This document shows, one piece after another, positions 1 to 64,000 of a stretch of DNA of 64,000 bases (position 1 is the first letter of the stretch; every line of letters starts with the position of its first letter). The notes under the pieces are model-generated. The model did not search any database and was not told the origin of the DNA. It saw nothing but the letters and a program-made list of their open reading frames with translations. Made by a program: the position numbers and the translations under genes. This stretch comes from Caecitellus pseudoparvulus. Taxonomy: Eukaryota; Protista; Bigyra: Bicosoecida. The stretch spans positions 558,001-622,000 of the forward strand of contig CBFFRQ010000066.1 of NCBI GenBank assembly GCA_965644315.1, read 5' to 3'.

Positions 1-1945
1 CTCCTGAATTAACTAAATTATCATATCTAATATAATTTGACTCCATATATATGCTTGAAACGTTTTTATTGTTATCACTAGGGCGTATTAATATTAGTTT
101 TTTTGCTTCTGCTTCATTAATATTTTGAATGTTATTATCATTCATATTTATATCAGTATTGAAAGAACCAGCACTAGCAACAGCATTATCAACATAATTT
201 TTTGTTGCGGCGTCTGTATTTGCTGTAGGTTCTGCCAGTTGTTCTATTTTATTATACCCCATATTTAATTTATAATTAGTATCAATATGATTTCTTGTGA
301 TTTGAAGAGCCATAACATCGTTTGTTCCGTCTTTCACATAGAATCTGTGACCTCCAAATGAGCTATTTATTAAACTATCATAACTTACATAATTTCCAAC
401 CATTCTAATACTTGCCACGCTTTTATTACCATCATCAGGTTTGATTAATGTTAATCTTTTTGCTTGTGCTTCATCAATATCTAAAATGTCATTATCATTT
501 AAATCTAATTGTGTGTATGAAGTTGTGAGAGATTCAGAAAATCCAAAAATGTCTTGGTCTCCTGAAGTTTCGGTAAGTGTTGTTATTTTGAATGTTTTTG
601 CAGGTGCTGATGAGTATAATTCTAAAGCTGTCCCAGACCCTGCATTATTAGTTCTAAATTCCCAAGGTCTTCCAGTTTCAAAACGTAATAAGCTTTGCAT
701 TCCTGCTGATGTATTCTCAAGTATCATTTTATTTGTGAAAGTTTTTTCACCCCCTACATTTTGATTTGTTGTTAAATTTACATAATCAGTTGGTATATTA
801 TCATCTACATATTTTTTTGTTGCTGCTTCATCGTCATCTACAGGCTCAGCAAGACCATAAAGAATATTATTTGACATATTAAAAGGTAGTAATGATTGAA
901 CGCTATTATAATTTATATTAAATGTATTTATTACAGTTCCAGAATTATTATTAAAAAATGAATGTCTATTATTTCCACTACCATTAACATAACGCATTAT
1001 ATTTGTTGTTGGTTCTGACTCAAGATAGTTTGCTTCACTGCCGTCAGTCCTAATTAATATCATTTTATTAGTTTGTATATCTTGTTCAGTAATCAGGGTA
1101 TTTGTGAAAGTTTTTTCACCCCCTACAGTTTGATTTGTTGTTAAATTTACATAATCAGTTGGTGCATTATCATCTACATATTGTTTCGTTGCTGCGTCTC
1201 CAGAAAGTATAGGAGCGCCGACGGAAACCAATCTATTATTATTCATTGAAAGCCTTGTTAAACAATCAATTTGATTCGAGTGTGCGTTAATTCGTAGCAT
1301 TAATGTTTCTGTTCCTCCCTGCATAGTATAAAATGTGTGGCTTCCTGATGATGATTCATTTAAAAATACCAAATCGCCGTTTTCATCTGAATATATTGCT
1401 CTGTCTGTGTCTTGTGTATCTGGATTAATGAACCTTGATTTATGTAAATGTGTATCAGTATTAAATGTTTTAACCCCTGAAATATCTTGATTACCTGATA
1501 ATTTAACCGTATTATTATCAAATTGTTGTTTTGTAATTGGTTCATTTTGGCTGTTTGCATCTCTCACCCTTACTGTGCCTAAATCATACGGTTGTTCTAA
1601 TGTTGTTAATGGTTCGGTTGTTGCATTATTATAAACAATACCTACATCTTGACCGCTTTTAAATATTAAACCTTTGTATCTTGTATTTCCTGCTATATTT
1701 TCTTTTGCAGTAAAACCAGTATCAGCATTAACAGCAGGTGTAGCATTATTAAATTCAACAATTGCATCTTTTACTTTAAATGTTTCAATTTCATTAATGA
1801 TTTCTTCTCCATCCACTTCTAAATTATTTTCAATTGTAACATTTTTAAAAGTAATATTATCTCGTTCTTCCAGTTCTTGAATTACATTTTCCACTAAGCC
1901 TGACCCATTCAAATTTAATGAATAAGATATTCTTGAATCGTCCAT
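1..1945 (-). CDS. Fibre/spike-like repeat protein, >648 aa, 3' end outside window (absent from ORF track)
   Basis: Manual translation from ATG at 1945 (MDDSRISYSLNLNGSGLVENV...) stays open to position 1. Contains three (D/E)AATKxYVD motifs and YVNLTTNQxVGGEKTF / LSGNQDISGVKTF motifs typical of phage tail-fibre and trimeric adhesin stalk repeats. Confidence 0.8.
   Translation of the reverse strand, partial: MDDSRISYSLNLNGSGLVENVIQELEERDNITFKNVTIENNLEVDGEEIINEIETFKVKDAIVEFNNATPAVNADTGFTAKENIAGNTRYKGLIFKSGQDVGIVYNNATTEPLTTLEQPYDLGTVRVRDANSQNEPITKQQFDNNTVKLSGNQDISGVKTFNTDTHLHKSRFINPDTQDTDRAIYSDENGDLVFLNESSSGSHTFYTMQGGTETLMLRINAHSNQIDCLTRLSMNNNRLVSVGAPILSGDAATKQYVDDNAPTDYVNLTTNQTVGGEKTFTNTLITEQDIQTNKMILIRTDGSEANYLESEPTTNIMRYVNGSGNNRHSFFNNNSGTVINTFNINYNSVQSLLPFNMSNNILYGLAEPVDDDEAATKKYVDDNIPTDYVNLTTNQNVGGEKTFTNKMILENTSAGMQSLLRFETGRPWEFRTNNAGSGTALELYSSAPAKTFKITTLTETSGDQDIFGFSESLTTSYTQLDLNDNDILDIDEAQAKRLTLIKPDDGNKSVASIRMVGNYVSYDSLINSSFGGHRFYVKDGTNDVMALQITRNHIDTNYKLNMGYNKIEQLAEPTANTDAATKNYVDNAVASAGSFNTDINMNDNNIQNINEAEAKKLILIRPSDNNKNVSSIYMESNYIRYDNLVNSG
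730..1195. repeat. Near-identical ~95-bp direct repeat in fibre gene (copies ~730-826 and ~1099-1195, period 369 bp = 123 codons)
   Basis: tttgtgaaagttttttcaccccctaca.tttgatttgttgttaaatttacataatcagttggt..attatcatctacata occurs twice. Confidence 0.9.
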
Positions 1946-1995
1946 ATATATTTATAGTGTATAAAAAAAAATATTCTTACAAACTATAATAAAAT

Positions 1996-2838
1996 TTAAT
2001 AATGTTCTTGGGCTGTCCTATATTGTTTGATGATTAAAGATAACTTGACCGAACCACCTTTAATTTTTACTTCTTGATATTCATCATCTAATAGAATAAA
2101 ATCAAGTTGGTTTATTTGGTTGTTTTCTAATAGGTCGTGATTAAAAAATATTTCATCATCTGAGATATAATCGGAGTATGTCCCAATACCTGCTTCAATA
2201 TTTAAACTTAGAAGGACTGGATATTTTAACCTGTTTAAACCTGAACCAAAATAAGAGTTATTTAAAATGCCTTGCTTCATACAAATAAAAACCTTACTAG
2301 TAGCGATAAGATTAGGGTAATTATCACCAATGATATTATTTGATGGGTCAATTTTAATAGCTTCACCGTCGTTATTTTGACTTGCTGGAAATCCTATTTT
2401 ATTCCAAAACTTACCATAATTACCAACTGTTGAAAATTTAATATAATTAGCATCGTTATTAACAATTTTTAAACGTAATGTTGTTGCATCTTGTGTTATT
2501 GTTACATTTCCTCCAGCTGTATTTATAGCCCCTTGTAAGTATGTTGCGAATTGCTCTGTAGAACTAAACACAAGATTCTCATTTACGGTATGTTCTGTTG
2601 TTGATCCATTCTCTATTTCAATTGAAAATGTAGCCCTATCAATTGGATTAAATTGGGGGAATGTATTGGGGACGGATGCAGATTGAACGATAAGACGGTG
2701 GATATAATCACCCCCTGATAAAACAAGCGGTGTCGTGTTAAATTGGGTTGTCCATTCGTAAGTTGTATCATCTGTTCCTTTGTCAATTGCACTATTAATA
2801 TAAATTTCTAAAGTGTTGTTGATATCAATTAAGCTCAT
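1996..2838 (-). CDS. Minor capsid (penton) protein, single jelly-roll
   Basis: 280 aa. N-terminal IYINS, SASVPNTFPQFN motif and C-terminal INQLDFILLDDEYQEV resemble PLV/virophage pentons. Directly downstream of the MCP gene. Confidence 0.75.
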   Translation of the reverse strand: MSLIDINNTLEIYINSAIDKGTDDTTYEWTTQFNTTPLVLSGGDYIHRLIVQSASVPNTFPQFNPIDRATFSIEIENGSTTEHTVNENLVFSSTEQFATYLQGAINTAGGNVTITQDATTLRLKIVNNDANYIKFSTVGNYGKFWNKIGFPASQNNDGEAIKIDPSNNIIGDNYPNLIATSKVFICMKQGILNNSYFGSGLNRLKYPVLLSLNIEAGIGTYSDYISDDEIFFNHDLLENNQINQLDFILLDDEYQEVKIKGGSVKLSLIIKQYRTAQEHY

Positions 2839-2939
2839 TTTATATATTCTTAATTAAGAAAATAAAAAATTCAATTAAAAATTAAATTAGTATTTTTACT
2901 TATTCTTTTTAAAAGGATAAAAGAAAAATTCTTTTTTAT

Positions 2940-4277
2940 TTATTCTACTACTTTTGCTACACCCCCCGCAAGTTCTAATTGACGTTTAAATTTTGTAAGA
3001 CATACTAAATTTTTATTTGAAAAATGTTCAGGTGCTTGAGCTGTATCAAAATCAACAACTAAAGCAGATGAACCAACAAGACTATTAAATCCGTTTTCTG
3101 TTGCGTGTTGGCTATCTTCTGGGGTTTTTAGGAAGAGTCCGCCAAGGACTTGACAAGTATTCACATCTCTTGCCATTTGTGCTGAATATTCGGATGCATA
3201 GCTTCGGCTATGTAATTCAGGTTTTGCAGTTCGTAAAACACCTTCAAAGTGGTCTGTGTATAAGCTTTCACCATTTGCACCATTTACATTTGCATAAGGT
3301 TCTCCTGTAAATTGAATGCGATAATTTGAAGCAAAATTAGTAAAACCATCTCCTACATCTTTCCATACGAAATCGTTTGTTGGGTCTATTGCTAATGTAT
3401 TATATCCGTTTGCGTTTGAACTTCCTGAAGGAACTGTTACATAAGCAGGTAATAAAAGAGTGCTGATAATATCACGCTTTTTAATATTGAATTGGTGTGA
3501 ATGTGTAGTTGCATTTTGAAGGGTCTGATAAGATAAATCATAGCCATAAAATCGATTTACAATTCCTTTTGTGCTTGAACTGTTTGATGTTGGATCAACC
3601 TTTTTTAACATCAGTTGCGCCCCTAAGTTTGTTAATTGGTAAGCTTCCATACTAAACTTAACGTTGTTTAATTCATATTTTATTTGTGCTGTTGGGTCTG
3701 TCCCTCCTGCTGATTTAAATAACATATCTAATTTACTTTGAAGAGTAATTTGAACATTAATAGGAGTGTTACCAACAGGAATTAATTTTTTTAAGTCTAA
3801 TCCAAACAGAGACATAGGAATTGAAAAAGCATAACTTGAAGCCCCTGTTGCACTTAATTCTACATCTTGAAGAGTTTTAACGTTATGAATTGCTAATTCT
3901 TCAGCACTCATATTTAATTTTTTATTCATCATAGCTACCAAATAAGCGTGCTTGCTTAAATTCACAACTAATGCACCCCCAACATATACCTTTAATTGTT
4001 CAATAACTGAGCAAATATCGCCACATAATTTGACATTTGAACCTACTTGACCTCCTGTAACTTTAAATTCACCATCTAATGATAGCGTATCAGCTTGGGG
4101 AACGTGTGAGCCTGTTTGTATTGTTGCATTAAGATTAGTATTTAAATTACCGAATCCGCTGCGTGTCCCTTGCAGGTCGTATTGAAGTCTAGACCTGCTA
4201 TTTACGAGCTTATTAGCTTTTGTTCTTGCACCATCTAAAACACCGCCTAATAGATAAACCTCGTCCTTTTTTTCCAT
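2940..4277 (-). CDS. Major capsid protein, double jelly-roll, PLV-type
   Basis: 445 aa, beta-rich. Contains SVIEQLKVYVGG and FSIPMSLFG..KLIP..NVQITL..YELNNVKF patterns. Lies between the ATPase and penton genes. Confidence 0.8.
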   Translation of the reverse strand: MEKKDEVYLLGGVLDGARTKANKLVNSRSRLQYDLQGTRSGFGNLNTNLNATIQTGSHVPQADTLSLDGEFKVTGGQVGSNVKLCGDICSVIEQLKVYVGGALVVNLSKHAYLVAMMNKKLNMSAEELAIHNVKTLQDVELSATGASSYAFSIPMSLFGLDLKKLIPVGNTPINVQITLQSKLDMLFKSAGGTDPTAQIKYELNNVKFSMEAYQLTNLGAQLMLKKVDPTSNSSSTKGIVNRFYGYDLSYQTLQNATTHSHQFNIKKRDIISTLLLPAYVTVPSGSSNANGYNTLAIDPTNDFVWKDVGDGFTNFASNYRIQFTGEPYANVNGANGESLYTDHFEGVLRTAKPELHSRSYASEYSAQMARDVNTCQVLGGLFLKTPEDSQHATENGFNSLVGSSALVVDFDTAQAPEHFSNKNLVCLTKFKRQLELAGGVAKVVE

Positions 4278-4325
4278 TCTATATATACATTTAGAAAAGA
4301 AAATTATTTTTATAAAAATATTTAT

Positions 4326-5051
4326 TTAAAACTTACTATATATTTCGTTCATTTTGTTATTATAAATCTTCCCTGTTTTCTTATTTAATAAAATAAAACT
4401 ATACTTTTCACCCAAATTATCATATACAAGTTCTTTAAATTCTTCGGTGTTTATATACTGTGAAAAATTATCATCGTATATTTTCCATATTTCCTCATCT
4501 GAACAATTCCAATAAATGGAAACTAAAGTTGAATTAAGCATTCTTACATCACGCCCTAAGAAATGATATTTTTGCGTTGCTATTATACAACCTGTATTTT
4601 TATGTCGTCCTGATGCAAACAACTCAGATAAAAAATTTGTTTTATGGTTGGTGTTCATTTCGTGGTTATATGCCATATCATCAAAAATAAATAAATGTGG
4701 AACTTTTGGATTTAATCCTTTGTATATGTTCTTTAATTCTTCAAAATCTAATGTATCCATTATTAATAATTGCTCTTCATCTAGCTTTAATTTATCAGCC
4801 ATTTTTGATATATGTCTTATTGTTGTATCTGTCCCACTAATTAAAATTATTCTGCTATCTTCTGATTTTGTGTAATATTCTTTACACCAATCCCATAAAA
4901 TATTATGTATCATTTGAGTTTTTCCTGCTTGGCTTGGTCCTGTTAATATCATTCGTGGATGCTCTCCAATTATTGGATGAATTATATTTTTATATTTTTT
5001 ATCCTTGGTTATATCGTCCTCTTCAAATGTATAAACTTTAAATTCTGTCAT
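4326..5051 (-). CDS. A32-like (FtsK-HerA) genome packaging ATPase
   Basis: Walker A GPSQAGKT, Walker B LFIFDD, and GRHKNTGCIIATQKY..VRMLNS motifs characteristic of the family. Confidence 0.92.
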   Translation of the reverse strand: MTEFKVYTFEEDDITKDKKYKNIIHPIIGEHPRMILTGPSQAGKTQMIHNILWDWCKEYYTKSEDSRIILISGTDTTIRHISKMADKLKLDEEQLLIMDTLDFEELKNIYKGLNPKVPHLFIFDDMAYNHEMNTNHKTNFLSELFASGRHKNTGCIIATQKYHFLGRDVRMLNSTLVSIYWNCSDEEIWKIYDDNFSQYINTEEFKELVYDNLGEKYSFILLNKKTGKIYNNKMNEIYSKF

Positions 5052-5073
5052 ATATTAATTAATTAGAAAAAAT

Positions 5074-7146
5074 TTATTTGCCACGTCCTCGTAAAATTCG
5101 CCCCTTTCTTGTTTTCGCTTGTGTTCTGCGTCCTTGTGCTTGTCCTGCTCCTCCTCCTTCTATTTGTCCAGCATAACTTTTTACAATATTTCTTATTTTT
5201 TCTTCCTTGTCTGCTTGTGTAACGCTATCATATGGTTTCCCTGCATCTGGTGAAAAAAAATATGCTTTGCGTTTAATTATATCTTTCATTGCGTCCTCTG
5301 TTACGTCCATTGATTTTATTAAAGCTTTCATATCTTTACTTGGTGAGCCTGATAATAATAATTCTATTTCTTGTGCAATTTGTGCATCTGGATTTTCTCC
5401 ACCCATTACACTTACTTTAATTGAATCTATAAATTGGTTTAATTTTTCGTCTTCTGTGGCTGTTAATTCTCTTACTTCATCTCCTGCTGCAGCTGCTGGG
5501 GCTGGTGCGTCTGTTGGTTCTGGTCTTCTTGGTGCTGGTTCTCTTGTATATATTCCGCTTTTTGGGTCGGCTAAAATTTTAATTACTCTTTTTGCATATT
5601 TTTCTGCCCCTTCTTTTTTTCCGTTTTCATACGTTATTCTTGGTATTTTTTCTGCATTAACTTTAACTAATTCTAAAATTTGTTGTCCATAATATCCCAT
5701 TTGTGTTTTAAATCCACTTGAAGAAATTTCTATTTCGTTATCAGCTAAATATCTATTTAATATTGCATACAAAAATCCTAAATATTGTGGCTTCTTATCT
5801 TGGTTAGCATTTGCTAAATACATTTCTTCTCCTAATTTCTTAGGGTCTTCTTCTTCTGCTTTTTTTAATATGGGAGCTAATGTTAATTTTTTAATCTTTA
5901 ATAATTTTGGTAGGTATAAATAATATACTTCGTTTCGTTGTCCATCTGGTAAGGTATTATATTTAATATCCGCTCTTGCTTTTTTTATTTGTTCTTCTAC
6001 TTTACCAAAATCAATTTTTGAAATAACAATAACTTTATCTTCTAGGGGTAGGGCGTCATATTGTGGTATATTATTTAATACTTGTTTTAATATTGTAATA
6101 GTTTTTGATTCCTTATCACCTGCAATAATATTTATATCCGACTCTTTAATTTTTAATTCGTCAGCCTGTGTTTCATCTAATGAATTTCTTGCTTTTTGAA
6201 TAAAATTTTTCATCTTGTCTATCATACTAGTTCTTGGAGCACCTGTTATTCTTTTTTGGTTCAATACTCCTATAAATTCGTATGCTATTTTATCGGCGAG
6301 GTCTTGGTATTGTTTATCTTTATTTTCTTGTCTTACTTCATCTCCCCTTTGTTGAACTCTTTCCAATAATTTCATACGGTTTTTTCTTAATTCTTCTTGG
6401 CTTGGAATTCCTGCCCCTGTGTCTGCTGGCTCAGGTCGTCTAGGGGCTGGAGCTGGGGCTTCTGTTGTTGGCTTATCTACTGTATGAATACCGCCGCTTG
6501 TATCTATCATTTGTGCCGTTCCTGCTTCTTTGCTTTCACCTGCTCCCCCTTGTGAAGGTGGTTGTGAAGGTGGTTGTGAAGGTGGTTGTGCTGGTGGCTG
6601 GTCTGATGCACCATCAAATTTTTGATTTATTTCTTGTTGCATTTGATTTATTGGCTTTTGTTGTGCAATAAATGATGGGTTAAATTTGTTCTTTAAAAAT
6701 GATTCAGTAGCTTTTGACCTTAAATTTAATATTTCCGCTTGTGAGAGGTTATGACGTTTTCCAAATGCATCAATATAATTTAATATATTCTTTAATTCTC
6801 GTTGTTCTTCATCTAATTCTAGCGTTTCAGGTGTTAGCCCTAAGCTTTTGAATAATTGGTTTTGTATCTTTTCTTCTTTCATTTGCTCATTAAAAAAAGC
6901 TTGTTCAAATGTTTCATCTGTTGTCCCCCAACCTTCATCATAAAACTGTTTGTTATGTAAAATTCGGTCTGCATTTGTAATAACTTCATCTAAATCAATA
7001 TCATCTGCGTCTTCGGCTTCTTGAGGCTCTAATAAATCGGTTCTATAATTTAATAAACCTAAATTTACTAACTGGGTGTTTCTTTCCTCATTTAGCTCTT
7101 CTTGCATTTTATAAATCTGCTCATCTGTCAAAATAAATGGGTTCAT
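5074..7146 (-). CDS. Hypothetical 690-aa protein, possible virion core protein
   Basis: Long ORF in the structural module. Acidic N-terminus, PPSQ x3 and PAPRRPEP x2 repeats, Arg/Lys-rich C-terminal tail. Confidence 0.6.
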   Translation of the reverse strand: MNPFILTDEQIYKMQEELNEERNTQLVNLGLLNYRTDLLEPQEAEDADDIDLDEVITNADRILHNKQFYDEGWGTTDETFEQAFFNEQMKEEKIQNQLFKSLGLTPETLELDEEQRELKNILNYIDAFGKRHNLSQAEILNLRSKATESFLKNKFNPSFIAQQKPINQMQQEINQKFDGASDQPPAQPPSQPPSQPPSQGGAGESKEAGTAQMIDTSGGIHTVDKPTTEAPAPAPRRPEPADTGAGIPSQEELRKNRMKLLERVQQRGDEVRQENKDKQYQDLADKIAYEFIGVLNQKRITGAPRTSMIDKMKNFIQKARNSLDETQADELKIKESDINIIAGDKESKTITILKQVLNNIPQYDALPLEDKVIVISKIDFGKVEEQIKKARADIKYNTLPDGQRNEVYYLYLPKLLKIKKLTLAPILKKAEEEDPKKLGEEMYLANANQDKKPQYLGFLYAILNRYLADNEIEISSSGFKTQMGYYGQQILELVKVNAEKIPRITYENGKKEGAEKYAKRVIKILADPKSGIYTREPAPRRPEPTDAPAPAAAAGDEVRELTATEDEKLNQFIDSIKVSVMGGENPDAQIAQEIELLLSGSPSKDMKALIKSMDVTEDAMKDIIKRKAYFFSPDAGKPYDSVTQADKEEKIRNIVKSYAGQIEGGGAGQAQGRRTQAKTRKGRILRGRGK

Positions 7147-7187
7147 ATATATTATAGACTAATAAAAAAAATTATTGGTTTATACTT

Positions 7188-7625
7188 TTAATAATATTCT
7201 TGTTCCATTTGTTTTAAAATTTCCTCAATTGTATAATCTTTATTTTCCTTTGGTTCTGGTTCTTTTATTATTTCTGGTTTTAGGATTTTTACATACTTTT
7301 TTATTCGCTCCTCTTCCTGCAATCTTGCTTTTTGTTCCCTTCTTCTTCTATATGTTTCTTGTGCCTTCTTTCTTGCATTTCTTAATTGCTCTTGCTTTCG
7401 TTCCGATAATACTTTACGTTGGTTTAATTGCCTTGTTGGCTTATGATAATATTTTCTTGATATATCAATTGGTGGTTCAATCTTAGTTTCTGTGTTAATT
7501 TCAATCTCTTCAATCTTAGTTTCAGTCTCTTCAATCTTTGAACACACTGAAAATTTATTTTTTATATAATTAATAAGCTCTTTTAATTTTTCATAAATAA
7601 ATAATATTGTATAATGTATAATCAT
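7188..7625 (-). CDS. Hypothetical viral protein (145 aa, charged helical)
   Basis: Same strand and packing as neighbours; AT-rich viral codon usage. Confidence 0.55.
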   Translation of the reverse strand: MIIHYTILFIYEKLKELINYIKNKFSVCSKIEETETKIEEIEINTETKIEPPIDISRKYYHKPTRQLNQRKVLSERKQEQLRNARKKAQETYRRRREQKARLQEEERIKKYVKILKPEIIKEPEPKENKDYTIEEILKQMEQEYY

Positions 7626-7658
7626 TTTTATAGGTTATAATTATAACCAATAAAAAAA

Positions 7659-7940
7659 TTAATCAAATCTTACGGTTAGCAATTCTTTATGCACACGCTT
7701 CATTTTCTTTTTTAATGCTTCCTCTTGTTTTCTTTCTCGTTCGGATTCAATAAATTCATCATATGTTAAATATTCTTCGGTATAATCTAAATGTTGAACT
7801 AAATAATAATCAGGACAACTTTTTATAAATTCTACTCGTTGTTGGTTTAGCTGTTTTAAATGTTCTATGTATGCGTTATATTCTTCTTTGGTTGGTTCTC
7901 GTCCTTCAAAAGGGTCTTCATAGTTGTATTTTTTATTCAT
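7659..7940 (-). CDS. Hypothetical viral protein (93 aa)
   Basis: Tightly packed co-oriented ORF with AT-rich leader. Confidence 0.55.
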   Translation of the reverse strand: MNKKYNYEDPFEGREPTKEEYNAYIEHLKQLNQQRVEFIKSCPDYYLVQHLDYTEEYLTYDEFIESERERKQEEALKKKMKRVHKELLTVRFD

Positions 7941-7972
7941 ATTATATATTTGTTTTATAAAAAAAAAAATCT

Positions 7973-8770
7973 TTAAGAACTTATTGTTGGTTTGCCATAA
8001 TATAATTCACTGTTTGTTGGTGTTACACTTTTTAAAATAAAATCAATTGAATGGGCTTCTATTAAATTCTTTGGTTCTGGTTTTGGTTTTAAAACTGTTG
8101 TATTAGGAATTAATAATTTACTTGTTTCGGCTATAATATCGCCTTCCATAACATAAGATTTAATTATATTACTGTCAAAAATATCTTTATAGCTATTACG
8201 AACGCCTAGGATTTTGCTTTTAAATTCCCTTATGCTTTTGCTTAATTGTTGTGTTGGGGATGCTCCAATATTATAAACAATCGCAGGAATACCATATTCA
8301 TTACTTGCATATACTGCTTCAAAACCTCCTAAAGAATGACCAGTAAAATATATATTCTTTATTCCTACCTCTTCTAAAGTGTTTAACATCTTGTTTAAAC
8401 GGTTTGTATTAATTAATAAATTTAATGAAAAGCTACCCCCTGCAATAATATTTAAATCGTCAATAAAATCTATTGGGTCTGTTTGTGTTCCTCTAAATAC
8501 AATAAAAGCTTTTGGGGTTGCTGTTAAATCAATAAATACTGCCATTTTACGGTTGCTTAATGTTTCATTATAAATTAAGTTACTTGTAATAAATGGTCTT
8601 GATGTAGGGCTATCATATACTAATTTACACGCTACCGCACATTGGTATGCATCCCACGGTATAGGGACTTTATAAACGGTCTTTTTAGTAATTGTTGAAG
8701 TTTGCAAAGTTGGTTTATCTGCTGGATTTCCAAGAAAAAAATCGTTAAAGTAATCCACTATTTTATCCAT
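7973..8770 (-). CDS. Class-3 lipase / alpha-beta hydrolase
   Basis: IVFRGT, FTGHSLGG nucleophile elbow, GDII and C-terminal HS catalytic positions. Confidence 0.88.
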   Translation of the reverse strand: MDKIVDYFNDFFLGNPADKPTLQTSTITKKTVYKVPIPWDAYQCAVACKLVYDSPTSRPFITSNLIYNETLSNRKMAVFIDLTATPKAFIVFRGTQTDPIDFIDDLNIIAGGSFSLNLLINTNRLNKMLNTLEEVGIKNIYFTGHSLGGFEAVYASNEYGIPAIVYNIGASPTQQLSKSIREFKSKILGVRNSYKDIFDSNIIKSYVMEGDIIAETSKLLIPNTTVLKPKPEPKNLIEAHSIDFILKSVTPTNSELYYGKPTISS

Positions 8771-8795
8771 ATATTATTATACATAGATAAAAAAT

Positions 8796-9023
8796 TTACT
8801 CAACTATTAAATTTTCTTGTGTTTCAATACGATAAACTTTTTTATTTATTTTTAGCTCCTGTTTATTCTCGCTTTTCATTCTATTGCTTAGGAGTTCTAA
8901 TTTTTCCTTTAGTTCGCCTTGAAATTCTTTTATTTGTTTGCGTAGGTCTTGTATTAGTTCCTTTTGTTCTTCTATATCGTGTCCTAATTGGGTTAAATCC
9001 ATATTTAAATATTTACGGTGCAT
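8796..9023 (-). CDS. Small coiled-coil viral protein (75 aa)
   Basis: Heptad-like E/K/L-rich ORF, co-oriented and tightly packed. Confidence 0.5.
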   Translation of the reverse strand: MHRKYLNMDLTQLGHDIEEQKELIQDLRKQIKEFQGELKEKLELLSNRMKSENKQELKINKKVYRIETQENLIVE

Positions 9024-9061
9024 TATATATTAATTAAATATATTATTTTATATTGATGCGT

Positions 9062-9286
9062 CTAAATTGTAATATAATTTAACGGCTTTAATTTATCTAC
9101 TGGTATAAGTAAATGGTCTTTAATTATTGAACGGTCAAAACGTTTAATTGGCTTGGTTTTAAATTCTTTAAACACTTTGGGGCGATATTTGATATAATAT
9201 ATCCCATCCGTAAAATTAAACATAAAATAAAACCGTGTATTAGGGTTTGTTTTTAATTGTTCTTTAATATATGTTATCTTTTCCAT
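9062..9286 (-). CDS. C-terminal half of a split PD-(D/E)xK nuclease
   Basis: EKI..FYFMFNFTDGIYYIKY..F..F..IPVDKL matches my recollection of the C-terminal part of small viral PD-(D/E)xK nucleases whose N-terminus resembles ORF 10039-10290. Confidence 0.6.
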   Translation of the reverse strand: MEKITYIKEQLKTNPNTRFYFMFNFTDGIYYIKYRPKVFKEFKTKPIKRFDRSIIKDHLLIPVDKLKPLNYITI

Positions 9287-9345
9287 ATTAATTAATATAT
9301 GTTAAAAAACGACTTAAAAAGAAGAAAATATATATAATTAATAAA

Positions 9346-10014
9346 ATGGTAAATTATAAAGATGGTAAAATATATAAGCTTGTTGGTGGTGGTCTGACTT
9401 ATATCGGCTCAACTACTCAAAGACTATCAAAGCGAAAATATCAACATAAAAAAATAAAAAATTGTTCATCCAGACAATTAGTTGATTATGACGATTTTGA
9501 TATTATTTTAATTGAAATTTTTCCGTGTGATACTAAAGAGGAATTACACACAAGAGAACGATATTATATTGAAAATACTGAATGCATAAATCGGAACATA
9601 CCCACAAGGAGTATTAAAGAATACCGAGAAGCTAATAAAGATAAACTTAAAGCATACCGAGAAGATAATAAAAATAAAATTAAAGAATATTATAAAGCAA
9701 ATAAAGAACGAATAAGACAAAAAAATAAAAAATATATAGAAGCAAATAAAGAAAAATTAAAAAAACAACGTAAAGAATATTATAAAGCAAATAAAGAACG
9801 AATAAGACAAAAGAATAAAGCATATATAGAAGCAAATAAAAAAAGAATAATGCAAAAGAAAAAAGCATATTATGAAAAGAATAAAGATAATCTTAAAGCA
9901 TATTATGAAGAAAATAAAGAACAAATAAAGGAAAAGAAAAAAGCATATTATGAAAAGAATAAAGATAAAATAAAAAAACAACGAAAAGCACGTTATGAAG
10001 CACAAAAAAAATAA
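9346..10014 (+). CDS. GIY-YIG endonuclease with Lys-rich repeat tail
   Basis: GKIYKL..TYIGST..LSKRKYQH..IILIE.FPCDTKEEL..RE.YYI..CIN, followed by YY/YIEANKE repeats. The only plus-strand gene in the element. Confidence 0.9.
   Translation: MVNYKDGKIYKLVGGGLTYIGSTTQRLSKRKYQHKKIKNCSSRQLVDYDDFDIILIEIFPCDTKEELHTRERYYIENTECINRNIPTRSIKEYREANKDKLKAYREDNKNKIKEYYKANKERIRQKNKKYIEANKEKLKKQRKEYYKANKERIRQKNKAYIEANKKRIMQKKKAYYEKNKDNLKAYYEENKEQIKEKKKAYYEKNKDKIKKQRKARYEAQKK
9681..9840 (+). repeat. 90-bp-period direct repeat (two 15-aa units) in the GIY-YIG tail
   Basis: taaagaatattataaagcaaataaagaacgaataagacaaaa starts at both 9681 and 9771. Confidence 0.85.
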
Positions 10015-10043
10015 ATAAATTATTATAAAATAACTTATTTATT
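10010..10043. terminator. AT-rich hairpin between convergent GIY-YIG and nuclease N-half genes
   Basis: AATAAATAA (10010-10018) pairs with TTATTTATT (10035-10043), with an inner TTATT/AATAA stem. Confidence 0.4.
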
Positions 10044-10290
10044 GTTTATTTAAAAGTTCATTTAATACATACCTCATTTTATATTTATTGCGTGTATTGG
10101 TTCGTGTTTTAAGCTCAATATTATATTTATTATCAATTGATACGAAATCAAAATGGTTATAGCAATATGTAGTTTTATAAAATTTATTTTTAGTTACTTT
10201 ATTTATTTGTTCTAATACTTTTTGTTCTTGTTGTAAGCCAAATTTTAAATCTCTTTTAATGCTCTGTATATCGAGGCTGGTGTGCCACAT
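10039..10290 (-). CDS. N-terminal half of a split PD-(D/E)xK nuclease
   Basis: DLKFGLQQE..VL..YNHFDF..NIELKTR carries the E...D...ExK active-site pattern, then ends prematurely after KYKM. Confidence 0.7.
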   Translation of the reverse strand: MWHTSLDIQSIKRDLKFGLQQEQKVLEQINKVTKNKFYKTTYCYNHFDFVSIDNKYNIELKTRTNTRNKYKMRYVLNELLNKQ

Positions 10291-10443
10291 ATAATATAGA
10301 AATAGAAAAAAACCAAAGAAAAAGGTTCTTATATAAAATGAAAGAATAAGGTGCGTTAGGTTATAACCATTATATTATTAATTCCCTTTTAAAAGGTTTT
10401 TTTGGTGTCCAGAAAAAAGGTTATGAGGGTGGGATTTACGGTC

Positions 10444-10870
10444 GGACAGGAACAGGAAAATTATTTAAAAAACCTTATTTAGGAAATACCTTTTTCTATT
10501 TTTTTTTAAAATTTGCTGTCTGTCCTGTCTCCTGTCTTAGGTTATTTTATATTAGGTCTTCATTTTATTTCTCATATGAAAGGTAAATTTTTAAAATGGG
10601 TATTATTTTTGGGACAGACAGATACAGCAAAAATTGGTAATTAAATTGAAATATCAAAAAGCTTTTTCTATTTTTTTTTTAAATTTGCTGTCTGTCCTGT
10701 CTCCTGTCTTAGGTTATTAAAATATAATATATAATAATTTCTCATATGAAAGGTAACCCTCAAAAAGAAAAAAATTTATTTTTTTCCGCTATTCATTAAA
10801 TCTCATTTGATGAATTAAGGAAGGAAAGAAAAAAGCGAATGCGACCTTCTTCCTTCCCTTTTTTTTTCTT
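10444..10870. repeat. Terminal repeat region of the element (probable TIR): two ~96-bp direct repeats plus inverted subcopies
   Basis: Copies at 10490-10586 and 10662-10756 (ctttttctattt..aaatttgctgtctgtcctgtctcctgtcttaggttatt..tttctcatatgaaaggtaa). Inverted partial copies at ~10444-10472 and ~10612-10635. Purine/pyrimidine tract 10817-10870. Confidence 0.75.
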
Positions 10871-10880
10871 GCTTGGGCAG

Positions 10881-13800
10881 AGAGGTCATAGTGCCCGGAG
10901 CACACCGACAGCTGAAGTTGCCCTTGAGCTGGCACGAATTGACGAGAGTGAAGCCGAACGGCTTGCAGCAGTGGAAGCTGTTGCGCAGGTGCGCCTGGCC
11001 AAGTTCCTAGCCGCTGCAGAGGGGGAAGCCGGGGCGTGCACGAGTGCAGCACGGTCGTTCGGTTATGCGATACAAGTTCAAGAGCGACAGCTGGAGCTGT
11101 CCCGAAGTGCCATCGAGGCCCTACATGGGGCCGTGCAAGATCACGAAGCAGAGAGTGCTCGGCAACAAGAGGAGCTTGCGCGCGCCCAAGCCGCTGAGCT
11201 TGAAGCGGCTGTGACGGACATGGAGGCGGAGGCGCTACTTGCAAAACATCAGCTGGAAGCAGAGGAGCTGAAGGCAAAACTCGCTGCTGCTGAGCGGCAG
11301 AAGAGCCTCGCCTTGGAGGAAGTGCGCACCCGGCAGGCGTTGGCGTTGGAGGAGGAGGTCAAGCGGTTGCTTGCCGAGCACGAGCGAGAGCAGGACACCG
11401 CCTCTGCAGCCCGATTGGCAGTGCGGAAAGCCCAGCAAGCCTCAGCAAAGAAGGAGCTGGCGGCGCGCCAGGCACGCCGACGCCAAGCTGCAGCACGGCG
11501 GATGGAAGCTCAGCTGTCGCTAGCTCAAGAGGAGGGAGGGGCGACTGATGAGTTGGAAGCAACACTCCAACAGTGCCTGGATGCCAGTGCTAGTGAAGAG
11601 GAGGGGGCACTGCGGGCGCTGGATGACACATGCAGTGTCGACCAGGAAGCTGCGACTCGGCAGTATGCTGCAGGGGTCACGGCTGGCGTCTCGGAGCGAT
11701 TGCGGGTGGGCTCCACCACCGCTCTGGAGAAGAAGGAGCAGGCAGAAACTGCTGCTCGTATGGCAAGGAACTTGTCCAGCAGCATCGTGGAACAAGCTGA
11801 CAGCGTTCGGCAAGCGATTGAATCCGGAGACCTGCAAGAAGCCACAAGCAAAGCGTATGCTGCTGGTGCTGAGGTCGCCCACGACCGACATCAGGCGACT
11901 CTAGCGGCTCTGCGCGCCCAGCATGAGAAGTGGAAGCAGGAGCAAGAAATGATCTCTTCCATAGAAAGCTCCCTACTTGCTGAGGCGGCCAGGATTCAAG
12001 AAGTATACGCCGCTCAGCGACAGGCGACTGTAAATGCGAAGGGCTGTGCCAGACAGAAGCAGGCCATGGCATTGGAGCTCAAGCTGCAGCGACGCAAGCA
12101 AAAGAAGGCAGCATTGGCTGCCCAGCAGCGAAATGCCAAACGGAAGGAGTTCGTGGCTCGCCAAGAGGCTGAGCTGACTCGGCTGCTTCGGGAGCAGCGC
12201 AGCAAGGTGATGCAGTCTGCTAAGAACGGGAGCCTTTCCATAGTCCATGCTGTTGAGGCTGCAGCAGCAGCAGCTGGTCAGAGCCATGATCAAGAGGCAG
12301 ACAGCGAGGCGGCTGGCATTCAGGCTGAGTACGAGGCAAGGCGCCTGGAGGTAGCCCAACGCCACGCAGCAGAGCTTCAGCGTCTTCGAGATGAGGCGGA
12401 AGAGGAAGAACGGCAGGTGTCCCAGCAAGCTCTTGACGCTGCTGAACGCATGAAACGCGAGCGACTGGCAGCTCTGGAACGGGAAGGCGCAGCGGAAGCT
12501 CAGTGGGGCGCATCGGAGGCGCAGCTTGCCGAAATCAAAGCTGCTCAGGTTGCTGAAGCGCAGAAGGTAGAAGCAGCGGTGGAGGAAGAGCGAAAGAAAC
12601 AGTTGGATAAACTTCAAGCTCAAATTGCAGCGCGGCGTTTGCGGAAAGAGCGCCGGCTGGCTGCCCGGCATGCGCATGAGTCGTCCGAAGTGGAGCGGGG
12701 GGAAGTGCAGGCGCTCGCCGCGTCGCAAGCAGCGGCTGCGAAGCGCAGGGACTTGGTAGCGCTGGAGAGTGCCATACAAGCATCACAAAGCACAGCTGAC
12801 AAGGGGGCTGCCATCGAACGGGTGCTGCGTGTTCGCCATGCACAGGAAACTTCCAACTTGCTGCATGCCCAGTTTGCGCAGCGCTCTGCAGAGCTCAAGC
12901 ACGCGTTGCATGAGATCCTCGGCCTCAAAGCTGAGGAGAAAGCGGAGCTCATGGCAACACTGGAGGAGGCGGAGGCAAGCGATGGCGAGGTGACCCTTGC
13001 CCTGAGTGAACTGGATGCAAAGTTCCAGCAAGCCCTGGCCATCAAGCGCAAGGAGCTCTCGGCGCAGCTGGATGCACAGCACGAAGCACAGCGCGCGGAG
13101 CTCCAACGCCGGCAGATGACAGAGCTTACGGATTCATTTGCGCAGCTGAATCCAGCTGACGTGCTGCGTCGGCAGCAGGCCAAGGAGCGGGAGAGAGCTG
13201 CAGCTGAAACAGAGGACTTGAAGCGACGACTGTTGCTCGAACGCCAGAAGAAGCTTGAGGCTGCTGCAAAGCTTCGTGCCCAGCGTGAAGCGGAGCTTGA
13301 AGCAGCAAAGACTGAAGCGCAGCAGGCGCTTGCGGCACAGCTCGAAGCGCAGAAGGCTGAGCAAGAGCAAGCCATGCGTTTGCAAATGGCAAGCCGCAAG
13401 GCACGACTGCAAGCAGAGGGAGAAAGCAAGATGAAGGAGCAGCTGGAGCTGAGCGGTGAAGATGAAGATACGAAGCGGCGCGTCCTTGAGGAACACAAGC
13501 GCAACATGCAGAGGCTGGAAACGTCCATCTCAAAGGAGCGCCGGCGACAAGCGGAACGTCTGCAGGCACACTTATTGAAGAGGAAGCAGAAACTGCTGCG
13601 AAAGCAGCAGAGAGCACTTGCCCAGGCAAGTCAAGCCGTTGCATCCCAAAGCATTCAGCAGCTGGACACTGCCCTTTCCTCTGCGCACACTATGCGAAGG
13701 GGTCGCAGGAAGGCGGGAGGCGACAAGGTTGCACCCGCAACGGGTGCCCCGACAACTACAGGAAGCGAAGTCTCCCCAGCAAAACCTCCGAGGCCTAGTA

Positions 13801-14672
13801 AATCTCAAGGGCGGAGAGGTCCTCCGAAACTTGCAACCGTGGCGAGCACTGGTGTGCTGGAGCAACGTTTGGGGAACATCGAGCGCTCCTTGGCGAACTT
13901 GCTCTCAGCTACAGCACACATCCCGTCAGCGGCACCGATGCTATGCAGTGCTGATGCGTTTGAGCTTCGTATCCGGGTCGGTAAATTCGTTGAAGTTGCC
14001 AAGGAGCTGCCAGTGGAAGCTCAAGGCATGCTCAGCTTCGGCCAGCGACTCATGTCTACCCTTACTGAGGAAAAGCACCAAGTGCACTTGAAGCCTGCAA
14101 AACAACTGCCCCCTGCAGTAAGCGAGGGGAACGCTTTCAGTCGTTCATATCTGTTTGACCAACCTGCTGGCATCCTGTACGTGCACATTGAGCGACTGTC
14201 GAGGGGAGCCCGCCTACCCATTGTCCTGGCCCACGCTGCAGCTCACATGAAGGTTGATCCGTCAACCATGGGGCCTGACACGAACTCTGTATTTCAAGGG
14301 TGCTTTGGGGAGTTCTTGGCCCAAGTGAGTGAGCTTCTTCTGGAGTTCGGCGGTGGGGTGACGCTAGCTGACTCGGCCCAGCCTCCACCTGATTCGGTGG
14401 CCTTTGCCGCGACGGGAAGCACCCTAGACAAGCCGGAGGCGACGCTGGCAATGCGCTTGCCCTCCTTGGATCCACATCCAGGCCTGGAGGGTGGGGCCGG
14501 CGCGCCTGCGGAAGCCGTTCCTGGCGGCAGGGCTCCAAGCGTCCGTTTAGACACTCGTGCTGATCGTTTGCTCGCCATGCTTGGCCAGAGCAGCACGCGC
14601 AAAATGGACACAGGGGCGGTGGCAGCCCGAGCTCGCGAGTACTCCTCCCGGGCAAAGTCCTTGCTGCAGTGA
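10881..14672 (+). CDS. 3' part of a very large host coiled-coil protein, 5' end interrupted by the viral element
   Basis: >1200 codons of E/A/Q/R-rich coiled coil and a C-terminal GNAFSRSYLFD..LYVHIERL..LAHAAAH domain. The tracked ATG at 10839 lies in AT-rich element sequence. Confidence 0.75.
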   Translation, partial: RGHSARSTPTAEVALELARIDESEAERLAAVEAVAQVRLAKFLAAAEGEAGACTSAARSFGYAIQVQERQLELSRSAIEALHGAVQDHEAESARQQEELARAQAAELEAAVTDMEAEALLAKHQLEAEELKAKLAAAERQKSLALEEVRTRQALALEEEVKRLLAEHEREQDTASAARLAVRKAQQASAKKELAARQARRRQAAARRMEAQLSLAQEEGGATDELEATLQQCLDASASEEEGALRALDDTCSVDQEAATRQYAAGVTAGVSERLRVGSTTALEKKEQAETAARMARNLSSSIVEQADSVRQAIESGDLQEATSKAYAAGAEVAHDRHQATLAALRAQHEKWKQEQEMISSIESSLLAEAARIQEVYAAQRQATVNAKGCARQKQAMALELKLQRRKQKKAALAAQQRNAKRKEFVARQEAELTRLLREQRSKVMQSAKNGSLSIVHAVEAAAAAAGQSHDQEADSEAAGIQAEYEARRLEVAQRHAAELQRLRDEAEEEERQVSQQALDAAERMKRERLAALEREGAAEAQWGASEAQLAEIKAAQVAEAQKVEAAVEEERKKQLDKLQAQIAARRLRKERRLAARHAHESSEVERGEVQALAASQAAAAKRRDLVALESAIQASQSTADKGAAIERVLRVRHAQETSNLLHAQFAQRSAELKHALHEILGLKAEEKAELMATLEEAEASDGEVTLALSELDAKFQQALAIKRKELSAQLDAQHEAQRAELQRRQMTELTDSFAQLNPADVLRRQQAKERERAAAETEDLKRRLLLERQKKLEAAAKLRAQREAELEAAKTEAQQALAAQLEAQKAEQEQAMRLQMASRKARLQAEGESKMKEQLELSGEDEDTKRRVLEEHKRNMQRLETSISKERRRQAERLQAHLLKRKQKLLRKQQRALAQASQAVASQSIQQLDTALSSAHTMRRGRRKAGGDKVAPATGAPTTTGSEVSPAKPPRPSKSQGRRGPPKLATVASTGVLEQRLGNIERSLANLLSATAHIPSAAPMLCSADAFELRIRVGKFVEVAKELPVEAQGMLSFGQRLMSTLTEEKHQVHLKPAKQLPPAVSEGNAFSRSYLFDQPAGILYVHIERLSRGARLPIVLAHAAAHMKVDPSTMGPDTNSVFQGCFGEFLAQVSELLLEFGGGVTLADSAQPPPDSVAFAATGSTLDKPEATLAMRLPSLDPHPGLEGGAGAPAEAVPGGRAPSVRLDTRADRLLAMLGQSSTRKMDTGAVAARAREYSSRAKSLLQ

Positions 14673-14694
14673 GGGCCGGGCGAGTGCAATGCAT

Positions 14695-17103
14695 TCAGCT
14701 GCAAAAGCGAGCCAGCGCCAGTTTGCGTGCTTTGCCGGACAAGGCACCTTGCCAAACTTGCTTCAAGGAATCCTGTCCTTGGCCGCTGACAGTGTCTGCA
14801 ATGTGGCATGCGATGGGGATTGCCGTTTGCAGAAAATGCGCCACATCAGCCACTGGTGTGGACGGGGTAGATTCCTGTGCACGCAGGTCCGGAAGGAAGC
14901 TGCTGCTGGCTTCTCCTGCCACGTCATCAAGGAGGCAGACCAGGTGCAGAGGTGTACTGGTGGCATGGGTCAGGGACAATTTATCGGACGGCCCATCGAG
15001 TGCCTGGATGGAGACGGAGGGGAAGCTGGCAGGGTACAAAGCTGGGAAGCTGACGAGTGCCTGCACGTGGGTGTACCCCACTCTGAAGACGAGCCTCGCA
15101 AACTTGTGGCACGTGGGTTCCGTGGAGGGTGGAGCATCTGCCTTCTGCAGTTGGCGCGTAGGGGCTGGCTTCGTGTCTGCAGTTGGCGCCCCCTCTGCCT
15201 CGCCAAGGATCCACTCGTCGGAGTGCTCAAAAGCCGCAGTCACTTGTGGTTTAGATGGGGCGGTCCTGGAAGGTGATTGCTCGGCACTGGCACCACCTTG
15301 CCACACTGTGCTGCGCTGAAGGCGGCTGGCGAGCTCACTGACATCCGACGCAGCAAACAGCTCTGCGAGGCGTCCCGGTGCCTCGTCAGCCTCCACGACT
15401 CGAACGGAGATAAGTTGGGCTGCCGGCGGGACAGAGGAACCCTGTGCGTGTGTCTGCAAGGCAGCGCGGATGCGCCTGACTGCGCTCTGTACTGCAGGCG
15501 AGGCTGGAGCAAGGCCCTTGCCACAGCTTGCCACCAGGGCCTGCACATGGCTGTGGACGGCGGAATCTCGCAGCAGTCGCAGCGCGAGGGCAGCGACGAT
15601 TGAGCGTGTAGTGGGGACCAGGCTGTGTTTGAGAAATTCAACTGCGGGAGTTGGTTGGGTGGCAGAGTTGGCCAAGGGCAACAGCCCCGCCAGGGCGCTG
15701 GCCCAGACGAAAGGCCGGTGGGGCAGAGCGGTCGGGAACGGCAGTGTCGCGAAACGGGTCGAGGCATGGTCTGCCCCACCATCCATGGGTGGCGATCGAA
15801 GGAGAGGAATAGTGGCGCCAGAATCAGCGGGGAACACGCCGTGCAGGCTGTTCTGACCATCCAGTGGCGCTGCCGTCACCAAGTGCAGGTGCGGCAGCCA
15901 CAGCAGGAGAAAGCGCACAGACGTGGAGCTCGCAGCCGCATCTACAGCGCCCTGAATGCACACGACCACTTGAATGCACCGAGAGTGCGGCACAAACGCG
16001 GCAGCTGCCGTCACTGGCAGCGTTGTGCGTGCACGTGGCGAGGAGGCGTAGCCCAGGCGCCGCGGCTTCGCCGGGGATTCGCCCTCCGACGCCTCTCGAT
16101 CGAACTGTTCCAGCAGCTCCCGCAGTGCAGGAGGGACAGCCTCTTCTGACAGACTGCTGTGAGCCAGAATGTCTTGGGGCACTGCCCGCACTGTGACTTC
16201 TGTCACGGTGCCGGCGATCGAGCCGTGGCCTGGCACAGGGACTCTCTCATTCTGCACCGCAAGCAGCTGGCGGAAGGCAGTGACCATTGGCGGCGGCAGC
16301 TGCTGCATGGCAGACGCCTGGGCCTGCAGGGCGGGCCAGTCCACCTGCAAGAACTGCCCCAGCGGAGCAGCAGCGGCCTTGAGGCTATCCAAGTGGGCAG
16401 GCAGGCTGCCGAGGAAGGCCTGCTGTGCCTCAACTTCGCCGCGCTTGGCTCGGCCCGCGGCTGCGCTGTCTTCGCATGCCTGCAGCAGTTCCTTGCGGCG
16501 CTGCAGCTCGTGCCGGAGCTGGGCCAGAGTGCGGGCGTGTGGGTCTGAAGGCAGTGGTTCGCCCCCCTCCGCTGCAACTTGGTCAGCTGTCGGAAGACTG
16601 ACGCTATCCAGGTGGGCAGTGCTGCACAGGCGAGGGTGGCAAGGCGATGCATGACTTGCAATGCATGGATCAGGGTGCGCGGCCAACGTACGCAAGGTGC
16701 TTGCAGCGTGCGATTTCGGTGTGGATGCCAGCCTTCTGGCTCTGCAGGTTGGCCAGCTTCAGCTCGTGCGCATCTGCCTCTGACCGGCTTGTTTCAATTG
16801 ACTCTTGCTCAGCGTGCACCCCCACACTGCTTTGCCTGAATGTCTTGCTCAGGTCTGCCAGCAGCTGCAGGGTGTTTGCGAGGTCTCTCTGCAGTGGATT
16901 CCAAGCGGGATGAATGCAATTTCCGCCGGGTGCACCAGACCTGCTCGAGTACGCACCGTGGGCTGTTCTCCAGCCCGCCCCGCAGCTGCAATACGATGCA
17001 CAGCAGACTTGATGGCTTGCAGCCGCGACAGCGAAGTTGCTGCAGCAGCTGCAGCGTCTGCGTGGCTCGCGGCTCCTGCCGTGGCCGGCTCGGATGCTGC
17101 CAT
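14695..17103 (-). CDS. THOC5: THO complex subunit 5
   Basis: LKLANLQSQKAGIHTEIARC..DPHARTLAQLRHELQRRKEL..FLGSLPAHL..LPPPM..FRQL. Introns at 16889-16956 and 16622-16691 join three tracked ORFs in frame. Confidence 0.8.
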
Positions 17104-17462
17104 GTCGGACAAAGGTGCCTCCGCCAAGCTCCGTCTGCAGGCTGAAGGAGGCAAGAAAGCGGCACAAGCTTATAAAAACTATGAAGTGCGCCTGAAGAAC
17201 AGGGACTGAAGCGCACCGTGTTCGTTTTTGCGCTGCGCCGGCTGTGTCTGTGTTGGCCTGCGCATGAGCACCCCTCACAAGCCGTCGCGAAAGCAGCTCC
17301 CAAGTAAGCACCTGATGCCGGCACACACCCAAGCCACATTTCAGAAAACCACAAATACCAAGTCTGGCTTATTCTTCAGATCTGCGTGATTCGTCCCGCA
17401 AGCGCTGCTTGAGCCTCCACCAAAGTAGGAGTCTGCACCATCAAATCCCGCACAAGTCAGCC

Positions 17463-18230
17463 ATGGCCGCTGCCACTGCACGTGTAGGCAAGAAGCTGGT
17501 GTTTTTCGGCGCCCCTGGCGTGGGCAAGGGGACGTATGCTGGCCGCATCGCGCCCAAGCTGGGCATTCCCACCATCAGCACCGGGGACATCGTCCGTGCT
17601 GAGATCAAAGCCGGCAGCGAGCTGGGCGCCAAAGTGCAGGTGAGTCTGGCTGCGGCAGGCGGCGCGCGGGTCACACTGCCACGGTGCGCCTTTGCGAGGC
17701 CGCCGCAGGAGTTCAACGACAAGGGACAACTGGTGCCTGACGAAATCGTCACTGCCATGGTGAAGAAGCGCCTGGCTGAGCCAGATGCCGCGGAAGGGTA
17801 CATTCTGGACGGCTACCCCCGCACGCTGCAGCAAGCCCGTGACCTGGCCGAATTCCAGGACGTGGACTGCGTCGTGAACTTGAGCCTGCCAGACGACATC
17901 CTGGTGGCCAAGCTCCTGGGGCGCCGCATGTGTGCAGACTGTGGGAAGAACTACAACGTCACGGAGATCAAGGAGCCCGGGTACGAAATGCCACCGCTGC
18001 TGCCCAAGCCCGCTGACTGCGACACGTGCAAAGGGCAGCCCAAGCTGGTGTCCCGGCAAGACGACGTGGAGGAGGTCATCCGGGACCGCCTGGCAGTGTA
18101 CAAGAAGGAGACCCTGCCCCTGGTGGGCTTTTACTCCGAGCAGGGCAAGGTGTTGGACTTTGAAGTGAAGCAGGGCCTTGCAGACATGCCGCGCCTGCTG
18201 GACAGCATGGGGGTGCAGGAAGCCCGGTGA
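17463..18230 (+). CDS. adk: Adenylate kinase
   Basis: GAPGVGKGT, ISTGD, GYILDGYPRT and CxxC LID. In-frame intron 17640-17708. Confidence 0.95.
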   Translation: MAAATARVGKKLVFFGAPGVGKGTYAGRIAPKLGIPTISTGDIVRAEIKAGSELGAKVQVSLAAAGGARVTLPRCAFARPPQEFNDKGQLVPDEIVTAMVKKRLAEPDAAEGYILDGYPRTLQQARDLAEFQDVDCVVNLSLPDDILVAKLLGRRMCADCGKNYNVTEIKEPGYEMPPLLPKPADCDTCKGQPKLVSRQDDVEEVIRDRLAVYKKETLPLVGFYSEQGKVLDFEVKQGLADMPRLLDSMGVQEAR

Positions 18231-18254
18231 GGCCCCCTGCAATGCACGTGCGCT

Positions 18255-19222
18255 TTACAACTTGCCCTCCGACCGGGCAGCCCACCAGGCCATAACCGCC
18301 TCCGCGACATCCCCCTCGTCCAGCCGTTTTTGCAGCAACTGCAGCTCCCACGTCACGACGCGGTGCAAGGCCTCCCGTCGCTCGCCCTGCAACATGCTGC
18401 GGAACATGCGTGCAGACTTCGTGCCTAGTGGTGTGTGTGCAAGGGCCAGCGCGAGGCCTAACGCCTGCTCCAGGGCTGCGCCGGGGGCTGTGACTCGCGA
18501 GATGAAGCCAAGGCGCAGCGCCTCATCCGCAGCCAGCTTGCGGCCCGTGTACAGCAGGTCGTGAGCAGTGGCGCGTCCCAACGCCCCAGCAAAGAGTTGT
18601 GTCGCCGCGAATTCCGGGACGACTGCGTTGCGCATGAAGGGCGTCTGAAAGTACGCCGTCTTGGACGCGACCACAATGTCCTGTGAGGCGGGACGAGGGG
18701 CCTGCTTGGCGGAGCATGCATCTGCACGCCGCTGGAGGACGCACACAATGGGGAACCAGTGTGCACCCGATGCCAACTGCTGCACCCTCAATGGCAGCGA
18801 TGACGGGCACTGCACAGTCGATCTGTGGAAGCAAAGGGGTCGCCTGGTGTGTGTCGTGCGGCGTGGCTGAGCAACCAATTTCCGCGCACCATGGCATGCA
18901 TGAAGTCCGCGACGGGGGCACGGTCCAGGCCCACCTCTGAGGAGGGAGAGGAGCCAGACACATCAGCTCCAGATGTAAAGTTCCCCGCGCTGCCCGTCAG
19001 CACCACTGCCGTCGCGCCTGCACCCGCTGTCGTGCCTGGCCACGCCATGGCTTTCGCAAGGGTTGCGAGCATGCTGGGTGTCACTGCGTTCAGCTTGCGA
19101 GGGCGCTGCAGCGTGACGAGCAGCACTGCGCCATCAAGCAGCTCCACCCTGACTTCCGGCGAGGTGAGGGCCTGCACTGGCTCCGGCACGGCCCCTGCAT
19201 GCCCTGGCCCAGAGGCAGCCAT
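18255..19222 (-). CDS. Enoyl-CoA hydratase/isomerase (ECI2-like)
   Basis: LQRPRKLNA, FTSGAD, PVIAAIEGAAVGIG, DIVVAS..FQTPF..PEF spread over several exons. Confidence 0.85.
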
Positions 19223-19379
19223 GGCGAAGGAAATGCGCAGGGGTGCGGTCGTGGCAGTGCACGCCACTGCCTGCATGCAGTGGCTCGGTACATACAACGG
19301 GGGGTTCGGGTGTGCATGCATTTTGCAGCGTGGAGGGGTGTGTTCCTGACGCGGTGCGCAGGACCCACAGCCTGGGAAG

Positions 19380-20806
19380 TCACAGCAACGCAGTAGGCTC
19401 CAACTGAGCCACGATGCTGCTTTCCCGGCCCGTGGCTGCGACGATGTCTTGCAGCCACCTGTAGTACAGCAGCTCGTTCGTGGTGAAGTTGGTGCCCTGC
19501 TGCAGCGCGTTGGCTGCAAAGGCCGTGGCGCCGACGTCAATGGCCGTTGCCCGCGCGTTGGCACCGTTGACAGTGATCTTGGCTTGTGCCGTGAGGGAGG
19601 CTCGCACTGTGCGCACAGTCTCGTTACCTTGGCCGTATGCCACGTTCTGCTGCGCCTCCAAGTCCAGGCGCCGGTTGGTGAACTCTGACCGCAGGACTTG
19701 CTGCCGCGAGACGGCCTTGTTCAAAATGCTCTCTTCCACATCCTCACTCAACACAATGCGGCGCAGCTGCAAGTCCACTGGCACCACGTGCAGGCGCAGC
19801 AGGGGGCCCCGGATGCCTTGCAGGAACGCCTCGCGGATATCGTCCCGCCGCTGGAAGTAGTCCGTGGTGGCGAAGTTCTGGGCAGTGGCAGCCAGGACGT
19901 CTCTGGCCTCGTCCACGATGCGAGATTGGAAGTTCAGCTCCAGGCTCTTGTACAGGGAGATGAGGTGTGGCAGGTCCAGTAGGTACTGGAAAGACACGTC
20001 GATGCGCAGGGTGCCGCCGCCGCTGCCTGACTCGCCCGTCACACGAATGGAGATGCCTGGCGCGTCAGCATCGGCGCTGTTCGAGAACTCCACGTTCTGG
20101 TAGTTGGTGGGGTACAGGAAGAAGGACCGGGCAAGCCCGACGTGATACCGGCCGGTAGTGTACAGTCTCTTTCTGCGGTGAGGAGGCAGGGTTGCGGGTG
20201 CTAGGCGGGCAGCACAGCACGGTCGTGGCACACTCACTCGTCTAGCTCCTTGTTGATGGTGTTGTAGCGGATGCTGCGCGGGGGGTGCGGCAGGGGCAGG
20301 CAGTATGCGACGCTGCTTCAAGGTCGCCGCGACGGTGCGAGTTGGCAGAGCACGCACCCGATTTCAAGGGGCCCCACCACGTCGAAGGAGCCACCAATGA
20401 GGCCTGCCGAGGTAGCCAGCAGCACCAACGTGCAGCAGCCGCCAATGGACCACTTGTTCACGAAATCATCGTCGTCATCGCAGCCGCCTCGTCCCATGGT
20501 TGCTGCGCAAGCCAATCAACCGCTCTGCGCCGGGTCCAGTTCTGCGAGCCCTGGAGGATGGGCAGGGGCAAGGGTGCACCCAAGCACCTACGAATCACCC
20601 CTTGTCGCAGGTTCCAAGCCTGCTTGGCGTGCACCAGTGAAGTGTGAGCCCTGCACCGTGGCGCGTGTGGCCTGGCGTTGCTGGCAAGGGCGGCAGTGGC
20701 GGCGAGGCAGAAGTGGTGCTACCAACAGGAGATGGTGAAGTAGAAGTTGACCTGGCGGCTGCAGTTCAATGGGTTGCAGGTCAGGGGTGGGAGGGGGGTA
20801 TTGCAT
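19380..20806 (-). CDS. SPFH/Band-7 (prohibitin-like) membrane protein
   Basis: TM helix followed by SFDVVGPLEIG, GRYHVGL..F..YP, IDVSFQY, YFQRRDDI, LQLRRIVL. Multi-exon; start uncertain. Confidence 0.75.
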
Positions 20807-21036
20807 GGTTTGAAGGGGGCTGCAGCTGTCGGTTGGGGGCTCAAAGCAAACACGGTCTGTAAGCGACACAGCAGCATCGGCTAGGCGGGAACAAACCTTT
20901 GACAACCCAGGAATTCCGCACCATTTTCTCCAGGCAGGGTTCCGTTTGAAGCTGCCCCTTCCTCCCTGCACTCAAAGGCTGCTTGGCTTGTTGCGCTTTC
21001 GAGGCGGAACTCACCTCGCCGTGCCTGTGCCGCACC

Positions 21037-22963
21037 ATGGCACACCAAGACGAGGCCACTCTGAGCGATGACGAGTGGGTGCCTCCCAGCCGAGGACTAG
21101 GGCCAGCACCCGGTGCAGGGCACTCTGTGCCGGACAGCATGCCTGTGCCAGCCAAAGAAGCGGCATTGGAGGCCATCAAGCAGTCGTTCGTGTTCAAGGC
21201 AGATGGTGGGCGGAGATTCGGCGCAGACGACGCGTATGAAGAGGAGGAGGATGACGAGGCTGCGTGGGATGGGCGGTACATTGACACAGACTCCTTGCGG
21301 GCTGGGCGTGGTGAGTGTTCCCGTGCTGTGCGGAAATCGAATGCGGACCAACGCAAGCAGCCGGCCGTGACCACGTGCAGACTTCAGCAAGCAGCTGTCC
21401 ACCGCGGCGCCCGCGGCATCAGGGGGTTCCACTGCCGTGTCGGCGAGCCAGGTGGCCCGCTTCCAGCCCAAGGAGCGGAACATGGACAAGTTCGCCAAGC
21501 GGGTGAACCTGGCCATGCTGGAAAAGGCAGCCGACCGAGGGCCCAAGCACACAGGTCGCGACGACCGGGCGACGACGGAGCAGGTGCTGGACCCCCGCAC
21601 CCGCATGATCCTGTTCAAGCTGCTGAACCAGGGCGTCATTGCCACCATCAACGGCTGCATCAGCACCGGCAAGGAAGCCAACGTGTACCACGCTGTGACG
21701 CCAGAGGGCGAGCACCGAGCTGTGAAGATTTACAAGACCTCCATCCTGGTGTTCAAGGACCGCCAGCGGTATGTGTCTGGGGAGTACCGCTGGCGCCAGG
21801 GGTACAACAAGAAGAACCCGCGCAAGATGGTGAAGCTGTGGGCTGAGAAGGAGATGCGGAATCTGAACCGGCTGCACTCAGCTGGCCTGCCCAGCCCCAA
21901 GCCGCACATCCTGCGCTCCCATGTCCTGGTCATGGACTTCTTCGGGGAGGACGGCTGGGCGGCGCCGCGTTTGAAGGACGCTGTGAAGGGTTTCTCGCAC
22001 AAGCGCCTGAGCTCTGCCTACCACCAGGTCGTCACGGGCATGCGGGTGATGTACAACACGTGCAAGCTGGTGCACGCAGACTTTTCAGAGTACAACTTGC
22101 TGTGGCACGACGGCACGATCATCTTCATCGACGTGTCCCAGTCAGTGGAGGCCGACCACCCCCGTGCCTCGGAGTTCCTCCGCATGGACTGCACCAACAT
22201 CACCGCCTTCTTCACGCGGAGCGGGCTGGCTGTGGCCACGCCGCGGGAGCTGCATGACTTCATCGTGCGGGACGACTTGACGACGCCGGAGGCTGTGGAG
22301 GCGCACTTGGAGGAGCTCTCAGCGGTGGCTGCAGAGCGAGGTGTGCTGAAGGGCTGGGACGGCGAGGGGGGGGGGCAGCTGGAGCATGACGTGTGGATGG
22401 CGGCGCACATCCCACAGTCCCTGCACGACGTGCGGGACGTGGAAGGGGACATCGCCAAGCTCTCTGCAGGGGGCGGAGCAGACCTGCTGTACAAGGACCT
22501 GCTGGCTCCCTCTGACTCCAGCGCACAGGCTGACGCCGCTGCCGCTGAGGCCTCAGCACCAGAAGTTGAGGGGACGGCACCCCCACAGCCACCCGCCGAG
22601 GCAGCACCAGCCCCTGCCCCCGCCGTGCCGGCTCTGCCAACAATCCCTGGGCTAGACCCTGCCCTGCTGGCTATGCTACCGGGCATGGGGGGCGGACTGG
22701 CCGCTGGCGGTGGTGGTGGCACACAGGCCGCTGCGGAAGGGGACGGTGACAGTGCCTCCGAGGGTGGCTCTGGTGACTCCGATCAGGGTGAGGAGGAAGA
22801 GGATGCGGGCCCCGCCTTCGTGGGCAAGCACGCCACCAAGGCGGAACGCAAGGCACACAAAGCCGCAGTGAAGGCGGCCCGGGCGGAGAAGCGAGCTGTG
22901 AAAATCAAAAAGTCTGTCAAGAAGCGCAAGGAACGCACCACGAGCGGCAAGAAGAAGCGGTGA
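21037..22963 (+). CDS. RIOK1: RIO1 atypical kinase
   Basis: RATTEQVLDPRTR, CISTGKEANVYH, LVHADFSEYN, IDVSQSVE and basic C-tail. Intron ~21311-21380. Confidence 0.95.
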
Positions 22964-23209
22964 GCAGTGAGGGGGTGGACCGTTTTGACTCCAAGCAGCC
23001 CTGTGCAACTCGCAGCTATGCACCAGGCAGTGTGGGAAAGTGGGGGCGCAGGCAGGCAACCAAATGCAGTGCATTCCCCGTACAAGTTGGCGTGCCCTCG
23101 AACATGCATTGTGCTGTCTTCGCTCGCCCGGCAACGACTTTGCCTGGCCCACAGCAGGCCGCGCAACGACCGACCCCTCAGGTGTGTGGTGTCCACCGCT
23201 TTCACCGAT

Positions 23210-26025
23210 TCAAGCACACAGCGGGGCCTTGACCCTGAGCATGGTGTTCTCCCAGGATCCTCGCTCGTCAAAGTTGCGTGTGGCATCCACCCATGTCAGC
23301 GTGTAGCTCGGGCTGCCAGCCAGGAGCGGCGGAGTAGGGGGCGGAATGGGCGCAACTGGTCCGCCGGGCAAGCGCTCTGGCTGCTGTGCCGGGCGACTGT
23401 GGTTGGCAGGTCGCAGTGGCACGCCACGGGCAGCATCCATGCAGCTGCCGCACCCATTCGTCAGAGCGTCGTCGAAGTGCATGAGGGAGATCTTGAGCTT
23501 GGTTCGTTTGGCTGCTGTCAAAGCCTGAGCCTCAGGCGGGGCCACCTGAAACATGAAGTCCCTGCGGAAACTCGCTGCAGCGAGGGCTGAAACGGACACT
23601 TCATGTCCTACGCTCACAAGCATGGTGTTGGGCGGCGTGCACTTGAGCGTTTCCGCGGTGCGCTGCCGCACAGCCTGCAGCAAGTTCTGCGGCTTCATCA
23701 ACGCGCGCTCGGCTCGGCAGGCCGTCGCCCAGCACTGCATGCGCCCCAGGAGCCAGCGACCACAGCCATAAGTGGGCTGGAAGTGGTCTTCGAATTCACT
23801 GGCCACAGCGTGGGTTGTCGTGCGGATAATGTCCACTGCACAAGGCCCGGCCAGTGCCTTGATTACCCACCGTGCCCGAGGGGGGGGACCCACGACCCCC
23901 TGCTTGGCATGGGTGGGCAGATCCTCATGGTGTGTTCCCAGGGCTGCATGAAGGGGCGAGGAGGTCTGTTTTGCCGCGGCAGCCAGGGTGGACCACAACG
24001 GTGCCGGCGTGTCAGTCGTCACGAGGTCGGACAGGTAGCACGTGCGGCTCATCAGGCGCCCAGACGGGTACCGTTCAATGTGGGTCGTCTCCACACCATA
24101 CACAGGCACGCCTTGCGTGGTGTGGTCCAGGGATATGGCCCGCCCTCGACGATAGGGCATGGTGGTGTGCAGCGTGCGCAGGAACAGCCCCTCGAAGGTG
24201 AAGGCGTCCATGCCCAAGTTTGCCGCGCTACTGTGCGCGACACTGCGGTGCAGGCGAGAGGAAGGGTGCACCCACAGCGCAGGAGTTGGCGAGCTTGCAC
24301 TGGCTGCGAGTCCATCTTTCGTGCCCAAGCGCAGGCAACTGCGCAGCATGAAGGGCGTCAGGCCCATCACCGTGTGCATGCGTTCGTTCGCACAGACGAC
24401 GGTGGCGCCAGGCAGGTCGTGCACAAAGAAGAACGTGATGCTGGGCTGGGACAGCCCGTTTAAGTAGCCACGGTGCATGTCTTGCAGGATGGTGGGGGGC
24501 ACTGCGTCCAAACCGCCTGCAGTGGTGGCCAGCCACGTCGCGAGCAGCGTCCGTTCGCAAGTGCTCGTTGCGCGGAACAGGGCAGGGAGGTGCGGGAAAC
24601 GAGACAGCAGCGTGGACAGGCGGACACCAGTGGCGTAGCGTGCCGCGTCTGCCATGGGCATGCCGTCGTCGGAGCCGGCGTCATCTTCATCCCACTCTGT
24701 GGGGGTGCTCGGCTGCGGCAGCGATTCCTCTGCCGGCACAGAGAGCACCTTGGGGTAGTTTGGCAGGGGGGCATCTGCAAGATCATCGGCCCAGAAGGCC
24801 AGGCACGCCCGGGCCAGGCCAGGCAAGGTGAGGTGCACGCCGTCAAACGCCAGCTCGCTGGTCACGTTTGGACTGGGCGCGGCGAGCGTTGACCCAGCCA
24901 GAGCCAGGCCGCTCTGCACGCCTGACAGCCATGCCTTGCTCAGGCTGCGCAGAGCAGGACTGGAGCTGGCGAGTAGGCGCAGAGGTAGGACGCCCATGGC
25001 GCTGCTCAGCGCCTCTGCCATGCCGTGCAGGGCGCTGTCGCCGCCGTGGGCTGGCGGTGCAGTGCCCAGCAGCGTTTGCAACTGGGCAGCCAGGCGCTGC
25101 ACACTCAGCCCATGCCGGGCAGCATTCACGGCAAAGAAACCCTTGTTAAACCGCCCCGTGAAGCCGTCAGGTGTGACTTGCACGCCCCCCGTCACTGCCG
25201 CTAGGACGGCTTGGAAAGTCTGGCTGAGGGCTTGCGGTTGCTGCTGCTCGACATCGTCAGCGTCCCCCCCGTCCCCCCCCTCGACACCCAGGGCATGCTG
25301 GGCGTACACTGGCGCCGTGATGTGAGGAACAATGTCTTTTGTTAAGCTGGTGTCGGGCGCATGTGGGCTGGCGGTGGAGTGGGGGGGTGTGGCGGCGCTA
25401 TCCGCACGCGGGTTCGCTTCACCTTCGCTGTGCCCAGAGCTCACACTGCTGTGCGAGGAAGCCACTGAGCCCGGGTCAGTGACACTGGCCAGGAGGGAGT
25501 GGAAGTCCGCCAGCATTTCCTCGGGGTCTCGGATGCCCTTGGGGCGCGTCAGGATCTCTGCCACGCGCGCGAGCGATGGCTGTGTGGCGGCCCAAGCCCT
25601 GCTTGCCTCTTCACCCATTGTCGGCGAGCCGCTTTGAAGCCCTTCCACTGCCTTGCGCTTGGGCGCGCGGGCGCCGGAAGAAGAGGGCTGCTCTACATGA
25701 GTGGATGTAGTCCCTGACGCTGGCAGGTCCAGGCACGGCTTGCCCAGCCGCTTGCAGCGGGCGCAAGGTCTCTGCGGATTTAGCAGAAACGCAAGCGCTC
25801 ATGGCAGCTTGAGTGGCGGCACTGCCTCGCACCACACACCTCGCCATCGCACTTGCGCTTGCTCTTGGAACACCTGGCACACGCAGTACCCCGCTGGACC
25901 CTGCCAGACCTTGGGCGCTTCGTTCCGCCCGAGCTTGCGCTCGCTGATGGTCTCCGACGCCGACCGCTTGTGGAGCTTGTCGGCGCAGCGGCGGCTTCAG
26001 GCAGCACGGGGCCTTTCCAGTCCAT
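23210..26025 (-). CDS. Zn(II)2Cys6 (GAL4-type) transcription factor, possible PAS-like region
   Basis: Splicing intron 25772-25839 gives CARCSKSKRKCDGERPCARCKRLGKPC (CX2CX6CX5CX2CX6C), in frame with the 812-aa ORF. Confidence 0.8.
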
Positions 26026-26442
26026 GATGGCAAGGTGCAAGGCGGAGGAGAGATAAACACAACGCTTCGACGCAGTGATTTTTGTTTGGAGTGTGCTTCG
26101 AGGGCCCGGTGGGCAAGATGCCGTGCGCATCAGACTCACAGCGGCCGATGTCACCAAGACGCAAACTGGGCAGCCCAGCCCTCCCGTGGAGGGGGCACAT
26201 GAGCTCAGCCACGCAAAACAAAGGAATGTAGCATGTCAAAATCACGGCTCCGTGCCTTGCTTCCACGCCAACACTGCGTGCCCGGCCGGCTACTTGAGCA
26301 CTCCTTGCCTTGGCTTCCCCGCGCCAGGCCTGCTCAGAGTGCACCCTGCCCAAACGCGCAGAAGTCTGTGAGATCAGGAAAGTCCCAGCTGTGCGTAGCG
26401 TGCAGCCGGGAGTGTGCGTCCCCAGTACACGGGTCACGGGGC

Positions 26443-29124
26443 ATGCAGGGCGGCGGTGCACGTCCGGTTTTGACGGCCGGCACCACCACAGCCAGCCATT
26501 TCGATCGGGCGAAAGCCGAGCGTGAAACCAAGGCAAAAAACGACCAGAAGGAGGCAGAAGATGCATATGCGTCATTTGTGGCATCGTTCGGCTCATCTGG
26601 TCAGCAAGAGGGGCCCAAGTTTGTGAAGGGTGGAGCACCAATTTCCGCAGGCACCCCGCCCAAGCCACGTCCCAGCCCCGTCCAGCAGTCGGGAGGGGGC
26701 ATCGCGGCTGCTTTTGGGGACGATGACAGTAGTGACAGTGCCGACGATGTGGAGCTTTCACGGGCTTCGTTCTCCCAGAAGCCGCTGAAACAAAGCCCCG
26801 CTGGCTCTGGGACGAGCAAAGCATCGAGTGCTGACGGGCCAGGCGACGGCAAGTCAGGCGCTCGCCGGGGCATGGAGCTGCTCATGGCAGACTTGAGAGC
26901 GGATGTTGCGGAGGCTGGCAGTGCCGGCCCCGTGTACGGCGGCGGCACCAGCACCAACATGTTCCTGGGCTTCCTCGCGCCGACACTGGATGAGAGGGGG
27001 TTGACTCGCCTCTTTGCACCGCACGGCCCGCTGCTGTCGGTGAAAGTCATGTGGCCCCGCAGCGACGAGGAGCGCAGCAAGGGCTACAACACCGGGTTCG
27101 TCGCGTTCGCCTTCCGGGAGGACGCCGAGGCGGCGCTGTTGGCTCTGGATGGGGCCGAGGTGCAAGGCATGCAGATGACGGTGGGGTGGGCCAGGCCGCT
27201 GGCCCCCGCCGCCATGCGTGCACTCATGGATGCCGCACGGGATGCTGGAGCTGACCTGCGCCCCCGCGCGGAGCGTCTGCGCACTGGCGGGCGCTCGGAC
27301 AGCGGGGAGGCTCCCCGTTCCACTGTGCCCCTTTCCGCACTGCCCACTGGCCAACCTGCTGCGCTGCCAGCCGGAGCGGAGGTGGTGCAGGTGATCGCAC
27401 CTGCTGACCCACTGCGTCGGCGCACCATTGATCGCCTGGCTTCCTTCGTGGCCCGGGAGGGCTTCGCGTTTGAACGGCGGGTGCTGGCGGAAGAGGGCTC
27501 CAAAGGGCAGCACTCTGCCTACGCGTTCTTGCAGCAGCCAGAATCCGACGAAGGCAGGTACTACCGCTGGCGTGTGTATGCATGCCTGGCAGGCGAAGGG
27601 TGGCAGACCTGGCGCACGCACGCGTTTCAAATGGTGCCCTCTGGGAAGTGGTGGCGGCCGCCCTCCTGTGACGCGACCGCCAGCGACGGCGGCGGCGACC
27701 TGCCAGCCTACCAGTCAGACGACGACGAGGCGGCATTTTTGTCACGCAGTCGGGGCCCCCAGCAAGCGCAAGCGTCGGTGGCCTCCAGCGGACGGCAGCG
27801 GGCGGGGCACACGCCATTGGAGGAAGCCGACGCGGCACTGTGGAAGACTGAGTTGCGGCGACTGGAGCCGACTCAGCGTGCCGTTGGCGGGGCCATGGTG
27901 TGGGCACTGCAACGTGCGAGCAGTGCCCACTTCATCGTACAGGAGCTACGACGCGTCGTCACGCTGGGGCTACCCCCAGTGGACACCGCCGCGTGGGATG
28001 CGACGGCGGCCCCAGCCTTGCCGCCGAGCGATGCGCCCGGCACGTCGCAGCGCTTGGCGTGCCTGTACACTATCAGCGACATCCTCCTGGCCTGCAACAC
28101 CACCACCACCGTGTCACACACAGGCCTGTTCGTGTCGGAAGTGCAGGGCGCCCTGCCCGCCATGTTTGCAGCCTGCGGGCACTTGTTGCAGGCCATGACT
28201 GCGCACTGTGGCCGCATCTCCGCACAGGGCATGAAGGAACGCCTCACCCGCATGCTGCGTGCATGGGGCAGCTCTGGCACGCTCACGCCGGTGTTTCTGA
28301 AGGGCCTGGAGGCTGCCATAGCCTGGCATCCGTCTGCAGAGCAAGCCGAAGTGTTGGCCAAGTACCGCTCGGATGCAGACGAGGCGTGTTCTGCCTTGGG
28401 CATTGACAGCAGCACCCTCACGGCACAGTGCCGCCGAGCAGGGTGTGTGGAAGAGGGCTCCATGGGGGACTGCTGTGCTCGCCTGTTTGCTGTGCAGTGC
28501 CATGCAGACGGCGGCGATGCTGCCAACCTGCTGCCGCGCGCCCTGCAGCGTGTGGTGGAGGAAGGGGTGGACGCACGCACGGCTGCGGAGGAGGCAGAGC
28601 AGGTGCAAGTTGCAGAAGCGCCCCCTGCCCCGCTGGCAGAAGGCGCCATCCCTGACGCCAGTGGGTGGAAGCCCAAACTGCGTTTCAACCGGGCGGCCCG
28701 AACACAGGTCACGCGGCAGCGCGCGGGGCAAGGCGCCGTGCCGGCAGAGGCGGAAGAGGAGGGTGATGAGGGGACGTTCATTTCCATTTCCCTGGGCGGC
28801 GGCTCGGCCACGCCTCCTTCCACCTCCATTGCCGTGCAGGAAGTGAACGACCCTGCACTGCGAGCAGCAGCCGAGGCAGCTGAAGCTGCTGCAGCCGCCG
28901 CCGCCGCAGCTGCAGCCGACACGGCATCAGAGTCGGACGAAGGCCCCTCAGCGCACGATGCAGCGGTGGATGGAGTGCCATTGACGGCGCAGGATGCCGC
29001 GTTTCTTGACGCGGCGGGTTGGCGGGCGTTGCCCAGCGTGCCGCCGCCGCCGTCCACTGCGCCCACTGTTCCGGGAGCTGGGAAGGTGTCACTGACCCTG
29101 CCACCGCCCCCACCGCCTGCCTAG
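26443..29124 (+). CDS. U2SURP: U2 snRNP-associated SURP protein (SR140)
   Basis: YASFVASF, RRM (SVKVMWPRSDEER..GFVAF), SURP (IDRLASFVAREGFAFE..YYRWR) and CID (LYTISDIL). Confidence 0.88.
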   Translation: MQGGGARPVLTAGTTTASHFDRAKAERETKAKNDQKEAEDAYASFVASFGSSGQQEGPKFVKGGAPISAGTPPKPRPSPVQQSGGGIAAAFGDDDSSDSADDVELSRASFSQKPLKQSPAGSGTSKASSADGPGDGKSGARRGMELLMADLRADVAEAGSAGPVYGGGTSTNMFLGFLAPTLDERGLTRLFAPHGPLLSVKVMWPRSDEERSKGYNTGFVAFAFREDAEAALLALDGAEVQGMQMTVGWARPLAPAAMRALMDAARDAGADLRPRAERLRTGGRSDSGEAPRSTVPLSALPTGQPAALPAGAEVVQVIAPADPLRRRTIDRLASFVAREGFAFERRVLAEEGSKGQHSAYAFLQQPESDEGRYYRWRVYACLAGEGWQTWRTHAFQMVPSGKWWRPPSCDATASDGGGDLPAYQSDDDEAAFLSRSRGPQQAQASVASSGRQRAGHTPLEEADAALWKTELRRLEPTQRAVGGAMVWALQRASSAHFIVQELRRVVTLGLPPVDTAAWDATAAPALPPSDAPGTSQRLACLYTISDILLACNTTTTVSHTGLFVSEVQGALPAMFAACGHLLQAMTAHCGRISAQGMKERLTRMLRAWGSSGTLTPVFLKGLEAAIAWHPSAEQAEVLAKYRSDADEACSALGIDSSTLTAQCRRAGCVEEGSMGDCCARLFAVQCHADGGDAANLLPRALQRVVEEGVDARTAAEEAEQVQVAEAPPAPLAEGAIPDASGWKPKLRFNRAARTQVTRQRAGQGAVPAEAEEEGDEGTFISISLGGGSATPPSTSIAVQEVNDPALRAAAEAAEAAAAAAAAAAADTASESDEGPSAHDAAVDGVPLTAQDAAFLDAAGWRALPSVPPPPSTAPTVPGAGKVSLTLPPPPPPA

Positions 29125-30416
29125 CGTGAACCAGTGGATTCCTGGGCCTTGAACATGACGCCCGTGGGGTCTACGGTCGTGGCAAAGTCTGCCCCGAACG
29201 CCGCAGCAGGCGTGAGGAAACCTTTGCGGGGCCGAGCGCCGGCACCAACCATGCGCCGGGGAAGCCGGAACACGACGTACTCGCAAGCCAGAACAGCCGC
29301 CTTGGCAGTGAAGGCATACCCTGGGGATATGTGCAGACGGCGCTGCACACGCTTGCCGCTGCCAGCGTCAGTGGCACATCCCCACACCAAAGTGCGGCCG
29401 GCGGCCAGTTGTGTCGCTGAGGGGCCCCCCTCCGGCACCATGAGGGGGGTTAGCATGGCCTCCAGCGGCAGGGCCGAGCAGCAACAGGCTGCCTGGGGCG
29501 AGGTGAGCAGCCAGGCGATGCTGGCGGCGGGCTGGGGCAGGTGCAAGAACACCTCGATGTTCTTGATGCCGGTCGTGTGGAAGGCTGTGACTGCATCTCC
29601 CCACCGCGTGACCACCACAGGCTTGGGCAGGTGTCGCAGGCGTGGAGAGGCCTCGCCCTGGCTGCCCAAGTCCTCATCCACGCCGGCGTCTGCGTGTCCG
29701 AAGTCCACCTCCTGGCTGTGTGCGGCAATGGGCAGTGTGTGCAGCTCGCCTTCCCGCCGCACGACTGCACCCTGTCCTGCCGCCAAGGCCTTCACCATGG
29801 TGGTGGCGGTGCCTTTGGAGGGCCCTCCCGCGCCCACACTCGTGAAGGCCAGCTGCAGGTGGGTGGCAGAGGGCAGGTCTGCCTTGAGGGCGGCTGCGAC
29901 GCAGTCTGTCGCGACGATGTCGAAGCCGACGCCAGGCATGAGGATGGTGCCGGACGCCTTGGCAGTGGCGGACATGTCTGCTGCGGCCTGGAACACCTCG
30001 ATTTCGCCGGTCACATCCAGGTAGTGCACGCCAGTCTTGCAGCAGGCGTGGGCGAAGTGGTCAAACGTCTCCACAAAGGGACCAGCGCAATTCAGCACCA
30101 CTCCAACTCCAGCCGCGGCATCTGACTGCAGCGCAGCCTCAGCTTCAGACGAAGCGAACACGAGGCTGGGGACGCCATACGAGGCTGCCAGCTCCTCCAC
30201 TTTGTTCTTGTTCCGCTGTGCATTTGAGGAGGGGGTGCGTGGCGCTGCGTGAGGCATGTGAACAGGAGGGACGTGGCCGGCTCAATTTCCGCTCACCCCG
30301 CCGACGATGAAGTCCAGCTCCTTCCGGGCGGCCTCCTCACAGCACAGCGCCCCAGTGTACCCATAGGCGCCATAAATAAGGATGGTGGTCTTCTCAGTGC
30401 TGCTCTTGGCAGCCAT
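29121..30416 (-). CDS. Saccharopine dehydrogenase-like oxidoreductase
   Basis: IYGAYGYTG Rossmann motif, VLNCAGPF, HYLDVTGE, GVGFD, GFLTPA. One intron ~30217-30297. Confidence 0.85.
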
Positions 30417-30577
30417 AGCAGCAATGCAGAAGGGTGGGCGGTGGAAGTCTGGCGTTGACCATTCACCGAGGCTGGTCGTACTGGTTGGGGTGTGGTTCGC
30501 AACGTACAAGATAAATTACCACAGCTCCCCTGCCGCAGGTGTACTTCCATACCCCCCCCCCCCTCCCACAAAGTGTC

Positions 30578-32244
30578 TCACTCGGGGTAGTACGACTGCA
30601 CGAGGGTCAGAGCCCCCGTAATCCACACCGTCATGCCCACCGCTCCCGCCACTGTGGACAAGAACACCACCGTGCTGGCTTCCCGTTGGGCGTACCGCTC
30701 CATGTCCGCAAGGATGATGATGTTCAGGGCAGAGGGGCAGGCGAACTCGATGATGAACAGGAAGGGCAGGACGGGGGATGTGGAGCCTGGGCCCAGCACG
30801 CCCGCCTCCAGCAGCCCAGCGACAAACCCGAAGCCCACAGCGGGCATGAGGAGCAACTTCACAGCCAGGGAGGTGAGGAGAACAGGCGTGGATATTCTGC
30901 TGGACAGGCCAGGCGGGCTGTGTGGGGAGGCCTCCACCACACTGCCGGCATCCTCGATGGAGCCGCTGACGCTGCCAGACCCTGACGCCGCACAGGGGAT
31001 GTCCACGTGCAAGTCAGGGTGGTGCACTGAGGCAGCTGACTGCGAGCGGGGGCTGCTGCCCGCAGCACTCTCAATATCCCCCCCCTCGGCGCTCTCAGTG
31101 GCTTCCCCCTGAGCAGCCGTGTCAGGCGTGGGGCCAGCCCCAGCTTTGTGCGCGCTCGCCCCGCAAGGCGAATCTCCCGGAGCACTGTCTTCGCACAGCA
31201 AGTCTGGCGTCTTGCGTTGAAGGGTCTCGACGTCCTCCTCTGCCCCTTTGCCACGCTCAGGCTCATCTTCGCGGGAACTGCGCCGCTCAAACACCATGTC
31301 GTGCATGGTGGCGCCCAGCTGCAGCAGGACGATGGGCACGACAGTCGTGCCGAGGGACTTGATGGCTGCCGTCACTGTGGGCTCCAGTGGCGCCAGATCC
31401 TCGCCCTCTTCCGAGTGTAGGAGGGCCTTCACGGGGGGGATGAGGCCCAGCACGATGCCGGCGAGGCACCCCGCGATGGGGGGCGTGATGGCGCTACGCA
31501 GCCCCGAAGCGAAACGCTGCCATGTCGAAACAGGTTCGTCAGATGCCGCTTGTGTTGGTTCGCTCTGCAGGGCCACTGCAGGGCTGGCGCCAGGCGTGCT
31601 GGCCAGGTACCGCTGCTTGTCCAGGCGCATGAACCAGTGGATGAGGGTCCAGCTTGACAGGTTCACCACCATGAGGTAGATGCTGATGACAGACACTGCG
31701 AGGGTGATATCTGCCTCCGTGTCCCTGGCCTCACCGAACGGCTTCAGAGACAGCACAGAGGGCACAATGGACAGGGGCAGGTAGCCTTGGTTTGACACGG
31801 CTGCGCTGGCTGCCATCATCCACCGCCCAAACATGGGGGTTGCCACGGCTGGAGCGCACCAAACCAGTAATTCGTGTGCCCAGTACCCCATGCAAGCTCC
31901 TAGCAGCGTGCCTCCCACCGCAAACCCGAGCACGCCTGCGCGAGCGGCACGCCAGGATGTTTGTGGTTGCGGAATGCGGAAATACTTCCCTGTGCGCCGA
32001 GGCAGCGTGGCGCAGAGGCTTCACACTCACTGGCAAGCGTGGTCAGCGCATCTGCACTCATGGCTTTGGACACTGAAACAAAGAGCAGGCAGGGGAGCAG
32101 CACCTGAAACACCAGCTTGCTCAGGCCACTCAGGTGCTTGTCGAACAAGCGGGCCAACTTCTGCAGCACGAAGCCGGCCAGCACGACCAGGAGGAAGTTC
32201 GAGGTGCCCTGCACAGCTGCTGAAATAGTGAGGCCTAGCGACAT
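30578..32244 (-). CDS. PIN-LIKES / AEC (Mem_trans) transporter, copy 1
   Basis: LSKLVFQVLLPCLLF, NQGYLPL, TPP..G, VPIVLLQLGA, KLLLMP, PSALN. One intron. Confidence 0.85.
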
Positions 32245-32495
32245 GCTGAACTTGGTGGCTGCTGCTGGCTTTCGTCGCTCTGAGGTAGGCGCTTGGCCAC
32301 GTGCGGATTTCTCCGCTCAGCACAGAATACTGCGGTGAAAGGTCGGTGATGCGGGGCTTCCGTTTGCGCAAGGCCAAGGCTGCCAGGTTCAAACTGCAAC
32401 TTGTGCAAGCTCGCAGGGATTCAGGGCCGTGTATAGCTTCATGCTTGGGGGATTGAATTTGTCGTTTGGGAGACTTTGACAGACGGGTGCCACCA

Positions 32496-33903
32496 CTACG
32501 CAGTCACAGCGCCCTGCAGAGGGTAATACTGCCAGACCACAGCCAGCGCAGCGGCAATCCAGCACGGCATGGTGAGGCAGCCCGCCAAGTGGCCCACCAG
32601 TGCCACTGCTGCCATACTGCGCTGCGCCACGCCACAGCGTCGAGCTTGCGCGATGAGGTCCACAGCGGGTGGCGTGGCCCATTCAAACATGAGGATGAAG
32701 GGCAGGACGGGGGAGGTGGAGGCGGGGTCTATGGTGCCGCTGGCTAGTAGGCCCAGCATGATGCCCAGCCCCAGTGCTGGCATGAGCACGAGCTTGACTA
32801 GCAGTGTGAGGGCCAGGTGTGGCCATGACACGTCCTCGTACACCCGCTGGAGCCCGAAGGGGTGGGGCAGGTCTGGAGCAGGGGAGGGGGTGGTGCCCCC
32901 TCCTGCCAGCTCTCGCGCCCGCAGTGTCCCACGGGGTGTATGGGGGGGGCAGGGGCTGAGCATGTCTGCCATGCTGCCTCCCAGCAGCACCAGCACAATG
33001 GGGCCCACAGAGCCGCTGAAGGAGTACAGCAGCGAACTCACGGTGCTGGCCAGCAAGGGATCTTTGGCCGTGCCGTCCACCATACCTGCCACGCCGGGGG
33101 ACACTTCGGGGTGCAGTGCGGCCTTCACGTGGGGGATGCTGCCCAGCGCCAGGGCTGCCAGGACGCCCACGATGGGGGGCGCTGCTTGCCACAGGGCTTG
33201 GCGCCAGTACACGAGCCATCCTGTCGTGCCAGCGCGAGGGGCCTGGGCGGCACAGGGACGGGAGCCACCATCCACCGCCAGCCGCTCTGCCTGTGCGTGG
33301 GCTTGGAGGAGCCACGGGAGGAACGTCCAAGAGACGACGTTGAGGGAGATGGCGAAGGCTGAGATGACTGTGACGCTCATGGCGATATCTTCCACGACGC
33401 TGCGGTCTTGTCCGAAGGGCTGGATGGTCATGACGGCTGGCACGACGGTGAGCGCGAGGTAGCCCTGATTGGACAGGCTCGCGCCAGCGGCCACGAGGTG
33501 CTCACTAAACCCGGCCTGGGACGGGCCCTCGCGCAGACAGGGCCGAAAGAGAGCATGTGCAAGGTAGGCAAGAATGACCCCCGCACATGACGTGCACGCT
33601 GCCATGACGAGGGAGCCTGCAATGGGAGGGGTGCGGTGCGGAAAATGATGCTGGCGAATCATGAGCCCAGCTGCAGCGACGCGCACCAAAAACGACCCCG
33701 ACAACGGAGGCATCCACTGTATAGCTTATGAAGGTAAAGAGGTACGCAGGCAGCAACAAACGGTATGTGACGCCCATAATGTTGGACACCTGCGGGCCCA
33801 AGGCGCCTGTGCAGCTCTGCGCGACGAAGCCGATGCCGACGACGATGAAGGCGCGCAGGACTCCCTGCAGGCCGATTAGGTAGGCAGTGCCTGCACTAGC
33901 CAT
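32496..33903 (-). CDS. PIN-LIKES / AEC transporter, copy 2
   Basis: LLLPAYLF, NQGYLAL, PIVLVLLGG, KLVLMP, TPPAVD. Confidence 0.8.
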
Positions 33904-34175
33904 CGGGGGTATCCTTCTTCACACGCAGGCTGCACGGCTCTTGAACACTGCCCTGAATCCCTGCCAGGGCTTCAGTGCGCTGTGGTGCTCTTCACTCGGC
34001 CTGTGCTCGCTCACGGCTCTGGTCGACGGAACATGTACATTGCAAACATCACCTGGGGGCCCTTCCTCCTTGCGAACGGGCAGCGTTTGCTTAATGACTA
34101 GAAAGGTGGAATGCCACGGGCAGCGGCGCGTCCCTACTGCTGTGTGATGGGAGGGCGAAAGGTTGCCTTGTGAGG

Positions 34176-35854
34176 CTACTGTGGGTAGTACCCGTTCACA
34201 ACGGTGATGAAGACGGTGATCCACACCGTCATGCTGATGGCTGCAGCAATGTGCCCTGTGAGCACCACCGACGCCACTTCTTTCTCTGCGAAGCGCTCCA
34301 GGTTGGTCATGACCAGCAGGTTCAGCGCTGTGGGGGGGCTCCACTGCAGCATGAAGATGAAGGGCAGGACTGGGGAGGTGGAGGCGGGGTCCAGGACGCC
34401 CCCTTCCAGCAGGGCCACAACCAGGGCCAGGCCTGTGGCGGGCATGAGCACCAGCTTCGTGATCAGCGACGTGGCTAGCAGGAGTCCTGGCAGCTTTGTT
34501 TGTGCTGGTCGTGTTGTGGCTTCGGAGATCGTCTGTTGGTCAGAAGGGGGCTCCTCGACAGCGATGACAACGTCTTGCTTGTCAAGACCAGCCGTATCCT
34601 GATCAGCGCTTGGGGGCTGTGGCGCAGCGTCTGCATCGCAGAGCGCATTGGGGGAGGCAGCTGCGGCACTCGCCTCATCCTCCTCTCGGCTGTCGACAGC
34701 CTCCTCGCCGACGCCGCTGGAGCGCACAGAACCACCTTCAGCTGTATGCAACTCTTCAGATGTCTCGATAGTACCACCAGCGTGTTCAGCTTCTGGGGGA
34801 GCAGCCTTGCCGCCAGTGGCAGAGGCAGTGCCCAGCTCCTCGCCATCCTGCTTTGGCGGGGCGAGCATCTCCACCATGGTGGCGCCCAGCTGCAGCAGCA
34901 CGATGGGGACAGTGGCGTCTCCAAGTGACTTGATGGCTGCCGTCACTGTGGGCTCCAGTGGCGCCAGATCATCCTCCTCTTCCGAGTGTAGGAGGGCCTT
35001 CACGGGGGGGATGAGGCCCAGCACGATGCCGGCGAGGCACCCCGCGATGGGGGGCGTGATGGCCGACAAGCACCTCACACACCCCTGCCGCAGGGATGTG
35101 GTGCCAGCGCCCAGCTCTGACCCCTCAGCCTGTGCCGTGTGCAGTGCCAGCGCTGGCAAGAGGGCGGGCGGATGGGACTCGCTCTTCTGCCGCCCCACGA
35201 GCCAGTGGATGAGGGTCCAGGAGAGCAGGTTGAGGGACATCATGTATGCTGATATGACTGCGATACCAAACAACACGTCCTCGTCGGCGTCCCTGTGCTT
35301 CCCAAAGGGCTGCAGGGCCAGCACAGCCGGCAGCAAGGACAGGGGCAGGTAGCCTTGGTTTCCCAGCCCGTTGCATGCCGCAAAGAGGTACTTGCCAAAG
35401 ACAGGGCTGGTGTGCTGCGGAGCCAAGCACTCAAAGACGCTGTATACTGCGAGACCAATGCCAACGCCGATGAAAGTCGCGCCAAATGCCATGGCCACGG
35501 CTCCTGCGAGGGTGGGCAGGGTCCAAGGTGTGTGCGGAAAATGGTGCTCCATGCAGACGACTGCGCTTCTGGAGCTGCTTGCTGCGTAGTTGACACTTCG
35601 CACGGCGAGGCCAGACGCAGATTAGCGGCGTGTCACGAACCTCCAAGTGTGGCGAGTGCCTCGACGCTGATGGCTTCCGACACCGACGCGAACAGCAGGC
35701 ACGGAAGCAGCAAGCGGAAGATGAGCTGTGTGAGCCCTGACAGCGTCTCGCCAAACATGCCGGTCTGGTGCTGGATGACGCCGCCAGTGAGGATGACGAG
35801 AAGAACTCGCACAATGCCCTGCACTGCTGCAAGCAGTGTCTGGGCGAAGGCCAT
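34176..35854 (-). CDS. PIN-LIKES / AEC transporter, copy 3
   Basis: LIFRLLLPCLLF, NQGYLPL, VPIVLLQLGA, KLVLMP, PPTALN. Confidence 0.85.
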
Positions 35855-35989
35855 GGTGGCCGCTGGCGCGCCGCGGGGAGCTCGGCGCTTGCTCGCTTGA
35901 GCTGGCTCTCAGCAGCAAGTGTCACAGCGTGCGTGCGGAGGGCCCACAGTCGCATGCCCCAAAAGCACAGAAGTCCCCATGCATTTCCA

Positions 35990-38900
35990 TCATGTCTGGT
36001 GGGTTTTGCGTTGCCTGCCGCCAGATCGCGCGCGGGCCTGAGCGGGCACCTTCGGGGTGTTGGACACGGGCACCACGACCCGACGGCGAGCAGTGGCAAT
36101 GGGGGGTGTCGCAGGGGAAGAGGCGTCACTGTCTGCCACTGCTGACGCGCCGTATGCTTGAATGCGCGCACACCGGGTGAGGTGTGGCATGACTGCGGGG
36201 ACGGAGAAGACGTTGAGAGCGTCCACGTCATCGTGCGTCAGCTGTGCCGCATCCAGTGCCGTGGAGCCACCCGCCCCCTCCTCCAGCGCCTGCGCCAACA
36301 GGGCATACGGCGGCGGAATGCTGGCGGCCGTGTCCACGTCGGGTGGCGTGCAGTGCCCCACCCGCACCCCCAGGCGGCTGGCGGCGGACGGCTCCAGCGT
36401 CCCTTCAGTGCGCCACCCGAGTTTGTTGCACGGCACGCAGTGGCGCAGGCACATGCGCTGCACGGGGCTCAAGCTCACCGGCAGAGGGCGCTGGTACAAC
36501 GCAGCGGCCTTGGCAGGGGGCAGCAGCAGGTTGCACAGACACGACTCCAGCAGCGTGCCGGCTACGTGTGCGGACCGCTCCGCCCTCAGACGTGCGCCCG
36601 CCAAGTCGGCGTTGCGGCGGATGCCATCATTGTCCTGCATCAGGCGGGCGACGGCCCGCTCCAGGGTGGTCTGTGACGGCTCTTTCTCGCGCACCTTCAG
36701 GCCCAGGCCCGAGTTGTGCACCATGTCGCCCCACTGCATCTGGTCCGCCCACCGCAGGACGGGGATGACAAGGGAAGGCAGACCGGCAGCCAGCACTTTG
36801 GCCGTAGTGCCGGCGCCACCGTGGTGGGCCACGGCAGCCACCTGCTCAAACACCCAGTCGTGGGGGGCAGCCCGAATCACCGCCACGGTGCGCGTGGCAC
36901 CTGCGTGTGGCTCCTTCAGCAGCTCCTCCTCAGAGTAGTACCGCCTGCCAATCGGCTCAGGAAGGACATCGGCCAGGTCCTCCGGGGGCTCTGCCCACCC
37001 GTGCATGAGCAGCACACGGTAGCCCTGGGCCAGTGCAGCCCGCACGAGTTTGGACACGGTGCCGTTGCTGGTGGCCAACACCATGCTGCCGAATGTGATG
37101 CACAGCACGGCGCCGCGTGACCTGTGGAAGAAGTCCACAAGCCAGGCGGGAGGGCGCCACGCCGGCGCAGCTGCCGGGCTGCCGGCCGTGTCCGAGTCAC
37201 TGCTGCTGTGGTTGTAGCCGTGGGCGGAGAAGTTCATCCAGAAGCCCGTTTGGAACACCCATGCAGGCGTGTCCAGGGGCTTCGGGAACAGGACGGGGGA
37301 GATGGGCAGGAACTGTGGCGTGAAACCCATGTCATGCAAGCGGTCTGCCGCTGCAAAGCTGCCGTCCCCCAGTCCCAGCACAACCCGCCGAAAGGCCTCC
37401 TCCATAGCCTGGATAGGAACCACCTTGGTGGCCACCGCCACGCGCACCCAGTACGCGTAGTGCGCCAGCTTGTTCAGGAAGCCGACGGGGGAGGATGACA
37501 CGCCAGGCGGGCCATAGGCGGACGAGGGGTTGTCAGGGCCCAGCTTCGCGATCCAGGTGGGGATGCCGAGCGCTTCCGACACGTTCAGCGCGAAGGAGAT
37601 GGTGTGCGCGGTGCCCAGGATGACGTCTGCCCGGCGCCGGGGGGGCAGTGGACCCCTCGCGTCCACAGGCACCCCAGCACTACCGCCTGCCTGCCCAGCG
37701 CCGGGCTGCAGCGTCTTGACGCCGTACAGTTTGTCTTGCACGCGTACTGCCAGCTCGGTGGCAGCGGCATCCCCGATGGCGGCAGAGGAGGCGGCATCCA
37801 GACCCCCCCCCATCCCCCCCTCGTACTGCACCTCTCCCAGGCCGGTCTCAGGGTGCTCCACCACATCTCCCAGGCGCAGGGCCGGGTTGGCCTGCCCCAA
37901 GGCGGTCAACCACCGGGGCATGCTGAGTGTGCCGTCACGGCTGCCTGGAGCCGGGGCGAAGACGGGCGGGCTGCTCCCCGCAGCAGCGCGGAAGAAGCCC
38001 ATGGCCACCTTGTGGTAGGCGATGTGGAAGGCTTTAAACGTGACCTCCATCATCTCCCCCACTGAGCCCACCTCCAGCCACGCCGCAGGTTGCTCGATGC
38101 GGGGCAGGCCCAGGGGGATGAACTCCAGCCCCGCCTCCGTCACGAACTCTGCGAAGTTGTCCGTGGAGCAGATGGCGAACTCGTGCCCCCGATCCACCAG
38201 GGCCCGCCCCAGGGCGACGAACGGCTCCACATCCCCGCGCGTGCCGATGGTGCAGCACACGATGCGCAGGGAGCCCGAGGCGTCCGGCAACGCCTTGCCA
38301 GGAGCGGTCTTCGAGGCTGTGTGAGCCCGGCGCTGGGCGCCGTGTGGGAGGGCGTGCTTGGCTGAGGGCGGGGGGGTGCGGTCTCCCCCCGCCGCCAGTG
38401 GTTGCAGGGGCATGACGGGGGGGGCGGCAGTGTGCAGTGCCAGCGGGGCGGGTGGCAGCAACTGGTGGGGGTGCTCGCCTGCCTGGCGCTTGGGCCAGCG
38501 CCAAGCAGCCTCGGCTTCATCCAGTGGCATGCCCCAGAACCACCGTGCGGAGCACTGCAGGTGGGTCGTGCAGGCCAGGCCAGCCAACACCACCACCGCG
38601 AAGGGGTGGGCCCACTCCGTGGGAGGGGACCCCCCCGCACACGCCTCCAGCACCTGCCCAGCTGAGGCGAGGGAGGCATGCGGCAGGAGGAGGGCCAGAC
38701 AATACACCACCAACCACATGCGCACAGTGGAAAGGCGGTTGCCCAGCCACAGTCGGTACTCCACTGCCCGGGGCCGGCGCAGCTCCGGGATGGCGAAGAG
38801 CGGCACGTGGGAAGGACTGTCCCGCTGGGTCCCCAGAATGTACAGCGCGTACACGAAGTATCCCTGTGAAGGAGCGGCCCGAAGTGACGCCGGTGGGGAG

Positions 38901-39274
38901 AGTCAGGGGCGAGAGAGGGCGGTCGGCGCCCTGTCGCTTGCCACGCACCCACACCCCAGCGCGGAGAGCTGCATGCATCATGCTGGAAGGCGACTCGGCG
39001 AAGGCGGCGCCGAAAAGGGAGTGGCCAAACAACACGAGGGAGATCTGCGAGGGGCATGTGTGTCGGCGTGCGGTGAGCCAGTCTCACGGCGAGCACGCCC
39101 AGGCCAGCGTTCGACTTCCGCACTCACCAGCTGCTCAACCTGCCACTGCAGCCGCGCCTTGATCACTCCAGGCGGCACTTCATCAATAGCAGCACTGCAA
39201 CTCAGGTGCACGACCCTATCCACGGTGCCGTACAGCAGCAGGGCGCCGGCAATGGCATCTGTCAGGGCTGCCAT
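35990..39274 (-). CDS. Sterol 3-beta-glucosyltransferase-like GT1 enzyme
   Basis: TIGTRGDVEPFVALG, ITFGSM, APHDWVF..HHGGAGTT..AGLPSLVIP..DQ..WG. 5' exons inferred; start uncertain. Confidence 0.85.
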
Positions 39275-39485
39275 GGTGGCAGGGTTGTGTGGGGGGGCAC
39301 CTGCGCTTGCCAAGTGAAGCAAGCAGCAAGTTCCCACGGCCGGGCAAACTTGCGAGGCTGAGCACAATCACTCAGCAGCAATACAAAGTGCCTGTACTGG
39401 ACTTCTTCCTGGCCGAGTACGGTGGGCTGACCAGAGGGCCCTTGCGTCTCCTGCCTGCTGCGTTCCAGCCACGTTGCACCGCAGG

Positions 39486-41802
39486 ATGGATAGTGCCAGC
39501 GATTCCGGCTCCTCCTCCGGCTCCAGCAGCGAGTCAGGGGAGGAGTTGTCCTTCTCCTGGCTGGGAGAAGGGCGCCCCGACGGCGATAACCACGTGCATG
39601 ACGCGTGCATCGTGCGGGGCGTGACTGTGACTGTGGGCGACGTCGTGCTGTTGCGGAGTGGGGATGGTGGGGAGCCCTTCGTGTGCTGGATCACACGCAT
39701 GTGGTCCACAGCGTCAGAGGCGCCGTCTTGGCGCGGCAGGTGGTTTCACCGAGCCACAGACTTGCCCCGGCCAGGGTCCACGGCCGCTCCCAACGAGCTG
39801 TACCTTTCGCAGCAGGTGCGTGGCAGTGCCATTCCGCGGCTTGGCAGGTCTCCTGCCTCTCGCCGCGGCGCTTGCGCTGAGGTGCAGCGAGACCGCCCAT
39901 GCGCCCAAGTCCTGCACGGAGTTTGGCATTGTTCTTCACCCGTGTGTGCACAACCTTTCCCCCTGTCCGCAGCTGGACACAAACTCCGCGGAGACTTTCT
40001 TGGGCCTGGCCACCGTGCAGCTGCAAAACGCCGACGGCTCTGAAACTCTTTCCCTGCATCCTGCCACTGCTCCCGAGGAAGAAGTCGAGAGCTTCCTGTG
40101 CCGCGCAGAGTATCACACACACGGCAATGCGTTTAAGCCGGTGAACTTGGCGGAAATCAAGGGCATCCTCTCCGCCTGCGTGGCTGCACGTGGAGGTGGC
40201 GTGGAGGGCGCCGTGCCAGCTTCGGCTGCCCCAACTGCCGCACCAGGCTCCAGCGCTGCAGACCTGTCGCATTTGAAGATTGCCGCCGCATCTGGCCCAG
40301 CAGTGCCCAAACTCTCCTCTCCAGGGGGACTGGCGCCGCCGGGGCGCAGCCTCATGGCAGGCGGGGCTGGCGGGGCAGGCGCCTCTCCTCGAGCCCGAGG
40401 CTTGGCCCCCGCCCTGGCTGGCTCCGGGACCAGCGCAGACGCAACCGTCCTGTCCACTCGGGCCGCTGAGGAAGAGGCGCTCCTGGGGCGTCTCGTGCCG
40501 CAGCCGGCAGCGGGGGACGGCAAGTTCCAAATCCGCGTCGGCCCCAACCGCCAAGCCATCCTGCCCTCCTACCAGGGCCCCCGCCCCGCCCAGCCCATGG
40601 CTGCGTCGGGTTCCCAGACCCCTGACTCTGTCGGGCTGGGCGGCAAGTCCGTGGAGGACGCAGGAACCGCCCTGGTCGCGCCGACGGCGCCTGACCTCAC
40701 TCCCGGCCAAGAGCTCGCCTTCATGGAGGGCTTCAACCGTTTCGGGAAGGAGTTTCACCGCATCGCCGCCGACATGGCGGGCGTGAGCACTGGCACGCTC
40801 GTGGCGCACTACTACAAGCACAAGTCTCGCCGGGCTGTCCTGGCGCGGGAACGCCACGAGAAGCGCCATGGGGCCCCCCAGCCCGACGAAGTGGCCCTCG
40901 GCGGCGGCGAGAAGCGGGATGTCGTGCCTGTGGAGCTGGTGTGCATGCGGCGCTCCTGTGGCAACACGGTGTCCATGCGGCAGTACAACGCCCACCGCGT
41001 GCTGTACCGGGCACGCACGCAGTGCAACCCCAGCTGGCGCTCAGCCACAAAGAACCCCTTCTGGCTGTGCTTGGACTGCTTCCCAGCACCAGACCATGCC
41101 CTGCGCCAGGGCCTGTACAGCTACGCAGGGGCAGAGGATGAGGGTGGCCGCTCTCGCAAGCGCAGGCGAGCGGCGGTGCTGGCTGACGCAGAGCGCTTGG
41201 CCCGAGAGTACCAGCACGGTGGTCGCTTTTCCATGGCCGCTGACTCCATGTACGATATCGCGCCAGATGGGCAGGTGCCTGACAACTCTGGCATGGCCGC
41301 CTCTGCCCTCAACGGCGTGCGTGCAGCCATCATGCAGGCGCAGCTGAGCGTGAAGGATTCCGTGGAGCTCGTACACCGCGTGCGCCAGGTGTACGGCGCA
41401 GAGTCCCCTCGCTTCCGGCGCTTCTTGTCCCTGCTCTTTCGGTACCAGCGGCGGGCTCTGAGTGTGCGGGGGCTGGCTGCGCGGGTGCTGCGTCTGTTCC
41501 GGAAGAACCCCCCCATTCTCAAGGCCTTTGCTGTGTTCCTGCCGCCAGTTGTCCGGGAGGCCTTTGTGCGCGGCATGCAGCATGGCTTGAAGGCCACTGC
41601 GGAGGCCGCGGAAGAGCGGGAACGCACGCTGCAAGCTCAAGAGGCCGCGGTGCACGCTGCCAACCAAGCCGGTGATACAGAGAGTGCCGCGAAGAGGCCT
41701 CGCACGGAGGAGGCAGGAGAAGAAGACTCTGCCCCTACCACACATGCAGCTGCCTCGAGCAGTGCTTCTGCCGCTCCCGAAGGGGGCTCAGGCGCCACTT
41801 GA
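39486..41802 (+). CDS. Chromatin regulator with BAH, ELM2, SANT and PAH domains
   Basis: BAH (VGDVVLL..PFVCWITRMW..GRWF..NELYLS), ELM2 (IRVGPNRQA), SANT (FMEGFNRFGKEFHRIA..LVAHYY), PAH (FRRFLSLL..VLRLFRKNPPILKAFAVFLP). Phase-0 intron 39816-39972. Confidence 0.8.
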
Positions 41803-41942
41803 ATGGTGCTGCTGGTTGCGCGCCAACAGGTGAGCAGGCGCACCGCACCGCAGTGCCTGCGCTTCCTCAATTCACTCCACGCCAACTCCCAGTGCCAACC
41901 ACATGTCAAACAACGACAATATCTTACCATTCCCTTCGAACC

Positions 41943-43031
41943 ATGGGCTGTGGGTCATCTGTGCCCGCCCAGGAGGCGGCACCCCAAGCGGTGCCCGCCG
42001 GGCAAGTGGAGAAGCCGTCCGGAACTGCAACTGCCCAGAGCGCCCCCGCTGCCCAGTCGCCCAGCAAGCCAGCAGAAACAACACATGCCAAAGACACACA
42101 ACAATCTACGACCAGCACAGCTGACGAGGGGGGCCAAGTGGGTAGTTCCACGGTGCAAGGCGCGGAAATTGAAACCAGCGCAGTGGCTGGCGCCAAAACC
42201 ACGCACGCGTCAGCAGATGACGATGCCGCTGACACGGCCGGCGTTGGCGTGACTGTCGAAGCAGAAGTTGAAGCACCGGCCCCTTCTGGTGCTGAAGTTC
42301 CCGCCGAGGCTGCTGCAACCACCACACAGTCGTCAGACGCTGACACGACTGGCAGCAACACTGCTCCGGCTGCGGCAGATGCCAGTGCGTCCTCTGCACC
42401 AGCCGAGGAAGCCGCCGAAGAGGCCACAACTGAGACCACTGAGGAGGCTGCAGCTGAGACCACCGAGAAGGCTGCAGCTGAGACGACTGAGGAGGCTGCC
42501 GCTGAGACCACTGAGGAGGCGGCCGCTGAGACCACTGAGGAGGCTGCAGCTGAGACCACTGAGGAGGCTGCCGCTGAGACCACTGAGGAGGCCACTGAGG
42601 AGGCTGCCGCTGAGACCACTGAGGAGGCTGCCGCTGAGACCACTGAGGAGGCGGCCGCTGAGACCACTGAGGAGGCTGCAGCTGAGACCACTGAGGATGC
42701 CACTGAGGAGGCTGCAGCTGAGACCACTGAGGAGGCTGCAGCTGAGACCACTGAGGATGCCACTGAGGAGGCCACTGAGGAAGCCACTGAGGAAGCTACT
42801 GAGGAAGCTACTGAGGAGGCTACTGAGGAGGCAACACCCGCTGCCGCTTCAGCTAGTGCCACAGAGGAAGCCAGCCCGGAAGGGGATGGGGATGGAGAGG
42901 AAGATGCCGAGGCAGCTGCGGCGGCAGCTCACGAGGCCAAGGGAGCGGCCGTGCGCAAAGCCAGCATGAAGCAGTACGCCAGCTCTTCAGCCAAGAAAAA
43001 GCGCAAGGGAGGCAAGCGCCGGAAGCGCTGA
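41943..43031 (+). CDS. N-acylated (MGCGSS) acidic low-complexity repeat protein
   Basis: MGCGSS myristoylation/palmitoylation motif, TTEEAAAE repeats and basic C-tail. Confidence 0.75.
   Translation: MGCGSSVPAQEAAPQAVPAGQVEKPSGTATAQSAPAAQSPSKPAETTHAKDTQQSTTSTADEGGQVGSSTVQGAEIETSAVAGAKTTHASADDDAADTAGVGVTVEAEVEAPAPSGAEVPAEAAATTTQSSDADTTGSNTAPAAADASASSAPAEEAAEEATTETTEEAAAETTEKAAAETTEEAAAETTEEAAAETTEEAAAETTEEAAAETTEEATEEAAAETTEEAAAETTEEAAAETTEEAAAETTEDATEEAAAETTEEAAAETTEDATEEATEEATEEATEEATEEATEEATPAAASASATEEASPEGDGDGEEDAEAAAAAAHEAKGAAVRKASMKQYASSSAKKKRKGGKRRKR
42430..42830 (+). repeat. Coding tandem repeat with 24-bp and 12-bp units (gctgagaccactgaggaggctgcc / gccactgaggag)
   Basis: Directly visible; encodes (AETTEEAA)n and (ATEE)n. 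Confidence 0.95.
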
Positions 43032-43075
43032 GGGTGCAAATGCACAGTAATGCAGACAACGGTGCATTGGGCCGG

Positions 43076-44946
43076 CTAGGTGCGCGGCTTCTTGGCAGAG
43101 GGGCTGTCCGGGTCTGAGCGGGTGCGCTTCGAGCCGCCAAGGGAAGCTGCAGCGGCGAAGGGTGCTGGGGAGCGCGAAACCTGCGCTGATACCGTCGGGT
43201 CAAAGTCATCATCGTGCATGCCCCCGGCAGTGCCTTGTCTGAACATCAGGGGCGGTGCCTCGCTGCCAGAGCCGGCCGCTGCTGCGACGCCGTCATCCAC
43301 TGGGCTGGGCGCATCCGGCGGAGCTTCCGTTGGGGACTCCAACAAAGCGGCGAGTTCTGGCAGGTCGCGCACCTCCTCCAGCCACGGATGTTTCAGCAGT
43401 TGCTGCACAGTCAGACGGTCTTCGGGCTGGGGCGCCAGCAAGCCTGTGATGAGGTCCTTGGCTTCCTGGGAGATGGCTGCCCACTGCCGTGCCGGGAAAC
43501 CCCACTGCACTTTATGCTTCTGGGCCTTCAACGCCTCGGGGTGGAAGGGGGGGCTCCCGCAGAGGAGGATGTACGTAATCACACCTACACTCCACATATC
43601 TGCCGGCTTGCCATAGCCGGCCGTGGCGCCGGGCATCTGCGCCACCAACACTTCCGGTGCAAGGTACTGTGGCGTGCCGCAGTACGACTGCAAGCCTTCT
43701 GCGCCGACAGCCTTGGCCACGCCGAAGTCCGCAATGACAACAGACGTGTCGTCGCTCTTGTCCAGGAGCAAGACATTTTCTGGCTTGAGGTCTCGGTGCA
43801 CCACGCCTCGAGCGTGCATGTGTGAGATGGCGGCCGCGAGGCGCCAGAGAATGATGCGTGCACGGCTCTCAGTGTAGGCACCCTTGCTGTACAGGCGCTC
43901 GAACAACTCCCCGCCGTCTGCTTTGTCTGTGATGAGGAAGAGGAAGTCTTTGCTCTCCAAGACATCGCGGAGTCTCAGAAAGCACGGGTGCGTCATGCCA
44001 GCCAGCATGTGTGCTTCCTGGATGATGTCCGTCGCACTGCCGGAGGAGGAGAACCGCAGGCGGCGCTTGTCCAAGATCTTCACTGCCACCACCTCCCCTG
44101 TGCTGCGTTTGACGGCTTCGAACACCTCGGCGAAAGCGCCCTTGCCCAGGGAGGTGCCCTTCGCATACCGCTGGTGGAAGTTGCGGCGCCGAGCGGAGAC
44201 ACTTGCCAGGCGTTCAGGCAGGGTGGTTTGCGACATGACCACGCCTTCACTCGCATCTGCCACATGCTGCTGGCTCAAGCTCTCAGGCTGCATCTTGACA
44301 ACGTAGCTGGGCAGGTCTGTGAGAGGGTGGACGCCGTTGTGAGTGGGGGCATGCCAGCAGGTTACCCCCTGCCTGCTCAACCAACTCACCATGCGGGGTG
44401 GAGCTGGACGGCATGATGAAGGAGATGACAGATCCCTCCGAGAGCCTGATATTGGCGCCTTTCGCGATCTTCCTGCCGTCCACATACGTCCCGTTTGCAC
44501 TGCGAGGGGTGGGCGAGGACGAGGCATGCCAGAGCTGAGCATCGCAGCGAGGTCGACGCTGCAGCCCCTGGCCCAGCTGACTCATGAGCAGCCCAGGCAA
44601 GCCAGGGAAACGTCAAGGCGCAGGTGCTTGCAACAGCTCCAGCGCTGCCAACCCACCTTTGGTCTCGAATCCACAGATCCCACGCCCCACCCGCGCCGGG
44701 GCGAGCAAACACCTGGCAGTGTGTGCCCGAGACATGAGCATTGCCCAGGCGCACGGTGCTCTTGTGGCGCCTGCCGAAGGTCACTGACTGCAGCGGGGGC
44801 ACGTCGATGCGCCTCCCCGAGCCTGATTCGATGAGCTGCGCCACTGAAGCAGGTGCGCCAAGCCCGTCGCCTTGCGAGGGCACGCCCGCGCCGCCCGCGG
44901 AGGCAGCAGGACTTGGCCCAGGCGCACTTGAGCGCTGTGCTGCCAT
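43076..44946 (-). CDS. FHA-domain Ser/Thr kinase (CHK2/Dun1-like)
   Basis: FHA (FGRR..HVSGTHC..SANGTYVDG) plus kinase (LGKGAFAEV, HRDLKPEN, DFG, CGTPQYLAPE). Multi-exon. Confidence 0.88.
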
Positions 44947-45377
44947 GGTGGTGCCCAGGAGTTTTGGCCAGCCGTCGCCTGGGCAGGAAAGCGCAAGGCT
45001 GCACTTGAGGGACGCTTGCTCCAGCCACAAGCGTGGTGGTGTACTGCACACCTGATTGAGAGAGCGGGTTCAGCCCAGCACCAAGACGCAGCACGACCCA
45101 CACAGGAAATGATTCGCTGAAATCGGCACCAGCGGAAGTGCTGGGTGCCTTGAGTTGTGTTGCGGCGAGGGCATTTTGAGCGAACGATGCGCCTGGGTGC
45201 TGCTGCGGAGTTTGGACCCGTCGCTCTGGCATCTCTGTGGCCGAGCAAAAGCACGGTCCGCAAAGGGGGCTTCGCAACGCCACGCACTCCATCAAAAAAG
45301 CATTTCAAGCATTGTGTGTCAGCCGCGATTCCCTCCTGGCTTCCTTGCCCTGCTGCGTTTGTTTGGCGGTGGTCATC

Positions 45378-47344
45378 ATGCTGGCCTGGACGTGCCGCAG
45401 GGCGGCGGGCGTCGTGCGCAGAGCATGTCGCGCTGAGGGCGCCTGGAAACCAGCGCAAGTTGTCCGGGCGCGGGACACATTGCGTTGCTTCGCACGCTGC
45501 TGCTCAAGCGAGCCTGCTCGCTCCATCCCGACCCAGCTGCCGTCACGCTTTCCACGCACGCACTCGCTGGGCGAGCTGGTACTGGAGCACCAGGACCTAG
45601 AGCCTGGGAGCAGGGCCCGAGATGTCAGCGTTTGTGTGGCAGGGCGTGTCACTGCGAAGCGGGCCGCCAGCTCCAAGCTGGTCTTCCTGGACCTCACAGC
45701 AGACGGCGTAACAGTGCAGGTGCGGAAATTGCTCTCGCACACACAGTGCCGCGGCTCACCCGTCGTCTCTGCGCATGCGCTGAGCCCGCACAGGTGATGG
45801 CGAGTAAAGCTGAGTATACTGGAGCAGGCCTCCCCGAGGACGCGCCCGAGGCGTCCTTTTCCGGCAGCACTGGCCTGCTTCGTCGAGGGGACATCGTGGG
45901 CATCACTGGCTTCCCAGGCAAGAGCAACAAAGGCGAGCTGTCCATCATCCCCACCTCCATGCAGCTGCTGGCCCCATGCACGGCCAACTTGCCGCTGCCT
46001 GGCACTTTGACTGACCCAGACACGCGGCACAGGCAGCGCCACGTGGACGTACTCGTGAACAGCTCAGCGTGGCGGGGAGGGGCGCCACCCTCCGCCACCC
46101 CCACGCCGCCTGCCACACCAGGCGCGCTGACAGGCGCGGCCCAGCGCCGGTCAACCTGGCTCCCTGCAGCCGCATGTAATGTCCCTGCTGATGGCGTTGT
46201 TGGTCGCCCACGGGGTGTGCGGGACGTGCTGGTGCTGCGTAGCCGGGTGCTGCGTAGCCTGCGGCATTTCTACGAGAGGGAAGGATTCATGGAGGTGGAG
46301 ACGCCGACGCTGTTTCCGGCGGCAGGAGGCGCCACGGCACGCCCTTTCACTTCGCACATGGATGCGTACGGCTTGGACATGTTCCTGCGCATCGCGCCAG
46401 AGCTGTTCTTGAAGGTGCGCACGGTGGCAGAGTTGCCTTGGAGCCCACCGCTTTGCACCACCCCCTGCCCTCCCTTGCTCTTGCCACAGAAACTGATCAT
46501 TGCTGGATTTGAAAGAGTCTTTGAGATTGGGAAGGTGTTCCGCAACGAAGGCGTGTCTGCTGTGCACCACCCAGAGTTCACGACCGTGGAGAGCTACGCC
46601 GCGTACGAAGACGTGGAGGACGTGAAACGCATGACACAACGATTGCTGTGTAGCGTTGCAGAGGCTGCCACTGGCTCATCAAAGGTGCCTGTCTCCCACG
46701 CCTTCATGACTGACAGCGCACGCTCTGCTGCCGGGCTGCAGCCTGGGGAGGCAGTGGAAGTGGACTTTAGCGCGCCCTTCGCGAGTGTCAGCGTGCCTGA
46801 CGTGCTCGCACAGCACTTGGGCAGGCCCTTGCCTGATTCCCGCGACCCCGCAGCGGCACAGGAACTCAAGGCTCTGTGCCAGTCACACGGTGTGCCCGCT
46901 GAAGCCCCCTTCACAACAGCGCGCCTCCTAGATGCCATGATCAGCCACTGGATCGAGCCCACCTGCATGCAGCCAACGTTCGTAACTCACCACCCAATCG
47001 CCCTCTCACCCCTGGCTCGAGCAGTTCCAGGCGGTGCAGATGCTACTCAGCGCTTTGAGCTGTTCGTGGGTGGCCGTGAGCTGGCCAATGCGTATTCCGA
47101 GCTGAATGACCCCGCTGAGCAGTCAGCGCGTTTCGCGGAGCAGAGCGCTACCCGCGGGCAGGACGCTGAAGCCCACGATAAAGATGAAGACTTTGTGGCT
47201 GCATTGAAGTGTGGCCTTCCACCCACAGGTGGCTTTGGGCTGGGTGTGGACCGCCTCGTCATGCTGCTGACTGGCACAGACCACCTGCGGGATGTGCTGG
47301 CATTCCCCATCACACGCCCCCTGCCACCGCCCACTGAGGCGTGA
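45378..47344 (+). CDS. KARS: Lysyl-tRNA synthetase class II, probably mitochondrial
   Basis: Arg-rich N-terminus, VAGRV..KLVFLDL, EVETP..GGATARPF, LRIAPELFLK, FRNEG, GLPPTGGFGLGVDRL. Introns ~45720-45793 and ~46414-46489. Confidence 0.92.
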
Positions 47345-47358
47345 GCAGACGCAATGCA

Positions 47359-50300
47359 TCACCTACGGCGGCCCCTTCCCCGGCCCCGGCGGCCCTTGCC
47401 CCCCCCTCGACTCCGCCCACGCCCCCCTCGCGAACTGGCCTCCCGGGGCTGCGGCTCACTCCCCGAGCTTCCGTAGCTGAAGCCCAGACTGATGCTGCTG
47501 CCGGCGTGAGTGACAGACATACCAGCACTGCCGTGCCCGCTGGGGCGCTCAGCGGGCAGGGGCGCCTTGGCTGCTCTCGACTTGGACCCTTTCGAGGCTT
47601 GGCTGGTGGGGTACGCCGCCGGCCCGCGCGATGGCTGCGCTGCAGGCGGCATGCCCCGGAGCTGTGGCTGCTTCGACGCGTGAGGCTTGGGAGGCGGCGT
47701 CGCCGCAGCGTCCCCGCTGGCCTGCAAAACGCTGCACAGGGCGTCGATGAGTGCCTCTGCCTCTGCGTCACGTGACATGTCCATGTCTGGCTGCAGGATT
47801 TTGCGGCGCAGGATGCCTTCCAGACACCCCCGCAGCATGCGGGCGATGGCGGCGACCTTGGGCGATGGCGTGCGGTAGTACAGCCATCCATCCACCACCA
47901 GCACCGTGTCGCTGCCTTGGCTGGTGGCAGAGGGCAGCGTCACGGCTCGCCCAGACGAGCTGGTCGTGGCCTCTTGCACTGCCGCGTACTGCACCGCCAG
48001 CTTGGCGCCTGTCAGCAGCAGAGGCCAGGCGGTGATGGGGGAGATGTCACGCAGGAACACTGCTGAGGTCTTGACTTTCTCAAAGAACACGCCGTACCGA
48101 CATGCCCCGAAAGATGCCGCCGTTGCGTCCGCATTCACGCTGGAGGGGTGCATCTGCACAGGTCCAGAGCGGGTTTTCAGAGCCAGCGTTCCGGACGAAG
48201 CAGCCGAGCTGCGCCCACCTGCAGCGGGTGGAGGGGGGAACGTCGTCACGTTGGGGTACAGCCCTCCACACAGGACTGTCTTGACCAGTCCGTGGTTCGA
48301 CGCATTGCGGTTCCACGGCGCATCCGCGTCAGCCCCGACGCCATCGGACACAAGGCTGCTCCAGGAACGCCCCTTGCCGCCCCCACCCCGCGCTGGGCGA
48401 AAGCGCCGGTACGAGGGGGGTTTCTGCACAAAGCCAATGTCCACAAGGAGGTCGAACAGCTGGGCCTTCATCTCGGAAATCGTGCACAGCGTAGCACGCG
48501 ACAGGAAGTTGTCGAACTCGAAATCCCGCAAGTCGTCCCAGGCGCCCCTGCTGCCCTTGCTCGCCGCCACCTCCGCCGCCAGTGCCCTCCACTTGTCATA
48601 CGCATTCATGAGGGTCAGGTGGTCGCTGGCGCCAATGCAGAACGCCTTCTTGGCCTTGTCCGACTCCGTGCGTTTGTCCAGGGGGGCCATGAACGGCGAC
48701 CGACTGGCCAGCCCGGCGGCAATTGTCAGCACGGGGTCCAGGCAGCCGAACACAGCGCCCATGAGGATCATCTTGCCCAGGCGGGGGTCGATGGGCAAGC
48801 AGGCCAGGTGGTACCCCAGTGGTGTCAGTTGGTCGCCGGCGCCCTCGTCCAGGGCTTGCAGCCCCCGCAGCGCGCGCAGACTGGATGTCACCGCCTCCTC
48901 CTCAGGCGGGTTCACCGCTGACCCAAGGAAGGCCTCCACCTCCCCCAGCTCCAGCACCCGGATGGACAGCACCAGCTCGTCAAGGGGCACGCGCAGCATC
49001 TCGGGCAGGGTGTACTCTGCCAGCCCCGCATCCCAGCGGTGCTGGGAAAAAAGGTGGTAGCAGTAGCCAGCGGCCACACGGCCGGCACGCCCCCGCCGCT
49101 GTTTTGCACTGGCCTGCGAGACCCACGTCGTGACGAGGGACGCCATGCGGTTGGAGGGGTCAAAGCGGTTCTCCTTCACCTTGCCCACGTCCACCACGTA
49201 CACGACGTCGTCGATGGTGATGGAGGTTTCGGCGATGTTGGTGGAGATGACGATCTTCCGCACACCGGGCGGCGGCCGGTCGAATACGGCTTTTTGCTGA
49301 GACGTCGGCAGCGTGGAGTGCAGGGGGTGAATGACAAACTTGCCTTTGTTGGCGAAGAGCCCGCCCGCCTTGGTCAGCTGCTCGTACAGCTTCTGGATCT
49401 CAGCCAGGCCGGGCATGAACACGAGAATGGCACCGGCAGGTGTGGAGGCCGACGCCTCCTCGTCAGCTGCTGCGGCCGCTGTGCCTGAGCGGCGGTTGGC
49501 GGGGTCTGCTGACACGATGTGTCGAAGTGTCGCTTCGATAAGGTCGTAGTTGATGACTTCTGGGTCCATAGCCGCCAGAGTGTCGAGAAAGGCGGCCTTG
49601 CGACCGGGATATGCCTTGCGCAGTGCAGCGAGCGACCCGTCGTCTTCAGCGACAGCGGGAGGAGGGCCCTTGCCACCTCCCCCTCCCTTGCCCTTCCGAG
49701 CGTACTCGCTGCCAGGCGCACAGGTGTACCCAGTCACATCCAGCACGTGCTCCAGCGTGTGGGCTGTTACGGGGAAGGCACGCCCAGGCACGTGAATGGC
49801 GGGTGCTCCGCCGAAATAGTCAGCGAACAGCTGCGCATTCAGAGTCGCAGACATGAGGATGAGGCGCAGCTTCGGGCGAGATGGCAGCAGGCGGCGCAAA
49901 ATGATGAGCAGGAAGTCAGTGTTCAAATCCCGCTCGTGCACTTCATCCACACACACGTGCGTCACGCCCCGCAGCGCACCGTCGCCCTGCAGTCGGCGCA
50001 GCAGCACGCCAGTCGTGCAAAACAGCAACCTCGTCTCGGCAGACCGCTTGCTCTCCAGCCGGATGCTGTACCCGACGCTCTGCCCAGTGCGTTCGCACCG
50101 CTCGGCGGCGACGCGGTCAGCGACGCCAATGGCTGAAATACGCCGTGGCTGGGTGCAGATGATGTTCACATCGGCGCCCTGACCAGAGCTGACTGCCGCA
50201 TCCAGCAGCAACTGTGGCACCTGTGTCGTCTTGCCAGCTCCCGTTTCGGCAGAAATGACGACCACCTGGTTCGACGCCACAGCCGCGAGCAGTTCCTTCC

Positions 50301-52509
50301 GCAGCTGGTACATGGGCAGCCGCTCCCGCTGGCGCAGCATGCTCTTGTACTTGCCGCTCTTCTGCCGGGCGGCAAACTCCTTCTTCAGGCGGGCGCTTTC
50401 TGCCTTGCGCGCCTCATTCACACTTGCCTCCCGAGCTGCGTCAGGGCGCTGTGTGCTGGGCGCGGGGGGCTGGGTCGTTGCTGCTCGCCCCACCGGCAGA
50501 AGTGCCGCGTCTGGCGGCGGCTGGTCTTCCCCTTCGAACAACCACGGCCAGGCCTCTTCCTGTGCCTTCACTTCCCCCAGCAATGCTTGCAGCTGGGGCG
50601 TGGGAGTGACGTCCAGGGGCAAAGGGGTGTGTTCCGGCACCTCGGCTGCCGGGGCAGGTTCCACAGGAGCACACCTGCCAGCCCCACTGCTGGCCTCAGC
50701 TGAGGGTGCAGCGGGGGGCACAGCAGGGGTGGTGGATGCCTTTGCTGCGGCCTTGGCCGCTTCGGCTTCTGCTTCTGCTGCAAGGCGTGACTCGCGCAGG
50801 CGACGCGAATGAAACGCACGAGCGGCGGCAGCGCGTGACGCCGCATCCATGGGCTTGGCGGCAGCGCCTCCGCCCTTCCCCGCCTTGGCTGTTTTGGCGG
50901 CCGAAGTCGCTGCCTTGTGTGCAGCGCTGGCAGCGGATGCAAACGCGTGCAGCTCAACGGCAAATGCGCCTGCCAGCGCGTCTGCCAAGCAGGCTGCTTT
51001 CGTGGTGTTCTTCGGGATGCTCGCCTTCGCGTCTGAGATGGAGTCATGTTGTGGGAGGGCTCCACCTGCCTCTGCCACCCACATTGCAGCTGAGTACATG
51101 ATTGGGCCTCCCTGAGCCGCCACTGCCGCGCTCGCCACCTGTGCTGACAAGTGTGCTTGCACAATGCCAGCTTGCAGCGACGGCAGCGGGGCTCCGGGAA
51201 TCTGCACCCACACACTGGGGGCAGAGCATTCCTTCCCGGAGCCATAGGCACTGCCACGTGGCACTGCGAAGAATATGTGCACTTTGTGCGGCCATGTGCG
51301 GGTCTTGCAGGCCAGCAGGCGTTTCCACTCTTCGGCAGTGCACTTGGGCGCATCCCACCGCAGCGGGGCGTTTTCCCGCCCCCGTAGCGACGCCACTTCC
51401 TCATACACCTGTGCAGGCCACCCTGATGGCGGCAGTGGCAGGTCTACTTGCGCCTCCACGCGCAGCAGCAATTGCAGCCCTTCATGCTCCACTGAACTGT
51501 CTGCGGGGGGTGCCGGCAGGCCGCACTCGTCAGCCGCGCCCACAGCGTCTGCCAGCACCTGCACTGCGCCTGGCTCGAAGATGACGGACAGGGCCATGGC
51601 TTCGTTGGCCAGAGTGGCGGCGATGAGGTCGCCCTCGTCGCCGTCTGCGACCCAGGCAGTCCACGGCGTCGCCGCGTGCGACCCGCCCTGCCGAACCGCC
51701 CGCAGAGCAGGCACAATGTACATGGGCAGCTTCTCGCCAGCCACCATGTACGCGCCAGTGCTGTACTCAGCCAAACATGCGAGAGCTGTTGTCCACGGCA
51801 CGGCGCGCCCTGCCTCACCGCCCAAGTGAGCTGCCAACCCAGTCACCAGGTCCTGTGCAACTTGCCGACACACGCCCCGGGCCATGAGGCGCAGAACAGC
51901 GTGTTCCTGCTTCCAGGGGAGGCTCTGACGCAGTGCAAGTTGCCGACGGGTGACGTTTGTCTTGGCTGGTGCGTCCCCCTCTGCTGTGGGGGCTGAGAAC
52001 GCGGCCGTGACAGTGTCCTCAGTCAGGTGCACACACAACCAGTCCATGGCGGCGACAACATCCGCCCCCCCCGTCGCGGCCAGGGCGGACTGCACTGCCG
52101 ATACGGGAAATTGGTAGTGCTGTGTGAGGTGTTCGACGATTTCCGCCGCGACGGAGGTGTCTGGTGCCGGAGGGGGGGCGGCATCCCCCACTGGACCCGG
52201 TCCATCCGCAGCTGCGCTGCCGGCTGCTGCAGATGGCACACTGCTGAGGGGGGCGCCAGCCTCGGGGGCGGACACGGCAGTGCTCTGCCTCAGCACCTCC
52301 TCCACGTGTGCCTCCACTGCTGGCGGCAGCGAGATGACCTCTGCGCGCTTGGGCACCTTCTTCACCAGCGGCTTGGCCAGGCCAGATGTGACAGGTGCAG
52401 GGCTTGGGGCTGACGTGAGGTGTTCAGGGACCGGAACAGACCCACGCCCACGTCCCCGCCCTCGTCCGCGACCACGGCCACGTCCACGACCGCGGCCCCT
52501 TGACTGCAT
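47359..52509 (-). CDS. DEAH-box RNA helicase (DHX57/DHX29-like)
   Basis: ETGAGKTTQ, CTQPRRISA, DEVHER, MSAT, TNIAETSITIDD, QRRGRAGR, plus N-terminal RG repeats and a UBA-like region. Confidence 0.92.
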   Translation of the reverse strand: MQSRGRGRGRGRGRGRGRGRGRGSVPVPEHLTSAPSPAPVTSGLAKPLVKKVPKRAEVISLPPAVEAHVEEVLRQSTAVSAPEAGAPLSSVPSAAAGSAAADGPGPVGDAAPPPAPDTSVAAEIVEHLTQHYQFPVSAVQSALAATGGADVVAAMDWLCVHLTEDTVTAAFSAPTAEGDAPAKTNVTRRQLALRQSLPWKQEHAVLRLMARGVCRQVAQDLVTGLAAHLGGEAGRAVPWTTALACLAEYSTGAYMVAGEKLPMYIVPALRAVRQGGSHAATPWTAWVADGDEGDLIAATLANEAMALSVIFEPGAVQVLADAVGAADECGLPAPPADSSVEHEGLQLLLRVEAQVDLPLPPSGWPAQVYEEVASLRGRENAPLRWDAPKCTAEEWKRLLACKTRTWPHKVHIFFAVPRGSAYGSGKECSAPSVWVQIPGAPLPSLQAGIVQAHLSAQVASAAVAAQGGPIMYSAAMWVAEAGGALPQHDSISDAKASIPKNTTKAACLADALAGAFAVELHAFASAASAAHKAATSAAKTAKAGKGGGAAAKPMDAASRAAAARAFHSRRLRESRLAAEAEAEAAKAAAKASTTPAVPPAAPSAEASSGAGRCAPVEPAPAAEVPEHTPLPLDVTPTPQLQALLGEVKAQEEAWPWLFEGEDQPPPDAALLPVGRAATTQPPAPSTQRPDAAREASVNEARKAESARLKKEFAARQKSGKYKSMLRQRERLPMYQLRKELLAAVASNQVVVISAETGAGKTTQVPQLLLDAAVSSGQGADVNIICTQPRRISAIGVADRVAAERCERTGQSVGYSIRLESKRSAETRLLFCTTGVLLRRLQGDGALRGVTHVCVDEVHERDLNTDFLLIILRRLLPSRPKLRLILMSATLNAQLFADYFGGAPAIHVPGRAFPVTAHTLEHVLDVTGYTCAPGSEYARKGKGGGGGKGPPPAVAEDDGSLAALRKAYPGRKAAFLDTLAAMDPEVINYDLIEATLRHIVSADPANRRSGTAAAAADEEASASTPAGAILVFMPGLAEIQKLYEQLTKAGGLFANKGKFVIHPLHSTLPTSQQKAVFDRPPPGVRKIVISTNIAETSITIDDVVYVVDVGKVKENRFDPSNRMASLVTTWVSQASAKQRRGRAGRVAAGYCYHLFSQHRWDAGLAEYTLPEMLRVPLDELVLSIRVLELGEVEAFLGSAVNPPEEEAVTSSLRALRGLQALDEGAGDQLTPLGYHLACLPIDPRLGKMILMGAVFGCLDPVLTIAAGLASRSPFMAPLDKRTESDKAKKAFCIGASDHLTLMNAYDKWRALAAEVAASKGSRGAWDDLRDFEFDNFLSRATLCTISEMKAQLFDLLVDIGFVQKPPSYRRFRPARGGGGKGRSWSSLVSDGVGADADAPWNRNASNHGLVKTVLCGGLYPNVTTFPPPPAAGGRSSAASSGTLALKTRSGPVQMHPSSVNADATAASFGACRYGVFFEKVKTSAVFLRDISPITAWPLLLTGAKLAVQYAAVQEATTSSSGRAVTLPSATSQGSDTVLVVDGWLYYRTPSPKVAAIARMLRGCLEGILRRKILQPDMDMSRDAEAEALIDALCSVLQASGDAAATPPPKPHASKQPQLRGMPPAAQPSRGPAAYPTSQASKGSKSRAAKAPLPAERPSGHGSAGMSVTHAGSSISLGFSYGSSGSEPQPREASSRGGRGRSRGGGKGRRGRGRGRRR

Positions 52510-52924
52510 TGGGAGGTGGGAGGGGGCGACGTTGTGGGCGGCGTGCTAGGCAATTTCCGCAGGCGACCGTACCTTGTTGAAGCGCCCTCCGCCTCTGTTT
52601 GGACCCCTTCCCATCGTTTCCCCAGGCTCCGCAACGATATCAGTGATAAACGTTGGGCTAGGTCGCTAGCTTGCGCTCAGTCCTCGGTGGGCAGAGTGCC
52701 TTTGCTCTGCAGCAGCAGCAGACACGGCTCAAACCTGGGCCACTATTGTGCATGCATGCGCTGGCACAGTAAAGCCAGCGCCACAAATCTTGAACGAGGA
52801 TAATTTGTACCATCCAATTTCATGTTCAATCGACTTGCGAAGCCCCGTACACTCCCAACTGAACGGCATTGCGTGAAGGAGGAGAGGGGTGGCAAGGATC
52901 AGGGAAAGCGATTTCCGCAGCACG

Positions 52925-54280
52925 ATGGCTGGGCAGTGGGCTGTGCGCCGGGCGCTACACGCAGCCATCACCTTGCAGCCCAGTGTGTGGGTACCTCCAG
53001 TCCCCCTGCGGGCATTCTCTAGCAAGGGGGGCGCTCCGAACCGCCACAAGTTCACCGACCGCGTGAGGCTGCAGGTGGAGGGCGGGCAGGGAGGTCGAGG
53101 TGTGCAGGCCATGGCAGCAACGGGGTCCAACCCGCTCTACAAGCGGCGCGTGGGGGCTGCGGGGGGTGACGGCGGTGACGTCATCATTCGAGCGGCTTCT
53201 GCGCTTGAGGACCTGAACATGAACAAGTTCGTGTTCAACGGCGTGAAGGGTGGTGACGCCAAGGGCCAGGGGCTGGCGGGGGGGCGAGGTCGCGACGTGA
53301 TCGTGCACGTGCCCTGTGGCACCGTGGTCAAGGATGTGCAGCGAGTGTACATCCTGGACCCGGAGGCTGACGTGGCTGGCGCGGAGACGCCTGAACCCGG
53401 AACAGAACACCTGCCAGTCGTGCAGCCCAGCGCCCCCGGCAAGCTGCCCTACCGTGACACCCTCACCCGGCTGGGGGAGGTGACTGAGGACGGGGACAGC
53501 ATGCTGGTGGCACGTGGGGGGGCGGGCGGCTTGGGCAATGCCTCATTCCGCCGTGACGAGGACTGGCCTGAAACGCCGCACATCGCCGGCGAACCCGGCC
53601 AACTGCGGTTTTTGGAGCTGGAGCTGAAGGTGCTGGCAGACATTGGGCTGGTGGGTTTCCCCAACGCTGGCAAGAGCAGCCTGCTGGCAAGTATGTCAGC
53701 TGCCCAGCCAAAGGTGGCAGACTACCCATTCACGACGCTGTCGCCGGTGATGGGCGTGCTGCGTTTCGGGGACGGCTCCAGCCTGCGCGTTGCAGACGTG
53801 CCAGGCCTCATCACTGGCGCATCAGAGGATCGGGGTCTGGGCCACGAATTCTTGCGCCACATCGAACGCTCGACGGTGCTGGTGTATGTCGTTGACGCCT
53901 CAGGCAGCGACATTACTGCTGGGCAGGAGGAGGGGGCCGATGAGGGGGGCAGCGTGGACCGTTTACGGGGGCCCCGCCCGTCAGAGGCGGGTCTGACCCC
54001 CTCACAGCGCCGTGTACGCCGGGCAGTGGACGATCTGGCGGCACTGCAGGAGGAGCTGCGTGCGTACAACCCAGCCCTGCTGGCACGGCCGGCACTGGTG
54101 GTGGCCAACAAGACAGACCTCCCCGGAACACAGAACACAGTGGAGGCCCTGAGACAGGCCACCATGTTGCCCGTGGTGGCAGTGTCAGCTCTGCAGCGCG
54201 CTGGCCTGCCGTTGCTGGTGCGTTCCCTCAAGTGGCTTCACGACACGGCCAGCCAACAGGGGGCGGGCAGCGGCAGGTGA
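52925..54280 (+). CDS. Obg-family GTPase (MTG2-like)
   Basis: Gly-rich Obg fold, ELKVLADIGLVGFPNAGKSS, YPFTT, DVPG, NKTD. Confidence 0.92.
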   Translation: MAGQWAVRRALHAAITLQPSVWVPPVPLRAFSSKGGAPNRHKFTDRVRLQVEGGQGGRGVQAMAATGSNPLYKRRVGAAGGDGGDVIIRAASALEDLNMNKFVFNGVKGGDAKGQGLAGGRGRDVIVHVPCGTVVKDVQRVYILDPEADVAGAETPEPGTEHLPVVQPSAPGKLPYRDTLTRLGEVTEDGDSMLVARGGAGGLGNASFRRDEDWPETPHIAGEPGQLRFLELELKVLADIGLVGFPNAGKSSLLASMSAAQPKVADYPFTTLSPVMGVLRFGDGSSLRVADVPGLITGASEDRGLGHEFLRHIERSTVLVYVVDASGSDITAGQEEGADEGGSVDRLRGPRPSEAGLTPSQRRVRRAVDDLAALQEELRAYNPALLARPALVVANKTDLPGTQNTVEALRQATMLPVVAVSALQRAGLPLLVRSLKWLHDTASQQGAGSGR

Positions 54281-54323
54281 AGTGGGGAGGCCTGGGGGTG
54301 CGGAATGCATTGGGCGAGACCGT

Positions 54324-55258
54324 TTAACTGGATGCCGTGGCTTCTGCAGGGGCGGTTGGTGGGGTGGCAGACACCGCCGCCACACCCCCCTCAGCGGCAG
54401 CGGGAGGGGGTGACACGGCATCCCCACCTGCGCCGACCTTCCCTGCATCAGCACTCGCCTCGTCTGCCTTGGCTGCCGTGGCTGATCCGGGGATGGGGCG
54501 ACCGTTTGCTGCTGCGCAGTGCGGCTCGCTCCCCAGCTCGGTAATGTCGCCAGACGGCAGCAGGGGCAAACCCACCTCAGCCCGGGAGAGCTCGTGGTGC
54601 AGCTCCAGCCCATTCTCACCATCAGCATAGTACTTGGGCTCCACGCCGTGTTGCCTGAGGGGGGCGGGGGGTGGCCAGGGGCAGTGAAATGGCACTGCGG
54701 CAGGCTGGAACTTGACATAGCACACGCACTTGAACTGCAGCGTCTTTGTGTACAGGTGCTTGGCAGCTTCATTCGTCTCACGGACGTGCAGGGAGCAGTA
54801 CTTTGCGTCATACACCTCCACCATTGCGCGCTCTGTGCAAGCAAGGCGGGAGGCGAAATGTCAGCAAGGCTGGTGCACAATCGCCCGATTTCCGCACGCC
54901 TTCACACGCACGAGTGGCTTCCATGAGCTTCGTCGCGAGGCCCAACTTGCGGTGAGTGCGCATGACTGCCAGTGACGTGATGTGCCCGTGCAGGGGCCTG
55001 TCGTCCTCATCGCTGCGGTGAGATGGCGGCGGGTGGTGTGTGCACTGGCTCTGGTCAGCTCGCTGCCAGCACGCACATCTTGCCCAGCACATAGCCGACG
55101 ATCTTGCCGCCAGCCTCCTCAGCGACGTAGGTGAGGGCGGGCCATGACAGCAGGTGGTAGTAGTAGTACTTTAGGTGGTAGTTCTCGGGCAGACAGTGCA
55201 GGTTGGCCGTCTGCAGGCCGATGAGGTCTTTGAACTCGCCGCGGCGAATGCTGACCAT
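54324..55258 (-). CDS. NAA10: N-terminal acetyltransferase catalytic subunit
   Basis: [57 protein letters not shown] across about four exons. Confidence 0.93.
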
Positions 55259-55462
55259 GGTGCAAGCACTGAGCGGTTCGCGGCCACAGACAGGGGCAGG
55301 GGAAAGGGGCTGCTGAATGGCGCCGATGGCAGGTGGGTTGTGCAGGGAGTGTGTTTTGTTTCTTTTAGAATGATTGTCACGCTCTTTGCGGCTGACAAAC
55401 ACCGAGACTGGCATGCGATATCCTTGGGAGAAAAATGGTCGCGGGGTGGCGTGTGCGCCGAC

Positions 55463-55724
55463 CAGGGATCTCAGGGGTATACGGGAAGCCATCTCCGCAC
55501 CTTCTAACTGAGATGCCGGACACCCCATTGCAAATGGGGGGTGGACCCTCCCCTTCGCCGCCCGGGTCCAAAGCGATAACGCTCCTCCACCTCCTCCGTC
55601 GGCTTGCCGACGCTCGTCCTGGGCAAGATCAAGTGCCACCTTGTCATTAATATGCCAGACAGGGATCTCAGGGGTGTCCAGGAAGCTAGTTCGGCACCCT
55701 TTCTTGCTGAGATGCCGGACACCC
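55463..55724. repeat. Duplicated ~64-bp intergenic motif (55463-55525 and 55660-55724) with internal inverted segments
   Basis: cagggatctcaggggt...ggaagc...gcacc...ctgagatgccggacaccc occurs twice. Confidence 0.85.
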
Positions 55725-56021
55725 GGTCGAGTGAAGCCAGACACACTTGAAATGCCTGGCACCAAACTACACCTCGTAAAATTCCCATGAACACAGCTGG
55801 ATTGACTGTACTCCCGTTCCTCAGCGTGCCTAGCGCCGTGTCTCCACTCCTGGCCGCCACAGGTGAGCATGCACCGGTGCAAGTGCGGAAGTTGCACCCT
55901 CACAAGTCAACTTCCACAACGCCTCCCCGCCACGCCAACACACCTACCCACTGCCATCATCCCGCAGGAGTCGGCAACACAGCACTGTTCCACCTGACCA
56001 GAGCCCCTGCCATCCATCGCC

Positions 56022-58607
56022 ATGGTGCGTGGGTGTGGGCATGGTGCCGCGCTTCCGCCAGCCCTTGCGACAGAGCGTGTCGCACACACTGGCCAGCACA
56101 CAACGCCCTGCCCCTCTCCCACACCACAGGCAGCAGCAACAGGACAAGTCATGGAGGGCGCTGCAGCACCCACTCCAGGCATCGACAGCACGCAGGCTGA
56201 GGTGGTGGCGGCATGCTTACGCAAGATGAAGTGCTTGCCGGGCAGTGTCATGGACCACGGCCCAGCACTGCGAGGACTGGCAGCCATTGGGCGTGGCGAG
56301 GCGCCTGATGCAGGCGACGCCCCATCGGTCATGAGCCTGGTGGAGCTGGAGGCTGCACTGCGTGATGCGGGGAGTGCGCTGTTGGAGCAGGCTGGGCTGC
56401 TGGCGGGGCAGCGTGAGCGAGGTGGTGTGTGTGCTGCGCTGCAGTACCTGTCGTTCCGGTGCTTCTGTGCGGTGCATGTGCTGCATCAGGCGGCATCTGG
56501 TGTGGGTGCCGATGCAGTGCCGGAGGGCGACGCACTGTGGGGCGCCATTGTGGGTGCTTGGGGCAGTGTACGGAGCGGTGTGAACGTGGAGGGTGCGCTG
56601 GCTGATCTGACGCGATGGTGGCAAGGCTTCGAGGTGGCGGATGTGGATGCGGCTAGTGAGGGTGGCCCCATCACACATAATGCTGGTGGCGAGGCAGCGA
56701 TGGATGCGGCCCTGGCTGGCATGCGGCAGCAGGCTGAGTGGCTGCGAGGCGAGGCGGCAGGCGATCTGACGAGTGAGAGTGCTGCGGAGCACTTGGAGTG
56801 TGCTTCGAGTGCAGTGGAGGAGCTGCGTGAGCTGTTGGGGTGTGCACTGGTGATAAGTGGTCGGAAGGTGAAGGCTGTGAGTGGGATGGACTTGTTGGGC
56901 GGCTTGGAGTGCCTGAGCGGCAAGGGTGTGAGTGTGTACAGTGGGAGGGTTGAGATCGTGGATGAGGATGTTGATGGAGCTGGGGATCTGGAGCAGTGGG
57001 CAGTGACTGTGAAGTCGGGTGCGAGGGCGCTTGCTGCAAGTGTTGGTGCCGTGAAGCGTGTTGAAGCGGCTCGCATCGCCCATGGACTGCCGCGGATGGC
57101 GCAGACTCCACGCAGAGCAGCACTAGCACACAGTATTTCCGCGGGCAGGGCTGATGAGCCGATTGGCGAGAGGAGTAGTGTCACAGTGCAGGTGCAGTGT
57201 GAGGCGGGGTGGCCGCTGAGGGTGTTCGTGGAGGATGAAGCGTGGGGCGATGTCGGGCTGGAGGTGAAGCTGCGCGTGGCTGTGAAGGTGCTGGGTGTGT
57301 GTGCTGTGGCGGAGGCGTGTGAAGTGGATGTGAGTGGCGTGAGTGTGGGGAGCTTTGTCGTGGTGGGTGTGGGAAGTGGCAGTGTGGGTGATCTGGTGGG
57401 GGCACTGGACGGAGGTGGGTGTGAGGTGGTGTTGAGTGCATGTGGTGGTGTGTGGGGCACAGGTGGATCTGGTGGTGGGAGCGGTGGTGAGGGTGTGTCG
57501 AGCGTGTTGCGTGAGGTGCTTGGTTTGGGAGGTGGCGCGTTGGGTGGCGATTCTAGCGTTGGGTCACTGTTCGTGGGCAGTGGTGAAGGTGGCGAACATT
57601 CACTGACAAGTGCGTTGGAGGTGTTGGCGCGAGGAGGGAGTGGTTGTTGCATGGGTGCATATGCAATGGCGTGTGTAGGAAGTGAGGGAGGAGTGGAGCG
57701 CCTAGGAGGTGTGGAGAGTGCTGTGCGGAGTGTGTTTGGTCGAGAGCAAGTAGCTGCTGCGACGCGTCGGACGCAGTCGGCTGGTGCAGCACGTCGGACA
57801 CAGGCAGCCGAAGCTGCGGCAGCACCAGCTGCAGAGTCGGAGCCAGCCCCTGAGCAAGTGAAACTTAGTGAGGAGAATACCACTGCATTTGTGAGAGCGT
57901 GCAAGGATGGCAAACTTTCACGGGTGCGTATGCTGCTGGCCCTCACTGGGGCGCGGGAAGTGGATGTACACGCGGCGGACAAGAATGGCCCTGAGGCCGC
58001 CTTCCGACTGGCATGCGCCAATGGCCGCAAAGACATCGTGTGCGAGCTGCTAAGTCTGACTGGGGCGCGGGAAGTGGATGTGCACGCAGCAGATAAGGAT
58101 GGCCCTGAGGCCGCCTTCCGGTGGGCATGCCGCTGGGGCCACACAGACATCGTGCGCGAGCTGTTGGCCTTGACTGGGGCGCGGGAGGTGGATGTGCACG
58201 CGGCGGATAGGTGTGGACCTGAGGCTGCCTTCCGAGTGGCATGCTTCAACGGTAACACAGACATCGCGTGTGAGCTGCTGGCCCTGACTGGGGCGCGGGA
58301 GGTGGATGTGCACGCGGCGGATGAGGATGGACCTGAGGCCGCCTTCCGAGTGGCATGCAAGGGTGGCCACACAGACATCGTGCGTGAGCTGCTGGGCCTG
58401 AACGGGGCACGAACAGTGGATGCGCGTGCGAGGGATAGGGATGGACCTGGGGCCGCCTTCAGAGAGGCATGCCGCTGGGGCCACTCAGACATCGTGCGTG
58501 AGCTGTTGGCCCTCACTGGCGATCGCAGGATCCCATACAGCGTGCGGCAGCAAGCAGCCGAGTATGAAAGCTCTCAGAGACTTGATCTGATTCATCCCCT
58601 CAAATGA
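56022..58607 (+). CDS. Ankyrin-repeat protein with G/V/S-rich N-terminal region
   Basis: Tandem 38-aa ankyrin units LLALTGAREVDVHAADxxGPEAAFRxACxxGHTDIVRE at the C-terminus. Confidence 0.75.
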   Translation: MVRGCGHGAALPPALATERVAHTGQHTTPCPSPTPQAAATGQVMEGAAAPTPGIDSTQAEVVAACLRKMKCLPGSVMDHGPALRGLAAIGRGEAPDAGDAPSVMSLVELEAALRDAGSALLEQAGLLAGQRERGGVCAALQYLSFRCFCAVHVLHQAASGVGADAVPEGDALWGAIVGAWGSVRSGVNVEGALADLTRWWQGFEVADVDAASEGGPITHNAGGEAAMDAALAGMRQQAEWLRGEAAGDLTSESAAEHLECASSAVEELRELLGCALVISGRKVKAVSGMDLLGGLECLSGKGVSVYSGRVEIVDEDVDGAGDLEQWAVTVKSGARALAASVGAVKRVEAARIAHGLPRMAQTPRRAALAHSISAGRADEPIGERSSVTVQVQCEAGWPLRVFVEDEAWGDVGLEVKLRVAVKVLGVCAVAEACEVDVSGVSVGSFVVVGVGSGSVGDLVGALDGGGCEVVLSACGGVWGTGGSGGGSGGEGVSSVLREVLGLGGGALGGDSSVGSLFVGSGEGGEHSLTSALEVLARGGSGCCMGAYAMACVGSEGGVERLGGVESAVRSVFGREQVAAATRRTQSAGAARRTQAAEAAAAPAAESEPAPEQVKLSEENTTAFVRACKDGKLSRVRMLLALTGAREVDVHAADKNGPEAAFRLACANGRKDIVCELLSLTGAREVDVHAADKDGPEAAFRWACRWGHTDIVRELLALTGAREVDVHAADRCGPEAAFRVACFNGNTDIACELLALTGAREVDVHAADEDGPEAAFRVACKGGHTDIVRELLGLNGARTVDARARDRDGPGAAFREACRWGHSDIVRELLALTGDRRIPYSVRQQAAEYESSQRLDLIHPLK
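57870..58520 (+). repeat. 114-bp ankyrin tandem repeat (about 5-6 units)
   Basis: Unit starts recur at 57942, 58056, 58170, 58284, 58398 and 58512. Confidence 0.9.
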
Positions 58608-58770
58608 AGGCCAATGCACAATGTGGCAAACCTGAGACCCACCTCAGGCCACTATACACTTCAATCCACCACACGCAGTACAGCATCGCACCTCACCACC
58701 ATCTCCACACACCCCTCGCTCCCTAACCTGCATTGTTCACCCCTCCATACACCGACAGCTCTCACGTCTC

Positions 58771-60140
58771 TCACTCCTCCCTCCCCCGCTTCCTGCCCTT
58801 CCCACCACCGCCCCGCAGCACCTTCAGCTTGTCCATGCGCTTCGCCACGTGCCGCTTCTTCGCCTGTGCCTTCCGGCTCCGACACCCTGCAGCTGCTGCC
58901 GGGTTCACCACCGCCTCCTGCGCCACCTGCTTCGCCCGCCGCTCCTTCGCCGCCGCCCTGGCCCGCCGCTCGCCGTTGTACGCCGTCAGGAACACATCTG
59001 CGCCCATGGCACCCTGCACCGCCTCCATGACCTCCGACGCCAAGGCCCCTGCCTCCGACGCAGCGGCCGCCTGCTGGCCTTGCTCTGACCAGGATGGCGC
59101 GTCGGCCAGGCGGGGGTCGCTGGCCACGTGCTCTGCCGCCTGCACAGTGCGGAACACTGCCCGCGCCATCGGCACCACGTAGCGCTGCAGGTCTGCCTGC
59201 GGCAAGTGCCCAGCCATGGCCCCAAACACGATCAGAGCTGTGGTGGCCGCCGGCCCACCCTTGTGCACTGCCGTGTTGCTGAGGCGCTGCAGCAGCCAGA
59301 ACAGCGGGTCACGCGCTCTCCCGTCGCCGTCGTTGTGGGCGGTGTGTGTGGAGGGCGGGCTGTCCCGCTGCACTGCCTTGCCGCCCACCACCTCCACGCC
59401 ACCCACGAGCAGGGTGGACTTGCCGGCCAAGCGAGCCGTGCGCTTGGCGAGGTGGGGCGGGATGGTGTTGCGGGAGCTGGGCGGCGTCGTGGCGTACAGC
59501 CCCACCGCCGTGAACAGCAGCACCGGCGCCAGAGCCGTGCCCTGCTCCCTGCTCAGCGTCCCGTCCGCCAGCTGCACACAGGCTGCCCGGGCCAGGGCGA
59601 ACAGGCGCTCATCCCCAGCCAGCCACGCCGCCACGCCAGGCGGTGGAGGGCAGCTCCTCACGCTCGCTACTGCCACGGTGTTCAGGACGGCGCCCAGCCA
59701 CCTGGCCGCTGCAGCCCGCACCCACGCGTGACGGAACACCATGATGTCGGTCAGGGCATCAAGTGACGTCCGCAGTCAACTGTGCAGTGTGGCAGGAGTG
59801 GTGGTGGTAGCGTCTGACTCCTGCGCCTTCCCTGCCTTACGCCGCCGCTTCGTGCCGCTGGCAGGCGGACTACCACCGCAACTGCCACCGGCACCAGCTG
59901 CCGCCTCACTCAGCACACGGGGATGTGCCTCCCACAGACGCTGCAGGAGGGTGCAGGCGTAGTATGCCGTGTCCCACAGCAGGGCTGCGGCAGCCTTGCG
60001 GGCCTGCGCCTGAGCCGCACGCCGCGCAGCCACGGCAGGCGTCACCACACGCCCCCACCTATCCACATCCCCGTCACACCTGGCATCACTGTCGTCACCC
60101 TCCAACTCCCCGCCGCCACCCGCCACTCCACTCGGCACGG
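58771..60140 (-). pseudogene. UTP20: 5'-truncated UTP20-like C-terminal fragment with in-frame stop
   Basis: WDTAYYACTLL, FRHAWVRAAAARWLG, LASEVMEAVQGAMGADVFLTAYN..AVVNPAAAA resemble the UTP20 C-terminus. In-frame TGA at 59776-59778. Only ~450 codons present. Confidence 0.65.
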
Positions 60141-60414
60141 CACGTGTACTGTCACACGCACTGGCCTGCCCCTGCTTACTCGCCCCAGGTTTTACCTCTC
60201 AGAACCTTTGCTATCCACTCATTCGGTCGAGCAGATGCAGACATGTTAGAGATTCCTGATCGCTTGTGCTAAAAATCCGAAAACAACAATACAGGCAAAT
60301 ACGAGCAATATACGTCTACAATACATAACATTCGCAGTGCCCAGGAATCGGCTGCAGTGTGCAGGGGGGGTGGAAAGAAAGTTGGTGGCGTTTCGGGGGT
60401 GTTTCACCTTAGCT

Positions 60415-63279
60415 ATGAACCGCGTCATCAGCGCCATCTTCCGGCCCCAGCATGGCCAACAGGGGGGCGCCGCGGGCTTTGAGGATGACGATCGACGCAA
60501 TGAAGGCCGTGGGCGGCAGCAGCGGTCCGTATCGGACATGGGTGCGGGTGCTCAGCTGCCACAAGGCACATCCGCAGCAATGAGCTCAGTCCCTGGCTCA
60601 GGGGGCCTGCCCTCGTACGGCCGCCACAACAGCTCTCTGTCAGACTTCGACGGTCTGTCGCAGTCATCTAATGACACCAGTGATGCGCTGTCGCAGCACA
60701 CGGCCCCAGAGGCGACACCCAGCCGCGGTCGGGCAGCCTCCGCCGTGCCTCGCACCACGCCTCTGGCACACACGCTGGACCAGGCTGCTCGTCAGGCAGT
60801 GAGTGGCTTGTCTTCTCTGCTGGGCATGCACGTTTCTTCCTCTCGACAAGGGGGTCGGGGAAGCTCCGCCGGACGCGAACGCCGCCGGGTGGCGCGCGCT
60901 GCGTTGCAGCAGGAGGCACGGCATTTGTACAGACTGCAGGGGCTGCGGCGGCACCGTTTTTCCGCCCTGAAACTGCTCATGTACACGCTGCGCCTGTCTC
61001 TTCGTTCGGGCGCTGCCGCGTGGACGGTCAAGGCCGCTGTGGGGTTCATGTTGGCGTTGGTGAAGCGGCGAGGGTTTCGGTCGGCGTTTCGCAGCGTGGT
61101 GGCGCTGGACAACCTCCGCTTCGGTGGCTTCGTCGCGGCTCTCGTGGCAATTGCGACGGGTGTCAAGTACGCCTTGCGTGTCTTGCGTCAGCGCGCGGAC
61201 TGGGTGAACGCGGCTGTGGGCGGGGCTGTGGCCGGCACGGCCATGTTGCTGGATTCTCCGCACCGGCGAACCGGTATCGCACTTTTTGTCGCAGTGCGAG
61301 CGGGCTACGCTCTCGTGCACACAGCCATGCGCCAGCAGTGGCTGCAACGCAGGGATTCCGCCGTGTTCTGGGTGTTTGCAGTGGCCAATGCGCCCCTCAC
61401 GTACGCTGCCATCCTGGAGCCGTATTTGCTGGAGCCTGGCTATCGCGGGTGGATGTTCGGCATGGGCGGCATCGACAAGTGCGTCATGGACAGCATGGTT
61501 AGGGAAGCATACTGGGGCATCTCTGCCGACACACTCCCTGCCCTGTACAGCCTGGCTGCCGCGGTGGGCAGCAAGCACACTGGGAAACACGCTGATGCTG
61601 CCGCGGCGCTGGCAGGGTCAGCGGCGGGCACTGGTGCAGTGGCCGGTGCACTGACGGTGTACGGGGTGGGCAGTGGACTAGGGCGGCGCAGCGCCTCTGC
61701 CTGTGGTGTACCCGCTCAAGGCTGGGTGGGCGGAGTCATGGGCCCACCAGGGACGCTGCCGCCTGCCGCGCGAAACGCCCGGCCTGCCGCCACATCCGCC
61801 CTGTACGATGGCCTGGCACTGCACAAGCTGCCGTGGATTGTGCGGGCACCCTTGAAGTACTTGCTAGACACACCCACGACTGCCACGTCTCTGGCGCTGG
61901 CGCATCGCCGCGCCGTCGCCACGTCGCTGCTGACGCCGCTGGCACAGCAGCAGCGGCACCGCGCGGCAGTCACGGGCGGACTGGACCGATCACGCGAGCA
62001 GGGGGCGGCGCTAGTGCGGTACCAAGCAGCTGACACCCCTCGACATGCCCGGGCGGCCGTGGCTGAGCGCCTGTATCGTACCGACGCGCTGGTGGACTGT
62101 GTTGGCGACTCGGACGCTGCTGGGCAGGTCGCACTGTCGCAGCTGGGTCGCACGCCGCCGTCCCTGCTCGCAGCAGCTGCCGCACAGCCCCACCTGTACT
62201 CTGGACCAGCACACCAGGCAGCCTACCGAGCTGTGCGGTGTCACAAGCCCGCTGCGGCAGGTGCCCCCGCGCGTCGCGGCCCGTCAGCCTCGTCGCAGTC
62301 GACGAGCCTGCTACGAGCAGGGCGTGTTCCGGTTGTGGATGTGGATGCCGCTGTGCGGCACGGGCAGTGCGGCTGTGGAGGAGATGATCGCAGCGCGAGC
62401 TCCCTGCGGCAAGCCCTGCACGCAGTCATGGGGCAGCGAAGCGGGCGCAGAGGTAGCACCAAACTGGAGAAGGGTGGTGGTTTGCCCACCACTGACGCAG
62501 CCGTACCTATTCTGCCATTGCCCCTGCCGCCAGAGCTGCTGTCCGTGGCTCCAGCGGACCTGTTTCCCGGCGTGCGTGTGGGGCCGCCGGTGTTCAAGCC
62601 CTGCCGTCATGCGTGGCACGGCGGTCGCAGCTGCCTGGTCGCACACGTCGCCGACCTGCCACGCGCCTTCGCAGCCGCTTGCCGCATGTACGCGCCCATC
62701 CACATGGTGCCGCTCGTCTTGTTCCGAGCTGGAACACTGTGGAAGGCGCCCCTCACCAGCCTGCGCAAGGCCGTGCGGGCGGTGTACCAGTCAGCTGCCT
62801 TCCTCACGGTGTACGTGTTCTGCGTGCGTGCAGGTGCGTGCTTGGCTCGCCACATCGTCGGGCCACACTTGGCCTGGTGGCAGTTCGCGGGCATTGCGCC
62901 CTTTGCTGCGCTGGGGCTGGCATTCGAGAGCCCCAAGCGCAACTCTGAGCTGACGCTGTACACCCTCATGCGTGGGCTGGACGTTGTGTGGCAGTTGCTG
63001 GAGCGGGAGGGGTGGGTGGCACGCCTAGCACATGGGGAGGTGGCGCTGTTCGCGGCGTCCATGGCGCTGCTGCTGGCACTGCCCCGGTCGGACTTCAAGT
63101 CCACGTACAGGTCTGTGTTGAACTTCATGTTTGGCACGCACAAGGATGCTCGGAGCCTGGTGGCCGAGTTGCCGCCTGGCGCCGAGCGTGTGCACGACAC
63201 GCCGACGCTGCTCGCTCTGGCGGCCCCGCCCGCCGCTGAGCTCAGCGCCTTGCACCTGCCGTCTGCTGCAATGCATTGA
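60415..63279 (+). CDS. TMEM135: TMEM135-like membrane protein with long internal insertion
   Basis: LRFGGFV..NAAVGGAVAG..RRTGIALFVAVRA..LEPYLLEPGY, then C..H..C, YAPIHMVP, SAAFL, ESPKRNSELTLY. Confidence 0.8.
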   Translation: MNRVISAIFRPQHGQQGGAAGFEDDDRRNEGRGRQQRSVSDMGAGAQLPQGTSAAMSSVPGSGGLPSYGRHNSSLSDFDGLSQSSNDTSDALSQHTAPEATPSRGRAASAVPRTTPLAHTLDQAARQAVSGLSSLLGMHVSSSRQGGRGSSAGRERRRVARAALQQEARHLYRLQGLRRHRFSALKLLMYTLRLSLRSGAAAWTVKAAVGFMLALVKRRGFRSAFRSVVALDNLRFGGFVAALVAIATGVKYALRVLRQRADWVNAAVGGAVAGTAMLLDSPHRRTGIALFVAVRAGYALVHTAMRQQWLQRRDSAVFWVFAVANAPLTYAAILEPYLLEPGYRGWMFGMGGIDKCVMDSMVREAYWGISADTLPALYSLAAAVGSKHTGKHADAAAALAGSAAGTGAVAGALTVYGVGSGLGRRSASACGVPAQGWVGGVMGPPGTLPPAARNARPAATSALYDGLALHKLPWIVRAPLKYLLDTPTTATSLALAHRRAVATSLLTPLAQQQRHRAAVTGGLDRSREQGAALVRYQAADTPRHARAAVAERLYRTDALVDCVGDSDAAGQVALSQLGRTPPSLLAAAAAQPHLYSGPAHQAAYRAVRCHKPAAAGAPARRGPSASSQSTSLLRAGRVPVVDVDAAVRHGQCGCGGDDRSASSLRQALHAVMGQRSGRRGSTKLEKGGGLPTTDAAVPILPLPLPPELLSVAPADLFPGVRVGPPVFKPCRHAWHGGRSCLVAHVADLPRAFAAACRMYAPIHMVPLVLFRAGTLWKAPLTSLRKAVRAVYQSAAFLTVYVFCVRAGACLARHIVGPHLAWWQFAGIAPFAALGLAFESPKRNSELTLYTLMRGLDVVWQLLEREGWVARLAHGEVALFAASMALLLALPRSDFKSTYRSVLNFMFGTHKDARSLVAELPPGAERVHDTPTLLALAAPPAAELSALHLPSAAMH

Positions 63280-63298
63280 GAGCCACCCAGGCCACGCC

Positions 63299-64000
63299 CT
63301 ACAGCACCTTTGCCCGGCGCTCCTCCACCCGGCGCACCACCTCCGGCAGGGCCTTGCCGAGGTTCCCCGCGATGTGTTCCTGCAGTTTGTGCGGCAGGGA
63401 GAGCAGCAGTTCGCACAGGTCGCCGTCCAGGACGCGCTTGACGGGGATGAAGGCGCCTCGGTAGGCCATGTGGTCGCGGCCCAGCAGGGAGCACGCCTTT
63501 TCGTTCCGAAGGTACAGCTCCAGGTGTGTGAAGAAGTCAACTTCCGCTTGGGACACGCAGGGCGCCAGGGCGCCAATGCGGCCGGCAATGGTCGCGTAGA
63601 GGATGACTTCCTGCCCCCCAGGCATGAGTGCTTTGCGCAGGGAGGTGACGACTTCGCCCACGTGGAAGTGCGCCAGGACGTTGAGTTTGTTGGGGGCACC
63701 GCCCAGAGCGCTGCCGCCCCACAGGGCTCCCGTTCCCGCGTCCGCCCCGCCGTCCTCTGTGTAGTCCGGCGGCAGGCGCAGCACTGCGACGTTGCCAAAG
63801 CGGTCTGCGACGGTGACTGTGTCGTGGTCCAGCAGCGTCATGGCCGTCGTGGCGCGGGGGTACGTGTCGTCTGCGAAAACGGCGAAACGCCCCGAGCCCC
63901 GGTTGAACCGCACGAACGACACACTCTCGGCGGCGTCTCCCACGAACACGCGGTCGCCCGACGTCAGCAGCCGCGTGATGGCGGTGGGGAACGGCCTGCT
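63299..64000 (-). CDS. SF3B3: Splicing factor 3B subunit 3, 3' end (5' part outside window)
   Basis: FADDTYPR, DRFGN, HFHVGE, GRDHMAYRG..PVK.VLDGDLCE. Confidence 0.93.
   Translation of the reverse strand, partial: SRPFPTAITRLLTSGDRVFVGDAAESVSFVRFNRGSGRFAVFADDTYPRATTAMTLLDHDTVTVADRFGNVAVLRLPPDYTEDGGADAGTGALWGGSALGGAPNKLNVLAHFHVGEVVTSLRKALMPGGQEVILYATIAGRIGALAPCVSQAEVDFFTHLELYLRNEKACSLLGRDHMAYRGAFIPVKRVLDGDLCELLLSLPHKLQEHIAGNLGKALPEVVRRVEERRAKVL

Follow-up and report, generated by a model that had tools for sequence, protein, structure and literature searches.

The window, by which we mean the whole 64-kb stretch of DNA analysed here, opens in AT-rich sequence that meets GC-rich host DNA abruptly, and raises the question of what this AT-rich part is, whether it was inserted at this site, and whether it depends on a helper virus. 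Endogenous Polinton-like viruses (PLVs) of protists are a well-known and common kind of element. On balance, we favour the explanation that the locus holds the capsid arm of such a PLV. In this view the element, which would depend on a helper, entered a host reading frame with a 5-bp duplication, probably not long ago, and about half of the chromosome copies carry it.

An AT-rich arm at the window start

The main feature is as follows:

1..10867, unstranded: right arm of an integrated PLV, running on past the window start (GC 0.294 vs 0.645; junction 10867/10868)

The GC content is 0.294 across positions 1-10867 and 0.645 in the remainder of the window, the step between them is confined to 50 nt, and no further 500-nt stretch with GC below 0.55 was found elsewhere in the window. 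An earlier note on this DNA had described an AT-rich island with a sharp edge at 10896; the island and its sharpness hold, and the boundary itself is corrected to 10867/10868. Twelve intron-free ORFs, a count that excludes five nested shadow ORFs, cover 95% of positions 1-10290, with a GC3 of 0.11-0.24 compared to 0.60 for the host exon. No integrase, polymerase or left end of the element was found inside the 64-kb window.

Major capsid protein

The visible arm carries a single major capsid protein (MCP) gene:

2940..4277, minus strand: MCP, 445 aa, double jelly roll (AF2 fold, structure search; TCTA at -18)

The candidate was put to the jelly-roll test, and its predicted fold is a double jelly roll. 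The AF2 model, made from an 18-sequence alignment, has a pLDDT of 82.3 and a pTM of 0.84; a model from a 3-sequence alignment reached a pLDDT of 37. The best structural match is the PBCV-1 capsid 8h2i (Z 28.8, rmsd 2.9, 342 aligned). In a wide structure search the top 16 rows were all double jelly-roll capsids or scaffolds, with the first non-capsid at Z 7.0, and a Foldseek search with the model gave E 2e-14.

The mavirus capsid scores below the giant-virus capsids (Z 18.0, 7% identity in the structural alignment), and structural comparison gives 7-8% identity to the MCPs of mavirus and Sputnik. None of 18 MCP family members matched the Pfam Sputnik MCP models at E<=1, whereas three full virophage MCPs used as controls scored E 1e-72 to 1e-79. 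Furthermore, hhalign of the MCP against a virophage capsid gave a probability of 0.8%, and under the criteria of PMC9952930 the protein does not qualify as a virophage-type hexon. These comparisons with virophage capsids were made by Pfam models, hhalign and structure. The structure matches and the virophage-profile misses support, at the level of a predicted model, a capsid of PLV type rather than mavirus/Sputnik type, as the earlier note had argued.

Seventeen relatives of the MCP were found, all unnamed, and close-relative scans of viral, metagenome and genome contigs returned none with surrounding DNA. Sequence searches of the PDB with the MCP, penton candidate and ATPase gave nothing useful. 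The capsid lineage may be undescribed.

Other structural and packaging genes

The following genes flank the MCP or lie between it and the nuclease region described below:

2..1945, minus strand: fibre-like protein of 648 aa or more, truncated at the window start (PHROG matches; three A-A-T-K-x-Y-V-D repeats)
1996..2838, minus strand: probable penton/minor capsid protein, 280 aa (from position and size)
4326..5051, minus strand: A32-like packaging ATPase, 241 aa (Pox_A32 E 1.1e-6, above cut-off; TCTA at -16)
5074..7146, minus strand: 690-aa charged protein without known family (TCTA at -12)
7188..7625, minus strand: 145-aa basic ORF without family (ORF, Pfam search)
7659..7940, minus strand: 93-aa ORF without family (ORF, Pfam search)
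7973..8770, minus strand: alpha/beta hydrolase (putative lipase), 265 aa (GHSLG at 144; TCTA at -17)
8796..9023, minus strand: 75-aa coiled-coil ORF (weak family matches only, far below cut-off)

The ATPase has a Walker A motif (residue 38), a Walker B motif and a GRH motif. The fibre ORF matches PHROG tail-fibre and head-decoration repeats (best E 6e-12). For the putative lipase, every alpha/beta-hydrolase match is below cut-off (Lipase_3 E 0.006, UPF0227 E 4e-4), and the PDB esterase 4fle is matched at E 0.006. The penton candidate had no match in Pfam or PDB, and its alignment by hhalign to four virophage-locus proteins, one of them a Pfam-verified penton, gave a probability of 0.1 with thin profiles. 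It has two close homologue clusters (85% and 74%), and the longest contigs of its homologues have the same lengths as those of the MCP homologues (6021, 8925 and 2368). Within the gene roster first proposed, the MCP, ATPase and GIY-YIG genes are well founded, the lipase and fibre less so, and the penton is a candidate by its position and size.

The 690-aa protein, which matched nothing in Pfam, PHROG or NCBIfam, is likely a virion or core protein, judged from its position and the TCTA at -12. No maturation cysteine protease is present among the 12 visible ORFs, which represent the right arm only. Close-relative scans of viral contigs returned no relatives of the ATPase, penton candidate or lipase with surrounding DNA.

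A nuclease gene split by a GIY-YIG gene

The genes were described earlier as uninterrupted, and this does not hold for one of them:

9062..9286, minus strand: PD-(D/E)xK-type nuclease, C-terminal half (matches 73-139 of the 141 profile positions; 20 IMG/VR loci have relatives)
9346..10014, plus strand: GIY-YIG endonuclease with repeat tail, 222 aa (Pfam GIY-YIG; within the split nuclease gene)
10039..10290, minus strand: split nuclease, N-terminal half (profile match; PDDEXK_14 E 0.026; TCTA at -16 and -10)

On sequence evidence, ORFs 10039-10290 and 9062-9286 are one nuclease gene in two halves around the GIY-YIG gene. The N-terminal half matches positions 2-64 of a nuclease profile that was built solely from matches of the C-terminal half (E 1.5e-13 among 12 proteins). 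The GIY-YIG gene is the sole plus-strand gene of the element and likely a selfish homing endonuclease. Its domain was found by Pfam with the first 89 aa as query (E 1.2e-7, above cut-off, residues 15-79), and the full-length ORF gave no Pfam match. A group I intron around this gene was considered and rejected, the non-coding flanks being too short. Searches of phages by tblastn with both nuclease halves and the GIY-YIG protein gave no match. Sputnik-type MCP profiles match in five of 11 examined loci that carry relatives of the split nuclease, and these are true virophage contigs.

Terminal repeat, junction and target site

Three features define the end of the element and the site that it occupies:

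10346..10867, unstranded: right terminal inverted repeat (contig ends, doubled contig depth, contig breaks)
10868..10872, plus strand: target-site duplication, right copy, CTTGC, 5 bp (single in the empty allele, double in the filled)
10868..14672, plus strand: interrupted host gene, 3' part, a reading frame of 1267 codons, coiled-coil rich, without Pfam family (ORF analysis, Pfam search)

From the doubled contig depth, the repeat appears to span at least 10689-10866, and contig breaks suggest, as a guess, an inner edge near 10346. Within it, a stretch of 112 nt is directly repeated (10435-10546/10607-10718) and three small hairpins occur; it ends in a run of nine T, with eight T at the other element end. 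The final hairpin alone is ordinary (z -0.9), and the last 128 nt have z -2.3 and -1.9. A general rule of 3' hairpins at genes was discarded, with z below -2 at just three of 11 gene ends. The 27-nt end motif had no matches in metagenome contigs, in a scan sensitive to close relatives only.

The possibility of a junction chimera was tested in contigs of four runs (X1, X3, X5 and X7) among 18 listed as matching, and contigs of two runs cross the boundary at about 10867, so a chimera is not borne out. The X3 contig (record 13) covers 10837-10919 with 31+52 letters and nothing inserted; the X1 contig (record 6, depth 31.9) covers 10838-10919 with 30+52 letters, its 30 element letters being one under the 31-letter rule of the search tool. 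This junction evidence consists of contigs, and the window itself may derive from X1 and X3. Both runs also contain the empty allele, and in X1 (record 7) its depth of 32.3 equals that of the filled allele, with 69.5 for the host flank common to both; contig depth is not copy number, and a two-clone culture mix would give the same pattern.

The opposite end of the element is visible in X1, where a loose end behind 10866 is the reverse complement of the host left flank. The five letters closing this left-flank end are identical to those directly after 10867, and CTTGC occurs once in the empty allele and twice, flanking the element, in the filled one. The left end and duplication that the earlier note had proposed to look for are therefore present: both ends share at least the last 30 nt of the repeat, next to a perfect 5-bp duplication. 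In X5 and X7, from two other studies, the site is uninterrupted and empty, on 7.3-kb and 35-kb contigs. In X7 the element ends are flanked by CCCGC and GCGGG, which are mutual reverse complements (the chance of one such 5-letter match is about 0.0015), and this run likely carries the same element ends at a second site with a 5-bp duplication. Several related copies (85-95%) are present in the same runs.

The element sits within a host reading frame: in the empty allele, the 30 letters preceding the site (read by eye) continue this frame with no stop. A 1277-aa ORF that begins at 10839 is an artefact of the junction, its ATG lying within the repeat in frame with the host exon. A recent integration, as first suggested, is supported by the empty allele in the same runs, the perfect duplication and the empty sites in other studies. 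The lack of amelioration offered as a further sign of recency is weak evidence, because low-GC EMALEs retain 30-38% GC even at loci that strains share (PMC8547959). Exons host 13 EMALE sites, and duplications measure 3-5 bp for rve-encoding EMALEs and 5-6 bp for mavirus and Polintons (PMC8547959).

Since the duplication is 5 bp long, the left arm would encode an rve (retrovirus-type) integrase, and probably also a replicase. We consider it highly probable that these two left-arm genes go together with the predicted double jelly-roll capsid, A32 ATPase, matching ends, 5-bp duplication, empty allele and polymorphic sites. A heterozygous insertion in a diploid, in which the intact copy would shelter the broken host gene, is a good deal more probable than its opposite.

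TCTA motifs and possible helper dependence

TCTA lies upstream of five of the 12 genes, starting at -12 to -18, among them the MCP, ATPase and lipase; it is absent upstream of the penton candidate and fibre. In a small shuffle test, the enrichment was strongest at -20..-11, a window taken from general background (expected 0.67, p 0.0002), and at -24..-11, chosen after viewing the sequence (expected 0.92, p 0.001). It weakened in wider windows (-30..-8, p 0.009; whole 40 nt, p 0.056), and TTTT scores equal to TCTA in the upstream regions.

TCTA is the late motif of CroV (PMC5294985) and of ChlorV (PMC13196603), and is also present in the sole EMALE type reactivated by CroV (PMC8547959, PMC10945749). 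In Tetraselmis, a giant virus wakes integrated PLVs (10.1101/2025.10.09.676808), and TsV-N1 is reported to be autonomous. The motif hints at giant-virus dependence of the element. It would raise the odds of inducibility, yet only one of eight endogenous types in Cafeteria responded to CroV (PMC10945749). No RNA runs were present among the listed datasets matching the element.

In the favoured picture the element would stay quiet until infection by a giant virus of CroV/ChlorV type, which would read its TCTA sites as late promoters. Helper-dependent transcription would be followed by excision or copying from the repeats, the ATPase would package the element into particles built of capsid, penton, fibre and lipase, and the giant virus would bear a virophage-like cost. 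We regard this sequence of transcription, excision or copying, packaging and cost, taken as a whole, as evenly poised between right and wrong.

A wider reading is tentative, and we would sooner expect it to fail: an unclassified PLV capsid lineage with a CroV/ChlorV late promoter, actively inserting at polymorphic sites of a marine flagellate, might serve as a heritable, non-virophage defence against Aliimimivirinae. If so, the promoter names the helper to look for, at a time when little is known of how most PLVs live (10.64898/2026.07.28.741278) and few have a known helper. This is a concrete test case, in that one sample has both filled and empty alleles, the family is mobile and a motif predicts the helper group. 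Should TCTA-driven induction be true, promoter matching would reach beyond mavirus-type virophages to an unrelated capsid lineage. Should it be false, the element would simply join the endogenous PLVs, which number tens of thousands, and its divergent capsid would be useful for profile sets.

Alternative explanations

The visible arm could belong to an EMALE02-type chimera, in which a mavirus-like left arm (rve integrase, pPolB, primase/helicase) is joined to a PLV capsid arm. Complete EMALE02 copies of 17.6 and 18.3 kb have an 11-kb PLV-like arm, close to the 10.9 kb and 29% GC seen here; the split-nuclease relatives on virophage contigs (the five of 11 loci above) and a reported PLV-virophage gene exchange in Halocafeteria point the same way. 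However, EMALE types other than 4 lack TCTA (PMC8547959), the host GC is 0.645 compared to 70-71% in C. burkhardae, and no Cafeteria-named protein is present among the best 120 RIO1 matches or in the 3-member cluster of the identical match. The host RIO1 falls with three unnamed proteins (about 80%), and a quick tree with weak support sets it among environmental proteins, apart from oomycetes, brown algae, fungi and plants; the host may, as a guess, be a stramenopile flagellate. We consider such a chimera unlikely.

Slightly less likely is an autonomous or purely transposon-like element that copies itself or lyses its host without a helper, TCTA being a chance occurrence in AT-rich spacers. 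The clustering of TCTA at -12 to -18 on capsid-module genes argues against chance, as does, for autonomy, the reported silence of most endogenous virophages and PLVs without a giant virus, although the full 40-nt test is marginal, seven of the 12 genes lack the motif, related copies occur in the same runs and TsV-N1 replicates alone.

That the element is a dead or truncated remnant, with the visible arm whole and a working left arm missing, is improbable. One gene is split, and there are known cases of truncated EMALEs and of PLV fragments that retain repeats and duplications; against this, the site shows two element ends with a perfect duplication, no core gene is broken, and a homing-endonuclease insertion is also known in the active PLV Gezel-14T (10.1101/2022.07.28.501842). 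A faulty assembly joining a free AT-rich virus to host DNA, suggested by the homopolymer run at the junction and by support that comes from contigs, can be all but dismissed, as independent contigs from two runs extend through the junction with no mismatch and the opposite junction and duplication agree with the same host site.

Comparison with known systems

PLVs are recognized by an MCP, a minor capsid protein and an A32 ATPase, by terminal inverted repeats with a target duplication, and by a length of 15-40 kb with replicase and integrase, whereas Mavericks/Polintons (Polintoviricetes) are defined by pPolB, rve integrase and protease. The capsid fold, the A32-like ATPase and the terminal inverted repeats with target duplication of our PLV, proposed to be helper-dependent, agree with the former. 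Named PLV groups (PgVV, TsV, GKS1-3, Trimcap and others) are told apart by matches to published MCP profiles and by ATPase phylogeny. The element shares with endogenous protist PLVs (PMC10120064; 10.64898/2026.07.28.741278) the low-GC island, the combination of MCP, A32 ATPase and, as a candidate, penton, with no protease in the visible arm, terminal inverted repeats with duplication and GIY/HNH nucleases; end hairpins occur in some subtypes. In Halocafeteria, a CroV-like late motif is found in a virophage subclade and not in PLVs (10.64898/2026.07.28.741278).

In EMALE02 of Cafeteria burkhardae, 6-7 kb are common to EMALE01, and an arm of 11 kb consists of ORFans with PLV-like MCP and ATPase (PMC8547959). 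Compared by description only, the present arm resembles that arm, and also shares a low GC within a high-GC host, a duplication in the 3-5 bp range and an exonic site; it differs in the apparently different host species and in TCTA, reported absent there. With mavirus/EMALE04 (Virophaviricetes) it shares TCTA before genes, the rve-type duplication length and, as a model, the silent integrated state. In contrast, its capsid is of 445 aa with the distant structural match given above, no protease is seen in the visible arm, and the order, with the penton candidate taken as such, is ATPase-MCP-penton instead of ATPase-PRO-PEN-MCP.

The fibre-like protein, putative lipase and likely GIY-YIG homing endonuclease are features in common with Gezel-14T (PgVV) and the Tetraselmis Tsv PLVs, and fibre and lipase are virion parts in Gezel-14T (10.1101/2022.07.28.501842). 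Gezel-14T has a tyrosine recombinase and is driven by an early, not a late promoter, AAAATTGA (10.1101/2022.07.28.501842), whereas the 5-bp duplication here points to rve, and both occurrences of AAAATTGA in the element are inside genes. Gezel-14T and the Tsv PLVs are helper-dependent, with the Tsv elements reactivated from the genome, and by analogy the same may apply to the element described here.

Gene content of the element

The right arm of the integrated Polinton-like virus (PLV) occupies positions 1-10867 of the window. The GC content is 0.294 in these first 10,867 bases and 0.645 in the remaining window, and the change is completed inside 50 bases, confirming the AT-rich island and sharp host junction described in the earlier note. 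No second low-GC stretch was found anywhere else in the 64-kb window. Twelve intron-free ORFs, not counting five nested shadow ORFs, cover 95% of positions 1-10290, and 11 of these are on the minus strand. From the right end inward, in transcription order, they are:

1, putative nuclease, N-terminal half (83 aa)
2, GIY-YIG gene, opposite strand
3, putative nuclease, C-terminal half (74 aa)
4, 75-aa ORF
5, probable lipase
6, 93-aa ORF
7, 145-aa ORF
8, 690-aa ORF
9, packaging ATPase
10, major capsid protein (MCP, 445 aa)
11, penton candidate
12, probable fibre, truncated by the window start

As previously noted for the surroundings of the MCP, no protease is present among the 12 ORFs visible in the window.

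The MCP gave no match in Pfam, PHROG, NCBIfam or PDB sequence searches. Two relatives (57% identity) were retrieved by a word search and 16, one of them already found, by a profile search over 1.84 billion representatives, giving a total of 17 (362-445 aa). None of the inspected cluster members carried an informative name. A structural model from a 3-sequence alignment had a pLDDT of 37, and one from 18 sequences a pLDDT of 82.3 and a pTM of 0.84. The predicted fold is a double jelly roll, upholding the MCP assignment: the closest structural match is the PBCV-1 capsid (Z 28.8, rmsd 2.9, 342 aligned), followed by faustovirus (Z 26.9), Sputnik (18.9) and mavirus (18.0), all at sequence identities of 7-10%, and the first non-capsid protein has a Z of 7.0. 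Among predicted viral structures the top match, at E 1e-19 and 14% identity, is a 449-aa protein without a name. The Sputnik MCP models of Pfam matched no member of this family of 18 at E<=1, whereas three virophage MCPs scored E 1e-72 to 1e-79. This agrees with the earlier preference for a PLV capsid, and by the criteria in the available part of PMC9952930 the capsid is not of virophage type.

The ATPase passed Pox_A32 (Pfam), and its sequence contains the Walker A, Walker B and GRH motifs, as expected from the earlier assignment. The lipase and fibre proposed there are also likely from their sequences, by a GHSLG motif with sub-threshold family matches and by matches to phage fibre repeats (E 6e-12), respectively. 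The penton candidate was assigned by size, position and apparent linkage to the MCP in relatives; family and PDB searches and profile comparison were all blank. In X1 and X3, two of the four sequencing runs, out of 18 listed, whose contigs were compared with the window, a related contig skips the MCP: the start of the penton candidate and the end of the ATPase gene (window 2829-4386) are joined across 27 other letters, with short sides of 22 letters. Run X7 has other joins near window 1970-2909. Related elements may have an alternative gene order.

A split nuclease gene

Relatives of the 74-aa ORF were found at 20 IMG/VR loci. A profile was built of 16 distinct ORFs from such loci, 14 of them full length (133-158 aa). 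The 74-aa ORF aligned with its positions 73-139, and the 83-aa ORF with positions 2-64 (E 1.5e-13 in a set of 12 proteins). These matches identify the two ORFs as halves of a single predicted PD-(D/E)xK-type nuclease. The GIY-YIG gene between them, on the opposite strand, is likely a homing-endonuclease insertion. Contrary to the earlier note, the genes are therefore not all uninterrupted.

Sputnik-type virophage capsid genes were found at 5 of 11 examined loci with nuclease relatives (scanning 35 of 77 ORFs, then 8 locus ORFs, three of these repeats), so the nuclease gene also occurs in true virophages. At locus L013 a GIY-YIG homologue (5203-5517, minus strand) lies convergent and directly behind an intact nuclease gene, suggesting that the endonuclease may target this gene; locus L003 likewise has a GIY-YIG homologue. 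A virophage-type locus, L004, encodes a ribonucleotide reductase small chain (343-1302). Locus L021, which looks archaeal and has a Volactin gene (3324-4430), gave a short match to a nuclease half and was left out.

Integration site

The junction was examined in contigs of X1, X3, X5 and X7. An X3 contig covers 10837-10919 with no extra letters (31 and 52 letters either side), and an X1 contig covers 10838-10919 at depth 31.9. An assembly chimera, which the earlier note had wished to see checked, is thereby excluded; X1 and X3 are possibly the source of the window, and rule out mis-assembly yet are not independent samples. Both also contain the empty allele. With an empty-allele depth of 32.3 and about 70-77 over the shared host flank in X1, the element is present on about half of the chromosome copies, reflecting either heterozygosity in a diploid or a culture of mixed composition.

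The 5-bp sequence CTTGC occurs once in the empty allele and flanks the element on both sides, as a target-site duplication. In X5, a marine metagenome, and X7, contigs 98-99% like the window host DNA cross the site empty. Together these support the proposed recent integration as likely. X5 and X7 still contain the terminal repeat and related capsid genes, and each of the four runs has many related copies at 85-95%. In X7, CCCGC follows one end of the element and GCGGG the other; the two are reverse complements and likely mark another insertion site with a 5-bp duplication. In X1 the element end seen at the window junction also runs on into the reverse complement of the host left flank, and X1 and X3 show one more flank beside the element end. 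A single X3 contig joins the repeat at window 10763 to CCTAA repeats that resemble a telomere of the TTAGG type. This could be either a chance join or a truncated element copy to which a chromosome end was added.

The interrupted host frame has 1267 open codons after the junction, and the 30 empty-allele letters left of the site, read by eye, contain no stop in that frame. The terminal T run (window 10859-10867) has 8 T at one end and 9 T at the other in X1 and X7. Given 9 T, the reading frame of an ATG in the terminal repeat (window 10839-10867) continues into the host exon, and an outward transcript could in principle yield the last 1267 aa of the interrupted host protein.

Elsewhere in the host DNA, positions 30578-35621 hold three tandem membrane-transporter-like genes of one family, which may resemble auxin efflux carriers. 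A minus-strand ORF (55998-58607) contains about five ankyrin-like repeats, has a strong GC skew (0.28-0.43) and may belong to a repeated or mobile gene family.

Promoter motif and proposed life cycle

TCTA lies 12-18 bases ahead of 5 of the 12 genes (MCP, ATPase, 690-aa ORF, lipase and nuclease) and was not found upstream of the penton candidate or fibre. In shuffle tests p was 0.0002 for -20..-11, the range of the CroV literature, 0.001 for -24..-11, picked after viewing the sequence, 0.009 for -30..-8 and 0.056 over the whole 40 nt. The CroV late motif is TCTA within AT-rich flanks (PMC5294985, in part), shared by ChlorV (PMC13196603, in part). Among EMALEs, the endogenous virophage-type elements of Cafeteria, TCTA is confined to type 4 in the available part of PMC8547959, the only type reactivated by CroV according to that of PMC10945749. 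In our literature search, which was not a full survey, no paper described TCTA promoters for the capsid genes of a PLV.

What was observed comprises the fold of the capsid protein, the ATPase, ends that match, the 5-bp duplication, an empty allele and several sites. In the proposed life cycle, an rve integrase encoded in the left arm would have made the insertion, and the intact allele would shelter the host gene. The element would stay silent until a compatible giant virus provides late transcription. Copying, packaging and release, with fibre and lipase, would follow at the expense of the helper. Gezel-14T is a precedent for such a helper-dependent cycle with cost to the helper (10.1101/2022.07.28.501842, in part), as are integrated Tetraselmis PLVs (10.1101/2025.10.09.676808, in part). 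The chances that this element depends on a helper are about even, and the helper predicted from the promoter motif is the aspect worth testing.

Relation to known elements

Protists harbour endogenous PLVs in abundance (PMC10120064, in part); Halocafeteria by itself accounts for 41, and some of these have terminal palindromes (10.64898/2026.07.28.741278, in part). PLV capsid groups do not recognise one another by sequence in the available parts of 10.64898/2026.06.19.733378 and 10.64898/2026.10.13.758929, so the few, unnamed MCP relatives are no proof of a new lineage. The element is a true PLV insertion, likely a recent one, with firmer support than the earlier note could give, and one more of a known class. 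Its host seemingly differs from Cafeteria burkhardae, with a host-DNA GC of 0.645 against 70-71% (PMC6972860, in part). The nearest precedent in architecture is EMALE02, for which our literature search by name found no paper besides PMC8547959, itself available in part.

Follow-up and report, generated by a model that had tools for sequence, protein, structure and literature searches.

Inside an AT-rich, integrated and probably Polinton-like element of Caecitellus pseudoparvulus, a GIY-YIG endonuclease gene lies antisense within a PD-(D/E)xK nuclease gene and leaves it as two open reading frames (ORFs). In our reading, a mobile GIY-YIG cassette inserted here recently, guided by microhomology, and likely inactivated the resident nuclease (probability roughly 60%). 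The window is the whole 64,000-nt stretch of contig CBFFRQ010000066.1 that was analyzed, and all positions refer to it (Table 1).

Table 1. Positions of the split nuclease gene, its insert and the surrounding element in the window.
Feature	Position	Strand	Remarks
AT-rich integrated Polinton-like element, right part	1..10867		GC 23–34% vs 58–71% beyond
Presumed capsid genes	2940-4277, 1996-2838		capsid identity inferred
A32 packaging ATPase	4326-5051		Pox_A32, E = 1.1e-6
Lipase-like gene	7973-8770
C-half of PD-(D/E)xK gene	9062..9286	-	74 aa; starts at a Met within the ancestral frame
C-half AT-rich leader	9287..9301	-	9287-9294 former coding DNA; 9295-9301 junction sequence
Insert, 784 nt	9295..10078		N-half tail, hairpin, GIY-YIG gene and leader; replaces 8 nt of the uninterrupted allele
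GIY-YIG leader	9302..9345	+	homologues elsewhere match from 9302-9306 on and differ before
GIY-YIG endonuclease gene	9346..10014	+	222 aa; N-terminal nuclease domain and charged repeat tail
45/33-nt tandem repeats	9559..10041	+	encode the GIY-YIG C-terminal tail; copy number varies among relatives, whose contigs show joints inside the tail
AT-rich hairpin	10006..10047		between the convergent N-half and GIY-YIG stops; 19-nt arms, 89% complementary
N-half of PD-(D/E)xK gene	10039..10290	-	83 aa; ancestral residues 1-70 and a 13-aa insert-derived tail
Microhomology, 10 nt	10079..10088		found in the nuclease gene as well as in the donor context of this insert end
N-half leader	10291..10310	-	two TCTA motifs

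Structure of the split nuclease gene

All three ORFs were found where the first-pass annotation had placed them, with the GIY-YIG ORF antisense to both nuclease ORFs. Based on the comparisons below, 10290-10039 and 9286-9062 can be identified as the N- and C-halves of one predicted gene of ~140 aa with a PD-(D/E)xK (PDDEXK_14-like) product. The ancestral part of the N-half holds D14, G18, E22, D48, E59, K61, and R63, and the catalytic-motif residues all lie in this half. The C-half retains an invariant Lys (its residue 3), a conserved Asp, two Arg, and an I-P pair. Four codons (I-L-I-N) stand directly 5' of its ATG and are preceded by an in-frame stop. At 9279-9283, a Glu precedes the invariant Lys, a position at which Asn, Ser, and Asp are the commonest residues in the family.

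The N-half and GIY-YIG stops are 24 nt apart, and 59 nt separate the GIY-YIG start from the C-half start. These short gaps agree with the earlier description of a GIY-YIG gene as the only thing between the halves, but the insert itself is longer than that ORF. The AT-rich leader of the C-half and a hairpin 3' of the N-half stop (15 bp), both noted earlier, are present. This leader resembles those of neighbouring genes but has no TCTA motif. The hairpin is no more stable than shuffles of like composition (folding z-score -0.73).

The nuclease family

The C-half alone retrieved 20 viral and 30 metagenome loci, and the complete ones are single ORFs of ~130–160 aa. The first half of these ORFs aligns to the N-half (best E = 2.6e-8), and because the loci were retrieved with the C-half alone, the colinearity of the halves goes beyond chance. 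An alignment scan with the C-half gave the same 20 viral contigs again. Against a family profile, the halves match positions 6-71 and 74-145 (E = 7e-16 and 2e-18, respectively). At E 0.001 the family counts 1,868 representatives; nearly every one of the best 150 is full length.

We scanned 131 loci (some contigs were retrieved twice) and left out one chance match, giving 130. A single full ORF is intact in 125 of these (of the others, four are cut by a contig end and one contains an in-frame stop). None of the 130 showed an insert at this site; they are mostly distant relatives and include one scan that covered the best 80 of 237 matches and so favours full-length copies. The locus with the in-frame stop in mid-gene (L037, 921-1418) is without the insert and may be a pseudogene or a sequencing error. 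Word-seeded protein searches with the N-half gave no match, either longer or near; one viral locus from an N-half search (L001) was dropped as a chance match. Taken with the uninterrupted allele in contigs of runs X6 and X8 (see below), the colinear matches to single ORFs bear out the earlier view of one nuclease gene in two ORFs: the halves neither hit unrelated families nor occurred as separate genes in relatives that lack the GIY-YIG gene.

Pfam PDDEXK_14 (PF24579) matches nine of ten intact relatives (best E = 1.4e-7), and the N-half alone scores 15.2 bits, below the cut-off. The same domain is listed among those of Polinton-like viruses (PLVs) in the accessible part of a recent report (10.64898/2026.05.28.728513). 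The residues E22, D48, E59, and K61, which make up the D...E-x-K motif and the Glu of the upstream helix, fall on columns conserved in 141–150 of 150 members. For a structure model of an intact relative (pLDDT 93), the closest fold is the Hjc resolvase 1gef (Z 9.3, rmsd 5.1, 105 aligned), followed by SSV D212 (2w8m; Z 8.4) and I-Ssp6803I (2ost; Z 6.2). Profile and model together assign the ancestral nuclease a PDDEXK_14-like identity and a predicted restriction-endonuclease-like fold; its modelled Hjc-like fold suggests that the resident enzyme was perhaps a junction resolvase. It shares profile and fold with PDDEXK_14 and the fold neighbours, yet the solved relatives are all distant (none was found by sequence, or by Foldseek at E 0.001) and its role in these viruses is only predicted.

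The uninterrupted allele and the extent of the insert

The uninterrupted allele, which the annotation had proposed to seek in sister elements, occurs in one contig each of the marine metagenome runs X6 (305 nt) and X8 (337 nt), which belong to a single study. The contigs were placed on the window at 80% likeness (joint sides: 85 in X6, 45 in X8) and join 9294 to 10079, skipping 784 nt, with eight other letters in between and the frame kept. Read in frame, this junction gives Y-N-T-T-I-I-N-M-E-K, the second motif of the family. The annotation had joined the halves as KYKM/ILINMEKI; its spacing holds, but the K-M and I-L letters are not ancestral, because the uninterrupted allele reads otherwise and they come from insert and junction sequence. 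On the N side, the window and the uninterrupted allele are identical at 175/179 nt (X6) and 181/185 nt (X8), and on the C side they differ at 11/84 nt plus two gaps (X6) and 4/45 nt (X8). The uninterrupted contigs derive from a related element distinct from that of the window.

The split form is also found outside the assembly: a short-read contig from the host run X3 (possibly the same strain) covers 9973-10311, its alignment showing one gap and no mismatches. No split allele was seen in X6 or X8, among contigs that can show presence but not absence; those of X5 and X7 barely cover the halves. Run X3 also contains a variant of the nuclease sequence near 10162, along with a number of diverged GIY-YIG contigs. 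Comparison with X6 contigs gives the region a mosaic look with a breakpoint at the insert (~98% identity for 10079-10340; 81–93% for 7260-9294).

The insert sits antisense at codon 71 of the nuclease gene. The uninterrupted allele matches the window from 10079 upward, and other X6 and X8 contigs match 10012-10088 and then run into the end (stop codon) of a different gene. Because the 10012-10088 stretch sits behind the stop of another gene in these contigs, the 13-aa N-half tail and the hairpin represent imported non-coding DNA. The hairpin is likely a transcript end common to the N-half and the GIY-YIG gene that arrived with the insert. At the opposite end, the edge of the GIY-YIG leader (9302-9306) is seen again in contigs of X5, X6, and X7, including a loose contig end at 9305. 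This edge marks the C-side boundary of the mobile unit, which consists of leader, gene, and terminator. Neither a target duplication nor a terminal inverted repeat was seen at the insert ends, and the junctions look like microhomology repair. Two X3 contigs run from 10032 back to 9325 with 9–10 letters between, which may reflect tandem GIY-YIG genes in another element or a chance match of AT-rich sequence.

The GIY-YIG gene

The GIY-YIG product contains Y10, Y19-I20-G21, R30, H34, E71, and N82, which we take to be the motif residues of this nuclease class. Its relatives are 34–57% identical and share the same motifs. Profile matches were weak (TIGR01453: 13.7 bits, cut-off 56; PHROG homing endonuclease: E = 0.12), and Pfam gave no match to this ORF. 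A GIY-YIG gene lies near the nuclease in 10 of the 130 loci and directly adjoins an intact nuclease copy in four, so the two are common neighbours. Related copies of the gene also occur at unrelated sites, and GIY-YIG genes are variable in these viruses. They accumulate in PLV-like contigs, for example, three within 4.6 kb in one viral locus (L132; L132/L133, about 700-4070) and two in another (L137). Free-standing GIY-YIG genes, mostly stand-alone, are described as widespread in PLVs in the accessible text of several reports (PMC12220804; PMC3671162, PMC4642659, PMC10945749, 10.64898/2026.07.28.741278).

Fate of the nuclease and origin of the insert

The split has cost the ancestral protein six residues that neither half encodes; the conserved T-T-I-I strand is among them. 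In the model of the intact relative, the lost stretch is strand 61-65 (pLDDT 93), and 133 of 150 members retain its Thr. A two-chain model of the halves, a check proposed in the annotation, passed at 0.71 compared to 0.13 for the best control (the mark was reached by 51 of 78 solved pairs and 2 of 108 mismatched pairs). Its runs agreed in at least 66% of contacts, with a partner pLDDT of at least 77 and strand 56-61 pairing with strand 18-24. Two pieces of a single fold are prone to pass such a test through likeness. The 13-aa tail lies outside the confident interface of the two-chain model, and its pLDDT is ~65 in the N-half model. In neutral simulations, both frames stayed open in 53–73% of cases at 1–2% divergence and in 18% at 6%; open frames are therefore expected, because the N-side divergence is only ~2%, as in a young insertion. 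The C-half is ~88% identical to X6 contigs, and its ~12% divergence comprises 11 synonymous and 5 non-synonymous codons among the 20 that were listed out of 30 differences. If this divergence accrued after the split, the split would be older and under selection, but the differences cannot be assigned to that period.

It is likely that the GIY-YIG insertion inactivated the resident nuclease rather than leaving a working enzyme in two pieces. The existence of the uninterrupted allele argues for this reading, as do the prevalence of one full ORF among related loci, the occurrence of both insert ends in other contexts in related elements, the loss of a conserved strand that the new tail does not replace in the confident interface, and open frames that are compatible with neutrality. 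Against it stand the survival of all catalytic residues and the invariant Lys, the C-half ATG with its neighbour-like leader, the passing two-chain model, the mostly synonymous C-side differences, the bias of the locus scans towards full-length copies, and the retained function of such splits in T4-like phages, as the accessible text of one account has it (PMC2988022). Under inactivation, a double-strand break in the nuclease gene, perhaps made by a GIY-YIG enzyme, would have been patched at the 10-nt microhomology with DNA of a co-resident or co-infecting element, the cassette being a recent arrival from another site. Transcription of the GIY-YIG gene would continue, starting at its own leader and ending at the shared hairpin, and the halves would be open as too little time has elapsed. 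The resident nuclease activity may have been lost or may be provided by further elements that share the cell.

A working gene in pieces is the strongest of the competing readings, though we regard it as unlikely. Here, both halves would be made and come together at the central sheet, with the 13-aa tail substituting for the lost strand, as the new tails do in NrdA of phage Aeh1. The two-chain score speaks for such assembly, tail residues Y74-V75 align with the two hydrophobic columns of the strand that was lost, an AT-rich leader precedes the in-frame ATG of the C-half, the C-half differences are mostly synonymous, and phages provide precedents (in the accessible text of PMC3045599 and PMC2988022). 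However, a pass is expected of halves of one fold, the tail lies outside the confident interface, the widely kept Thr is gone, and the C-half gained no new tail. Its leader is also without TCTA whereas that of the N-half has it, yet 7 of the 12 element genes are without this motif. The split was seen once, and the target nuclease is not known as an essential enzyme. The annotation had offered either a two-chain nuclease or a nuclease replacement; replacement fits best, and the two-chain option is weakened by the lost strand and by open frames that a young insertion would show in any case.

Somewhat less probable still is established intronless homing, in which the uninterrupted allele would be cut by the GIY-YIG enzyme and receive a copy of the cassette, one nuclease gene thereby displacing another in the population. 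Filled and empty alleles both exist, the GIY-YIG motif residues are intact, and the divergence steps up at the site (differences in X6: N side 4/179, C side 11/84, Fisher p 0.0009; X8: Fisher p 0.049), as one-sided co-conversion would produce. A recent swap of the right end explains this step equally, because the C-side divergence is that of the element body (7–19%). Moreover, a single filled allele cannot show spread (0/130 loci are filled, one scan being the best 80 of 237), related GIY-YIG genes occupy unrelated sites, and free-standing enzymes usually cleave well away from the gene that encodes them, according to the accessible text of PMC2988022. The fuller scenario, with intron-less homing into a rival nuclease gene and the victim surviving as a two-chain enzyme with a tail from the terminator of its invader, appears improbable, slightly more so than homing by itself.

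Removal of the insert from the RNA as a spliceosomal or self-splicing intron is very improbable. There is a donor-like AG|GTATGT at the insert start, and a pyrimidine tract with an AG lies near its end. Among the GT/GC-AG pairs near the junctions, however, only two leave the C-half in frame, each removing part of the conserved motif (products of 145 and 132 aa vs 150 aa). The Rfam search returned no intron family (one snoR30 match, E = 0.021 and below the gathering threshold, was taken as chance), and only 64 and 51 nt flank the GIY-YIG ORF. The earlier description of an intron-less GIY-YIG gene antisense within the nuclease gene fits these results, since a frame-restoring splice would cost part of the motif. 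An assembly chimera of multi-copy elements has a negligible probability: many similar elements occur in run X3 and the C-side junction is bridged by no record among those listed, but the separate X3 short-read contig (possibly of the same strain) crosses the N-side junction, and two independent misjoins 8 nt apart within one gene are unlikely.

Comparison with known systems

The splitting of a gene by an endonuclease gene is already known in phages. In the accessible text on T4-like phages, transposition-like insertions of free-standing endonuclease genes comprise mobE in Aeh1 nrdA, mobA in T4 gene 60, and seg43(25) (PMC3045599, PMC2988022); split essential enzymes remained active, and Aeh1 requires tails on both pieces (PMC2988022, PMC3045599). 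Our case shares with these accounts an intron-less endonuclease gene inside a gene that is continuous in relatives, two resulting ORFs, and a new tail; as in Aeh1, one ancestral gene flanks an endonuclease gene as two ORFs with no splicing element. It differs from the cases described there in lying within a eukaryotic virus-like element and in involving a GIY-YIG rather than an HNH endonuclease (mobE). The target here is a small nuclease that is not known to be essential, and any function of its halves is putative. Unlike Aeh1, which retains the protein core and has two tails, ancestral residues were lost here and only the N-half carries a tail.

The inserted gene is of the same kind as the free-standing GIY-YIG genes of PLVs and virophages, which are patchy, sometimes duplicated, and called homing endonucleases (in the accessible text of PMC12220804, PMC3671162, PMC4642659, and PMC10945749). 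In those portions the genes stand alone or are fused, with no mention of a gene insertion or of a filled and empty pair; the name is used by analogy, and no target is given. The literature searched describes no PLV gene split by a GIY-YIG gene, and supplements (two bioRxiv preprints, PLV gene tables) could hold cases. Endonuclease gene exchange in phages, as far as described in the accessible part of PMC10448857, likewise puts one nuclease class in the place of another, but by whole-gene swaps between genes, whereas in our case the resident gene persists as two pieces.

With mapped junctions, the filled and empty pair shows that the GIY-YIG gene, its leader, and its terminator move as one unit, and it provides a concrete substrate on which the assumed homing activity of PLV GIY-YIG enzymes becomes testable. 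If the halves cooperate, splice-free genes in pieces would extend from phages to eukaryotic viruses; if they do not, the locus is a well-documented gene disruption that illustrates accessory-gene reshuffling in these elements.

The host element

The element is likely Polinton-like, based on its ATPase, composition, and layout; its left end falls beyond the window. The integrated PLV-like element recognized in the annotation is supported by an A32 ATPase within the AT-rich integrated stretch, and its capsid genes are presumed: the 445-aa ORF beside the ATPase had no significant match (best E = 0.06, to a profile built from proteins of the retrieved loci). Long contigs of the host flank (runs X5, X6, X7) begin to match the window only at 10868, as expected of sites without the element, and marine metagenome contigs carry near-identical host flanks, which suggests a marine protist as the host. 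Runs X8–X14, with a small share of matching words, were left out of this habitat reading, and X8 was the one among them placed on the window. The host RIO1 protein has three relatives at 79–80%, and no named relative exceeds 61%. Searches of viral contigs by capsid, ATPase, or the 24-nt insert-end pattern found no close relatives of the element, and ten window proteins had no exact-sequence match in the protein collection.

A TCTA motif stands at most 25 nt upstream of 5 of 12 element genes (leaders of 10290, 8770, 7146, 5051, and 4277), compared to a shuffle mean of 1.5 (p 0.009). This motif resembles the late promoter motif of CroV and mavirus as given in the accessible text of PMC8547959, hinting at transcription by a CroV-like giant virus. 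At its right end, the element borders on a long host reading frame of coiled-coil type (10839-14672), which it likely interrupts. After the presumed minor capsid gene, a long repeat-containing ORF on the minus strand (1-1945) runs off the window; we presume from its general resemblance that it is fibre-like. The non-coding right end holds two 112-nt direct repeats (10435-10546 and 10607-10718) that are 79% alike, share identical 20-mers, and are likely part of the terminal repeat region.
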